From a virus (Duplodnaviria > Caudoviricetes): DNA of 48,511 nt. The DNA lies in the IMG/VR virus record IMGVR_UViG_3300033153_006068, positions 1 to 48,511 of that record; one strand, given 5' to 3'. This document shows positions 1 through 48,511 of the stretch, piece after piece. The position numbers were made by a program, and so were the translations under genes. The notes beneath the pieces were generated by a model. The model had not been told where the DNA came from. It did no database searches and saw nothing but the letters and a program-made list of their open reading frames with translations. Position 1 is the first letter of the stretch. Every line of letters begins with the position of its first letter.

Positions 1-43
1 GGTTTCGGCTCCCTCTTCACTTAATTAATTCAGGAGAATTGTC

Positions 44-412
44 ATGTCTTATGATGATCCCAATGCTACCGTTCAGCGCGAGATTAGCTTCGCTGAAATT
101 GGTGGTGCAGCCACGACCGCTTACGCAAAGTTCCGCGCCAAGCAGAAGGGTGTGCTGAAGAATATTCACCTCGTTGTTACCACTGCCGGTACCACTGATG
201 CTCACGCATTTGAGGTAGTTGTTGGTGCCGGCACTGTGGCAACCATGACCTGCGGCACCCAGACTGCTGGCTCTATCATCTCTTTGGGTGACACTGAGCA
301 GGCTATCGGTTCGCTGGAGCTGCTTCAGCTGATATCAAAAGCTGATGGCGATGGCACTGCCGATGCGGTCTACGAGTACAGCGTTGACCACGACGCCACT
401 CACACCGAGTAA
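44..412 (+). CDS. Putative head accessory/decoration protein
   Basis: AGGAG RBS; 122 aa Ala/Gly/Thr-rich beta-type sequence; first gene of the structural run, where genes following the capsid gene are expected. Function from position only. Confidence 0.5.
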   Translation: MSYDDPNATVQREISFAEIGGAATTAYAKFRAKQKGVLKNIHLVVTTAGTTDAHAFEVVVGAGTVATMTCGTQTAGSIISLGDTEQAIGSLELLQLISKADGDGTADAVYEYSVDHDATHTE

Positions 413-418
413 GCCGTC

Positions 419-613
419 ATGAAAGACAACGGTAATGGCGAAAAAGGTGGCACTAATGGTTCCCTCAATGGAGCCACTACTGCTGATCTGAAACGCGGGT
501 ACACAACCTCTGGCGACAGTAGCGGTAACACGCTGCATGAAGTCAGTGAGACTGAGTACCCAGATTCTCCACCGGGTGGCTTTGCTGGTCGTCCCGATGG
601 ATGGGAGCGTTAA
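419..613 (+). CDS. Small Gly-rich hypothetical protein
   Basis: 64-aa ORF tiling between neighbours. Confidence 0.5.
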   Translation: MKDNGNGEKGGTNGSLNGATTADLKRGYTTSGDSSGNTLHEVSETEYPDSPPGGFAGRPDGWER

Positions 614-614
614 C

Positions 615-830
615 ATGAGCAACACGAATCATCGCCCTTCTCGCAATGGCGACTTAGTAGAGGGTGACACCAAGGCGATCCCCAATCGGGGTACCAAGAC
701 TGGTGTTCAGGACTCTGGAACCTATGGCGCAAACATCGACGAGACTGCGCTCAATGGCAAAGGCGGCATCTCTGGCTGTACTGGTAGTGATGGTATGGTT
801 GAAGGCGGCCTAAGCAAAAACAAACGATAA
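615..830 (+). CDS. Small Gly-rich hypothetical protein
   Basis: ATG at 615 directly after TAA 611-613 (MSNTNHRPSRNG...), internal to the listed 537..830 ORF. Confidence 0.5.
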   Translation: MSNTNHRPSRNGDLVEGDTKAIPNRGTKTGVQDSGTYGANIDETALNGKGGISGCTGSDGMVEGGLSKNKR

Positions 831-840
831 GGAGAGAGGA

Positions 841-1245
841 ATGGTAAAGCTCGATAGGAGCCGACCCTTTGGCGAGGTAATCGGTCACGGATGTCAGCGT
901 TATGAACAGAACGGTAAAGCGTTCAATGGTGCTGGTGAAGAGATTGATGCACAGGGCAAGCTGGTAGACGAAGCGCCACCAGCTCCCACTAATCCAGAGC
1001 CACCGGAGCCTACTGCTCCAGAGGCAACAGAAACTACCGACAGCGAGCCAAAAACTCCTGCCGAGCCAGAGGAGCCAACCATCGTTGCTGCTCGCTCTGA
1101 GCATCGTGGTGGTGGTTACTACAATGTATTCGACACCAAGGGCGACCTTGTTGGTGAAGACTTTAAGAAGGCCGAGGCTGAAGCCAAGGTGACTGAGCTG
1201 CAGGAAAATGCAGACCAGATCGCTGCAGCATTATCGGATGGCTGA
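841..1245 (+). CDS. Hypothetical structural-region protein with Pro/Glu/Thr-rich linker
   Basis: Strong RBS (AAGGAG); two small domains joined by PPAPTNPEPPEPTAPEAT. Confidence 0.65.
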   Translation: MVKLDRSRPFGEVIGHGCQRYEQNGKAFNGAGEEIDAQGKLVDEAPPAPTNPEPPEPTAPEATETTDSEPKTPAEPEEPTIVAARSEHRGGGYYNVFDTKGDLVGEDFKKAEAEAKVTELQENADQIAAALSDG

Positions 1246-1852
1246 GATAACAGGGTCGGCCCATGTTACCGCAGGCAATCACTTCGATGAGAAAGTACAG
1301 GCGATAAAGGAACAGGCTAAGGCTCCGACATCAGTCGTTGCCCCGGCCACCATCGCCTCTCTGGTAGAGATTGCAGAGTCAGCCCCCAAGCGGGGCTGCT
1401 TTGTTGAGGTGGGTGTCTATAAAGGCGGCACCGCATTTCATCTCGCACGAGTTGCTCGTGAGCAGGGACGCAGGATCTACCTGTTCGATACCTTCGAGGG
1501 CATCCCGTACACCGACAAAGAGATGGGTGACCGTCATGAGGTTGGCGACTTCAACGACGTTAAGATGGCCGACGTTGTTGCAGCTATTCCTGATGCAATC
1601 GTCGTTAAGGGCGTATTCCCCCAATCAATGATCCCGTTACCTCTAATAGCCTTCGTGCATATTGATGCTGACCAGTACGAGTCCATCTTCTTGGCAGTGA
1701 GAGCGTTGGAGCCGCACATGATGAAGGGCGGCATTATGGTATTTGATGACTGGGGTGCGCTTGAAGGGGCAACCAATGCGATCAAGGATCTGTTCGATGG
1801 CGACAGAATCGAGATCACTTCCGCAGGCAAGGCAATGGTGAGGTACCAGTAA
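1238..1852 (+). CDS. TylF/MycF/NovP-family sugar O-methyltransferase
   Basis: Motifs FVEVGVYKGG, LFDTFEG, KGVF, FVHIDADQYES, GGIMVFDDW; start placed at ATG 1238. Confidence 0.85.
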   Translation: MAEITGSAHVTAGNHFDEKVQAIKEQAKAPTSVVAPATIASLVEIAESAPKRGCFVEVGVYKGGTAFHLARVAREQGRRIYLFDTFEGIPYTDKEMGDRHEVGDFNDVKMADVVAAIPDAIVVKGVFPQSMIPLPLIAFVHIDADQYESIFLAVRALEPHMMKGGIMVFDDWGALEGATNAIKDLFDGDRIEITSAGKAMVRYQ

Positions 1853-3435
1853 TGGTTTGGAGAATTGAAGACCCGCAGGGGCATGAAGCGCAGAAGATTA
1901 AGTACGAGATTGTCCGCTGGGTTCGCGGCACCGGTCTCGACCTTGGTTGCGGTCTGGAGAAGGTCTGGGGGCATGCTATCGGAGTGGATTCAGGACATCA
2001 TTGGGGTAAGGGTGCGGCTGAGATTATGGTACCCAGTGCCGATGACCTGTCGCTGTTCGGTGATGGGGCGATGGACTTCGTGTTCAGCTCCCACCTACTC
2101 GAGCATATGGTCGACCCAGCCAAGGCATTAGCTGAGTGGTGGCGCGTACTGAAGGTGGGTGGCTGTCTTGTGCTGTACGTCCCGCACAAAGACCTGTACC
2201 CACGCTGCGGGTGGCCCGGGGCAAACACCGACCACAAGGGTGACTTCGATAACGCTGATGTCATCGAACTGATGCGCGGTGTTGGTGAAGACTGGCGTAT
2301 GCGCGTCGATGAGGTGCGTGATAATGATAATGGTGTCGGTGCCGAGGGTAATGAGTACAGCCTGCTGCAGGTGTACCAAAAGACCGAAGAGGATACTGGG
2401 CAGCAGCCTGAGTTCGCTCATCGTAATAATGGCCGCACCTGCACCGTGGTTCGCTACGGCGGCCTTGGTGACAATCTTCAAGCCGCATCCGTACTCAGAG
2501 GGCTAAAAGATCAGGGCTACTACATCACCTATGTGACCAACCCGCTGGGCTTTACCGTGATGCAGCACAACCCGTACATCGATGAGTTCTTCCTACAGGA
2601 GAACGGGCAGATCCCCGACACCGAGCTGCATAAGGTGTGGAAGGCGATGGAGGATAAGTGCGATAAATTCGTGAACCTGTGCGAGTCGGTCGAGGGTAAC
2701 CTGCTGGCGATCCCGATGCGTACCAACTACTACTGGCCGGATGAGGTGCGTCGCGAGTTCCTTGACATCAACTACAATGAGTTCGCCCACAAGCTGGCTC
2801 GCGTGAGGTTCGATAGGCCGCACGTTAAGTTCCACCCAACAGAGGAGGAGCTTAACCGAGCTATCGACTTTGCCCGTGACAAGATGGGTGGATTCAACAT
2901 CATGCTGGCCGTTGCCGGCTCCTCGATTCACAAGATTTACGTCTATCAGGACATCGTGATGAATCGTGTCCTTAAGGAGATTCCAGAGGCCAAGTTCATC
3001 CTCGTTGGCGCGGAAGCCGACAGGCAGCTGGAGGCAGGCTGGGAAGAAAATGACAGGGTGTGGTGTTCTAGTGGTAAAATACCCGTCAGAGAGTCACTGG
3101 CTCTCTCTCAGGTTGTAGATTGTGTTGTTGGCCCAGAGACAGGAATACTGAATGGGGTCTCGATGGAAGAGAACGTGCATAAGGTGATTTACCTCTCGCA
3201 CTCATCACACAACAACCTGACGCGGGACTGGGTCAATACCACGGTTGTGGTACCTGAACCTGATCTCGCACCGTGCCACCCTTGCCACCAGCTACACTAC
3301 GGCAAAGGCGCATGTCCATTACACGAAGCGACCGGAGTCCCTGCCTGCGTAGCAGCCATCGACCCGAATAAAGTGTTTGACGGCATAAGGGTGGCGTATG
3401 AAAGTTGGAAAGCTAATCGAGATATTCAGGCATGA
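1852..3435 (+). CDS. Fusion: class I SAM methyltransferase + GT9-family (ADP-heptose-type) glycosyltransferase
   Basis: N-term LDLGCG...DFVFSSHLLEH...EWWRVLKVGG; from ~aa 197 VVRYGGLGDNLQAASVLRGLK, HNPYIDE, VVGPETGILN and C-terminal CHPC-x9-C-x10-C typical of GT9. Confidence 0.85.
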   Translation: MVWRIEDPQGHEAQKIKYEIVRWVRGTGLDLGCGLEKVWGHAIGVDSGHHWGKGAAEIMVPSADDLSLFGDGAMDFVFSSHLLEHMVDPAKALAEWWRVLKVGGCLVLYVPHKDLYPRCGWPGANTDHKGDFDNADVIELMRGVGEDWRMRVDEVRDNDNGVGAEGNEYSLLQVYQKTEEDTGQQPEFAHRNNGRTCTVVRYGGLGDNLQAASVLRGLKDQGYYITYVTNPLGFTVMQHNPYIDEFFLQENGQIPDTELHKVWKAMEDKCDKFVNLCESVEGNLLAIPMRTNYYWPDEVRREFLDINYNEFAHKLARVRFDRPHVKFHPTEEELNRAIDFARDKMGGFNIMLAVAGSSIHKIYVYQDIVMNRVLKEIPEAKFILVGAEADRQLEAGWEENDRVWCSSGKIPVRESLALSQVVDCVVGPETGILNGVSMEENVHKVIYLSHSSHNNLTRDWVNTTVVVPEPDLAPCHPCHQLHYGKGACPLHEATGVPACVAAIDPNKVFDGIRVAYESWKANRDIQA

Positions 3436-4063
3436 GGTAGAGGATACCCAAAAGCCCTACCTTTGGTCTGACCCAGAGGTGATGGCCTACCTGAACGAAG
3501 CAGAAGTTGAGGCCTGTCGCAGGGCTCGACTTCTCGTCGATTCATCCACCGCTGCAGTTTGCCAGATCAGTATCACGGCTGATGAGCAGAACTTCGCACT
3601 CGACCCCCGGGTCATCATGATTCGTCGCGCCAAGCTGGCCGATGAGTCATACCCTCTCCAAAAGAAAAGCCAAGCCGCCCTCGATGATGAGTATCCCGCA
3701 TGGGATGGCGACGTTGCCAGCACCCCACAGTATTACTTCCTCGACTCCGGCAGCTCCAGCATAAGCCTCTATCCAAAGCATGACGCTACCGACACGCTGC
3801 ATCTCACCGTGGTCAGGGAACCCCTCAATGAGCTGAATGATGATGATGAGACTCCAGAGATCCCATCTCGCTATCACTTTGGCCTGCTCAACTGGATGAA
3901 GCACCGCGCCTACATGAAGCCCGACTCCGAGACCAAGAATGACCAGCTGGCTGTTCTCAATCTGCAATTATTCGAGCAGGAATTCGGTAAGCGTCGCACC
4001 GCACTCGATGAGAGATTCGAGGCTGAGCACGAGGGCTACGATATGGATCACGGAGCCTACTGA
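3398..4063 (+). CDS. Putative head-tail adaptor protein
   Basis: PYLWSDPEVMAYLNEAEVEACRR and EIPSRYHFGLLNWMKHRAYMKPD resemble phage adaptor families (DUF6682-like). Confidence 0.65.
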   Translation: MKVGKLIEIFRHEVEDTQKPYLWSDPEVMAYLNEAEVEACRRARLLVDSSTAAVCQISITADEQNFALDPRVIMIRRAKLADESYPLQKKSQAALDDEYPAWDGDVASTPQYYFLDSGSSSISLYPKHDATDTLHLTVVREPLNELNDDDETPEIPSRYHFGLLNWMKHRAYMKPDSETKNDQLAVLNLQLFEQEFGKRRTALDERFEAEHEGYDMDHGAY

Positions 4064-5256
4064 TGAGGTTCGCCAAGTTCGCAGGCCTGAACAACGTCCT
4101 GTCATGGGAGCGGCAGACTGCTCTCGTTAGGTCTAAGGGTGATGAGCCTGCTCACTTCCTTGAGACCGCAACCAATGTCTATCTCGATGACAGTGGTCGT
4201 ATCGCCCGTCGCGACGGTGTAACCGAGCTGGTAGCTGGAGCAGCGCACTCGCTATGGTCTGATGGTGACATCTGCCTGTACGCGCAGGGAGGAAGCCTGA
4301 AGCGACTATGGGACGACGACACCAGCACAACTCTGCGTACCGACCTCTCGGGTGACCCCGTAAGCTACAGGATGATTGGTGAGACCGTTTACTACAGCGA
4401 CAACACCATCACCGGCATGTATGACCCCCATCAAGTAGTAGAGGGCTGGGGTGTTGGTGAGCCGCCGCTGCTAACCACCTCCGTAATCAGTGGCAACCTT
4501 CCTACTGGCCGCTACGGCTACGTCGCCACATTCAGAGACCAGATGGGTCGTGAGGGCGGGGCGGTTAACTTCGGCATGATTGAGTTGAGTGAAATAGGGG
4601 GTATTCGATTCGACTCGCCAGACCTTGGCGATAATATGTCTGCTCTGGTTTATGTGACCCCAGCCAACGGCGATGTCTACTATCTTCTCAGTGAGCTATC
4701 TCTCGACGGTCATGCTAACTACGTCGAGCAGGAGTACCTGATACTGTCGCTGAATAATGCTCACAAGGGCCAGCCTCCTGCCGGCCACATCGTGTCTCAC
4801 TATCGCGGTCATATGCTGGTAGCTCAAGGCCCGTGGGTCTTCTATTCAGATCCGTATCAATACCATCTGTTTGGTCACAATAATTACATGCCATTCGAGG
4901 GGCGGGTGACGCTTGTCGCTCCCGTAAGCAATGGCATCTTCGTGGCAACAAAAAACAAAACCGTATTCCTGAGTGGCGAATCACCAACCAAAATGGCGGT
5001 GGTACACAAGGCGAATCACGGAGCGATTGAAGGCACACTCACCTTCATCGAATCATCAGATATAGGAGGGCTCGACAAGGTGCCGAGTCAAACTGTAGCA
5101 ATATGGGCCTCAGCTGCCGGCATCTGTATCGGCGGTAATGATGGCTTGTTTATTAACCTCACCGAGTCGCGCTACAAGTTCGATGAGGTGTCTGATCGGG
5201 GTGCGTCTGTGCTACTACAGATGGGCGACTCCAACCAATTAATCACCTCAATCTAA
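4063..5256 (+). CDS. Putative tail nozzle/stabilisation protein
   Basis: Follows adaptor with TGATG overlap; F.GLNN N-terminus, beta-rich propeller-like sequence. Confidence 0.55.
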   Translation: MRFAKFAGLNNVLSWERQTALVRSKGDEPAHFLETATNVYLDDSGRIARRDGVTELVAGAAHSLWSDGDICLYAQGGSLKRLWDDDTSTTLRTDLSGDPVSYRMIGETVYYSDNTITGMYDPHQVVEGWGVGEPPLLTTSVISGNLPTGRYGYVATFRDQMGREGGAVNFGMIELSEIGGIRFDSPDLGDNMSALVYVTPANGDVYYLLSELSLDGHANYVEQEYLILSLNNAHKGQPPAGHIVSHYRGHMLVAQGPWVFYSDPYQYHLFGHNNYMPFEGRVTLVAPVSNGIFVATKNKTVFLSGESPTKMAVVHKANHGAIEGTLTFIESSDIGGLDKVPSQTVAIWASAAGICIGGNDGLFINLTESRYKFDEVSDRGASVLLQMGDSNQLITSI

Positions 5257-5267
5257 GGAGAAACATC

Positions 5268-6041
5268 ATGGCACTGCGACTCTCAACTGCACTGCGTAAC
5301 TTTCTGAACCGTGACGGCGCAATGAAGCGAGCCTTCCATGGCGGTAAAATTGAAATCTATAGTGGCTCACAGCCATCATCTGCTGACGGTGGTACCTCTG
5401 GAACCTTGCTGGCCACCATTACTGACGCCTCGGCCTCGCACACTAATGAGGTGCTATCCACTGGCTCGGTTGAATTAACTGGTGGTGGTAGTGGTAGCGT
5501 CGATGATGTAACCGTTGACGGTATCTCGATCATCGTTGATGTGGTTCCATTCAACACCTCGTTGGCCCAGACCGCCTCTGACCTCGCTGATGCGATCAAC
5601 GCCAACATCAGCACCCCTGAATACAGTGCGTCCGCATCTGATGTGACTGTTACCATCTCCGCGATGCCTGCCACCGGCTCCATCCCCAACGCCTTTGTCG
5701 TTGTCAGCTCGGTTACCACCATCACCACCACCGATGGCAATATGGCTGGTGGCGTTGATGCGGTTAATGGTCTGAAATTTGGTAATAGTGCGCTCGGTAT
5801 ACTGAGTAAGCTAGCATCCCAAACGTGGGGTGGTGTTGCTGGCGCATCCGGTACCGCTGGCTGGTTCCGCTTCATTGCTGCTGAGTCAGATGCTGGTGCT
5901 GCCGATACCGACTATGATCACATTCGGCTTGATGGCTCAATCGCCACCTCTGGCGCACAGCTCAACATGAGCAACACAGCTATCACCAGCGGCGCAACCC
6001 AAACCATCAGCTCATTCGCGCTGACTCTGCCTGCAGCATAA
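5268..6041 (+). CDS. Virion structural (tail-associated) protein
   Basis: AAGGAG RBS; LSTALRN...IEIYSGSQPSSAD...GTLLATIT...GTAGWFR...RLDG motif set of a common phage structural family. Confidence 0.6.
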   Translation: MALRLSTALRNFLNRDGAMKRAFHGGKIEIYSGSQPSSADGGTSGTLLATITDASASHTNEVLSTGSVELTGGGSGSVDDVTVDGISIIVDVVPFNTSLAQTASDLADAINANISTPEYSASASDVTVTISAMPATGSIPNAFVVVSSVTTITTTDGNMAGGVDAVNGLKFGNSALGILSKLASQTWGGVAGASGTAGWFRFIAAESDAGAADTDYDHIRLDGSIATSGAQLNMSNTAITSGATQTISSFALTLPAA

Positions 6042-6058
6042 GTGGTGAGGTGTAGAGC

Positions 6059-6574
6059 ATGATCATTCTTAGCACACAGCTACTCAAAGATATAATGGAC
6101 AGTGGATGGGATACCGCCTTCACTGACCCCATTATGGAGATTAGAGGGGGTAGCCGACCAGCGACTGCTGATGAGGCTGTTGTCGGCGATCTGCTCTGCA
6201 CCATAACCCTTCCTGCATCAGATTATCTTACTGCCTCCAGTGGCGGGGTGAAGGCCAAAAATGGGGCATGGGTAGGCACCGTGTCAGCAGGTGGAACCCC
6301 TACATGGTTTCGTATAATGGATGGGCTTGATACAAAAACCTATTCCGTCACTGCGTCAAGGCTTGATGGCGACGTTGGCGCATCCGGTAGCGGTGAAGAT
6401 ATGACTATCGGTGATGGAACCGTTACGGCTGAGGACACTATTAACATCGATTCATTCCCAATCGTTTGGGCGGAGTCCTATATGGGCGCTCTCGGTGAAG
6501 CTGTTGTTACGCATTATGCAGCAACAACTATTGAGTCATCAGCATCTGTAGCGGCTGACGGAACAGTGGCGTGA
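6059..6574 (+). CDS. Paralog of the preceding structural protein
   Basis: LSTQL...MEIRGGSRPATAD...GDLLCTIT...GTPTWFR...RLDGDV aligns by eye with 5268..6041. Confidence 0.6.
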   Translation: MIILSTQLLKDIMDSGWDTAFTDPIMEIRGGSRPATADEAVVGDLLCTITLPASDYLTASSGGVKAKNGAWVGTVSAGGTPTWFRIMDGLDTKTYSVTASRLDGDVGASGSGEDMTIGDGTVTAEDTINIDSFPIVWAESYMGALGEAVVTHYAATTIESSASVAADGTVA

Positions 6575-8274
6575 GTACGTTATCTGGAAAGTTTCTCAGT
6601 GGCGTTAATTATAGGACGCAGCCAGCGGAGCTTTACAGCACTATTAATCCAGAGCTTCTTGGTGAGCATCTCTGGTGGCGCTTACTGGTTACCGAGGATA
6701 GTGACGGAGGAACCTATATCTCATTCGCTGAGGTTGAGTTCTTTACCGCAGAAAGTCCAATCACCACCGTAGTACCGGTAATTTACGACAATGATGGGAA
6801 TTCCTACTACGACGCCTATGATGGCGTTCCTATCTACAGCGCCCAGCTATCCAGCTACAACGCGTATGAGGCGTTCAATGGGACTATAACCTCTGACGGA
6901 TGGGCAACTCACAACAATGATTACCCGCCGGCTTATATCGGGTTCCATTTCTTAACCCAAAAAGAAATTATCGGGGTACGCACCCACTACTATGGTTACT
7001 ACGGGCAAGAGACATACGCCAGACAGTTCGCGCTGGAATTTTCTGACGACGGTATTAACTGGACAAGGAAGCTGCTCTGTACTCCAGATATAGAAAACCT
7101 AGAACGCTACGGTAGTCAGGTATTTTGGTTTGATGCAATAAACGTAATTGACGCATCACTGCCACTGCACTCGGCTCTCGGTGAAATGGTTTCCACTAAT
7201 AATTCCGAAGCCGACGGCACCACTCCGTCATACACGGCGGAAGGTGTTATAGACCTTGGGAATAACAGTGAGCTTGCGCCATTTGAATCAGCGGGTGAAC
7301 TACTCGCGGGGGCGATAACTAACGGCTTCCAGCATCCAGTCACGATGCCATCGTTCACTGGCGAGGGTAATGCGCTCAATGGCTCGATTGGCGAGACTGA
7401 GGTTACGCTACCAGACTACGAGTGTAATGCTGTCGTTGTCTTGGATCACCTCGCCAGCCTACCCGCGTATGAAGCTGGGGGTATCGGCCTTGCGGGTAAG
7501 TTGCTTACCGGCTCTGCAATCCTGCCATCACATACCTGTGGTGGTGATGCTGTTACCGAGAACGTCGGACAGGCAAGCTCATCACTTCCTGTTTACGAAG
7601 TCGCCAGCCAAGCCATAGGTGAGGGTCAGGCTACAGCCGATATCACGCTCACCAAAGTGGCGCTCTCTGCTGAGGGTTACGCTGGCACCGTATCAACCGC
7701 TGCGGTCATTGTTCCGGCCTACGAGGTGGATGCTGACGGGTATGGTGAGTATGTCGGCGAGGTGGCCATCACGTTGCCCATGCTGCAGCTGGAGGCGACC
7801 ATTGCTCCGGTTGAGGCACTCACAGGGGCGTATGCGCTAAATCTTGCCATTCGTGGCCTTACGCAGTTCGATGCCTATGACTACAACAGCTTCGCTACCT
7901 TTAATGGTGTAACGCTCGCGGCTGGGTCAGACGGGATCTTCGTCATCAGTGGTGAGGATGATAATGGTGCTGCCATTGATGCCTCTTTCTCCATGCACGG
8001 TAAGACATCAGAGGTTCAGCGCATGCGCCAAGCTGTCGTGAACTACCGCACCGACGGGGAGATGATGCTCAGGGTTACCCCAGAGGAGGGTGACGACATC
8101 TACGAGTACGCCCTCATTAAGTCTGACACCACGCTGTCCAAAGGTCGCACCAAGCTCGGTCGTGGCATCAAGGGTAGCAACTGGCAGTTCGAGGTAGGCA
8201 ATGTCGATGGGGCGGACTTCGAGGTTGACTCTATCGATATCACTGCCAATCCAACAGCCAGAAAAGTGAAGTAG
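6571..8274 (+). CDS. Tail/virion protein with discoidin (F5/8 type C)-like N-terminal domain
   Basis: WWRLLV...FAEVEFF and FALEFSDDGINWT motifs; central region with LP-x-Y repeats; conserved-looking C-terminal domain. Confidence 0.55.
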   Translation: MSTLSGKFLSGVNYRTQPAELYSTINPELLGEHLWWRLLVTEDSDGGTYISFAEVEFFTAESPITTVVPVIYDNDGNSYYDAYDGVPIYSAQLSSYNAYEAFNGTITSDGWATHNNDYPPAYIGFHFLTQKEIIGVRTHYYGYYGQETYARQFALEFSDDGINWTRKLLCTPDIENLERYGSQVFWFDAINVIDASLPLHSALGEMVSTNNSEADGTTPSYTAEGVIDLGNNSELAPFESAGELLAGAITNGFQHPVTMPSFTGEGNALNGSIGETEVTLPDYECNAVVVLDHLASLPAYEAGGIGLAGKLLTGSAILPSHTCGGDAVTENVGQASSSLPVYEVASQAIGEGQATADITLTKVALSAEGYAGTVSTAAVIVPAYEVDADGYGEYVGEVAITLPMLQLEATIAPVEALTGAYALNLAIRGLTQFDAYDYNSFATFNGVTLAAGSDGIFVISGEDDNGAAIDASFSMHGKTSEVQRMRQAVVNYRTDGEMMLRVTPEEGDDIYEYALIKSDTTLSKGRTKLGRGIKGSNWQFEVGNVDGADFEVDSIDITANPTARKVK

Positions 8275-8280
8275 TGGGCC

Positions 8281-9156
8281 ATGAGGGAGGTCGGTGAAAT
8301 ATCGAAGCATCTTTCCGGTGATATCAATAAGGCCGCTACATACATTCAGCTGGCTAGAAATAAACTTGGTGCGCTCAAGGAGGGAATGAAGGCGCACGGG
8401 TTGCATCAGAATACAGATACGCTGACGATTGATGGTGGCGTTGTTATCACGGTAACCAGTAGGTTCGGCATCGACTCTGTGGAGATTTATGCTCCAGAGA
8501 AGGTGGTAAAAAAGGAAGTGGTTGAGGATATTGATGAGCCAGAAATTAGTGCCACTAGGTATTATTCATTCGATATAAACATATACACCTATCGCACACG
8601 GTGTGACGGATCGTGCAAGAGTGTCAGTAGTAGCGGTGGCGGCGGCTATATGTTGCTTTATGTTTTCCTGATCCCATCCGAAGCAACCATAAAGTTTATG
8701 GCTCGCATATTCAAAAGGTTACCACGACCATATTATATTGGTGGCGCGTTCCTCTTTGAGTACACAACAAAAGACGGTGAAAAAAGAGAGCGGGATTTTT
8801 ACTACGAGGATTTTCACTACACAGATATATCCCATTCTTCAGCCTATGCAACTATTCCGGCAGATGTTAGAGGTACACCAATAGATGATAGCTCTTGCGA
8901 CCCAAACACCATAGATAGCGTTTCGTGCGATGATGGCGCTGTCGATAGATCATGGAAACTGGAGTCAGATAAGTGGATTTATTGTCCGGCTGGTGATTAT
9001 TACGAAGGGAATGAAGAGTACGGGTACACAGAATATGAAGGTGACTTCGTTGACGGCTCAAAGGCAAAACTTATTGCCGTCAGAGAATCATCATCATCCG
9101 AATGGCTTTACCTAGACGATGACGAAGACTATGAGCGCATGCAGACTATCGGGTGA
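8281..9156 (+). CDS. Hypothetical virion-region protein
   Basis: 291-aa ORF tiling the operon; Tyr/Asp/Cys-rich C-terminal part. Confidence 0.6.
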   Translation: MREVGEISKHLSGDINKAATYIQLARNKLGALKEGMKAHGLHQNTDTLTIDGGVVITVTSRFGIDSVEIYAPEKVVKKEVVEDIDEPEISATRYYSFDINIYTYRTRCDGSCKSVSSSGGGGYMLLYVFLIPSEATIKFMARIFKRLPRPYYIGGAFLFEYTTKDGEKRERDFYYEDFHYTDISHSSAYATIPADVRGTPIDDSSCDPNTIDSVSCDDGAVDRSWKLESDKWIYCPAGDYYEGNEEYGYTEYEGDFVDGSKAKLIAVRESSSSEWLYLDDDEDYERMQTIG

Positions 9157-9937
9157 CCTTCCGTCACCCCCTGAGCAGGAAGGAACGCACACCCCGTTCA
9201 TCACAAATATCAATGGTGAGGATGTGCTGTTCTTCAGCGCGTACCAAAATAGAAAGTATGTGATGTTCATGCAGAGGCCAGCACTACCTGCCGCCAAGAT
9301 AATCGTTGCAGGTAAGTCAATGTGCGCCCCATGGGTGATTCCATATCGAAACGGGTACCGTATGTACGCAACCGTGCTGGCAGCTAATGGTAATTACGAG
9401 ATATGGACGTTTCTTCAGTCTCCAGACCCAGAGGTGATACCTTGGTCTTGTGAGCATAAACTGAAGATACCAATAGCGCCAAACGCCACCTCTCCATGCG
9501 TCATTAAAATGGAAGATGGCAGCTATACCATGTTCTTTACCGTGACAGATGATGCAATATCGCAGCTTGAGGGTAAATTATATAAGGCCAAATCCGATGA
9601 CGGTGTGACCTTTAGGGGTTATGAAGAAATTTCACTACCACAGGGAGGTCTCACTGGTAGCGGGTTCTTTAAGCCAAACATATTATTTATCGACGGCAGA
9701 TGGGTGATGTTTATCTCAGAGCTTTCTAGCGAGAAGCGATGGTATGCGACAATATATGAAAGCGGTGACCTTGAGTCGTGGAGATTTATTAAGCATATCG
9801 TGTCACCAGACCCGAGGTATCAGTTCTACAAGCCGGTGGTATACGAGGACTGCATGGCTATAGTCAGGAAGAATCCTAACGGCCACACGGTAATACAATT
9901 TAGCGACCTCGACCCAAACCTTCTTCATAGGGAGTAA
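9119..9937 (+). CDS. Putative beta-propeller (glycoside hydrolase-like) protein; start uncertain (9119 or 9131)
   Basis: Repeating blades P-hydrophobic...Y/W-x-M-Y/F (APWVI..YRMY, SPCVI..YTMF, KPNIL..WVMF) plus Asp-box-like SDDGVTF and SGDLESW. Confidence 0.5.
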   Translation: MTKTMSACRLSGDLPSPPEQEGTHTPFITNINGEDVLFFSAYQNRKYVMFMQRPALPAAKIIVAGKSMCAPWVIPYRNGYRMYATVLAANGNYEIWTFLQSPDPEVIPWSCEHKLKIPIAPNATSPCVIKMEDGSYTMFFTVTDDAISQLEGKLYKAKSDDGVTFRGYEEISLPQGGLTGSGFFKPNILFIDGRWVMFISELSSEKRWYATIYESGDLESWRFIKHIVSPDPRYQFYKPVVYEDCMAIVRKNPNGHTVIQFSDLDPNLLHRE

Positions 9938-9942
9938 CTGAA

Positions 9943-11922
9943 ATGCCAACAAATTTAGACTTAACGGGCTTTTTGGGTGGTGCGAATTTTCTTAATTTAT
10001 ATCCACCATCGCATCCAGAAATTACCGGATTCAATGACGGTATAAGTGTTGCATCTACCTACGCCAATGAGGCCTTAACGAGTGCAGACTTATTCCTGCA
10101 GCAGCTGGCTGCACTAGCAACCAGTGTAGAGGCGTTGCCGGATATAACGGTAGAGATTGGTGAAGTCGAAAAGCTGATCACACCAATTACCATTCCTGAT
10201 GACCCGAATAGACCAGATGGTCTCGACTTCCAAATACCGGGCCAGCCGCTGGAACCGACACTTCAGGATGTTGCTGTTCCAGTATTGCCAGAGGCACCGG
10301 AGTTCACAGCAGCCAAACCGGAGCTAAGCTATCCGGCAACACCAGATCAGCTGGATGCACAGGTACCCGCCAGTCCAGATATTCTCGATGTTAATCTGCC
10401 AGCATCGCCGGATGTCGTATTGCCGGTCGAGCCAGCGCTACTAAACATTGATATACCGGCTGCCCCATCTCTCGATATCCCAACATTTGAGTTCATCGCA
10501 CCGAGCGCGCCTGACAGCCCAAACATTTCCGAGTTCTCATTCACCGAGCCAGAGTATGTGTCCAACCTGCTCACCGCGCTGCAGACCCAACTCCTTGGCT
10601 GGGTGAATGGTGCATCTACCGGACTCGCACCTGATGTAGAGCAGGCACTGTTTGACCGTGGCCGCTCGCGAGAGGATATGGCATCACTGCGTGAGGGCGA
10701 GGAGGTTCGACGCAACTTCGCCAGCAGCGGCTTTCCGTACCCCCCGGGCGCGATGCACCTTGCGTTGCAGGATGCGGCTCGGCAGGCAGCCGATAAGGTT
10801 AGTGCCATCAACCGCGAGATCACCATCAAGGTGGCTGAGCTGGAACAGCAGAATCGGCAGTTTGCTGTCGAGCGTTCCGTTCAATTTGAAGGCGTGCTGA
10901 TTGAACGCGCCAACGGCATCGCTAATCGTGCACTGGAGGCGGCTAAGACTACCGTCACCATAGCTATCGAACTGTATCAGACTATAGTGGCACGATACCA
11001 AGCAGAGCTGGAAGGATTCAAGGTTCAGGCTCTCGTGTTTGAGACTCGATTAAAAGCCGCTTTAGCTCAGCTGGACATCTACCGCTCAGAGCTGGAGGGG
11101 GCAAAGCTGGTTGGTGAATTAAATGTGCAATCTGTTGAGATTTATCGCACAAGAATCTCAGCTGTTGTTGCTCTGATTGAGAAGTACAAAGCTGAGCTAT
11201 CTGGCGCGGAGATCACCTCCAATATTAACCGAAATATTATCGGTCGCTTTGCTGAGGAGGTGAGAGCCTACGGTGTTCAGGTAGACGCCAAGGCTCGCGA
11301 GTACGATGCCTACGCCACACAGATTCAGGGGGAGGTTGCCAAGGTTGAGGTGTTTAGTGCCGAGGCTGACGCTTACCGCTCGCAGATTGGTGGGTACGAG
11401 TCGCTGGTTAATGCCCGTATCGGTGAGAAGGATCTGGAGTTTAAGATTAAGCAGCAGAACCCACTCGCTGTTTATAACGCTCAGGTTGCATCCTTCCAGT
11501 CACTGGTTGGGGCCGAGGCCTCTCGCGTTGAATCGTTGGCAACGGTATACGACTCCGATATCAAGAAGTATGGCGCTCAGATTGATGGTGAGGTGCAGCG
11601 CAACCGCTCAGATATCGAGGAATACAAGATGCGTGGCGCACTTCTGATGGAGGAGGCTAGAGTCACCATTCAGTCACTCACTGCCAACCTGCAGCGACTG
11701 GTGTCTATTACCGGCCTAGCCACAGAAATCTCCAAAGCTGGTGGGGCTATCTCTGCCCAGCTGGCGGCGAGCGCGATGTCGATGCTTAACTTCAGTCACA
11801 ACGTGTCACAGTCAGAGTCATCCGGTTACAGCACCAGCTACAGTGCGAATGAGTCAAATAGCTCGTCCTCTCAGGTCGGCGAGAGCGAATCTACAACCCA
11901 CTCTTACAGTTATGACCGGTAA
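9943..11922 (+). CDS. Putative internal virion/ejection protein
   Basis: Pro-rich N-half, long Ala/Glu/Gln helical coiled-coil, Ser-rich tail; position before the giant protein. Confidence 0.55.
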   Translation: MPTNLDLTGFLGGANFLNLYPPSHPEITGFNDGISVASTYANEALTSADLFLQQLAALATSVEALPDITVEIGEVEKLITPITIPDDPNRPDGLDFQIPGQPLEPTLQDVAVPVLPEAPEFTAAKPELSYPATPDQLDAQVPASPDILDVNLPASPDVVLPVEPALLNIDIPAAPSLDIPTFEFIAPSAPDSPNISEFSFTEPEYVSNLLTALQTQLLGWVNGASTGLAPDVEQALFDRGRSREDMASLREGEEVRRNFASSGFPYPPGAMHLALQDAARQAADKVSAINREITIKVAELEQQNRQFAVERSVQFEGVLIERANGIANRALEAAKTTVTIAIELYQTIVARYQAELEGFKVQALVFETRLKAALAQLDIYRSELEGAKLVGELNVQSVEIYRTRISAVVALIEKYKAELSGAEITSNINRNIIGRFAEEVRAYGVQVDAKAREYDAYATQIQGEVAKVEVFSAEADAYRSQIGGYESLVNARIGEKDLEFKIKQQNPLAVYNAQVASFQSLVGAEASRVESLATVYDSDIKKYGAQIDGEVQRNRSDIEEYKMRGALLMEEARVTIQSLTANLQRLVSITGLATEISKAGGAISAQLAASAMSMLNFSHNVSQSESSGYSTSYSANESNSSSSQVGESESTTHSYSYDR

Positions 11923-11955
11923 TTAGAGTAGAATAAGCAAAACAGGAGAGCAGTC

Positions 11956-13104
11956 ATGGCAGCGATACTTGAAGAGAAAGAGAAGGAGGCGGGGGTCGCA
12001 GGCCCATCACAACCAGCCGCTTCGACCCTGTCATCAAGACTGGGAAAGGCGCAGGCTGGTGCTGAGCGTGGAATGAGTCGAATACGCAAAACCCTTGGCG
12101 TACCAGAGGGTGGATTTAATTCTCGACTAAATTTACCCAAAAGATCGCAGACCGTAGCCATGGTGGGCAACGATCAGAAAGCCACACCACCGGTTGCCAG
12201 CGGCACGATTGATCGAACAACCATTGGCAGCTTTCCAGAGGGAGTGAAATCAAAGGCCGCCCCCGCTGCCCCATCCTCGGCGGCAGCTCCTGCCGCAGCC
12301 AAACCAAAAGGGCTCGTCACAAACCTGTGGTCTCCGTCACCTATGGCGATGAAGAATATGGGCGGTGGTAATGCCGCTCAGGGTAATGCGACGTTTGCCT
12401 CTGGTCAGGGTCAGCCTGAAGCTCAGTCCATGTACCAGTGGACTCAGAACATCGGCAAGGATGTGCAGCGTGTGATGCTCCCGACCGGAGTAAACCCAGA
12501 CCAGCTGACACCGGACGGGCTCAGTGCCTTTGGCGTACAGACAGAGCAGATGACCGGAGAGGGTGGCGATGATGGTCGCGATGTCACCGTGATTCGCGGC
12601 CTGCGGAAATTCAAGGGCGGTAAAGAAATCAAGGACGACATGACTGATGAGCGCAAGATGCGGCAAGGGGTTAGTAGCGCCATCTCCGATCTCGCCATGG
12701 CGGGTGATAGAAATGTAGACCAAGGCGCAATCGGTAGCGTGATCACTCAGATGGGTAAGAGCCAGACTGATGAGAGGGCTGCTGCTGCTACTGCCGACGC
12801 CACCAAAGCAAAGGCATTAATTGATGCCATGAAAGAGTCTGGGACATCCACTAAAAGTGGCTCATTTAAGCTGACCACAAGGGGTATTGCTGGCGATACT
12901 TCTGGTGTAGATATTCCATGGACTTCATCGGATGGTGGTAGAACCATGAGGTACAGTGCGCCCGGAATCGCGATCACCACCTATGATGGTATCCTCGCGT
13001 TACCGAAAGGGGTGAAAGAGGGATCTCCGGCAGCGCAAGAGATGATGGTACTTAAAGATACGCTGTACGCTGCATTACTAGAACAACTAAAAGCAGATAA
13101 ATAA
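11956..13104 (+). CDS. Putative internal virion/ejection protein
   Basis: AGGAG RBS; low-complexity Ala/Gly/Met-rich 382-aa protein. Confidence 0.5.
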   Translation: MAAILEEKEKEAGVAGPSQPAASTLSSRLGKAQAGAERGMSRIRKTLGVPEGGFNSRLNLPKRSQTVAMVGNDQKATPPVASGTIDRTTIGSFPEGVKSKAAPAAPSSAAAPAAAKPKGLVTNLWSPSPMAMKNMGGGNAAQGNATFASGQGQPEAQSMYQWTQNIGKDVQRVMLPTGVNPDQLTPDGLSAFGVQTEQMTGEGGDDGRDVTVIRGLRKFKGGKEIKDDMTDERKMRQGVSSAISDLAMAGDRNVDQGAIGSVITQMGKSQTDERAAAATADATKAKALIDAMKESGTSTKSGSFKLTTRGIAGDTSGVDIPWTSSDGGRTMRYSAPGIAITTYDGILALPKGVKEGSPAAQEMMVLKDTLYAALLEQLKADK

Positions 13105-13119
13105 TCAGGAGATAACAAC

Positions 13120-16100
13120 ATGCCTACCCACCCGCCCATCATTAGCTTACTTGGGTCTGAAGAGGAGGATAAGGAGCAGCAGCTGACACAACCGCTCGGA
13201 GAAGATACTCCGCAGGCTGCTGGCCCCATCTCATCTATTGCCAACCTCGCGCCGCAAGCAGGCGACGAGGAGCCCGGCATCATCCCATCCCTTGGCAAGG
13301 GCTTTGCTCATGGTGTTACCGGTCTGGCAGAGTCTGTTGGTACCGGTATCGAATACCTCGGCGGCAAATTCGACAACCAAGACATGATCGACCTCGGTGA
13401 TACCATCGAGTCGTACTGGCAAGACTTCAACGAAAAGAACTTCGAAGCCCACGAGTCTCTGCAGGGGTCTATCTACGACCGAGAGGATGGCTGGGATACC
13501 GAGCTACTCACCAAGGGCGCGTGGTGGGCTTACAACGTGGCCAGCATCATCCCCAGCTTCGCCGCCTCGATGATCCCGGGCGCAGCTGTCGCCAAGGGTG
13601 CCGCCGCTCTCAGTATCGGTGCGAAGGTGCTTAAGTGGACACCCTCCGTTGCTTCCAAGATGGGCCGCCTTGGCAGGTTCATGCCACACACCGCTGAAGC
13701 CGTTAATCGCGGCATCGGCGCTGCAGCTGGTGGTTTCACTGGAGGCACACTTGAGGGAGCCAATACCTACAATGAGGTAATGGAGAAAGGGGGTACACGC
13801 GAAGAGGCAGAGGCAGCCGCTGAGCAGATGACAGCCGCCACCATGGCGCTCAATATGCTGTCCATAAACCAGATGCTAAAGAAGATGCCGCCCGGGCTGC
13901 TTAGCAACGCCGCACGACGCATCGTCAACGGCCTCACCGAGGGTATTACCGAGTGGCTTGAGGGGCCAGCAGAAGCTGGCATCATGTTACGCGCAGCCGG
14001 TAAGGATGGGTCTGATATTCGATTCACCCCAGAGGAAGCGGTTAAGAAAATCTACGATGAACTAAATGTCCTGCCACCGTCAGTTATCACCGGCATGATG
14101 TTTGGTGGTGGTGGGCCAGCCAGCGTTGAGCAGGGTAGGGATAAAGGCCCACTCGGCACCGCTGCAGATAAGATAGCCGGCAAGATGCTACCACTTAGTG
14201 AGGATGGTGCAGTCCGTCGCGCTGAGATGCTCACAAGGCAAGGCCAGCCGCACAGCGTAGTACCCCACCCGCAGGCTACTGGTAAATTCGCCGTAGTGCC
14301 TATTGATGAGGATCTGTTTGCTGAGCAGGAGATGGCTGAGCAAGAGCCTACCGAGGTAACCACCAACAAGCAGGTTGATGACGCTGCCCATGAAGCTGCC
14401 ACCTCGCCAGAGAATGACCTCGAGGTCACGCAGGAGCAGCTGGAGTCCGGCGACTACCCAAAGGGTCGCTTCACTATGGGTGGCGATACCTTCTCTATCG
14501 AGAACCCAGAGGGCTCAATCCGCAAGGGTATTGATGAGACCGGTAAGGAGTGGGAGCAGGAGATCACCCATCACTACGGTGACTGGGACGGAACCATCGG
14601 AGCTGACGGTGACCCCATTGATGTCTTCTTTGGGCGTAACCCAAAGTCCAAAAAAGCCTTCGTGGTCAATCAGGTCAACCCAAATACCGGTGAGTTCGAT
14701 GAACATAAGGTGATGAGGGCATTTGACTCCAAGGAGGAGGCTGAGACTGCGTACCTATCGAACTACGAGGATGGCTGGCAGGGTCTCGGTAATATCGTTG
14801 AGGCGTCCGTTGAGGAGGTCAGGAAGTGGGCCGAGAGCGGAGACACCAGCAAGCCATTCACCCTTGGTGAGGGGGTCAAGAAGTTCGACATGGCTCCAGC
14901 GGAATGGACAAAAGAGTCCGTTGCTGTTGACGAAGGGGGTGAGCTTCTCACTATGTATCACGGCTCGAAGTCCACAGAACAGATCAATGAATTTGATCCT
15001 GAGATGGACTTCTTCGGCCAAGGATTTACATGGTTTACCCCATCAAAGCAGTACGCTAATCGTTACGCTATGCGTGGTTTCAAGGGTAGTGAGACCGGTA
15101 TTGCTGTCGGAAAGAAGAAGGGTCACGTTGTACCGGTAAACCTCAACATCAAGAACCCACTGTACGGAACATCAGACAAAGCGAGGCAGCTGAGGAGTGA
15201 GTTGCAAAATACAGACGCTAAGTTCAAGGACATCCTGCTACGCGAGGGATATGACGCATACATTCCATTCGAGAAGGAAGGCACCCCTATTAGCAAGGCA
15301 AACGAGGTTGCCATTCTCGATCAAACTGCCGTGTGGTCTACCAAGGCAGATCGGCAGATGCTCAAAAAATTCGACCAGAAAGGAGAGTATTCTGAAGTAC
15401 CGGAGCAGGCCGAGTCGGCCCCAGACTACCTATCCAAAACCGGACGCGATGGAGAGGTTAAGCGATTCGACTCCCATACCGAGTATGCTGGGCCTGAACC
15501 GATAAAGCTCGGGAAGAAAAAGAAAGACCCCAAGGCTGCCAAATTCAACAAGGACTTCGAGAAGCTCGGAGACCGCAATCCGTTCATGCCCAGTGAGATG
15601 GTCATCATGAACCCCGGGGGCGCTCACGAAGAGTCCGGTGCCGCCATCGAGGCCGGGGTGCGTTGGGGTGAGCTTCACATCGCATCCATCCGTTCCTTCC
15701 GTCGTGGCGAAGGCAATGCCTCCTACGCACTCAACAAGGTGCTGGAGCTGGCAGACAAGCACGGCCTAACGATCAACATGACTCCATCCCCATTTGGCAA
15801 GGGTACCAACCTCGAAGAGATGCCCGGTGGCAAGATGCTCACCAAGAAGCAACTCGAGAAGTGGTACGGTCGTCACGGTTTCGTGAAGGGTGACGAGCCC
15901 GGTAAATTCAGCCAGATGATTCGTGAGCCGCAGGGCAAGCTCAAAAAGTTCGATATGGCTCCGCCGGATGTAACCGAGGAGCCGTACCGCAACACAGATG
16001 GCAGCTACAGGAAGAACCAGAAGGGCGACATTACTGGAGCGCCAAAAGGCGTGAAGGATGATTCCGGTATTGCTGCCATCGTGATGAAGAATGTTAAACG

Positions 16101-19100
16101 CCTTATAGGTATGTATAAGGCTGACTCTGACCGAGCCAAGGCGTCAGCTAACTGGTACGAAGTTATTGGGGCAGAGCTAAGGAGATTGAGTAAAGACCCA
16201 GCAATACTCGAAAAAATGATACGAATGCTGGCCAGATTCTCAGCTAATGCACAGGTAGGGACAAACCTCACGTTCACCATGAAAGGAGCGTACCAACTCG
16301 TCCGTGGCGAGGAGGTCATGACCGGTAGATTCCCCAGCAAGATGCGCCCCGAAATAAAGGCCATTCTCGAAGCCGATGAATTTAATAAAAACTTAGCCGG
16401 CGTTAAAGACAAGGTGATGAATTTCTATCGCAACCTGTACGACGCCACCTTCCAGACAGATAAATATGAAGATGCCATCACTATGGATATGTGGATGGCC
16501 AAGCTGTACGAGTACAAAGCCAACGCAAAGAACGAATATAAGCTGGGTGATGCTCAGTACCGGTTCGCCAACATGCTAACCGATATGATCACCGCTGAGT
16601 TCAATAAGGAAACTGGCAGGTCATTGTCGCGTCGCCAGATACAGGCGGCTCTATGGGGTTTTGCTCGTGACGCCGAGGACTCGGCAAAGGGTAAGCGTCG
16701 GCGCAACATCCTCAGTTTCGCAACCTACATAAGGAGAGCGACAGCTCATATAACAGCTGAAGCTGTAACCTCTAAAAAAGCTCCGTTCTTCAGAACCATC
16801 CATAAGGCACCAATCGGTATCCGAAAGGCGTACACCAATGCCGCCATGGCGGTGACTATGGATGGAGAGAGAGACCTGCTGCTGGAGGCAATAGCTGGCA
16901 TACCCTTGTATGGCAGCGAGGACAGCATGGGAACCTTTGAGGAGTCGGTTAACCCCAACAGGGTCATCGACGTAGTGATGGACAAGGATGACGGCATTTA
17001 TAACCGCGATGACGTTAGCCTTTATGCGCTGGCTATGATGTATATCCATAGTCAGGATGCTGTGCCGTGGTTCAGGTTCACTACCGACGCCGCAATCATG
17101 AAGGTACCCACGGGTGGGAGCTGGTACCACGGGGTAACTATTGGGTTTACTGCGAAGCCGGATGCGGCAACAGTGGAATTGTTCTATACTCATCTGCGAG
17201 AGCATGTGCAAGGTGCAGAATTTTCCGTAATCGGCAATGATGCGGTAGTAGTCAATTATGGCAGGGTGAACAATAAGAAGTTCATCAAGGACATAAAGGA
17301 CGCCGCTGAGACATTTAACTTTGGAGGTATTAAAAATGGCTTCACAGAGATCACAAAAATCAAAGCAGAGAGCGAATACAACGGCATCAAAGAAGACTTC
17401 GGATCAAGCTGGGCAACCCCAGAAGAAGCGATTGCGATCCTTGAGCGTGAGATCCTCAAAAGAAACCGACCCGATATTCTCGAGCGAGTTCGCGGTTGGC
17501 GGGGTGATGTTGGAAAAGTCCAATCCCGATTCGAGCGAGGAGACCTCAAAAGCTACAAAGTAGCAGCTGGTGCTACAAAGAGCTTCAAAACCATCCTCTC
17601 TGAGCGTCGCGCAGCGCAGGCGAAGCTCGGGTATGTACTCGCTAATAATATGCGAGAGATGCCTCGGTTGCTGGAACAGAATGACTGGAAGCCGGCGATC
17701 ACCGACTACACCGACATTGGCGAGTCGGAACACCAACCATTCCTCCGTATGTACGAGGATGTCACCACGCGCACCAGTATAAATTACCTTGATTTTTCTA
17801 CTGAGACATATCGTCAAGCTGATACGGATGAGTCCAAGGTAATCACCGCAGCTATACGCGACCTGATGGACGTTGGCCTGCCAGCCCGGGCGCTACAGTT
17901 TGTTAAAGAGATCGGGATATTTGATGTTAATATCGACAACCCTACCGGAGCCTCATTCGTACCAATGCAAACGGTTCCCAATGTTGGTGAATTCGTTAAT
18001 AGCGTGTGGATAAACTCCAATACGATTGATGTGGTCATGAAGACAAAAGACCCAACAGCCTCCAAGGGGCTGCGCTCGCATTTAATACATGAAATAGGTC
18101 ATGCCATCGATGTTGGCTCAGACCCAGATAAACTAAGCCACACCAGAGACAGTCGCCTATTCCGCATCAACCCGTGGGGCTATCACCGTAAATTAGATTA
18201 CAGTAGCCCGATAGGGTACAAGCTGGTGTTCAAGGGTAAGCCGTTTGGGCCGGTAATGATGGAGGCCGTTGAGTTCTTCCAGTCAGACGAGGCTAAGCAA
18301 AACGGTATGCAGGATTTACTCGCCTACCCACTCGTCAGTCTATACAAGGGTGACGGTAACGGTACGCTCATGATTGGCTCAAAGGCCAAGATTGATGGCG
18401 AGCTTGTAGAAATCACTGAGACCTTTAGGGGGGAGCACCCGTTCCATGCTGCGAACTTTGAAGATCAGGTAACAGCCGAAGTATGGAGAATACAGGGCGA
18501 GCTATTCGCTCAACTCCACGACATCTTTTATACCATGCCAGAGGAGATGGCCAAACACCTCCCGAAAGGCTACGCACTAATGCAGGAGGTACAGAATGCC
18601 ACAGCTCAAGAAGCGACCCTTACTGGACTTAATCGAAGGCTACGAGAAATCCTTCGGACACCAAGTACCAAACTCAGCCCTAACTGGACTCAGCAACGAT
18701 TCTGGCCTACGAAGCCAGCTGACAAAAGCGTTGAAGGACAACGAGCCGGTGAAGGAGTGGAAGCAGCACAGCGAGTCGCCAGTGCAGTACCCGAGCAAGG
18801 CGTTACCGGTGAGCAAGGGGCTGAGCAGTGGGCAGGCGACACGGTCGTAAGAGATAAGGACGGCAGCCTGCTCGAGGTTTACCACGGCACCGATGCTGAC
18901 TTCGATGTAATGGAGGCTCGTGAGCCAGACACATTTGCCGGCAGCAAGAAAGACCTCAAGGGGATCTACTTCACTGCCGACTCAAGTAAAGCATACGCCT
19001 ACGCGAAGCCCAGCAAACGCAGGTCAGCTGGTGGCGCTAAACCGAAGGTAATCCGCGCTCACCTGAAGATACTCAAGCCGCTCAACATCACCGGCATGAT

Positions 19101-22100
19101 TAAGTATCGCCGGAAGCAAAAGGGCATGTCCTTTGGCGAGGCCAAACAGGATGCCATGCTGAAGTTCGACCCCGCTAAGTACGATGGTATCGTCTTCGAT
19201 GGTGATGCGTATAACTCGGCTGAGTACATCGTGTTCGACTCATCTCAGGTGAAATCAACTGATGGCGGTTACGACGCATCAACTCCGAATATCTGGAAAA
19301 CTCAGAACGTAAAGAACAGCCCTAGCTTTCGTAGCTGGTTCGGTAACTCCAAGGTCGTCGATAAGAACGGTGACCCGCTGGAGATATACCACGGCACCAC
19401 TCACGACTTTGATGAGTTTAGCACTACCTACGCGACCCCCGAGTCATACATGGGTGCCGGCTATTACTTCACCGACTCCGAGGAGGACGTCAACGCCAAT
19501 TACGCTGGCGAAGGGCCAGACTTAACCAATCGTATAGAGAGTGAAGCCGAGATGCTTCGCAACACCGATGACGCCCTAACTGACTTCATTGTCGAGCGAT
19601 ATGACCTCGAGTGGGATGAGGCTCAAAAGAAGCGCGAAAACATGGGTGCTGAGGAGATGGAGTGGTTCACTAAGGAACTCGCTAAGCAGCGACTTGGTGT
19701 TGAAAATCAAGGCACCGTCATGCCGGTGTTCGTCAAGATGGAGAATCCTGTAGAGATTGAGCCCAAGGGTGGCACTATGCTCATCGCTGAGTGGGATACT
19801 GACTACTACAAAGGCGACGGCATGGCCAAGGATGAGGTCGACATCGATGACTACACCGATGAGGACGGTGACATTGACGAAGGCGGATATAACGAAGCCA
19901 TCGAAGAGAAAGCTCGTGATATGTTCTTTGAGGACTACAACCCCGAGCTAACCGGTAACGCCGCAGATATGGGCAACATCATTAGGGCCGTCGCTTATGA
20001 GTATGGTGCCGATGGTGCTGCCCTACAGCAGAGCTTCATGGAAGAATTCGACTTCCCCTTCGGTATGGCGACTCGCGCCTACGACTTCTCGGAGTGGTTG
20101 CGTAGTCAGGAGGATCTCTACGACGCCGTTGACGATGAGGGCAACATCACCAGCAACGATATGCTGCGAGAGATATTCGAGCGCATGGGCTTCGATGGCG
20201 TCATTATGGATGCTGAGGCACACTTCGGCCCCCGCCAGATTAAAGGCGCTTACGGCAACGTGCTGGTACAGGGCATGGATGGGGTCTACGGCGCTAAGCA
20301 CTACGTCGCCTTCCATGGTGAGCAGATCAAGTCCTCCATCGGCAACACTGGAGACTACTCGCCCAATCCCAACATCACCATGTCCAACAAGGGCAAGAGC
20401 TTCGGTCGTGAAGCGGCTGCAGTACAGGCTGATGTCGATACCATTACCGAGGCGTGGAGCAACGCCCCGGACATCAAGACAATATCGCACCGCTCGATGC
20501 TGCCGCAGCGGCTGCAGAAGGAGGCGCTCCGTACCCGTGGCAGGGTAGAGGGTGTCTATGATAGTGAAACTAATACCGTTTACATGGTGGCTGATACGCT
20601 CCCGACTACCGCTGACGTACATCGTGTGCTGCTCCATGAGGTGTTTGGACACTGGGCGGTAGGTCAGGCTTACGGTAAGGACTTCGAGCCACTGCTGGAG
20701 CTGGTAGCCTCATCCTATGGCAATAAGCTGCAGGGTATCGCTGAGCGCCACGGGGTCTCCCTCACCACAAGAGAGGGCCGCCTCATCGCCGCACAGGAGC
20801 AGATGGCTGAGCTTGCCGAGCTGGGTACCAACCCCACTCTGCTCAACAAGCTGATACTGAAATTCAAGCAGATCCTCAACAACCTCGGCTTTAAGGTGAA
20901 GCTAACCAATGCCGACCTGAAGACCATCCTCGCTGCCGCCGGCACGATGGTGTACGAGGGCGATAGCGCCATTGCCTCTGGAAAGTTGGTGCCGGTATTC
21001 AGTCAGCAGTCCACGACCTTCTACAGCCAGATGCAGGAACACCTCGCGCAAAAGCTGCCAAACAAAGGCAAGGCCGGCCAGATGAAGCTAATGATCAACA
21101 ACATGGCCAAGAAGGGCCAATTCAAGAAGGAGGAGTTGGAGTGGTCAGGCGTTAACGAGTGGCTCGATGAGCAGACCGGTACCGTCACCAAGGATCAGGT
21201 GCTGGAGTTCCTGCGCGAGAACGCCATCGAGATCGAGGAGGTCACCCTTGGTGGCACCCCCATGGATGAAGACATCGATATGACCCTCAGTGTAGACACC
21301 TCTGAGGCCATTGTGTTTGATGGCGATACGGAAGGCCTTGCCACCTACGAGGCTGGTGATGGGTACATTTACGAGGCTCGGGGCAACCAAGACACTGGGT
21401 GGGCTTTGTACGATGAGCGCAGCAGGATTATATCCGACGAAGAGGGGCAGGTTATTGTTGATGACATCGATGACATGGAGCAGTACGCCCTCACCGAAAA
21501 CGCCAAGCGACTGCGTGAGTGGCATGGGGAGAAGGTCACCGACGATGCTGATGGCCCAGCGAAATTTGAGGGATATACCGAGAAGGGTGAGAAGTCTGGT
21601 TATCGTGAGCTGCTGCTGCGTATGCCGCCAAAGGATACCGAGACAGAAAGAAGGCCGGTCAGTCGCGCCGAAGGTGCCGAGATAATAAAGAACGGCGGCG
21701 AGCTGGATGCGTACTTTGCAGGCTCAAAAATGGTAACCGTGTCCAATCAGCATGGCTTCAATAGAATCTTGAAGCGCGAGGACATAACCGGACTGGAGCA
21801 TATCATTAAGCGGGGAAAGACCGCCGACCGATTTACCGGCGCTCACTACGATGAGCATAGCAACATCCTCGCCCATATCCGCTTTGATACCCGCACCGAC
21901 GCCGATGGCAAGAAGGTGCTGTTCATTGAGGAGGTGCAGAGCGATTGGCATCAGAAGGGGCGCGAGAAGGGGTATAAAAAGCCAGATAGCAACCTCCCAA
22001 CAAGCGCAGATGTGGTGAACGGCTACAACAAAGTGAAGCCCGTAATGAAGCAGGAGGACTACCTCGGGTTCGACGACTTACGCCAATCCATCGACGCGAT

Positions 22101-24912
22101 AATGATCCACGACGATTACGCCGAGCGGTGGGAAATATCTACCCCAGAGAACGCGGCTATTATTGCTGAATATAAGCGGTTAAGAATCGCCTACGAGGGA
22201 ACCGAGTCAACTCGCGGAACAAGGGAGCTGGTGGCCGACGCCCCCTTCAAAACCGGCTGGCCCATGCTGGCGATGAAGCGAATGATTCGTTACGCCGCTG
22301 AAAACAACTTCGACCGCATCGCGTGGACGACCGGTGAGCAGCAGGCTGACCGATACGACCTGAGTAAACAGGTTAGTTCTATCGAGGGAGCGAAGTACGG
22401 CGTAGGGAAGATACAGCTTACCATACGAGATCTCGAAGGTAGCAAGGTAGATATGAGGGTGTTTGAATCAGGTAATGATCCAGCCATTACTGAGTATATT
22501 GGCAAGGATTTGGCGAAAAAAATATCTGAAGAAAATGGTGTTGGTGAGTGGCGCGGCCTTGACCTCAAGGTCGGCGGCGAAGGCATGACCACCTTCTACG
22601 ACAAGATGCTCCCATCTATGGTCGGCAAGTACATCAAGAAGTGGGGCGGCAAGGTTGGTTCTACCACTATCGAAGCTGGCAATAAGGCACCAAGTTATGG
22701 GCTTCCTCCAATAGTCGAGTTTGAAGAGAATAGACTGGATGGCGAGAGTATTGGCGACTACACCAAGCGCATGAGGGAAACCGGTAAAACATCCGAGCAG
22801 CACAGCATCGATATGACCCCGCAAATGCGCGAGGCCGCGATGGATGGTCAGGTGCTGTTCTCAGCTACCGATGAGCAGGCCACCCGCACCATCAAACAGC
22901 AGTACGCCGACAGAGCAGACAAGATACTCAAGCCATTAAGGCAGGTCATGAGTCCAATCGGAAAGCTGCCATTCGGTAATAAGTACATCGGTATGCGACA
23001 AGGGGTTATGGGTAAGATTTCCAAGATAAATCAAGTGGTCAAACGCATCCACGACATCCTCAGCGAGCTGACCGGTGATGAGTTGGTGGCGACATATAAT
23101 TACCTGACCAAACGCAACGCCATCCCAGAGGGAATCCCAGACCGCGAGATTGTCATTAAGCGCGGTCGCGGCACCGGTCGGCTGCTACAGAAAGCTCAGG
23201 CCAAAAACCTGCGACGCGAAGTGATGGCCATCAAGAGGCTCATCAACGCCACCGGTAAAGAGCTGGTTGACCGAGGTCTAATTCCGCAGGAGAGCTATGA
23301 GCATTACGCTGATAAGTATCTGCCGCGCCTGTACCTCGCTCACCTACTGAAGGATGACGACTTCAACGCAGTGGTGGGCGGTCAAGGCAAGAAGGTGTCA
23401 CCCCTCGGGTACACCAAGGGACGCAACGAAGACCTCAGTGAGGTGTATCGCATCCTCAAGGGTGAGATCAAGAACCCAGCCTACCTCGCCAGCAAAACGG
23501 TCGGCACCAGCCTGCGCGACATCGCTATCCTCGACTTCCTTAATGAGATATCGAAGGTGAAGGAGTGGATACTCCCCAACCTCATGGTGGAGTGGAGTGG
23601 TTCCTATGTAAGTGCGGAATGGCTGAGGACAGAGGGCAACCGCATCCTTGGTCAGGCCCAGTATCAGGATGAGCGAGATGCCAAGGTGTCACGCATCATG
23701 GGTGCTGAGATGATAGAGAAGGGCCAGTGGGCGCTCGACCACGCCGGTTACGAGGGGAAAGACTACAACGACTACCGGCAGGTGCCGAATATGCCGCGCT
23801 ACGGCTCCCTGAAGGGCGTATGGGTGCGTCAGGAGATTTATGATGACCTGATAGGTGGTATCGGCGCAATACACGGAGACAGCTTCATGGAGAGCTTGCT
23901 CGGTAGTGGCGGCATCGGCACCAAGATCACCCAGCTATGGAAGATGTCGAAGGTTGCACTCAACCCACCATCACAGGTGCGTAACTTTGTCTCGAACCTG
24001 ATCATGGCCAGCCTTCATGGCGGCATACCCATGCACAAAATACCGGGCCTACTCCATCGCGCCTTCAAGGAGGTGAAGAACAACGGCAAATACTGGAGGT
24101 ACGCACAGCGTGAGGGCGTTGAATCGTCCACCTTCACCGCTAATGAGCTGTTCAGGATTGACCGCGACCTACTGAAGCTGAAGAAGCAGGCCGGTCAGCT
24201 CAGTACGTGGGAGAACATCCTGATGGTGGCCGGCGTCATCGGTGAGTATGCCGGTGATATGTACCAGTTCTCTGAGGCTATCGGTAAAACCATGATGATG
24301 ATCCATGGCATCGAGGTAAATAAACTCACACCACGAGAGGCTGCGGTGAAGGCAAACGACACCCTGTTCGACTACTCCTTTGTTGGTAAGAACGTGAAGT
24401 ACCTGCGTAATGCCCCGGTAGGTATGCCGTTCATCACCTTCTACTACAAGGCGCTACCGAACATGGTAGAGGTGGCGTTAAAGCACCCGCAGCGATTCGC
24501 CCCATATCTCATCATTCCGGCACTCATCGCACAGGCTATCGCCAAGAGCCACGATGTGGATGACGATGATGTCGAGGCACTGAAGGAGGCGCTACCAAAC
24601 TGGGTGCGCGAGAGGGGCGCAGCAACCATTCTGCCAGTAAAGGATGCGCGTGGTCGCTGGCAGGCGTTTGACTATGGCTACTTCCTGCCGTGGGGGATGT
24701 TCACTGATATTATTACTGATGTCTCTGAGGGGCATGTAGGTGAGGCCGTCAAAACCTCCGGCCTGTTCGGCCGAGCTTATCGTCGGACTGAAGACCGGCA
24801 AGGACAGCTTCACTGGTCGCAAGATTTATCACGATGGCGACCCAGCCCAAAAGCAGTTCACGGATATCATGACCTACCTGTGGCGCATGGCTATGCCTAC
24901 ATGGACAACTGA
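13120..24912 (+). CDS. Giant polyvalent protein (InPase, 3x ART-PolyVal, GNAT, 2x zincin, LPD-like domains); C-terminus continues in another frame
   Basis: IENPEGSIR..HYG..GADGDPIDVF (InPase); YHGS/YHGT...G.(W/Y)FT x3 (ART-PolyVal); RRGEGNAS...LEKWYGRHGF (GNAT); HEIGH and HEVFGH; FIEEVQSDWHQ. Confidence 0.85.
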   Translation: MPTHPPIISLLGSEEEDKEQQLTQPLGEDTPQAAGPISSIANLAPQAGDEEPGIIPSLGKGFAHGVTGLAESVGTGIEYLGGKFDNQDMIDLGDTIESYWQDFNEKNFEAHESLQGSIYDREDGWDTELLTKGAWWAYNVASIIPSFAASMIPGAAVAKGAAALSIGAKVLKWTPSVASKMGRLGRFMPHTAEAVNRGIGAAAGGFTGGTLEGANTYNEVMEKGGTREEAEAAAEQMTAATMALNMLSINQMLKKMPPGLLSNAARRIVNGLTEGITEWLEGPAEAGIMLRAAGKDGSDIRFTPEEAVKKIYDELNVLPPSVITGMMFGGGGPASVEQGRDKGPLGTAADKIAGKMLPLSEDGAVRRAEMLTRQGQPHSVVPHPQATGKFAVVPIDEDLFAEQEMAEQEPTEVTTNKQVDDAAHEAATSPENDLEVTQEQLESGDYPKGRFTMGGDTFSIENPEGSIRKGIDETGKEWEQEITHHYGDWDGTIGADGDPIDVFFGRNPKSKKAFVVNQVNPNTGEFDEHKVMRAFDSKEEAETAYLSNYEDGWQGLGNIVEASVEEVRKWAESGDTSKPFTLGEGVKKFDMAPAEWTKESVAVDEGGELLTMYHGSKSTEQINEFDPEMDFFGQGFTWFTPSKQYANRYAMRGFKGSETGIAVGKKKGHVVPVNLNIKNPLYGTSDKARQLRSELQNTDAKFKDILLREGYDAYIPFEKEGTPISKANEVAILDQTAVWSTKADRQMLKKFDQKGEYSEVPEQAESAPDYLSKTGRDGEVKRFDSHTEYAGPEPIKLGKKKKDPKAAKFNKDFEKLGDRNPFMPSEMVIMNPGGAHEESGAAIEAGVRWGELHIASIRSFRRGEGNASYALNKVLELADKHGLTINMTPSPFGKGTNLEEMPGGKMLTKKQLEKWYGRHGFVKGDEPGKFSQMIREPQGKLKKFDMAPPDVTEEPYRNTDGSYRKNQKGDITGAPKGVKDDSGIAAIVMKNVKRLIGMYKADSDRAKASANWYEVIGAELRRLSKDPAILEKMIRMLARFSANAQVGTNLTFTMKGAYQLVRGEEVMTGRFPSKMRPEIKAILEADEFNKNLAGVKDKVMNFYRNLYDATFQTDKYEDAITMDMWMAKLYEYKANAKNEYKLGDAQYRFANMLTDMITAEFNKETGRSLSRRQIQAALWGFARDAEDSAKGKRRRNILSFATYIRRATAHITAEAVTSKKAPFFRTIHKAPIGIRKAYTNAAMAVTMDGERDLLLEAIAGIPLYGSEDSMGTFEESVNPNRVIDVVMDKDDGIYNRDDVSLYALAMMYIHSQDAVPWFRFTTDAAIMKVPTGGSWYHGVTIGFTAKPDAATVELFYTHLREHVQGAEFSVIGNDAVVVNYGRVNNKKFIKDIKDAAETFNFGGIKNGFTEITKIKAESEYNGIKEDFGSSWATPEEAIAILEREILKRNRPDILERVRGWRGDVGKVQSRFERGDLKSYKVAAGATKSFKTILSERRAAQAKLGYVLANNMREMPRLLEQNDWKPAITDYTDIGESEHQPFLRMYEDVTTRTSINYLDFSTETYRQADTDESKVITAAIRDLMDVGLPARALQFVKEIGIFDVNIDNPTGASFVPMQTVPNVGEFVNSVWINSNTIDVVMKTKDPTASKGLRSHLIHEIGHAIDVGSDPDKLSHTRDSRLFRINPWGYHRKLDYSSPIGYKLVFKGKPFGPVMMEAVEFFQSDEAKQNGMQDLLAYPLVSLYKGDGNGTLMIGSKAKIDGELVEITETFRGEHPFHAANFEDQVTAEVWRIQGELFAQLHDIFYTMPEEMAKHLPKGYALMQEVQNATAQEATLTGLNRRLREILRTPSTKLSPNWTQQRFWPTKPADKSVEGQRAGEGVEAAQRVASAVPEQGVTGEQGAEQWAGDTVVRDKDGSLLEVYHGTDADFDVMEAREPDTFAGSKKDLKGIYFTADSSKAYAYAKPSKRRSAGGAKPKVIRAHLKILKPLNITGMIKYRRKQKGMSFGEAKQDAMLKFDPAKYDGIVFDGDAYNSAEYIVFDSSQVKSTDGGYDASTPNIWKTQNVKNSPSFRSWFGNSKVVDKNGDPLEIYHGTTHDFDEFSTTYATPESYMGAGYYFTDSEEDVNANYAGEGPDLTNRIESEAEMLRNTDDALTDFIVERYDLEWDEAQKKRENMGAEEMEWFTKELAKQRLGVENQGTVMPVFVKMENPVEIEPKGGTMLIAEWDTDYYKGDGMAKDEVDIDDYTDEDGDIDEGGYNEAIEEKARDMFFEDYNPELTGNAADMGNIIRAVAYEYGADGAALQQSFMEEFDFPFGMATRAYDFSEWLRSQEDLYDAVDDEGNITSNDMLREIFERMGFDGVIMDAEAHFGPRQIKGAYGNVLVQGMDGVYGAKHYVAFHGEQIKSSIGNTGDYSPNPNITMSNKGKSFGREAAAVQADVDTITEAWSNAPDIKTISHRSMLPQRLQKEALRTRGRVEGVYDSETNTVYMVADTLPTTADVHRVLLHEVFGHWAVGQAYGKDFEPLLELVASSYGNKLQGIAERHGVSLTTREGRLIAAQEQMAELAELGTNPTLLNKLILKFKQILNNLGFKVKLTNADLKTILAAAGTMVYEGDSAIASGKLVPVFSQQSTTFYSQMQEHLAQKLPNKGKAGQMKLMINNMAKKGQFKKEELEWSGVNEWLDEQTGTVTKDQVLEFLRENAIEIEEVTLGGTPMDEDIDMTLSVDTSEAIVFDGDTEGLATYEAGDGYIYEARGNQDTGWALYDERSRIISDEEGQVIVDDIDDMEQYALTENAKRLREWHGEKVTDDADGPAKFEGYTEKGEKSGYRELLLRMPPKDTETERRPVSRAEGAEIIKNGGELDAYFAGSKMVTVSNQHGFNRILKREDITGLEHIIKRGKTADRFTGAHYDEHSNILAHIRFDTRTDADGKKVLFIEEVQSDWHQKGREKGYKKPDSNLPTSADVVNGYNKVKPVMKQEDYLGFDDLRQSIDAIMIHDDYAERWEISTPENAAIIAEYKRLRIAYEGTESTRGTRELVADAPFKTGWPMLAMKRMIRYAAENNFDRIAWTTGEQQADRYDLSKQVSSIEGAKYGVGKIQLTIRDLEGSKVDMRVFESGNDPAITEYIGKDLAKKISEENGVGEWRGLDLKVGGEGMTTFYDKMLPSMVGKYIKKWGGKVGSTTIEAGNKAPSYGLPPIVEFEENRLDGESIGDYTKRMRETGKTSEQHSIDMTPQMREAAMDGQVLFSATDEQATRTIKQQYADRADKILKPLRQVMSPIGKLPFGNKYIGMRQGVMGKISKINQVVKRIHDILSELTGDELVATYNYLTKRNAIPEGIPDREIVIKRGRGTGRLLQKAQAKNLRREVMAIKRLINATGKELVDRGLIPQESYEHYADKYLPRLYLAHLLKDDDFNAVVGGQGKKVSPLGYTKGRNEDLSEVYRILKGEIKNPAYLASKTVGTSLRDIAILDFLNEISKVKEWILPNLMVEWSGSYVSAEWLRTEGNRILGQAQYQDERDAKVSRIMGAEMIEKGQWALDHAGYEGKDYNDYRQVPNMPRYGSLKGVWVRQEIYDDLIGGIGAIHGDSFMESLLGSGGIGTKITQLWKMSKVALNPPSQVRNFVSNLIMASLHGGIPMHKIPGLLHRAFKEVKNNGKYWRYAQREGVESSTFTANELFRIDRDLLKLKKQAGQLSTWENILMVAGVIGEYAGDMYQFSEAIGKTMMMIHGIEVNKLTPREAAVKANDTLFDYSFVGKNVKYLRNAPVGMPFITFYYKALPNMVEVALKHPQRFAPYLIIPALIAQAIAKSHDVDDDDVEALKEALPNWVRERGAATILPVKDARGRWQAFDYGYFLPWGMFTDIITDVSEGHVGEAVKTSGLFGRAYRRTEDRQGQLHWSQDLSRWRPSPKAVHGYHDLPVAHGYAYMDN

Positions 24913-25267
24913 CATCGGTGCAGCAGCGCACACCTATCGCGCACTCAGCGGTCACGTTAATCCGAGGACGGGAAATCCGACAGCAACCCTTGGTCAGGCC
25001 ATGGGTCGGTGGGTTGGTGTAAACGTCTACCCCATCGAGCCTGAGTACACCCGCGCTCGTAACCGCGCTCGTAACATTCAGCAGTTCAAGTTCGAGCTGA
25101 ACGACATCAAGTCACGACTCAGAATTCGGGTAAGAGACCAGAATCTGGACGCTGATGACAGGGCTAAGCTGGTAGCAACTTACTCGAAGCTGATAAGGGA
25201 CAAGGCTGAGGAGATGCGGGAGTATGCCGAGAAGTCGCGGGTGCATCCGAACTTGCGGGTGAAATAA
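24770..25267 (+). CDS. Frameshifted C-terminal portion of the giant protein
   Basis: +1 frame reads AELIVGLKTGKDSFTGRKIY..., which looks protein-like, while the main frame after GLFG becomes atypical; ends just before the convergent terminator. Confidence 0.7.
   Translation, partial: AELIVGLKTGKDSFTGRKIYHDGDPAQKQFTDIMTYLWRMAMPTWTTDIGAAAHTYRALSGHVNPRTGNPTATLGQAMGRWVGVNVYPIEPEYTRARNRARNIQQFKFELNDIKSRLRIRVRDQNLDADDRAKLVATYSKLIRDKAEEMREYAEKSRVHPNLRVK
25051..25074 (+). repeat. Perfect 12-bp tandem duplication CCGCGCTCGTAA x2 (RARN RARN)
   Basis: Read directly from sequence. Confidence 0.95.
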
Positions 25268-25298
25268 AAAAACCCAGCACCAAAAAGCGGTAACTGGG
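25266..25298 (-). terminator. Intrinsic terminator between convergent modules
   Basis: CCCAG/CTGGG stem with inner ACC/GGT pairs followed on the minus strand by T7. Confidence 0.55.
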
Positions 25299-25308
25299 CG
25301 TGTAGTAA

Positions 25309-25518
25309 CTATTGGTCGACGATCCTAATCGGTACCCCGACAATGGTGTCGGCCTTGGCTATAATCATGAACTTCTCTGGTAACTTGGTCAATTCCACCT
25401 TGTAGGCTTCATGCTGCTCGGTGGTCATTACCATTTCCGGCGGCTTACCACCGAACACCTGCTTAAATGTCTCGATGATATGCAGTGCGCGATGCAGCTG
25501 TGGTAACTCGTCAGACAT
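25309..25518 (-). CDS. Hypothetical protein
   Basis: 69-aa ORF overlapping the methylase stop. Confidence 0.6.
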   Translation of the reverse strand: MSDELPQLHRALHIIETFKQVFGGKPPEMVMTTEQHEAYKVELTKLPEKFMIIAKADTIVGVPIRIVDQ

Positions 25519-26125
25519 CTGGCACCACCAGCTTAATATCCTCCTTCACCTGATTGCCCCAGCTCGACCACCCATCCTGATTGTGCCTCGCAAATAGCTC
25601 CAGCTTCCTTGCCTCCGGGTAAAGTCGCTGGATCTTGTCGTACTGCTCGTGTGGCTTCTGGGAGTGCTTGAGTCGTGGCGACAGGATGATGCTACTCACG
25701 CCATGGTCATCAACCGGCATCCTGCCACGAACACCCAGCAGGCACGGCTCCGCATTAGCTCGGGTATAGCTACCCATTCCCAGAGCAACCTTATGCAGCA
25801 GATTATCCTCGCCAAGAATGCGCGGGTAAGTCCCAAAGTCTGGGGCTTTGCCAGCGTAATACTTCACCCATGTGAACCCAAAGGTGCGGTACTTAAATCC
25901 CCATGCCGCCATCACTTCACGAGCGTCGTCTATCGTGGGTGGTGTTGACCATAGGAATAGGGCCGCATCTGGTGCCATGAGATCCTGAATCTGCTCGCCC
26001 ATCGCGCATATCTGTTTCTTACTCAGGGTGGCGTAGTGGTCGTTGGCTTTGCCGTGACCGGTCGCCTTATTCCACTTATTGTAAGACCACGGCGGGTCAG
26101 CCAGTAGTACATCAAATTTATCCAT
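25511..26125 (-). CDS. MT-A70-family adenine-N6 methyltransferase
   Basis: LLADPPW, LFLW, AWGFKY, YTRANAEPCLLG, HSQKP, KLELFAR, WGNQ; ATG 26125 has an RBS-like GAGG. Confidence 0.9.
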   Translation of the reverse strand: MDKFDVLLADPPWSYNKWNKATGHGKANDHYATLSKKQICAMGEQIQDLMAPDAALFLWSTPPTIDDAREVMAAWGFKYRTFGFTWVKYYAGKAPDFGTYPRILGEDNLLHKVALGMGSYTRANAEPCLLGVRGRMPVDDHGVSSIILSPRLKHSQKPHEQYDKIQRLYPEARKLELFARHNQDGWSSWGNQVKEDIKLVVPDV

Positions 26126-26140
26126 GCCTCGCCTCACGGT

Positions 26141-26156
26141 GCGCCCCGAAGGGCGC
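26141..26156 (-). other. Intergenic stable hairpin GCGCCC-TTCG-GGGCGC (cUUCGg), no U-tract
   Basis: Perfect 6-bp stem read from sequence. Confidence 0.6.
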
Positions 26157-26163
26157 GGTTGAG

Positions 26164-26535
26164 TTACTTGGTGGCCAAAACAGCCTTGGTAATCTCATCA
26201 CCCTGAGTGATGATATCGTTACGCACAGAGACAAAACGCTCCACACCAATATCATCAATATCAATGAGGTGGCCGACCATGTCGAGCGTGGTCTGCATAA
26301 CCTTCAGGTACTCGCTCAATAGCGGCTCGGGTGCGCCACTCGATGCCATGGTGCGACGAAGGTTCTCGAACTGGATGTTAAGAATAGCCATGTTGACCAT
26401 ATGCTCCGGCTCAGTTTCCTTGAGCTTGCCGATATAGGCCTGCAGCTGCTCGTTAACCTCCTGAGCGGTCTCTTCATCAATTTGCACCGGCTGGTCTTCC
26501 TGAATGTTCTCGTCTTGCGTATTTTCGTCAGTCAT
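26164..26535 (-). CDS. Hypothetical protein
   Basis: AGGAG RBS before ATG 26535 (MTDENTQ...). Confidence 0.65.
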   Translation of the reverse strand: MTDENTQDENIQEDQPVQIDEETAQEVNEQLQAYIGKLKETEPEHMVNMAILNIQFENLRRTMASSGAPEPLLSEYLKVMQTTLDMVGHLIDIDDIGVERFVSVRNDIITQGDEITKAVLATK

Positions 26536-26627
26536 TTTACTGCTCCTATCACGTTTCGATTTGGGTTGTTCCCGCAGATGGTTCAGAAATAAAACCATGT
26601 GCGGGATAGGGTTAAATAACCTTACAA

Positions 26628-27116
26628 TTAGAAAGGGATATCATCGTCAAAGTCGTCAAAGTTCTGGCCACCAGCTGACGCACTACCGCCCTGATTCTGG
26701 TTCTGATTCTGGCTGCGGTTCTGCTGGCCTCCACCCTGACCGCCACGATTCTGCTGACCACCACTGAAGTCGCCGCCGCCACCCTTGCTGCCCAGCATCT
26801 GCAAGACGTTGCCGACAATCTCGGTGGTGTACTGATCCTCGCCCTTATCGTTCTGCCACTTGCGGGTCTGCAGCTTACCCTCAATGTAGACCTGTGACCC
26901 CTTCTTCAGATACTCGCCAGCAACCTCGCCGAGGCGGTTGAAAAACACCACGCGATGCCACTCGGTCTTCTCCTGCTTCTGGCCACTCTGCTTATCAGTC
27001 CATTGCTCACTCGTAGCAACGGTGATGTTGGCAATCGCGCTACCCTTGGCGCTGTAGCGAACCTCTGGATCTTTCCCTAAATTACCAACCAAAATTACCT
27101 TATTAATACCTGCCAT
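26628..27116 (-). CDS. ssb: Single-stranded DNA-binding protein
   Basis: [21 protein letters not shown]...TEWHRVV...[11 protein letters not shown], Gly/Gln linker, DDDIPF tail. Confidence 0.97.
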
Positions 27117-27708
27117 GATATGTCTCCACTTTACGTTGTATCTCGACCCACACTGTCCTGCAGGCAATCTCAAGCCGAGTTATATAAGCCTCATCCCGAT
27201 GCACACGAAAAACGTGCATCCGGTCGTCGGCAGTCTCTGGGTTTTTGTAATAAGAAATGTAGTCCCACCACTGTCGCCCAGTCACCCACATGCAGCCTTG
27301 AATCTGCGGCACATGAACACTTTCTACACCCGCCGCCACTGACTTCTCGAAAGCATCCAGTGACTTGCGGCATTTAACTTCTACCCCTCCATCGTTACCC
27401 ACCAAGCCATCTGGTGAGCAGCCGACGAACTCCAGCTCTGGGTGCTTAATCAGCCCGTGAGCTGCCACCTCCACACCCTCATTAAATTCATAGGAGGCTA
27501 TAGCCTCTGCCTCCCAGTCCTTGCCGTGACGAAACCACGGGGGGTTATCACCTTCGAGGAAGTCAGGTACCCCAATTAATTCACCAAAAACATCATCGAT
27601 ATAATTGAGGTAGCGAGCGGTGTGTGGTGCTGCTAGCACATCACCGAAGCGAGAGGCTGTCAGGATACCCCGACGCGCCTCGTGCCACTCAGGGGTTCCC
27701 TGCTCCAT
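27103..27708 (-). CDS. YqaJ/lambda-exonuclease-family recombination nuclease
   Basis: [40 protein letters not shown]. Confidence 0.92.
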
Positions 27709-28010
27709 CAGCCTTGTTCCGCCAAATCAAAGTACGGGTGGTGATTACCTTCCTCGTCCACAATTTCAAGCTCATGGAGCCGGAACAGGCCACCCAGCGT
27801 CCAATCACAACCTTTGTCATCGGTGAATCGACCAATGCACGAGAAGCCCATATACTTCTGCACATCATCTTTATCAACACCAGCCGCGACAAGATCCTCG
27901 GCGCTCTGAACCTCACCGCAGCGAGGGCATTTAAATTTCCACTTCGCTGGGTCGTCACCATATAACGCTGTGGCCTGCGCCATAAAATCTTCAAGCGAAA
28001 CTGTTTTCAC
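27708..28010 (-). CDS. VVA0879-like Zn-binding phage protein
   Basis: WKFKCPRCG...GFSCIGRF...GCDWTLGGLF. Confidence 0.7.
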   Translation of the reverse strand: MKTVSLEDFMAQATALYGDDPAKWKFKCPRCGEVQSAEDLVAAGVDKDDVQKYMGFSCIGRFTDDKGCDWTLGGLFRLHELEIVDEEGNHHPYFDLAEQG

Positions 28011-28011
28011 C

Positions 28012-28236
28012 TTACACCCCCTTCTCTTTTATCCACTGCATACAGCCCTTAATGTCATCAACCTCATCTTGATATTCAGTAAAGAGTTGTCTGCATGTTT
28101 TACCAGCCCGACCATACTCCTGATCCAGCTGCTGGTCGCTCATGGTGCCGAACTGCTGATTCGCTCGATACAGGTTATCCTCAGCTCCAGTCAGCGCGTT
28201 ACGCACCATACCCATAATCTTCTTCTCTGCGTCCAC
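28012..28236 (-). CDS. Hypothetical protein
   Basis: GAGG RBS, GTG at 28236 (MDAEKKIMG...), internal to listed 28012..28434. Confidence 0.55.
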   Translation of the reverse strand: MDAEKKIMGMVRNALTGAEDNLYRANQQFGTMSDQQLDQEYGRAGKTCRQLFTEYQDEVDDIKGCMQWIKEKGV

Positions 28237-28237
28237 G

Positions 28238-28477
28238 TTACACCTCCTCAATAGCTTTATATGAGGTGGCACTACCAACATGAAAAGCCCCACACTCACA
28301 CCGCTTGCCACCGCCGCATAGAGACCACACATAAGCCTTAACCTCGACACCGCAGAACGGGCAGTTAAAGTAAATCGTGTTGCTACTTCTGTGTTCGAGA
28401 CCGCCACGGTGTACCGTAAACGTCTTGGTCTCATGAAGCCCCTTAATGATCTGCTCGAATGTTTTTCTCTTAGCCAC
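28238..28477 (-). CDS. Small Zn-ribbon-like protein
   Basis: CPFC...CECG; tiles operon. Confidence 0.6.
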   Translation of the reverse strand: MAKRKTFEQIIKGLHETKTFTVHRGGLEHRSSNTIYFNCPFCGVEVKAYVWSLCGGGKRCECGAFHVGSATSYKAIEEV

Positions 28478-28478
28478 G

Positions 28479-29387
28479 CTACACCTCCACTACTTTCACA
28501 GACGACAGAGTAGTGAACCCAGCCTCAGCCATCTTCTTGGTCAGTGCTGCGGTCACCTTATCGGCGGTCACGGTATCAGAGGTTTCGATAGCGAACTCTG
28601 CCACAACAGCCCAGTTCTTTTTGCCGGCCACCTTCTTTGGCTGGGCCTTGGTCTTGGACTGTGCCTCAGACTTCCTCTCCTGCTGCTGCTCTGCCTGCTC
28701 CTGACGAGTCAACTCAACATCAATGAGCATGGCCAGCTTATCCACGTAGCTCTCCAGCTCATCAAACAGGAAGTGGTTGATGTGGGTGCGGGTCAGCGGA
28801 GACTTCAGGCCTGCCTTGTAGCAGCTGTTCTCCAGCTCCAGTAGGCGGATCTTTACCGCGCCCTCAAGGTTGTACTGATTAATGACGCGGATAGCTACAG
28901 CCTCACGCGCAGCCTTCGATAGGTTACCCTTCGAGGTGACGTTACTGAGGATCACAAGGTCTTCAGTAGTGACGGTCTGGAACTCTTCGCCGACCTCCCA
29001 CGCATCGTACTGGGTGATGACAGCCGCCGCCAACAGCTGACGCACCTTGGCTCTGGTCTCATCCTCAAATGTCTTTACCTGACCAAGGATATCGGCACGA
29101 CCAGTCTGGCACAGCTGCACCAGTTCCTTCATGTTGGTATCGAATTCCTTGATGGGTGCCGAGGCATCAGACACCAGCTCTTTGCGACGGGTGTCGATGG
29201 CACCAGCTGTTTTATTCAGCTTAGTGGCCAGCTCTTTAGCTCCGCCAACGGTGTCGCCGGTAACGACAATCTCATACTGCTCCAGCTCACTCTTAAGCTC
29301 AGCCTTCACCTTGTCGAAATCGACGCTCAGGATTGCTGGGGTCACTACCGCCTCGATAATGATCAGGTCTTTATTTTCCTCGCTCAC
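28479..29387 (-). CDS. DUF1351-like coiled-coil phage protein
   Basis: PAILSVDFDKVK...AKELATKLNK...IDTRRKE...PIKEF pattern; adjacent to ERF. Confidence 0.65.
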   Translation of the reverse strand: MSEENKDLIIIEAVVTPAILSVDFDKVKAELKSELEQYEIVVTGDTVGGAKELATKLNKTAGAIDTRRKELVSDASAPIKEFDTNMKELVQLCQTGRADILGQVKTFEDETRAKVRQLLAAAVITQYDAWEVGEEFQTVTTEDLVILSNVTSKGNLSKAAREAVAIRVINQYNLEGAVKIRLLELENSCYKAGLKSPLTRTHINHFLFDELESYVDKLAMLIDVELTRQEQAEQQQERKSEAQSKTKAQPKKVAGKKNWAVVAEFAIETSDTVTADKVTAALTKKMAEAGFTTLSSVKVVEV

Positions 29388-30112
29388 AACGTGATCTCCT
29401 CTTCGCCTTCAGGTTTTTGCTTGGGTGCCGCCTTCTTCTTTGGTGCGGCCTTCTTCGCTGGGGCTTTCTTCTCCTCTGCGCGTTTAGCATCAGCTGCCTT
29501 CTTCTTCAGCCGCTTCATCGCATTGTCGAAGTAGGTGTTGGCCAGCTCAGAGATATCCTTCAGCTTGTAGACCTTGGTAGCCAGAGCCTTCAGGGTCTCC
29601 TTGTCTGGCATCCCCAGTTCGGTGCAATACTTCTCCAGCTCGATAACCTGATCCTCAGAGATGGGTGCCACGTTACCCTCAACGCGTTCCTCGTCATTCT
29701 CTCCAGTCTCCAGACAGAACACCTTAAGATAGGCGTTTTTCATGGCGTAAGAGAGAGCCTTACCAGCGGCTTTATCGCTCATGTCGTTGGCGTGAGCAGA
29801 TACCCGTGCGGTGATTTTATCAGCCATGCTATCAACGCCGTAGAAATGGATGTCATAGATGCACCGGTTCAGGAAGATAATGTTGCCATTACTGGTAAGC
29901 ATGCCGGACGGCTCCATAGATTCGCTTACCAGCGACGGCACGGCAATAAGCCCGTGATTAGCCATCGCCGCATGAACCTTCTTGGTCACCTCATCATGGG
30001 TCACCGCCATATACTTACCGCCCATGTTAACGCTGGCGGTTTTACGGACGAACTTCACATCCTTCATCACAGCATTGATGCGCTGTAACACATTTAATTT
30101 GGCTGTAGACAT
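29384..30112 (-). CDS. ERF-family single-strand annealing protein
   Basis: DKAAGKALSYAMKNAYLKVFCLETGENDE motif; context with exonuclease and SSB. Confidence 0.85.
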   Translation of the reverse strand: MSTAKLNVLQRINAVMKDVKFVRKTASVNMGGKYMAVTHDEVTKKVHAAMANHGLIAVPSLVSESMEPSGMLTSNGNIIFLNRCIYDIHFYGVDSMADKITARVSAHANDMSDKAAGKALSYAMKNAYLKVFCLETGENDEERVEGNVAPISEDQVIELEKYCTELGMPDKETLKALATKVYKLKDISELANTYFDNAMKRLKKKAADAKRAEEKKAPAKKAAPKKKAAPKQKPEGEEEITL

Positions 30113-30528
30113 TACCCTTCTCCCTCTGCTGGTGTTTCAAGTAATTCGAGCGCACCGATAGCTTGGCGCATTAAACCTTCAATCTCACACTGGCCCTTCT
30201 TGCTGCAGGTATCACAATCATGACCGGTGGTGACCTCCTCTAGCATCCTGTGTGTCGCGGTACCAAAGTCGAGGGCTTCGCTCACGTTGTGTAGACGCTC
30301 AATCGCCAACTTCTTTTGCTCGGCCAATATCTCTGGGTTATGCTCCGCAACCTCTACAGCAAAGGCATGAATGAACTTGGAGAACTGCTTCAAGTCCTCT
30401 ACGTCCTCGGCGTACATCGGCTCACCATCCTCGCGCTTACCCAGCTGCACATAGGCCGGGGGCGCTAAGCTCATGAGGGCATCGACCACCACCTTTGGCA
30501 GGGCAATACTTATCACTTCGTCTGACAC
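30112..30528 (-). CDS. Hypothetical protein
   Basis: 138-aa ORF with CxxC-x4-C; tiles operon. Confidence 0.6.
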   Translation of the reverse strand: MSDEVISIALPKVVVDALMSLAPPAYVQLGKREDGEPMYAEDVEDLKQFSKFIHAFAVEVAEHNPEILAEQKKLAIERLHNVSEALDFGTATHRMLEEVTTGHDCDTCSKKGQCEIEGLMRQAIGALELLETPAEGEG

Positions 30529-31154
30529 GGATGGTCTCCCAGTACAGAATCAATGGTCTCTCTGATTAAGCATAGGGCCGCACGGTAGTCGTCGTTCTGG
30601 GCCTGCATCTGGACGATAGCGTCAGCGATATTGACCGGAGCCAGTGGTGCCGGCTTCTTCGCTCTCACCGCCCTACGGTTCTTGTTTGGGCGATAGCCAT
30701 TAATGTCTTCCAGCACCTCATAGCTGCCGTCGTCTGTCACAGCGACATACCCTGAGTGCTTCAGGTCGTGCATCATCGGGATAACCTCATCGATACCCAC
30801 GCCGGTAACACTCACTATGGTATCGACGGTAAACTCGTTGCCAATATTTTTCTTCAGGAATTCAGCCACCGTGTGGCGCGAAGAATTTAATTGCTTGTCC
30901 ATGATTTTCACCTCTGTTTTCTCTGCTAATGGCAGCTCAAGATTACGACTGCGTGTGTACTGGAATCGACCACCCGCCTTCTGACGAAAGACCACGCCGT
31001 TATCGAATAACAGCTTCAGTCGTGCGGAGGACACGTTCTCCTCAATATCCATGGCGATAGCCACCTCTGCGCTGTCCATGAAGTTATCGTAAGGGATGAC
31101 ATCGAGTGTCTGATGTATGACCCCATCCGTAGTAAATTGCATTTCTGTACCCAT
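30513..31154 (-). CDS. Putative tandem winged-helix DNA-binding protein
   Basis: GGAG RBS before ATG 31154; two wHTH-like segments (SAEVAIAMDI..VSSARLKLLFDNGVV; TVDTIVSVTGV..VIPMMHDLKHSGYV). Confidence 0.5.
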   Translation of the reverse strand: MGTEMQFTTDGVIHQTLDVIPYDNFMDSAEVAIAMDIEENVSSARLKLLFDNGVVFRQKAGGRFQYTRSRNLELPLAEKTEVKIMDKQLNSSRHTVAEFLKKNIGNEFTVDTIVSVTGVGIDEVIPMMHDLKHSGYVAVTDDGSYEVLEDINGYRPNKNRRAVRAKKPAPLAPVNIADAIVQMQAQNDDYRAALCLIRETIDSVLGDHPCQTK

Positions 31155-31168
31155 GATATTCTCCGAAT

Positions 31169-31196
31169 AAAAAAGGGGCGACCGTACCGCCGCCCC
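31169..31196 (-). terminator. Intrinsic terminator after DUF932 gene
   Basis: GGGGCG-N10-CGCCCC followed by T6 on the minus strand. Confidence 0.75.
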
Positions 31197-31206
31197 AAAA
31201 GGGAAA

Positions 31207-32295
31207 CTAAGCTGCCTCAGCAATAGTGGCCCACTGGCTGGCACTCAGGTCGAGTACCTTGCCGCCCAGCTGCTCCAGCTCCACCGCACGGTCGTATGAC
31301 TCATGCTCGTTGGCTAAACGGGTAACCGCGTTCAGCATGCCCCACTGGCTGTAGTCGCTCACCCCGTTATCACCACGCATCAGGTTCTCAAGGATGCTCT
31401 CCTGTTCGACCTGACCAATATTGAAGGCCTTACCCAGCTCCTCAATAGCGCGTACCGGACGGACAACCTGCGGCCCCTCGGTGGTGGCTCGCATCTGCTC
31501 CATGAGCTTCGTGAACAGAGCGGGGTCGCTCAGGTTCTTGATGCTGTCGCGAATCTTCAGCATCAGCGCATGGTCGTCAGCCTTAAGGGTCTCATCCGAG
31601 TAGATGGTGTAGTCCTCGCCACCCTCGACCTTGCGACCGATGTGGTTCTTGCGAAGACGACCATCAGCCAAGGTGGTGCCGGTGACCATACCGTTGGTAC
31701 AAATCAGACGGTAAATCATCGGGCGGATATCCAAGGCACCCATACCAATCTCGGAGTTGGTGATGATGAGACCAGCCTGCACAGGGTCACCCACCTTCAC
31801 CGCTCCCTCCAGCTTGGGGAAGCGAGCCTGAATATAGAGGCGGCTCTCGGTCACCTCGGATGAGAGAATCTCAATCTCATCGCTCTCCATCAGGGCAGGC
31901 AGTGCAGCCTGTGCAATCTGCTCATTGTCCACACGACGATAGCGGTCACTCAGGAAGGCGCGAGCTACACCGCCACCAAAGTCGTCCATGGTGCGAATCA
32001 TGCGGCGCTCAGGCTCCTTATTGAACAGAGTCTGGACGTTATCCACCAACAACTCGGGCTGGTCAGTACGCAGACGGTCGTAATACTTTTTCGGGATGCC
32101 CAGACGCGCACTCAGCTGTGAGTGAGCATGGTCGGTGATGAGCTTCTCACCTTGGTCAGGGATAGTCAGGGCGAAGTCGCGGTTACCCTCATGCTGGAAT
32201 TCCAGCTCACGGGTATCGACAACGAAGTCGCGCTTCTTATCCATCTTGTCCTGCAGATCCTGCGCCAGTTCAACAATGCTTTTGCCGTTAATCAT
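31207..32295 (-). CDS. DUF932/DUF945-family phage protein
   Basis: ARAFLSDRYRRVDN, GLIITNSEIGMG, YRLICTNGM, WGMLNAVT. Confidence 0.85.
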   Translation of the reverse strand: MINGKSIVELAQDLQDKMDKKRDFVVDTRELEFQHEGNRDFALTIPDQGEKLITDHAHSQLSARLGIPKKYYDRLRTDQPELLVDNVQTLFNKEPERRMIRTMDDFGGGVARAFLSDRYRRVDNEQIAQAALPALMESDEIEILSSEVTESRLYIQARFPKLEGAVKVGDPVQAGLIITNSEIGMGALDIRPMIYRLICTNGMVTGTTLADGRLRKNHIGRKVEGGEDYTIYSDETLKADDHALMLKIRDSIKNLSDPALFTKLMEQMRATTEGPQVVRPVRAIEELGKAFNIGQVEQESILENLMRGDNGVSDYSQWGMLNAVTRLANEHESYDRAVELEQLGGKVLDLSASQWATIAEAA

Positions 32296-32306
32296 GGTGA
32301 TGCTCC

Positions 32307-32543
32307 TCAGTAAAATTTAACGAGAGTGCTGCGGACATGCTTAGGAAGGGTGACCCTCAGTCCGAGCTTTCGAGCGAGGCTGCATAGCTGGGTGAAGTCG
32401 ATACGCTGGCCACCGTAGAGCAATATTTCAGCATCGGTAACGCTTTTGCGTGACTTGGTCTCATAGACAAGCTCGAAGTCGCCCAGCCTGATCATCTCAA
32501 AGCTGTTCCAAGGAATGGTGCGACGAAGAGTTATTTGTTCCAT
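32307..32543 (-). CDS. Hypothetical protein, first gene of leftward early operon
   Basis: GAGG RBS; downstream of promoter at 32587-32615. Confidence 0.6.
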   Translation of the reverse strand: MEQITLRRTIPWNSFEMIRLGDFELVYETKSRKSVTDAEILLYGGQRIDFTQLCSLARKLGLRVTLPKHVRSTLVKFY

Positions 32544-32586
32544 GAATCGACCTCTGTTGCCATGGGTGCCTCCACCCGATGACTAA

Positions 32587-32615
32587 AGATTAGCACCAAC
32601 CGAAACCGGATGCAA
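32587..32615 (-). promoter_or_regulatory. Sigma70-type leftward promoter with operator-like motif
   Basis: TTGCAT-17-TAATCT with TGn extension; overlaps CGAAACCGGAT (32601-32611). Confidence 0.65.
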
Positions 32616-32682
32616 GGCGAATCAAGACGAAAAGTCAAAATAGTTTGCTTGACCGTTGCTTGATTGCGAAAAACATGGGGTA

Positions 32683-32736
32683 GCTCACCCTGTGAGCCAG
32701 TGAAGCGGTGGTGAGTTGGTAGTGAGTGGCGGTGAG
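32683..32736 (+). repeat. Phased GTGAG repeat array A
   Basis: GCTCAC-CCT-GTGAGC inverted pair, then GTGAG at 32711, 32722, 32732; followed by TATATATAGG. Confidence 0.6.
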
Positions 32737-32829
32737 CGTCTATATATAGGAATTATCCCACGATGTGTAAGGGGTACCCATCGTGGTGGTGCATAAGGTG
32801 TAACAGGTTTCGGATTGCAGACAAAAGAA

Positions 32830-33300
32830 AGCCCCAGAGAGTTATGGTATTTGACACCGCACTCGGCTGGAGCTATCTTGGCGTTTGAGTTAGCCGGTGT
32901 TAGTAGCACCGCGCTGACGATAATGAAGAGACCATTTACATCAGTGGCTAACAAGCCATGCCAGTATTCTACCTCATTACCGTCAGACCGCAACCTGCTG
33001 CACCGGCTCGAACAGGCGCTACCCGTGCCTCCACCATTCTGCCAGTAGATACGGCTTGATCTCCGCATCGGAAACAGAATACCCCTGTGACAAGGTTACT
33101 TGTAAAACGTAAGGGTGGAGATTCACGAAGAGAGCAGGCCTGCCCGAGAGGGGAACGAGAGCGATAAACGCAGCTTCGGCGGATCAGTGGTTGAGACCCA
33201 CATGCACAGGCGACCCCTGTGTGGCTCCAGCATAAATCGACAACTCAACAATTCACGACTATTGAGACACGCTCTCAAGACCTCGCTTCGCTCCCCAGCC
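32830..33300 (+). ncRNA. Candidate large structured RNA or structured leader
   Basis: No convincing ORF; many nested helices (see findings); G-U pairs and UUCG/GAGA tetraloops on the + strand. Confidence 0.45.
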
Positions 33301-33313
33301 AGAGGATGTAGCA

Positions 33314-33502
33314 ATGAAAACCGACACCAGTAAACTCACTGACCGTGGGTACAAAGCCTACACGAGAGGACAACGAGACCGCATTACTGGGGTTGCCAAG
33401 AAGGACAACCCAAACCGCAACGTACCGGCGAAGCTCATCGCTTTGGCTGGGTGGTGGGATAAGGGGTGGCAGGATACTGATGACGAACTGACAGAATCGT
33501 AA
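33314..33502 (+). CDS. RMF (ribosome modulation factor)/CrpP-fold-like small protein
   Basis: GAGG RBS; AYTRG...G.....NP...WWDKGW resembles RMF A..RGY.AG..G.....CPY...W..GW. Confidence 0.5.
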   Translation: MKTDTSKLTDRGYKAYTRGQRDRITGVAKKDNPNRNVPAKLIALAGWWDKGWQDTDDELTES

Positions 33503-33540
33503 AAAGCAATGCTTTACCACTTTCTGTCGAATAATGCAAT

Positions 33541-33569
33541 TTGCAATGAATCCGGTTTCGTGCTACAAT
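33541..33569 (+). promoter_or_regulatory. Sigma70-type rightward promoter with operator-like motif
   Basis: TTGCAA-17-TACAAT with TGn; spacer holds GAATCCGGTTTCG. Confidence 0.75.
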
Positions 33570-33598
33570 GGGGGCTACACAACAGGGGAGATATGGAC

Positions 33599-33862
33599 AT
33601 GAAAGTCATCAAGTATCACGGCCTAAACGGCACCCACACTGGATTACAGTTGGACTACGATAGTAAGAAGTTCATCAAGATTCTGGTGATAGATGCAGCC
33701 GGACTCAAGGTGAAAAAGTTACCAGTTACCGAGCAGCGTTATGTCAAAGAGCTGGTCGATTACGGGGTACCACGGGCCAAGCGACACCTGCGACACTTCG
33801 CCAAAGCGATGCACGGCGGCCTGCGCGGGGTGAGTAAAGAGGTGAGGGAGGTAATCCGATGA
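33599..33862 (+). CDS. Hypothetical protein
   Basis: GGGGAG RBS; ATG 33599 (or 33593) downstream of the promoter. Confidence 0.65.
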   Translation: MKVIKYHGLNGTHTGLQLDYDSKKFIKILVIDAAGLKVKKLPVTEQRYVKELVDYGVPRAKRHLRHFAKAMHGGLRGVSKEVREVIR

Positions 33863-34083
33863 GTGTGCCAGAGATGAAGTCTGTAATTCGATGGTTTGAA
33901 AGGGAAATAAAACCAAGTGATGTGGTGGTTATTCGGGTAAAAGATACCGACTCTTTTGCGTTGGCGCAGTACCTACATAGCACCCATGAGTGGCATATTT
34001 TTGGCGCTTACGGGGCTGATATTGAGGTTGAGGAATGGTGGCCACTATCAGAGCGCGGTACTGGAAACCAATGCAGTGACTGA
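33859..34083 (+). CDS. Hypothetical protein
   Basis: ATGA overlap, GGAGG RBS. Confidence 0.6.
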   Translation: MSVPEMKSVIRWFEREIKPSDVVVIRVKDTDSFALAQYLHSTHEWHIFGAYGADIEVEEWWPLSERGTGNQCSD

Positions 34084-34309
34084 CCGCAACCTCACAAAGG
34101 GCCAGAGAAAATCTATCAGACGAAAGCTGTTTTCGTGGAACCCACACTGTCACTGGTGCGGCGAGCTAATGCTCTTAACCGCAGAACCACAGCCAGACGG
34201 GAAACCACACCCACTCTTTCCGACGATAGAACACCTCACTCCGCTCGCAGACGGAGGTACTGATGATCCAGAAAATCTGTACCTCGCACATCACAAATGC
34301 AATAGGTGA
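34076..34309 (+). CDS. Small HNH endonuclease
   Basis: CHWCG...TIEHLTPLADGGTDDPENLYLAHHKCN. Confidence 0.85.
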   Translation: MTDRNLTKGQRKSIRRKLFSWNPHCHWCGELMLLTAEPQPDGKPHPLFPTIEHLTPLADGGTDDPENLYLAHHKCNR

Positions 34310-34313
34310 AATT

Positions 34314-34472
34314 ATGGAAACCAAGACACCGAGAGAATTAGCTAACGAGCTTAAAAAGACGATGCAGTGTAATTGTGACTTAGATAACTGGGAACCTGAA
34401 AGGGATACCGGTCACTCATGGGTATGCAGGATTCACAAAGAGGTTAAGAGGATGCTTCGCAGCGACAGCTAA
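34314..34472 (+). CDS. Hypothetical protein
   Basis: AGGTG RBS; METKTPRELA...CNCD...CRIH. Confidence 0.5.
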   Translation: METKTPRELANELKKTMQCNCDLDNWEPERDTGHSWVCRIHKEVKRMLRSDS

Positions 34473-34497
34473 GGCGCTCCGGCCACAAACTCAATAG

Positions 34498-34833
34498 GTG
34501 AATATTATGAACTTGTTAAAAAAATTCTTCGGTAAGGCGTTAGGTAAGTACGATGCCGGTGTCGATGTTGAATACCCCGCTGAGCAACTCCTCGATGGGA
34601 AGGCTATTGCTATTCAACGCACAGCACTAGGCAGGACTTATCATGTGCAGGATGGCGATATATTTCGCTGCCAAGTTAAAGATGAAAATGGACTCTTTCC
34701 CGATGTCGAGATTGACAGGAGAATCAAGGAGCGCATGAAAATAGACACCATCACCACGTTCTACATCCAAGACGCCCTTGGTTACAAGAACGCAATCTGT
34801 GCTGCATTTGGTGAAGCGTCAGATGACAGTTAA
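34498..34833 (+). CDS. Hypothetical protein
   Basis: 111-aa ORF tiling the operon. Confidence 0.6.
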   Translation: MNIMNLLKKFFGKALGKYDAGVDVEYPAEQLLDGKAIAIQRTALGRTYHVQDGDIFRCQVKDENGLFPDVEIDRRIKERMKIDTITTFYIQDALGYKNAICAAFGEASDDS

Positions 34834-36343
34834 GACGCTGCGCCCATATCAGCAACGAGCCTTCGATGAGTTAAGGAAGGCAGTCGCTGATGGTCACAAG
34901 CGAATCCTACTGGTGATACCCACTGGTGGCGGTAAGTCGGTCGTCTTCTCCAAGGTGATCAGTAGCGCCAACGATAAGGGCAATCCGGTCGTCTTTCTGG
35001 TGCATAAAAGAGAATTGGTGCATCAGGCCTCTGGTCACCTCGAAAACGAACAGGTGCACCACGCCATCATCATGGCCGGGGAGCCACAGAACCAGATGGC
35101 CAGCAATCAGATCTGCTCGAAGGACACTCTCTACTCACGCATCAAGAACGGGAAGATGAAGCCGCCCCGGGCAAAGCTCATGGTTATCGATGAGGCTCAC
35201 CGTACCGGCTCATCTACCTACAATCACATCCTTGATGCTGAGGAGTACGAGAACACCATCATCATTGGCGTGACTGCCACCCCTACACGCAAGACCGGTC
35301 GAGGCCTTGCCGATCAGTGGGATAAGATGATTGTGGTCACTACTGTGGCTGAGCTACAGGAGATGGGGTTCCTCTGCCAAACCCGCTACATGGTACCGGC
35401 CATCCCAGACCTGAGCGGGGTCAGCTCCAGTAATGGCGACTACGTCGATGAGCAGCTGCAGAAAATCATGGACGACAAGACCCTCATCGGGAATATCGTT
35501 GACCACTGGCTGAAGTATGCAGGCTGGCGGCAGACCATCGTCTTCGCCTCTGGCGTGGGACACAGTAAGCACCTGAGAGACCACTTCACCATGCACGGAG
35601 TGGTAGCGGCTCACATTGATGCCCATACCGAGCAGGGGGAGCGTGACCAGATTCATGACGACTTCGCAGCTGGAAAGATTACCGTGCTGTGTAATGTCGG
35701 GATTTATACCGAGGGGGTCGATATGCCGAACGTAGGCTGTATCGTGCTGGCCAAGCCTACCAAGTCCATCGTTTACCATCTGCAGGCCGGTGGACGCGGT
35801 CTCAGGCTTAAGGAGGACGGCTCAGACTGCCTCATTATTGACCATGCTGGCAATGTGCTGCGCCTCGGCCCGATGGAGATGGATCATGAGTGGTCACTGG
35901 AGGATGAGAAAACCGTCTACGAGCGCGATGGTGAGCGACAGGCCTCGGAGGATGAGAAGGAACACAAAGAGACTGAGTACATCTGTGGTAAGTGCGGAAA
36001 TATTTTTATCTCCCAGCCGACCTGTCCGACCTGTGGTGAGCCTATTGTGCAGACCGGCAAGAAGCTGGAGGTGGCTCAGGGTGAGCTGACACTCTACAAA
36101 CCAAAGAAGGCACCGAAGCAGCCGGCCAGCAAGCTGGAGAAGCAGCGGTTCTGGTCGATGCTGTTGTGGCGAGCCGAGAAGAAGAGTTACCAGAGGGGCT
36201 GGGCCAGTCACAAATACAAAGAGAAGTTCGGGGTCTGGCCGAAGGGTATGGTGGATGAGAGGCTGCCACCCGACTTCGAGTTCGATAAATATATCAAGTA
36301 CCTGAATATCAAAGCCGCCAAGTCGCGGCAGGCGAGGGCATAA
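34823..36343 (+). CDS. Superfamily 2 DEAH helicase (RadD/YejH-like) with Zn finger
   Basis: LRPYQ, PTGGGKS, DEAH, TATP, EGVDMP, QAGGRGLR, CGKC..CPTC. Confidence 0.93.
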   Translation: MTVKTLRPYQQRAFDELRKAVADGHKRILLVIPTGGGKSVVFSKVISSANDKGNPVVFLVHKRELVHQASGHLENEQVHHAIIMAGEPQNQMASNQICSKDTLYSRIKNGKMKPPRAKLMVIDEAHRTGSSTYNHILDAEEYENTIIIGVTATPTRKTGRGLADQWDKMIVVTTVAELQEMGFLCQTRYMVPAIPDLSGVSSSNGDYVDEQLQKIMDDKTLIGNIVDHWLKYAGWRQTIVFASGVGHSKHLRDHFTMHGVVAAHIDAHTEQGERDQIHDDFAAGKITVLCNVGIYTEGVDMPNVGCIVLAKPTKSIVYHLQAGGRGLRLKEDGSDCLIIDHAGNVLRLGPMEMDHEWSLEDEKTVYERDGERQASEDEKEHKETEYICGKCGNIFISQPTCPTCGEPIVQTGKKLEVAQGELTLYKPKKAPKQPASKLEKQRFWSMLLWRAEKKSYQRGWASHKYKEKFGVWPKGMVDERLPPDFEFDKYIKYLNIKAAKSRQARA

Positions 36344-36519
36344 TGAGTGATAAATCATACATGGCAAAAGAGGACGCTAGAGGTGTGTTGCGGGATGCGT
36401 TAGAGGGATATAAAAAATCAGCAGAAGCTGACGGTATGCTCCCAGAGGATATGGTTCGTGAGCTTGATGACACGATGGCCGATGCTGGGTTCGATGATAT
36501 TGAGGTGAAGATGGTATGA
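36343..36519 (+). CDS. Hypothetical 58-aa acidic protein (not in ORF track)
   Basis: TAATG and ATGA overlaps on both sides; MSDKSYMAKEDARGVLRDALEG... Confidence 0.6.
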   Translation: MSDKSYMAKEDARGVLRDALEGYKKSAEADGMLPEDMVRELDDTMADAGFDDIEVKMV

Positions 36520-36992
36520 CCGAGTTAATTGATAGAATCGAGGAGAAGATTGAGCGCATCACCGAGTCTGGGTGCTGGATTTGGATGGCAGGAAGAAGGC
36601 GCAGAGGATACGGAGCTGTCAGTGTTAATGCCGGATTTAAGCAAAACAGAACATTGCCAGCTCACAGGGTTGTGTGGGAGCTTTATAACAATAAAAAAAT
36701 ACCAGCAGGCATGTGTGCATGCCATACCTGTGACATCCCTGAGTGTGTTAATCCACATCATATTTTCATTGGTACAAAAGGAGATAATACGGCAGATATG
36801 ATTAGAAAAAAAAGAGGTATCTGGGTGGGAGGTGAGGCGCATTATGCAACAAATCTATCTAGTGAGAACGTGCAAGATATTAGAGTCAGATACGCAGCTG
36901 GAGGAATTCTTCAAAGAGAGCTGGCAGCTGAGTATGGACTGGATCAGTCGGCAATATCAGATATCGTGAGAGGTGAGTCGTGGGCAACGTAG
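36516..36992 (+). CDS. HNH homing-type endonuclease with C-terminal HTH
   Basis: GCWIW, GYG, AHRVVWEL, CHTCDIPECVNPHH...DN, QRELAAEYGLDQSAISDI; visibly AT-rich. Confidence 0.88.
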   Translation: MTELIDRIEEKIERITESGCWIWMAGRRRRGYGAVSVNAGFKQNRTLPAHRVVWELYNNKKIPAGMCACHTCDIPECVNPHHIFIGTKGDNTADMIRKKRGIWVGGEAHYATNLSSENVQDIRVRYAAGGILQRELAAEYGLDQSAISDIVRGESWAT

Positions 36993-37891
36993 CAGAGGAA
37001 GCGAAGGGCCACTGGGATGGCATACTGCGAGAGCTGGGAGTAGACGATGAAATTCTTAACGGCAAACACCACGGCTGTCCAATGTGTGGCGGCACAGATC
37101 GCTTCCGATTTGATAACAAAGAAGGAAGAGGGGACTACATCTGTGGCCAATGCGGCGCAGGTGATGGCCTTAAGTTATTGCAGGGCATTTTTGACTGGGA
37201 CTTCGCTACTGCAGCTAAAGAAGTCGAAGCTGTCCTTGGTGTCACTCCAGAGGATAAACCCAGACCAAAGGCCGACCACACCGCAAGACTAAAGCGCATC
37301 CAGTCAGAACTGGTTGACGCCGGAGCTGCCACACCGGTCGGGGAGTACCTAAAGGGTCGCGGCCTCACCGGCATGAGTAAGTACCTGAAGCTCAATCCGC
37401 AAATGAGGTACTACCATGGTAAGGATGATTACACCGAGTACCCGGCCATGGTCGCTAAGGTGGTTGATAACGACGGGAAACCTGTCGCCTTTCACGTTAC
37501 CTACATCAAGGATGGAGAGAAGGCTCCCGAGTCGTCACCCAAGAAGGTGATCGGGGAGCTGGGCGAGAACGGGTACGCAGTGAGACTCTACAGGCCGAAT
37601 CAGCACCTTGGCGTGGCTGAGGGCATAGAGACCGCTATTGCTGCCAAGTTATTCTTCGACACTCCTACATGGGCGGTATTGAATACCAATGGCATGAAGG
37701 ATTTTAGGCCACCGGAGGGTATCACCAAGGTGACTATCTTCGCCGATAATGATAGTAACTTTGCAGGACAGGCGGCAGCTTACGCGCTGGCCCAGAAGTT
37801 GGTGATACTCAAATACAGGGTGCTGGTGCTGGTGCCAAAGGAGCCTGATACAGACTTCTTAGACGTACTGGTGGAGTATAATCAGACTTGA
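36980..37891 (+). CDS. DNA primase (P4-alpha-type Zn ribbon + TOPRIM)
   Basis: HHGCPMCGGTDRFRFD...CGQCGAGDG; VAEGIETA; IFADND; DFLD. Confidence 0.92.
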   Translation: MGNVAEEAKGHWDGILRELGVDDEILNGKHHGCPMCGGTDRFRFDNKEGRGDYICGQCGAGDGLKLLQGIFDWDFATAAKEVEAVLGVTPEDKPRPKADHTARLKRIQSELVDAGAATPVGEYLKGRGLTGMSKYLKLNPQMRYYHGKDDYTEYPAMVAKVVDNDGKPVAFHVTYIKDGEKAPESSPKKVIGELGENGYAVRLYRPNQHLGVAEGIETAIAAKLFFDTPTWAVLNTNGMKDFRPPEGITKVTIFADNDSNFAGQAAAYALAQKLVILKYRVLVLVPKEPDTDFLDVLVEYNQT

Positions 37892-37916
37892 CCGAAACCG
37901 GATTCGGTGCTAAGGT
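37888..37916 (+). promoter_or_regulatory. Sigma70-type promoter with operator-like motif
   Basis: TTGACC-17-TAAGGT with TGn; contains ACCGAAACCGGATTCGGT. Confidence 0.65.
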
Positions 37917-37957
37917 TAGCGTACTGATTTTATTCGCTACCAACTGGAGGCGCGACA

Positions 37958-38152
37958 ATGACACCAGAGCAAAAGAAAGAGATCGACGAAATGCCATACG
38001 AGGAGATGCTCAGGCAGTGGAGGTTTAGCCCTATCGATAGCAGCGGGTTCCAAGGAGAGCGTGGAGCGTACTACGCAAAAGTTATGGGAGAGAAGCGTAC
38101 CAAGGTGGGAGACGCAGCACATGTCGCAGCCAGCAAGCGGATTGGGTGGTAG
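37958..38152 (+). CDS. Hypothetical protein
   Basis: GGAGG RBS. Confidence 0.7.
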   Translation: MTPEQKKEIDEMPYEEMLRQWRFSPIDSSGFQGERGAYYAKVMGEKRTKVGDAAHVAASKRIGW

Positions 38153-38154
38153 AG

Positions 38155-38346
38155 ATGAATAAAAATGATGTGGAGGAGCAGGCTGAATGGGAGCTTTCAA
38201 TCGAGAGGTTCGAGCAGGCTGTTGAGGTAGAGAAGGAGCGACTCAGGAACCGTAAGGTATGGTTCCCGTATCGCATCCGTTTAATTAATGTGAATGCTGA
38301 AAAAAAGCCCACTACGGGATATTTATATCCGAATCTAAACAAATGA
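38155..38346 (+). CDS. Hypothetical protein
   Basis: Tiles operon. Confidence 0.55.
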   Translation: MNKNDVEEQAEWELSIERFEQAVEVEKERLRNRKVWFPYRIRLINVNAEKKPTTGYLYPNLNK

Positions 38347-38354
38347 GGTGAAAC

Positions 38355-38543
38355 ATGGTAGCTGATATCAACGGTAAGACCGCTAGGCAGATCGCTCAGG
38401 CAGAGCTGACAGCTGAGACTTCCAAGAAGAATGTTGGTCGTTATAAACAGTTGCTCAAGCAGATTCAGGACACCAAGGCGATTCTGGCCAATTTTCAACG
38501 CGAGCTGGAGGAGCTGGACGCAGAGGTTGAGAGTGGCCTATAG
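38355..38543 (+). CDS. Hypothetical coiled-coil protein
   Basis: GAGGTG RBS; helical composition. Confidence 0.6.
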   Translation: MVADINGKTARQIAQAELTAETSKKNVGRYKQLLKQIQDTKAILANFQRELEELDAEVESGL

Positions 38544-39096
38544 GTCATACCAGCACGGCATAGAGCGAGCCATCTTCCACCCATCGGTCGAGGTTCATTC
38601 CGGCCCATGGGTAGCGAGGATGGGTGACCTTAATCATGCTGGATGGAAGTTCGAGGTCGAGATGGGCGACTACGGTCGTGAAGCCCGTGTGGCGGCGAGG
38701 AACCCGCTCTCTGGCATGGTTGGGATGTTCCGTACCCCAGCCGAGGTGTTTAAGCACCAAGTTAGCAACAACGCCCTGTACTTTCCTGAGCAGCTCATTC
38801 TCACTGGTGAGCGTGGTGTATTCAGGGAAATGCAGATACCAAGGATGGAGGACATGGTGCGAGCCGACGTTGGCACGATGATACGGATGGAGCCGGTGGC
38901 CGAGTTCCAGATCCTCAAGCCATACGCCGACGATGAGCCGCAAGAGATTATCGTCACCCCTGACAAGGTGCCGATGCTGCTTGAGGAGATTCGCAAGGCT
39001 CAGGAGCCAGCCGCTCGTGAGCTATTACACAGGCAGAACCGCAGGGATGGTCTGCAGCTGATGAGGCAGGAAGCAAAAATTCTTACGTTTAAGTAA
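38533..39096 (+). CDS. Hypothetical protein
   Basis: GAGG RBS before GTG 38533. Confidence 0.6.
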   Translation: MAYRSYQHGIERAIFHPSVEVHSGPWVARMGDLNHAGWKFEVEMGDYGREARVAARNPLSGMVGMFRTPAEVFKHQVSNNALYFPEQLILTGERGVFREMQIPRMEDMVRADVGTMIRMEPVAEFQILKPYADDEPQEIIVTPDKVPMLLEEIRKAQEPAARELLHRQNRRDGLQLMRQEAKILTFK

Positions 39097-39119
39097 CAAT
39101 CGTTACCGAGAGGCACGAT

Positions 39120-39425
39120 ATGAATACAGCAGCTGATACAAAAAATTGGTGGCTCACCGGTAAGAAAACACTACGAGGAGATCATGAGCTTGGCGGCGTC
39201 TGGGGAGACCATATTACTTTTATGGATGACCAGTTTTGGGATGGTGAGAGTGATGTCGTAATTAAAGCCTATGGTCATAAACCGGTAGCGCCGAAGGTTG
39301 GTGAGACAGCGGTGGGAAGGTTTATGGTTTTCGATATTAAGTTCGAGATAATCAAGGTGAGGCGGTGTGACAACCCAGACGATATGTTTTTTCTTGATAT
39401 GGTGCCAGTAGAGAAGGTGGCGTAA
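39120..39425 (+). CDS. Hypothetical protein
   Basis: GAGG RBS. Confidence 0.6.
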   Translation: MNTAADTKNWWLTGKKTLRGDHELGGVWGDHITFMDDQFWDGESDVVIKAYGHKPVAPKVGETAVGRFMVFDIKFEIIKVRRCDNPDDMFFLDMVPVEKVA

Positions 39426-39640
39426 TGAAAAACTGTAGAACATGCAAGTACGCACAATGGCACCGGTCACCAACTGGGCGCAGGTTGTTCGGTAATTACG
39501 CACCCTGCACCGTACCCATTGATTTATCCATGCTACCAGCTTCGGCTCGTGATGCTCGCCGCTTGCTTGAGAGAAATGAGCTGGGTGTGGCGATGTACGA
39601 CAACAAGCCACTGGACTGCGCGAGGTACGAGAAGCTATGA
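39425..39640 (+). CDS. Small Cys-rich hypothetical protein
   Basis: CRTCKY...C...C..Y pattern common in phage small proteins. Confidence 0.6.
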   Translation: MKNCRTCKYAQWHRSPTGRRLFGNYAPCTVPIDLSMLPASARDARRLLERNELGVAMYDNKPLDCARYEKL

Positions 39641-40101
39641 GAGAGTTCGTATACATCCAGAAGAACGTCCAGCAGATCAGGGCATTCACAAAGACGCTGC
39701 CACTCGATGGGACGTACAAGATTGTCTTCAAGAAGAACGACGCCGACCGCTCCAGTAAACAGAACAGATTGTCGCACAAGTGGTACGCGGAACGCTCAGT
39801 GGATACCGGCCTCGCCCCAGATGAGGAGAAGTGCTACTGCAAGTTAATGTATGGCTGTCCTATCCTGATTGAAGAGGATGAGGACTTCGCCTCCTTCTTT
39901 GATGTCGCTATTCGTAGGCTGCCCTATGACGAGATGATGAAGGCAATGAAGTATGTGCCGGTCACCAGCATTATGTCAGTGAAGCAGATGACTCGATACA
40001 TGCACGAGGTTGACCTTGCGAGTTCAGAGATAGGCATCCCACTTAGTAGGCCAGAGGATCTCTACTACGCAGCCATGGGCTACAAAAGGAAGAAGTCATG
40101 A
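39637..40101 (+). CDS. NinB-like recombination protein
   Basis: RSSKQNRLSHKWY...TSIMSVKQMTRYM resembles NinB RS..QN and TS.M motifs. Confidence 0.65.
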   Translation: MREFVYIQKNVQQIRAFTKTLPLDGTYKIVFKKNDADRSSKQNRLSHKWYAERSVDTGLAPDEEKCYCKLMYGCPILIEEDEDFASFFDVAIRRLPYDEMMKAMKYVPVTSIMSVKQMTRYMHEVDLASSEIGIPLSRPEDLYYAAMGYKRKKS

Positions 40102-40307
40102 ATAGAGAAATTCTTGAGACCAGAATAGGTAAAAATGTTGATGCCGCTATCGAAGTGGTAGACCTGTATGTCAGCATGATTCATGGGCTTATTAACCGTG
40201 ACGTCCTCACCAGTGAAGAAACCATAGAGGCAATGGAGCTGGCGAGCAAGATGACAAAGATGCAGTACCAGAACGTGCAGCTGCTGAAGGATTTATCTGA
40301 TGATTGA
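40098..40307 (+). CDS. Hypothetical protein
   Basis: ATGA overlap. Confidence 0.6.
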   Translation: MNREILETRIGKNVDAAIEVVDLYVSMIHGLINRDVLTSEETIEAMELASKMTKMQYQNVQLLKDLSDD

Positions 40308-40629
40308 TCTCTTTAAACGCAAGCCATACCGCAATAAAAAGATCACCAAGTCAGCTCGCGGGGAGACATGCACACTGCGACTCCCCGGGTGTGACGGTGG
40401 TGGAGAGACCACGGTTTGGGCGCACTCAAACTACTCAGAGGATGGTAAGGGTAAGGGTGTGAAGGCTGACGACATCTTCGGCTGCTACGCCTGCGACAAC
40501 TGTCACGGAATCCTCGATGGCAGAAAGGTGTCGTTCATGACGATAAGTGGTGATGAGCTGCGTGACCAGTTCCATCGAGCCATGAAGGTATCGATTCGTC
40601 GCTTGCTGGACAAGGGGATTATTTCTTAA
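40300..40629 (+). CDS. DUF1364/YbcO-family putative nuclease
   Basis: SARGETCTLRLPGC...TTVWAH...GKGVKADD...ACDNCH..LDGR. Confidence 0.85.
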   Translation: MIDLFKRKPYRNKKITKSARGETCTLRLPGCDGGGETTVWAHSNYSEDGKGKGVKADDIFGCYACDNCHGILDGRKVSFMTISGDELRDQFHRAMKVSIRRLLDKGIIS

Positions 40630-40711
40630 TGGCGCAGTGCGCCGGTCTGGTGGAGTTGATTAATAGCGATGACAACACCTCAGCATCAAAGATAATCGGG
40701 AGAATGAACCA

Positions 40712-41254
40712 ATGAGTGAAGAGAAGATAATTTGCAGTCATAAATTCGCAAAAAAACCAGAGGTTAGGTGCGATAAAGCTGGGGGCCATAGCGGAGGACA
40801 TTCCTCATATCACGATACAGGCGGGGACACTTTTAAGCATTATATATGGAACGATGATAGCGAGGTTCCGGTAGTGCCAGAGGAGTATGGCCGTGCCTTT
40901 TCAGTAAATTATGATGACGGGCATGATGAGCGACAAAGAATCATGGATTTAGCTATTCTTGATGCCAAAAAAACGCTATCAACAGGAGTTGGAGTTATAT
41001 TTGAGGTAAGAGCCAAAGAGACACCAAAGAAAACAATCTCTGACTATGGTAGAGCTATACAAACAAGGGATGAGGCAGCAAAAGAGTGGGGCATCTGTTG
41101 GTATTATGTTCCACACGTTAAGCAGCCTGCTGGGCTTGATGGGACATACAGTTGGCTGTCAACCGCAGCAGAGCCACTATTTCAAGGCGATGTGGATTGT
41201 GGTGAGAGAATAGAGCTTGGTGGGTATATTTTATTGGCTAGAATCAAGGCGTAA
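40712..41254 (+). CDS. Hypothetical protein
   Basis: 180-aa ORF with N-terminal C..C..H..H cluster; AT-richer. Confidence 0.55.
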   Translation: MSEEKIICSHKFAKKPEVRCDKAGGHSGGHSSYHDTGGDTFKHYIWNDDSEVPVVPEEYGRAFSVNYDDGHDERQRIMDLAILDAKKTLSTGVGVIFEVRAKETPKKTISDYGRAIQTRDEAAKEWGICWYYVPHVKQPAGLDGTYSWLSTAAEPLFQGDVDCGERIELGGYILLARIKA

Positions 41255-41304
41255 GCCGAGTGAGGCGAGTACATTTGAGTTTACTCCGGGCGACCTGTTA
41301 GGAC

Positions 41305-41333
41305 TTGAAACAGGCTGCGTACCCTGCTACGCT
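41305..41333 (+). promoter_or_regulatory. Sigma70-type promoter
   Basis: TTGAAA-17-TACGCT with TGn in an intergenic gap. Confidence 0.6.
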
Positions 41334-41357
41334 TTATCCCAATATCGGGAGAAATAA

Positions 41358-41597
41358 ATGAGTGGCGAGACAGAATTGGGGCCAGACTCTGCGCGAGCAA
41401 AGAAGAGTCGGGCCAAACGACTTGGTCAGGGTTACACGAGATTTGACTGCCTCGTGAATCCGCAGACCTCTAAGTACGCACTACGGATCATGCGACTACG
41501 CGGGTTCGGGAATAAAACTGAGATGCTTGAGATGTTACTGAACGAAGAAAATATCAGATTGCGAAAGCCAAAGGGCAGCGATGATGTCGAGGGTTAG
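41358..41597 (+). CDS. Putative ribbon-helix-helix DNA-binding protein
   Basis: Basic N-term, strand TRFDCLV, two helices ending NKTEMLEMLL. Confidence 0.45.
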   Translation: MSGETELGPDSARAKKSRAKRLGQGYTRFDCLVNPQTSKYALRIMRLRGFGNKTEMLEMLLNEENIRLRKPKGSDDVEG

Positions 41598-41769
41598 CGT
41601 CACACGAATGGAGCAGTTCATCGGCAAAGAGATAGAGATGGTTGTCGCTGGTGAGGAGGGCTCAAGGATCGGCATCCTGCGAGGGGTGGATGGTCGTATG
41701 GCAAAGTTCAGTGACTTTGATGTCTGGATACCCAGCATCAAAGATGTAGCAGAGATACCGCTCAGGTAG
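41581..41769 (+). CDS. Hypothetical small beta protein
   Basis: Tiles operon. Confidence 0.5.
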   Translation: MMSRVSVTRMEQFIGKEIEMVVAGEEGSRIGILRGVDGRMAKFSDFDVWIPSIKDVAEIPLR

Positions 41770-41818
41770 GTGCCATGCCTCCTGAGTGGCTTTAAATAGC
41801 CACCGAAGGAGGTGCGTC

Positions 41819-42010
41819 ATGGTAAGTGAACTACTTAGCACTATGCGTCACACTAAAGTCTCTCAGGGCTTCGATGTGAAACTGATTAAATTAACTCAGC
41901 GCCAGTACAATGAGCTGAGGCAGGAGATGCTGAGCAACATGCGTTATCACGGTGTTGTTGTCGATGGCGAGGTGCCAAGCCTTAACGGGGCGACTATCGA
42001 GGTGGTATGA
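41819..42010 (+). CDS. Hypothetical protein
   Basis: AAGGAGG RBS before ATG 41819. Confidence 0.6.
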   Translation: MVSELLSTMRHTKVSQGFDVKLIKLTQRQYNELRQEMLSNMRYHGVVVDGEVPSLNGATIEVV

Positions 42011-42099
42011 TTCCCTCGACAGCTCATCAGCCCTCCCGACCTCGCCGCTGATGTAGTGCCTCTCGCCCAACCCATGTGGCGTTGTCAGAACAGGGGGAT
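42010..42099 (+). ncRNA. Candidate small structured RNA (three-way junction)
   Basis: Nested helices incl. CATCAGC/GCTGATG and GACAGC/GTTGTC in an intergenic gap before a terminator. Confidence 0.35.
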
Positions 42100-42101
42100 G
42101 A

Positions 42102-42130
42102 GAAGCCCCTTAATTGGGGCTTTTCTTTTT
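42102..42130 (+). terminator. Intrinsic terminator
   Basis: AAGCCCC-TTAATT-GGGGCTT followed by TTCTTTTT. Confidence 0.8.
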
Positions 42131-42141
42131 GGAGGATGAAA

Positions 42142-42468
42142 ATGTCAGATTGCAGGCACACCCACTACCACAATGGTCACTACATGACCGGCAAGAAGAT
42201 AGCTCGCATCACCAAGTCACGCAAAGGCAACAATATCTGCTGGATATCAGATCAGATCCCCACCTGCCAAGACTGCGGCGCTGACATCTCAGAACACGAC
42301 ATCCACGAGGTGCTGACCGCCGAGGAGTATGTGGAGATGCACTGCGTGACACCGGAACCGGAGAAAGAGAAGCGGGTGATCGGAAACGAGCGCATCAGGC
42401 AGGCGGAGCAAAAACTGAAGAACCACCAAGCCAAGGCGAAAGCAGTGGGACAGGAGAGTTTATTTTGA
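42142..42468 (+). CDS. Hypothetical Zn-binding protein
   Basis: GGAGG RBS before ATG 42142; CRH...CQDCG. Confidence 0.55.
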   Translation: MSDCRHTHYHNGHYMTGKKIARITKSRKGNNICWISDQIPTCQDCGADISEHDIHEVLTAEEYVEMHCVTPEPEKEKRVIGNERIRQAEQKLKNHQAKAKAVGQESLF

Positions 42469-42671
42469 GACATACCGTGCTGGCGATATGCACTGCCTAT
42501 GAGCAGGGGTACGGTCATGGCTACGACCAGCGCAACCTAAGCAACCCCTACGGCGATAAAACCTCCAATGCGTGGCAGGCATGGGACTACGGATACAGTG
42601 AGGGCAACCGGAAGCGTGTCGAGTACGACCTTAACGAAGCCGAGGATAGAACAAGTGGGCAGATGGAATAG
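42465..42671 (+). CDS. Second RMF/CrpP-fold-like small protein
   Basis: AGGAG RBS, TTG start; AYEQGYGHG...NPY...AWDYGY. Confidence 0.5.
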   Translation: MRHTVLAICTAYEQGYGHGYDQRNLSNPYGDKTSNAWQAWDYGYSEGNRKRVEYDLNEAEDRTSGQME

Positions 42672-42951
42672 AAGGGTGGACGACAACCAGCCAGACATAG
42701 TGAAGGCGCTCAGGGGCTGTGGCTGTAGCGTCGCCATTACCTCCAATCTTGGCGAGGGCTTCCCTGATATTGTGGTTGGCATCTGCGGGAAGAACTATCT
42801 GATTGAGATTAAAAATGGCGACTTGCCACCATCAGCCAGAAAGCTCACTGACGATGAGCGTGAATTCATGCAGGGGTGGTGCGGTCAGTACAGCATCATT
42901 GAGTCGGTCGGTGAGGCCATTAAGTTCGTGAGCGCAGTGAGGAAATTATGA
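42655..42951 (+). CDS. VRR-NUC-like PD-(D/E)XK nuclease (possible resolvase)
   Basis: [31 protein letters not shown]. Confidence 0.75.
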
Positions 42952-43421
42952 TTTTAGAGATAGGCAGTATTGCACCAGCATTAACGCAGCGCGAGCGCAG
43001 ACATGGTCGCACCGTTGTGATGACTAACGGGTGCTTCGATATTCTTCATGCCGGCCACATCTACAGCCTGAGAGAGGCCAAGGCACTCGGTGATGTGCTG
43101 GTGGTGGCGGTTAACTCAGATAGCTCGGTACGCAAGCTGAAGGGCGACACGCGACCCGTGGTGCGCCTTGCTGACCGCATGGCCGTCCTCGATGCACTGG
43201 AGATGGTGGACTACGTTGTGTCGTTTGGTGATGAGACACCGGAGCGCCTCATCTGTGAGGTGCTGCCGGATGTGCTGGCCAAGGGTGGTGACTACAAGGT
43301 GCATGAGATAGCTGGCCATCGTTGTGTGCAGGCCAATGGCGGGAGGGTTGTCATCATGCCGCTACTCGACGGTAAATCGACCACCAAGATGATAGAAAAG
43401 GTGGTTGAATTAAATAAGTGA
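42948..43421 (+). CDS. rfaE2: D-glycero-beta-D-manno-heptose 1-phosphate adenylyltransferase (HldE domain II / RfaE2 / HldC)
   Basis: [59 protein letters not shown]. Confidence 0.92.
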
Positions 43422-43427
43422 ATCCTG

Positions 43428-43456
43428 TTGCATGGCCTGTCGTGCGCTGCTATATT
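43428..43456 (+). promoter_or_regulatory. Sigma70-type promoter
   Basis: TTGCAT-17-TATATT with TGn. Confidence 0.65.
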
Positions 43457-43494
43457 GAAACCTGACTATATTAGAAGCCGGTTACGAGGTATTT

Positions 43495-43962
43495 ATGAGG
43501 CATAGGTGTCACAACCGCGAGTTCCCAGAGTTCACAGTCGTACAGGATGGGTGGGCCAACGCCAACGGAAAATTTGGTGACGGCATGTATCGAGTGCCAC
43601 ACATGGTGGAGATCCCATTCAAAGGTAGCCGCGAGTGCCACCAGTGGGATAAACCAGATGGGGCGATATACATAGGTGTCACCGACCCCGCTGGGTGTTA
43701 CGGGTGCAAGTGGGTGCCGCGCAACTACCATACCGAGGTGCGGCTGATAATGAAGGATGGCGACATCATCGATGGTATCAATGGTGATGACAGTACGTTT
43801 ATCTTGATGCACAACCCAGCAAAGGTAATGGAGGCATACTTCAGGATGGTAATGCCTAAGCAGGGTATCGATGACGACTGGCACCCGCTGGTGGTAGATA
43901 TGCCGTACCCACCTGAGAGTTGGAGAATTGGCGATACAGTTCAGTACAGGAGGAGGTGGTGA
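43495..43962 (+). CDS. Hypothetical protein
   Basis: GAGG RBS; Cys-containing N-half. Confidence 0.55.
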   Translation: MRHRCHNREFPEFTVVQDGWANANGKFGDGMYRVPHMVEIPFKGSRECHQWDKPDGAIYIGVTDPAGCYGCKWVPRNYHTEVRLIMKDGDIIDGINGDDSTFILMHNPAKVMEAYFRMVMPKQGIDDDWHPLVVDMPYPPESWRIGDTVQYRRRW

Positions 43963-44132
43963 TGGAGATTAAATGTAGGGACTGTGGCTGGGAGGGTGAC
44001 TGGGCCGACCTTAAACCAATCAAGTATGATGGTGGTCATATACCGGCCTGCCCAAAGTGTACCGGTATCAAATTTTCTGAGCAGATGGATATAGAAGACG
44101 ATGACGCAGGAACGGAAACACTACGAGACTGA
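43962..44132 (+). CDS. Small Zn-ribbon protein
   Basis: AGGAGG RBS; CRDCGWEG...CPKC. Confidence 0.65.
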   Translation: MEIKCRDCGWEGDWADLKPIKYDGGHIPACPKCTGIKFSEQMDIEDDDAGTETLRD

Positions 44133-44550
44133 GACCGACCGCCGCCGAGAGGATTGGGTGGCCAAGCGATTCGCACTGAAGACTGGCGTACTGCAGCACG
44201 AGCTGCCAGAGAACTCGCGCATCGACCGGCTGCTGACGGACAAGAATCACAAGCCACGCGGCTGGGCCGAGATTAAGTGTAGGACTCATGAGTGTGGTCA
44301 CTATGATACCTATGCAATCTCTGAGACAAAGTTTAAGACGATGCTGTGGATGAAGAAGGCCACCAATTTACCTGTAATGCTCGTGGTAGGGTTCATGGAC
44401 TTGGTTGCGTGGATAGATGTTACATCGCTCGGCGGGTTGCGTGTAGTGGAGGGAGGGAGGACTGACCGTGATGACCCACTCGATGTGGAGCGTGTGGTGC
44501 TGATACCGATCACCAAGTTTCACTACATCCATCCCGAGGAGGAGCTATGA
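44101..44550 (+). CDS. Putative PD-(D/E)XK-fold nuclease
   Basis: E...IDRLL...WAEIKCR. Confidence 0.55.
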   Translation: MTQERKHYETETDRRREDWVAKRFALKTGVLQHELPENSRIDRLLTDKNHKPRGWAEIKCRTHECGHYDTYAISETKFKTMLWMKKATNLPVMLVVGFMDLVAWIDVTSLGGLRVVEGGRTDRDDPLDVERVVLIPITKFHYIHPEEEL

Positions 44551-44741
44551 CAGAGCGGCATGAGGTTCAGGGGATGAGAGAGGCTGTAGGGGATGTTTTG
44601 CTTGAGGTAGTGTATGAGTCTGAAACCACGGGCGAAAGCGATGAGTTTAATTCAAAGATGGATGAAGCTGCCGCGCTCCTCAGTCTCGGAATCAGTAAGC
44701 TGAGGGAGGCCGAGAACATGCTTCCGCACACAGAGAGGTGA
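44547..44741 (+). CDS. Hypothetical protein
   Basis: GGAGGAG RBS, ATGA overlap. Confidence 0.6.
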   Translation: MTERHEVQGMREAVGDVLLEVVYESETTGESDEFNSKMDEAAALLSLGISKLREAENMLPHTER

Positions 44742-45070
44742 GTATGAACAGGCGAGGATTTTTAAAGTCGATAGTGGCTGTGGCGGTAGGCGCTACACTG
44801 CCAATGCGATCACAGGCTGAGACATTTATCGGTGTTGACCCAGCTGCTGGAGAAGATCACAGCGCAGTGATGCGGTCAGGTGAGATTGGTGAGTATGAGG
44901 GGTTCCGGTTTATCGAGACTACCAACACCAAGTCAGTAGGCCAGACATGGGATATCGACGGTGGCTACATACTGACGCAGCAGCAGGAGGATGAGCTACT
45001 GAAGCAGATGCACCCGGCCACCAAGTTCAATTACTTTGTTGCACTCGAAACATCGGGGCATGAGTCATGA
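44738..45070 (+). CDS. Twin-arginine (Tat) signal-bearing small protein
   Basis: NRRGFLK + hydrophobic SIVAVAVGATL + SQA cleavage-like site; start 44738 or 44744. Confidence 0.75.
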   Translation: MSMNRRGFLKSIVAVAVGATLPMRSQAETFIGVDPAAGEDHSAVMRSGEIGEYEGFRFIETTNTKSVGQTWDIDGGYILTQQQEDELLKQMHPATKFNYFVALETSGHES

Positions 45071-45381
45071 AAGAGCCGAAAGCGTTTGACCCCATGTGGC
45101 CGGAGGGGTTGCAGAGCGGGACAGCTTACCAAGTGCTGTGTGACGACAAGGGAAGGCAGGGTGGGTCTTGGTTAAATGTTTATATCTCCTGTGACGGTGA
45201 CGCTCACGTTGCCATGCAGGACTGGGAAAACATCAAGGAAGATCCAGATTCTCGGCCAGACCCATTCCCCAGTATTCGAGTACGCACCCTCGTGGGTGGT
45301 GGAAGAAACCACCGGACACATCAGGCGCTACTATGGCTTGCTGATGCGATACGACGCGACAACGAGGAAAATAACCGATGA
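45067..45381 (+). CDS. Hypothetical protein
   Basis: ATGA overlaps. Confidence 0.6.
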   Translation: MKEPKAFDPMWPEGLQSGTAYQVLCDDKGRQGGSWLNVYISCDGDAHVAMQDWENIKEDPDSRPDPFPSIRVRTLVGGGRNHRTHQALLWLADAIRRDNEENNR

Positions 45382-45566
45382 CGGCTGACCGCGACGAGAA
45401 GATAGCGACCCTAATCCATGGCTCGGTATCGAGCTTAGAGATAAACCTCACCAAGTATCTCGCTGAGAGTGATGAGGCTGAGATATCCCACTTACAACAG
45501 CGGCTGGCATCGTTAGAGTTCGAGGCAAGGCAGCTGGTTAGTCCAGAGGGGCAGAGTAGTGAGTGA
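45378..45566 (+). CDS. Hypothetical protein
   Basis: GAGG RBS, ATGA overlap. Confidence 0.55.
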   Translation: MTADRDEKIATLIHGSVSSLEINLTKYLAESDEAEISHLQQRLASLEFEARQLVSPEGQSSE

Positions 45567-45786
45567 CCTACCTATGCCGGTCAACGCGTCATTCAATGAG
45601 TCAACTGCCGATTACGGCAGGATGCTCATGATTGAGTACAGCGTTAGGATTGGTAGCTATTACTATAGTCATGGGTTGTCGATGTCCGGCGTTGATGGTG
45701 CAGAGGGGGCGTTCAGGGCGCGTCACATCGAAGCACTGAGAGGGCGACACCTCTGGGATTTTTGGCGCTACCTTGGGGCAGCGTAG
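45559..45786 (+). CDS. Hypothetical protein
   Basis: Tiles operon. Confidence 0.5.
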   Translation: MSDLPMPVNASFNESTADYGRMLMIEYSVRIGSYYYSHGLSMSGVDGAEGAFRARHIEALRGRHLWDFWRYLGAA

Positions 45787-45798
45787 ACTGCATCAATT

Positions 45799-45807
45799 TG
45801 ATATAAT
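45799..45807 (+). promoter_or_regulatory. Extended -10 element upstream of TerS
   Basis: TGATATAAT in an intergenic gap; no good -35. Confidence 0.45.
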
Positions 45808-45831
45808 ATTCACCGGTTTGGAGGTGACACG

Positions 45832-46533
45832 ATGGCTACCCGAAGGAAGGGCGCGGTCAAGAAAGTAGCCACCAAAAAAGTGGTGAAGAAGACGGCGAAG
45901 AAGAAGGCACTGGTCAAGAGGCGACCAAGGGCTTTGACAGTAAAGCAGATAGAGAAGCGCGTAGCTGACAAGATGACCATGCTCAGGGTGATGCACGACC
46001 TTGATGAGGAGCTGGACGACTTTAGGCTCAATGTTGCCCAGACACTACTGCGGGAGCATGTGTTCTCCAAGTACGAGGACATTACTGATGCTCTGGCAAG
46101 GGAGGTAGAGATACCACTCACCGGTAGACAGCCCATCTACCAGCCCGAGTGGATGCTACAGGTCACACTGGCACTGATGGCTGCAGGGGCCAGCATCATA
46201 GAGCTGGCAGCCACGATAGGGATAAACAGGGATACACTGAATGAGTGGACGAAGCAGGATTCGGATTACTTCAAGCCAATCTTTTCCGACACCATAAAAT
46301 TGGGTACTGATTTATCACATGGTTGGTGGGAGCGAACAGGCAGGAAGAATATAGGCAACAAGGACTTCAGTTACACCGGCTGGTACATGAACATGAAGAA
46401 CAGATTTGGGTGGAAGGATAAGGCGGAAATGGCACCCGCACTCCCGAATCACACAACACCAGAGGAGCGAGTGATTGAAGGCTCCGATTGGATAGAGGTC
46501 GAGGCGAAGATGAAAAAACTAGATCAGAAGTAG
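45832..46533 (+). CDS. Terminase small subunit (putative)
   Basis: GRQPIY, GASIIELAATIGINRDTLNEW (HTH), GWWE..GR, WYMNMKNRFGWKDK; Lys-rich N-terminal extension. Confidence 0.7.
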   Translation: MATRRKGAVKKVATKKVVKKTAKKKALVKRRPRALTVKQIEKRVADKMTMLRVMHDLDEELDDFRLNVAQTLLREHVFSKYEDITDALAREVEIPLTGRQPIYQPEWMLQVTLALMAAGASIIELAATIGINRDTLNEWTKQDSDYFKPIFSDTIKLGTDLSHGWWERTGRKNIGNKDFSYTGWYMNMKNRFGWKDKAEMAPALPNHTTPEERVIEGSDWIEVEAKMKKLDQK

Positions 46534-46572
46534 GTGCCACCCCGCAGGGCGCATCGCATAAGGAGATAAGCG

Positions 46573-46800
46573 ATGAACGACCTGAAGATGATAGGAGTGG
46601 TGGGAGCCTTGCTGACAGTCCTCTTTGGCTGGGTATGGAAGGATCTCAACGACCTACAGCTGAACAAGGCGGATAAGTCAGCACTACTCGCCGGCACCCA
46701 GTCCCGATGGACAGGTGAGCAGCAGGTGGAGTACCGCAGGGCGGTAGAGATAGAGATTAGAGCGTTACGGGAGAGGCTGGATAAGCTGGAGACCCCATAG
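46573..46800 (+). CDS. Small single-TM membrane protein
   Basis: AAGGAG RBS; MIGVVGALLTVLFGWVW then coiled coil. Confidence 0.65.
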   Translation: MNDLKMIGVVGALLTVLFGWVWKDLNDLQLNKADKSALLAGTQSRWTGEQQVEYRRAVEIEIRALRERLDKLETP

Positions 46801-46883
46801 CGCAACGAGTTGAGGTGGTCGCCCCGGTGGCAACTGATGACGCGGAAACCATAAACCGTGCGGCTACCTCACATTATTGGTCT

Positions 46884-46937
46884 GCTCACTTGTGAGGTAC
46901 GAGTGAGTAGGAAGTGAGTAAAAGTGAGCGAGGTGAG
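46884..46937 (+). repeat. Phased GTGAG repeat array B
   Basis: GCTCAC-TT-GTGAG inverted pair, then GTGAG at 46903, 46914, 46924, 46933. Confidence 0.6.
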
Positions 46938-47235
46938 TAAGATGGGTTATGGAAGAGGGGCTTCCCCTAACAGTAAGACAGAGTTGGTGCTGCTTAGTAA
47001 TGGCATTGAGCATCGTACCGAGACAGGCTTGCGGTTCTATCCGTATAGCTCCATTCATAGCGTTGATGTGGATGCTACCACCGAGGTGACGCTCGACCCA
47101 GCCGTGGGCTATGTCACCACCATGAACCTGAATATCAACATGGTTGAGACTGGCGGCACCTACAATATTGGCACCAGCGGCACCTATACCGAGGTGAAAG
47201 AGCTGTATCACCGCATCAAGAACAAGCTGTCATGA
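46924..47235 (+). CDS. Hypothetical protein (start uncertain)
   Basis: ORF tiles with ATGA overlap at its end. Confidence 0.55.
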   Translation: MSEVSKMGYGRGASPNSKTELVLLSNGIEHRTETGLRFYPYSSIHSVDVDATTEVTLDPAVGYVTTMNLNINMVETGGTYNIGTSGTYTEVKELYHRIKNKLS

Positions 47236-47381
47236 TTGTTAACCTGAACGTAAGGCGTCTGGGCAACGGTCACATTCTCGTGCAGTACCAAGAGGATGGT
47301 AAGGCCAAGGATGCTGGGTTCTCATCGTGGCATGACTTTATCTTCTGGCTGGGTTGTGTGGTTGATGAGGAAGGGTCATGA
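47232..47381 (+). CDS. Hypothetical 49-aa protein (not in ORF track)
   Basis: ATGA overlaps at both ends; MIVNLNVRRLGNGHILVQY... Confidence 0.5.
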   Translation: MIVNLNVRRLGNGHILVQYQEDGKAKDAGFSSWHDFIFWLGCVVDEEGS

Positions 47382-47581
47382 CCATAAAGATAACCGTATT
47401 GTGTGACGGTGGTGGTTGCTCACATGAGTATGAGCCTAATGAGCAGCGCCTTGATGCCGAGAATGAGATTGAGGGTGAGTTAGTTGGTAAGGGCTGGGGC
47501 ATCGACTTCACTCAGGAGTTTCACTACTGCCCGAGCTGCACCAAGATAATAAAGGCAGAGGGAGGAGTGATAGGTGACTGA
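47378..47581 (+). CDS. Small Zn-finger protein
   Basis: CDGGGC...GW...HYCPSC. Confidence 0.6.
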   Translation: MTIKITVLCDGGGCSHEYEPNEQRLDAENEIEGELVGKGWGIDFTQEFHYCPSCTKIIKAEGGVIGD

Positions 47582-48017
47582 GATACAAGACGTTAACTGG
47601 CTGGTGATCCATAGTAGTGCGACCCCGCCATCGATGAACGTAACCGAGGAGATGATTGATGAGTGGCATCGAGCTAAGGGATGGGACTCTATTGGTTATC
47701 ACGTTTTCATTCGTCGTGATGGGACTGTTGAGTTTGGCCGTCCTTTTGATGTGCGCGGCGCTCATGTACTGGGCCATAATAATGACTCCATCGGTATCTG
47801 CATGGCTGGTGGAGTCAGTGAGGACGGTGAGCCGGAGGACAACTTCATCTCAGCGCAGCATCACTCCCTACTCCGAGTCCTCGACGCGCTGAAGATGCTA
47901 TTCCCTATGGCAAGGGCAAGAGGTCACCGTGACTTCGATAGTGCTGATACTGCATGCCCCAGCTTCGATGTGGAGTGGTGGCTCAACACCCAAGCAAGAG
48001 GACACTACTATGGATAA
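47574..48017 (+). CDS. N-acetylmuramoyl-L-alanine amidase endolysin (T7 lysozyme-like, Amidase_2)
   Basis: IHSSAT, IGYHVFIRRDG, GAHVLGHN..SIGIC, GHRD, CPSFDV. Confidence 0.93.
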   Translation: MTEIQDVNWLVIHSSATPPSMNVTEEMIDEWHRAKGWDSIGYHVFIRRDGTVEFGRPFDVRGAHVLGHNNDSIGICMAGGVSEDGEPEDNFISAQHHSLLRVLDALKMLFPMARARGHRDFDSADTACPSFDVEWWLNTQARGHYYG

Positions 48018-48309
48018 TCTCATTGATGATGATGTGCTGCGTGGTGGTACTAAGCTGTGGGGCCAACAGTTTCAGTTCGACATGCTCACCGAGGAGTCTG
48101 CTGAACTGATACAGGCAATCAGCCACCTGAAGCGAGGCAGATGCAACATCGAGAGCGTGATAGAGGAGATGGCTGATGTCACCATCCTGTTACGCCAAGT
48201 CGTGATAGATCAGGATGTTGAGGCGCTACTCGAGGGAGCTATTGCCGCCAAGATGATGAGGCTTGAGCGACGGGTAGAGGAAAACAACCCAAACTGGAGA
48301 GAGGAATAA
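48010..48309 (+). CDS. MazG-like nucleotide pyrophosphohydrolase
   Basis: EESAELIQAI...IEEMADV. Confidence 0.75.
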   Translation: MDNLIDDDVLRGGTKLWGQQFQFDMLTEESAELIQAISHLKRGRCNIESVIEEMADVTILLRQVVIDQDVEALLEGAIAAKMMRLERRVEENNPNWREE

Positions 48310-48511
48310 TGGACACGATATTGCAGTTCCTGTGGATGGCAGCTGTCGTGCTGATGGTCGGCTCCGGCGTGTTCACCGTCTACAATTACATGGAGAACAA
48401 AAGGTCTTCGGCTCACAGCTCCAGTGACATAGATACAGGCATTAAGGCTATCTTGGGTGCCATTGTCTTTATCCTTGCCTCAGCTGCAGTGGGGCTACTG
48501 TCATGGCTGGC
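48309..48511 (+). CDS. Two-TM membrane protein, possible holin (runs off the window)
   Basis: TAATG overlap; MDTILQFLWMAAVVLMVGSGVFTV...AILGAIVFILASAAVGLLSWL; near endolysin. Confidence 0.5.
   Translation, partial: MDTILQFLWMAAVVLMVGSGVFTVYNYMENKRSSAHSSSDIDTGIKAILGAIVFILASAAVGLLSWL

Follow-up and report, generated by a model that had tools for sequence, protein, structure and literature searches.

A phage mini-protein with a Tat-type leader and a mature part apparently pieced together from capsid and probable terminase motifs

The mini-protein gene and its contig

The window, i.e., the whole stretch of DNA analyzed here, is an entire virus contig of 48.5 kb (48,511 nucleotides). Inside a run of same-strand genes on its plus strand, an ORF at 44738–45070 had been reported by the initial annotation to encode a small protein with three motifs, and both the ORF and the motifs were found at the residues given there. 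Translation yields 110 amino acids (aa) from GTG 44738 and 108 aa from ATG 44744. Judging from the sequence, the ATG, which lies 5 nt 3′ of a GAGG, is the likelier start codon, giving a gene at 44744–45070 (+); database entry P0002 is the same 108-aa protein. Residue numbers below follow the 110-aa count from GTG 44738. The gene overlaps the start of the next gene and is separated by 2 nt from the stop of the previous one, so it was considered part of an operon; no sigma-70-like promoter was found on the plus strand from 42011 to 45803. In the database clustering, it is a singleton at 90% identity.

The protein begins with a twin-arginine leader (44744–44818, +) composed of N-RRGFLK, the hydrophobic stretch SIVAVAVGATL, a basic residue, and an S-Q-A cleavage site, the last being a prediction read off the sequence. 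This had been described as a canonical Tat signal. The twin-arginine consensus, the hydrophobic stretch, and the predicted S-Q-A site are all present, but the leader scores below both curated cut-offs, with 19.6 bits against PF10518 (E 8.5e-4; cut-off 22.7) and 12.4 bits against TIGR01409 (cut-off 16.7). The leader of a relative, P0005, exceeds both cut-offs, and that of a second relative, P0007, exceeds the TIGR01409 cut-off only. From these features, we infer that the mini-protein is a Tat substrate.

The contig is that of a podovirus related to AP1, KPP25, and F116 by its head-closure and adaptor genes, and the head-closure gene had no close relative in viral contigs. The gene of the terminase small subunit (45832–46533, +; phrog_309, E 1e-8) lies 762 bp downstream of the mini-protein gene; the N-terminus of its product is extended by a lysine-rich stretch resembling histone H1 (NF038053, E 0.19). 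A scan of 54 window proteins gave no match to a large terminase, portal, or capsid, so these three genes were taken to be absent from the contig, and no integrase was found. The genes expected to follow the missing capsid gene are located at 841–4063 (+), where four genes show 34–49% identity to homologues downstream of PTXU04-like capsids in L256, L258, L259, and L260. The adaptor also matches AP1, F116, and KPP25, phages with phrog_334 capsids.

A stand-alone heptose 1-phosphate adenylyltransferase (RfaE domain II; 42948–43421, +) scored 200 bits against TIGR02199, above the cut-off, and the presence of this domain suggests a Gram-negative host. Together with nearby methyltransferases, it may serve in surface-sugar or virion modification. 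TylF-like and other methyltransferase genes also occur within the structural module (1208–3435, +), and their homologues stand behind the capsid gene in L258, L259, and L260. A 3,930-aa protein (13120–24912, +) has a DarB-like or internal virion region, with PHROG matches at aa 394–582.

Composition and relatives of the mature part

Three pieces span aa 29–105, i.e., 77 of the 83 mature residues. Piece 2 (aa 42–67; 44861–44938, +) is a copy of positions 218–243 of the PTXU04-like/N4-gp56 capsid and corresponds to its GEIG...RF.E.TN hairpin. The N4-gp56-type capsid motif proposed for this region was borne out by matches to the phrog_1357 major head protein (E 6e-4) and TIGR04387 (E 0.02). When the mini-protein was searched against 50,697 phage records using tblastn, all 24 matches fell within aa 45–90, and 21 of them were annotated capsid genes. 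Two viral-contig loci matching piece 2 are likewise capsid-like ORFs, with 64–67% identity over 23–24 residues. The piece contains five invariant or near-invariant capsid columns; when 12 windows of the capsid were ranked by conservation, piece 2 came second and piece 3 fifth (middling).

Piece 3 (aa 68–105; 44939–45052, +) is a copy of the N-terminal arm (positions 3–42) of the PTXU04-like capsid family, scoring 10.2 bits on the capsid profile in the window protein and 28.1 bits in P0005. All 32 records found by tblastn with P0005 match at aa 50–84/90, its C-terminal part, and the functionally named ones are capsids. In pairwise alignments, this part of P0005 aligns to residues 3–37 of the PTXU04 capsid (E 1e-8), and piece 2 aligns to residues 225–250 of the same capsid. 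A profile of 15 capsids of the family matched the mini-protein first with positions 218–243 (18.4 bits) and then with positions 3–42 (10.2 bits), the reverse of their order in the parent capsid. The total of 28.8 bits was reached by none of 950 background small ORFs, the best of which scored 7.3 bits.

Piece 3 had been likened to HK97-type capsids. A direct HK97-family origin was rejected: no HK97-type model in PHROGs, NCBIfam, or Pfam, including PF05065 and TIGR01554, matched the piece at E ≤ 10, and the PTXU04-like family is closer. PF05065 aligns to the parent PTXU04-like capsid from residue 12, so the GGY resemblance reflects distant homology, but the closest parent is the N-terminus of the PTXU04-like capsid. 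The predicted model of one member of this capsid family (pLDDT 70) matches HK97-fold capsids, and in this model piece 3 falls on the N-terminal arm and piece 2 on a hairpin of two strands. The mini-protein shares positions 3–42 and 218–243 with the family (phrog_1357, TIGR04387, and PF25209), the hairpin reaching 61–67% identity. A full-length capsid has about 320 residues and an HK97 fold, whereas the mini-protein has 108 aa, scores 14.2 of 60 bits on TIGR04387, and holds only about 65 of the 320 residues, in reversed order and without the spine helix or E-loop; therefore, it cannot form a capsid. Capsids of phrog_334 (the F116/AP1/KPP25 type) were rejected as parents, as they did not match the pieces at E ≤ 5. 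As the capsid and terminase genes of this phage are missing from the contig, self-origin can only be inferred; on balance, we lean toward the phage's own missing capsid as the source of the pieces. In L266 (6471–7936, +), a PTXU04-like capsid gene appears to be split by an inserted ORF, its C-terminal 196 aa forming a separate ORF.

Piece 1 (aa 29–45; 44822–44872, +) resembles the first strand of the terminase nuclease with its catalytic Asp. Against a profile of this strand built from 64 terminases, it scored 9.1 bits (P0005, 10.0; P0007, 1.1), a score reached by none of 950 background and none of 56 control ORFs, with a narrow margin over the top background score of 8.8. Its best local BLAST matches were terminases (E 0.012); the local terminases had been gathered by transitive BLAST from annotated seeds. 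No library model matched at E ≤ 10, and a full-length profile of six PTXU04-like terminases gave only 0.8 bits. Piece 1 would share the first strand, with hGhD, and a downstream D-x-S/T pattern with the RNase H-like nuclease of large terminases. In contrast to a large terminase with its complete RNase H-like domain and ATPase, it comprises 17 residues without the other catalytic residues or an ATPase, and the match is narrow. The earlier assignment to the terminase RNase H motif thus stands above the background, but closely and without a library match, and a copy of the terminase nuclease strand remains the likely identity of the piece.

In the profile comparison suggested for the segments, none of the 950 background ORFs reached the 28.8 bits of the capsid pieces or the 9.1 bits of piece 1. 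Among 400 other small ORFs of the window, none clearly carried a piece of a capsid or terminase, with 9.7 and 6.1 bits as the next highest scores. By these comparisons, the patchwork character of the mature part, made of capsid motifs and probably terminase motifs, exceeds what chance would give. The string of motifs had been attributed to terminase and two capsid families; the patchwork holds, but pieces 2 and 3 share one parent family, so the protein would mimic two targets, namely terminase and a single capsid family that is probably the phage's own, rather than being a three-family array.

The mature part alone was searched against 1.84 billion representatives, which gave eight matches: the query, two relatives (P0005 and P0007), and five others, which are long multi-stretch proteins and were taken as chance matches. 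Both true relatives begin with twin-arginine leaders, and since they were found with the mature part alone, the coupling of leader and mature part is not circular. P0005 is without piece 2, and P0007 keeps a version of piece 2 with a degenerate piece 3; as the two lack different modules, the modules have been gained and lost independently. The motifs are retained in three relatives at 47–50% identity. Protein searches with a word index returned the query only, or the three known members only. An alignment of the three members gave leader-only matches in viral contigs and, in metagenomes (9 of 64 parts covered), L269, which was rejected as a false match. Searches with P0007 and L028 found no cultured phage with a relative; hence, we know of no carrier in culture. 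Sequence searches of the PDB gave leader or chance matches only; the ESM Atlas gave no usable feature match, and the query had no structure match at TM 0.5. The AlphaFold prediction of the mini-protein, from an alignment of only three sequences, had a pLDDT of 36.5 and no confident fold.

Other phage mini-proteins with Tat-type leaders

A wider sample was collected with the DNA pattern MNRRGF(L/F), which gave at least 121 loci in the 40 of 64 parts scanned. Of 114 distinct ORFs, 98 with at least 50 aa and a hydrophobic stretch were kept and 16 were dropped; the controls were 56 adjacent small ORFs, taken from the longer loci only. Structural PHROG matches (head, connector, or tail) at E ≤ 0.05 occurred in 15 of 98 ORFs vs. 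0 of 56 controls (Fisher p = 0.001), and at E ≤ 0.5 in 23 of 98 vs. 2 of 56 (Fisher p = 0.001); without two possible true tail genes, the first comparison became 13 of 98 vs. 0 of 56 (p = 0.002). The remaining 75 of 98 had no structural match even at E ≤ 0.5. The matches are short pieces of much longer profiles, and the parents include capsid, portal, terminase, and tail proteins, with portal and terminase mixed in L048 and portal and capsid in L101. Named replication families were nearly absent, with one secondary helicase match.

The second sample, collected with the pattern MNRREF, consisted of 51 loci and 43 distinct ORFs, of which 20 were kept and 23 dropped. Here, none of the 20 ORFs had a structural PHROG match at E ≤ 0.05, and a single one did at E ≤ 0.5; the 12 controls had none. 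When 85 local capsids and terminases served as the comparison set, matches were found for 1 of 20 second-sample ORFs, 1 of the 81 first-sample ORFs that had played no part in building this set, and 8 of 950 background ORFs, among which were real capsid pieces; none of the 68 controls matched. The enrichment of structural motifs anticipated for phage Tat small proteins was therefore seen in the first sample but not in the second; fragment-bearing members are a detectable minority, and their fraction is unsettled (15/98 vs. 0/20).

The origin of the pieces was examined in 17 genomes that were picked by eye for visible motifs and hence are not an unbiased sample. The best match was the genome's own capsid in six of these, and in two further genomes the own capsid, of the P22-coat family, was matched but not ranked first; in the other nine, there was no own-genome match at E ≤ 1. 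Over 374 codons (11 alignments, 8 genes), the comparison with own capsids gave a pooled pS of 0.66 and pN of 0.36, where the alignments were chosen by protein similarity, which lowers pN. In L050, amino-acid identity is 78% and third-position identity 31% (pS 0.92, pN 0.19). The copies are 39–78% identical to own capsids, and the longest exact DNA match was 8–11 nt in all nine pairs. Since amino acids are kept while silent sites saturate, these values argue for copies that are old and constrained as protein in these other family members. In 11 of the 17 genomes, positions were obtained for a terminase as well as for a complete Tat ORF; the two were always on the same strand, with the Tat ORF upstream by 0.4–11.6 kb in 10 and directly downstream in one.

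Possible roles of the mini-protein

The leader shares RRxFLK, a hydrophobic stretch, and a predicted AxA-type cleavage site with known Tat signals (PF10518 and TIGR01409), including those of hitchhiker export systems such as HybOC and PaoABC, as described in PMC4273604, where a signal-bearing protein used as bait can carry a partner. The known passengers are folded host enzymes, whereas here we have a phage-encoded string of fragments (pLDDT 36.5, from three sequences). In the T4 Gol peptide, which acts with Lit and EF-Tu, a short conserved capsid peptide is reported to suffice for host-protein recognition (PMC3014915); however, Gol lies inside the capsid protein and triggers defense, whereas the mini-protein is a separate gene product with an export leader and derives from another capsid family. 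The EVADES catalogue of 268 proteins (10.1101/2025.06.06.658234) likewise includes mimicry of a recognized molecule as counter-defense, but the mimics described in its main text copy DNA or antitoxins, not capsid pieces behind an export leader; that main text, without supplements, contains neither "capsid" nor "signal peptide." A literature search, mostly at the level of abstracts and without supplements, found no account of phage proteins that combine a Tat leader with capsid or terminase pieces, and by term search a 2026 Tat review and a November 2026 counter-defense editorial (PMC13728456) made no mention of them. This agrees with the initial annotation, which knew of no such system. The combination of an export leader with reshuffled virion and packaging pieces, kept at the protein level, matches no system found, and the architecture is real, modular, apparently undescribed, and new as a design.

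Our tentative proposal is that the mini-protein may be a bait that binds motif-reading host proteins, which would be removed by tethering or co-export via Tat. The capsid and terminase pieces would bind host sensors that read short or unfolded motifs of structural proteins, and the bound sensors would be tethered at, or carried through, the Tat translocase. This modifies the bait array suggested earlier: the patchwork of capsid and probable terminase pieces is retained, but with two targets rather than three families. The bait had also been placed before the late proteins; in 10 of 11 genomes, the packaging genes lie a short way downstream on the same strand, a setting that suggests timing together with the late genes or shortly ahead of them rather than early expression. 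The leader would take a bound sensor–effector away from its cytoplasmic target, so a mimic of a defense trigger need not be suicidal; against the bait, such a mimic could set off defense before its removal.

Published accounts bear on which sensors would be suitable. Late proteins are monitored by sensors (PMC13581612), and the parents across the Tat mini-protein family overlap with these. Avs7/8/10 wrap the whole capsid fold through broad interfaces (PMC13581612), which makes them unlikely targets of pieces of 25–40 residues. CapRel is reported to contact the spine helix and P-domain of the folded capsid (PMC9712102), surfaces that the mini-protein pieces do not rebuild, and the Discussion of PMC13581612 has Lit and CapRel reading short capsid motifs. 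Gol is a 29-residue stretch, the most conserved piece of gp23 (PMC3014915), Upx is modeled on terminase strands in an unfolded state, and Avs2 holds a nuclease helix of 11 residues (PMC13601566). Motif-reading or unfolded-state sensors would thus fit the pieces better than Avs7/8/10. Tat is reported to carry signal-less partners, and engineered Tat baits export theirs (PMC4273604); exposed hydrophobic stretches stall Tat (PMC13673990).

A bait of this kind would be a new route to defeat immunity, relocating a sensor rather than inhibiting it, and the copied pieces would indicate which epitopes are recognized by as yet unknown sensors and could be used directly as baits in pull-downs. If sensors are exported, the family would be a natural map of the short phage motifs that bacterial sensors read. 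The capsid family includes the cultured Escherichia coli phage PTXU04, so tests are feasible in laboratory strains. The broader idea is counter-defense by export: phages would place modular arrays of those of their own motifs that are most visible to immunity (capsid, portal, terminase, and tail) after a Tat leader, and the host's exporter of folded proteins would deport bound sensors from the cytoplasm. This is more doubtful than the bait itself.

The pieces might instead bind unassembled capsid or terminase subunits that Tat then removes, either blocking related superinfecting phages or timing the phage's own assembly; we consider this unlikely. The N-terminal arm is an inter-subunit element in the HK97 fold, and piece 3 corresponds to this arm in a protein with that fold. 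The two capsid pieces have one parent family, the genes adjoin packaging genes, and the copies have diverged enough (39–78% identity to own capsids) that they could favor relatives over self. However, a phage that makes copies of motifs from its own family near the late genes risks self-poisoning. Neither of the other two pieces is an obvious subunit contact, since piece 2 is predicted to be a hairpin within the folded subunit and piece 1 is a catalytic strand. Across the family, the parents extend from capsid to tail proteins. The absence of an integrase among the 54 window proteins gives no sign of a lysogen to protect. Were the protein an assembly inhibitor, it would still be an undescribed anti-phage design.

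Free export followed by action in the periplasm or outside the cell is rather improbable, whether the protein then served as a decoy for envelope-located sensors or proteases or as a signal specific to the lineage. Terminase, a cytoplasmic enzyme, does not occur in the envelope, yet terminase motifs recur (L048, L086, P0002, and P0005). Such export would agree with a leader that is predicted to be cleavable and leaves no anchor, with the outer-virion tail pieces carried by several family members, and with the reported acceptance of small unfolded substrates by Tat (PMC13673990).

We consider it similarly improbable that the leader is the working part, through TatBC occupancy or membrane anchoring, with a mature part that is filler from neighboring late genes. 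The leaders are alike while the mature parts are mostly unrelated, most members have no recognizable piece, and the genes are close to donor genes; however, amino acids are kept while silent sites saturate, and in-frame preservation of invariant capsid residues, or tiling of the mature part, would be surprising in filler. Neutral recombination debris is very improbable, as is a decoy that works at the DNA level (for example, a spare protospacer): the gene is a singleton and short duplications are frequent in phages, but the frame is open with a ribosome-binding site, its motifs persist in three diverged relatives, and the decoy was rejected because exact DNA matches to own capsids extend to only 8–11 nt.

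Several variants were observed within and beside the family. Several recurring motifs after the leader mark subfamilies in L003–L123 (for example, APAIVRA.SLM, DPERLLWVPG, LGRVWSFP, and LAPKRTIFLPP.GGW), and some members there have no obvious cleavage site. In L309 (1–720, −), a twin-arginine-like leader is in frame with an ORF of at least 240 aa that by eye resembles a whole terminase nuclease domain; its best match was phrog_27743, of unknown function (E 4e-12), with no Pfam match. Two Tat mini-genes lie near each other in L130 (G013, 36175 and 36744, − strand) and in L017, and one of the two in G013 has, by eye, a P22-coat-like N-terminal piece. Finally, a small non-Tat ORF in L144 (1997–2359, +) matches the C-terminal region of its own capsid over 19 residues (E 2e-4) and is possibly a leaderless capsid piece.
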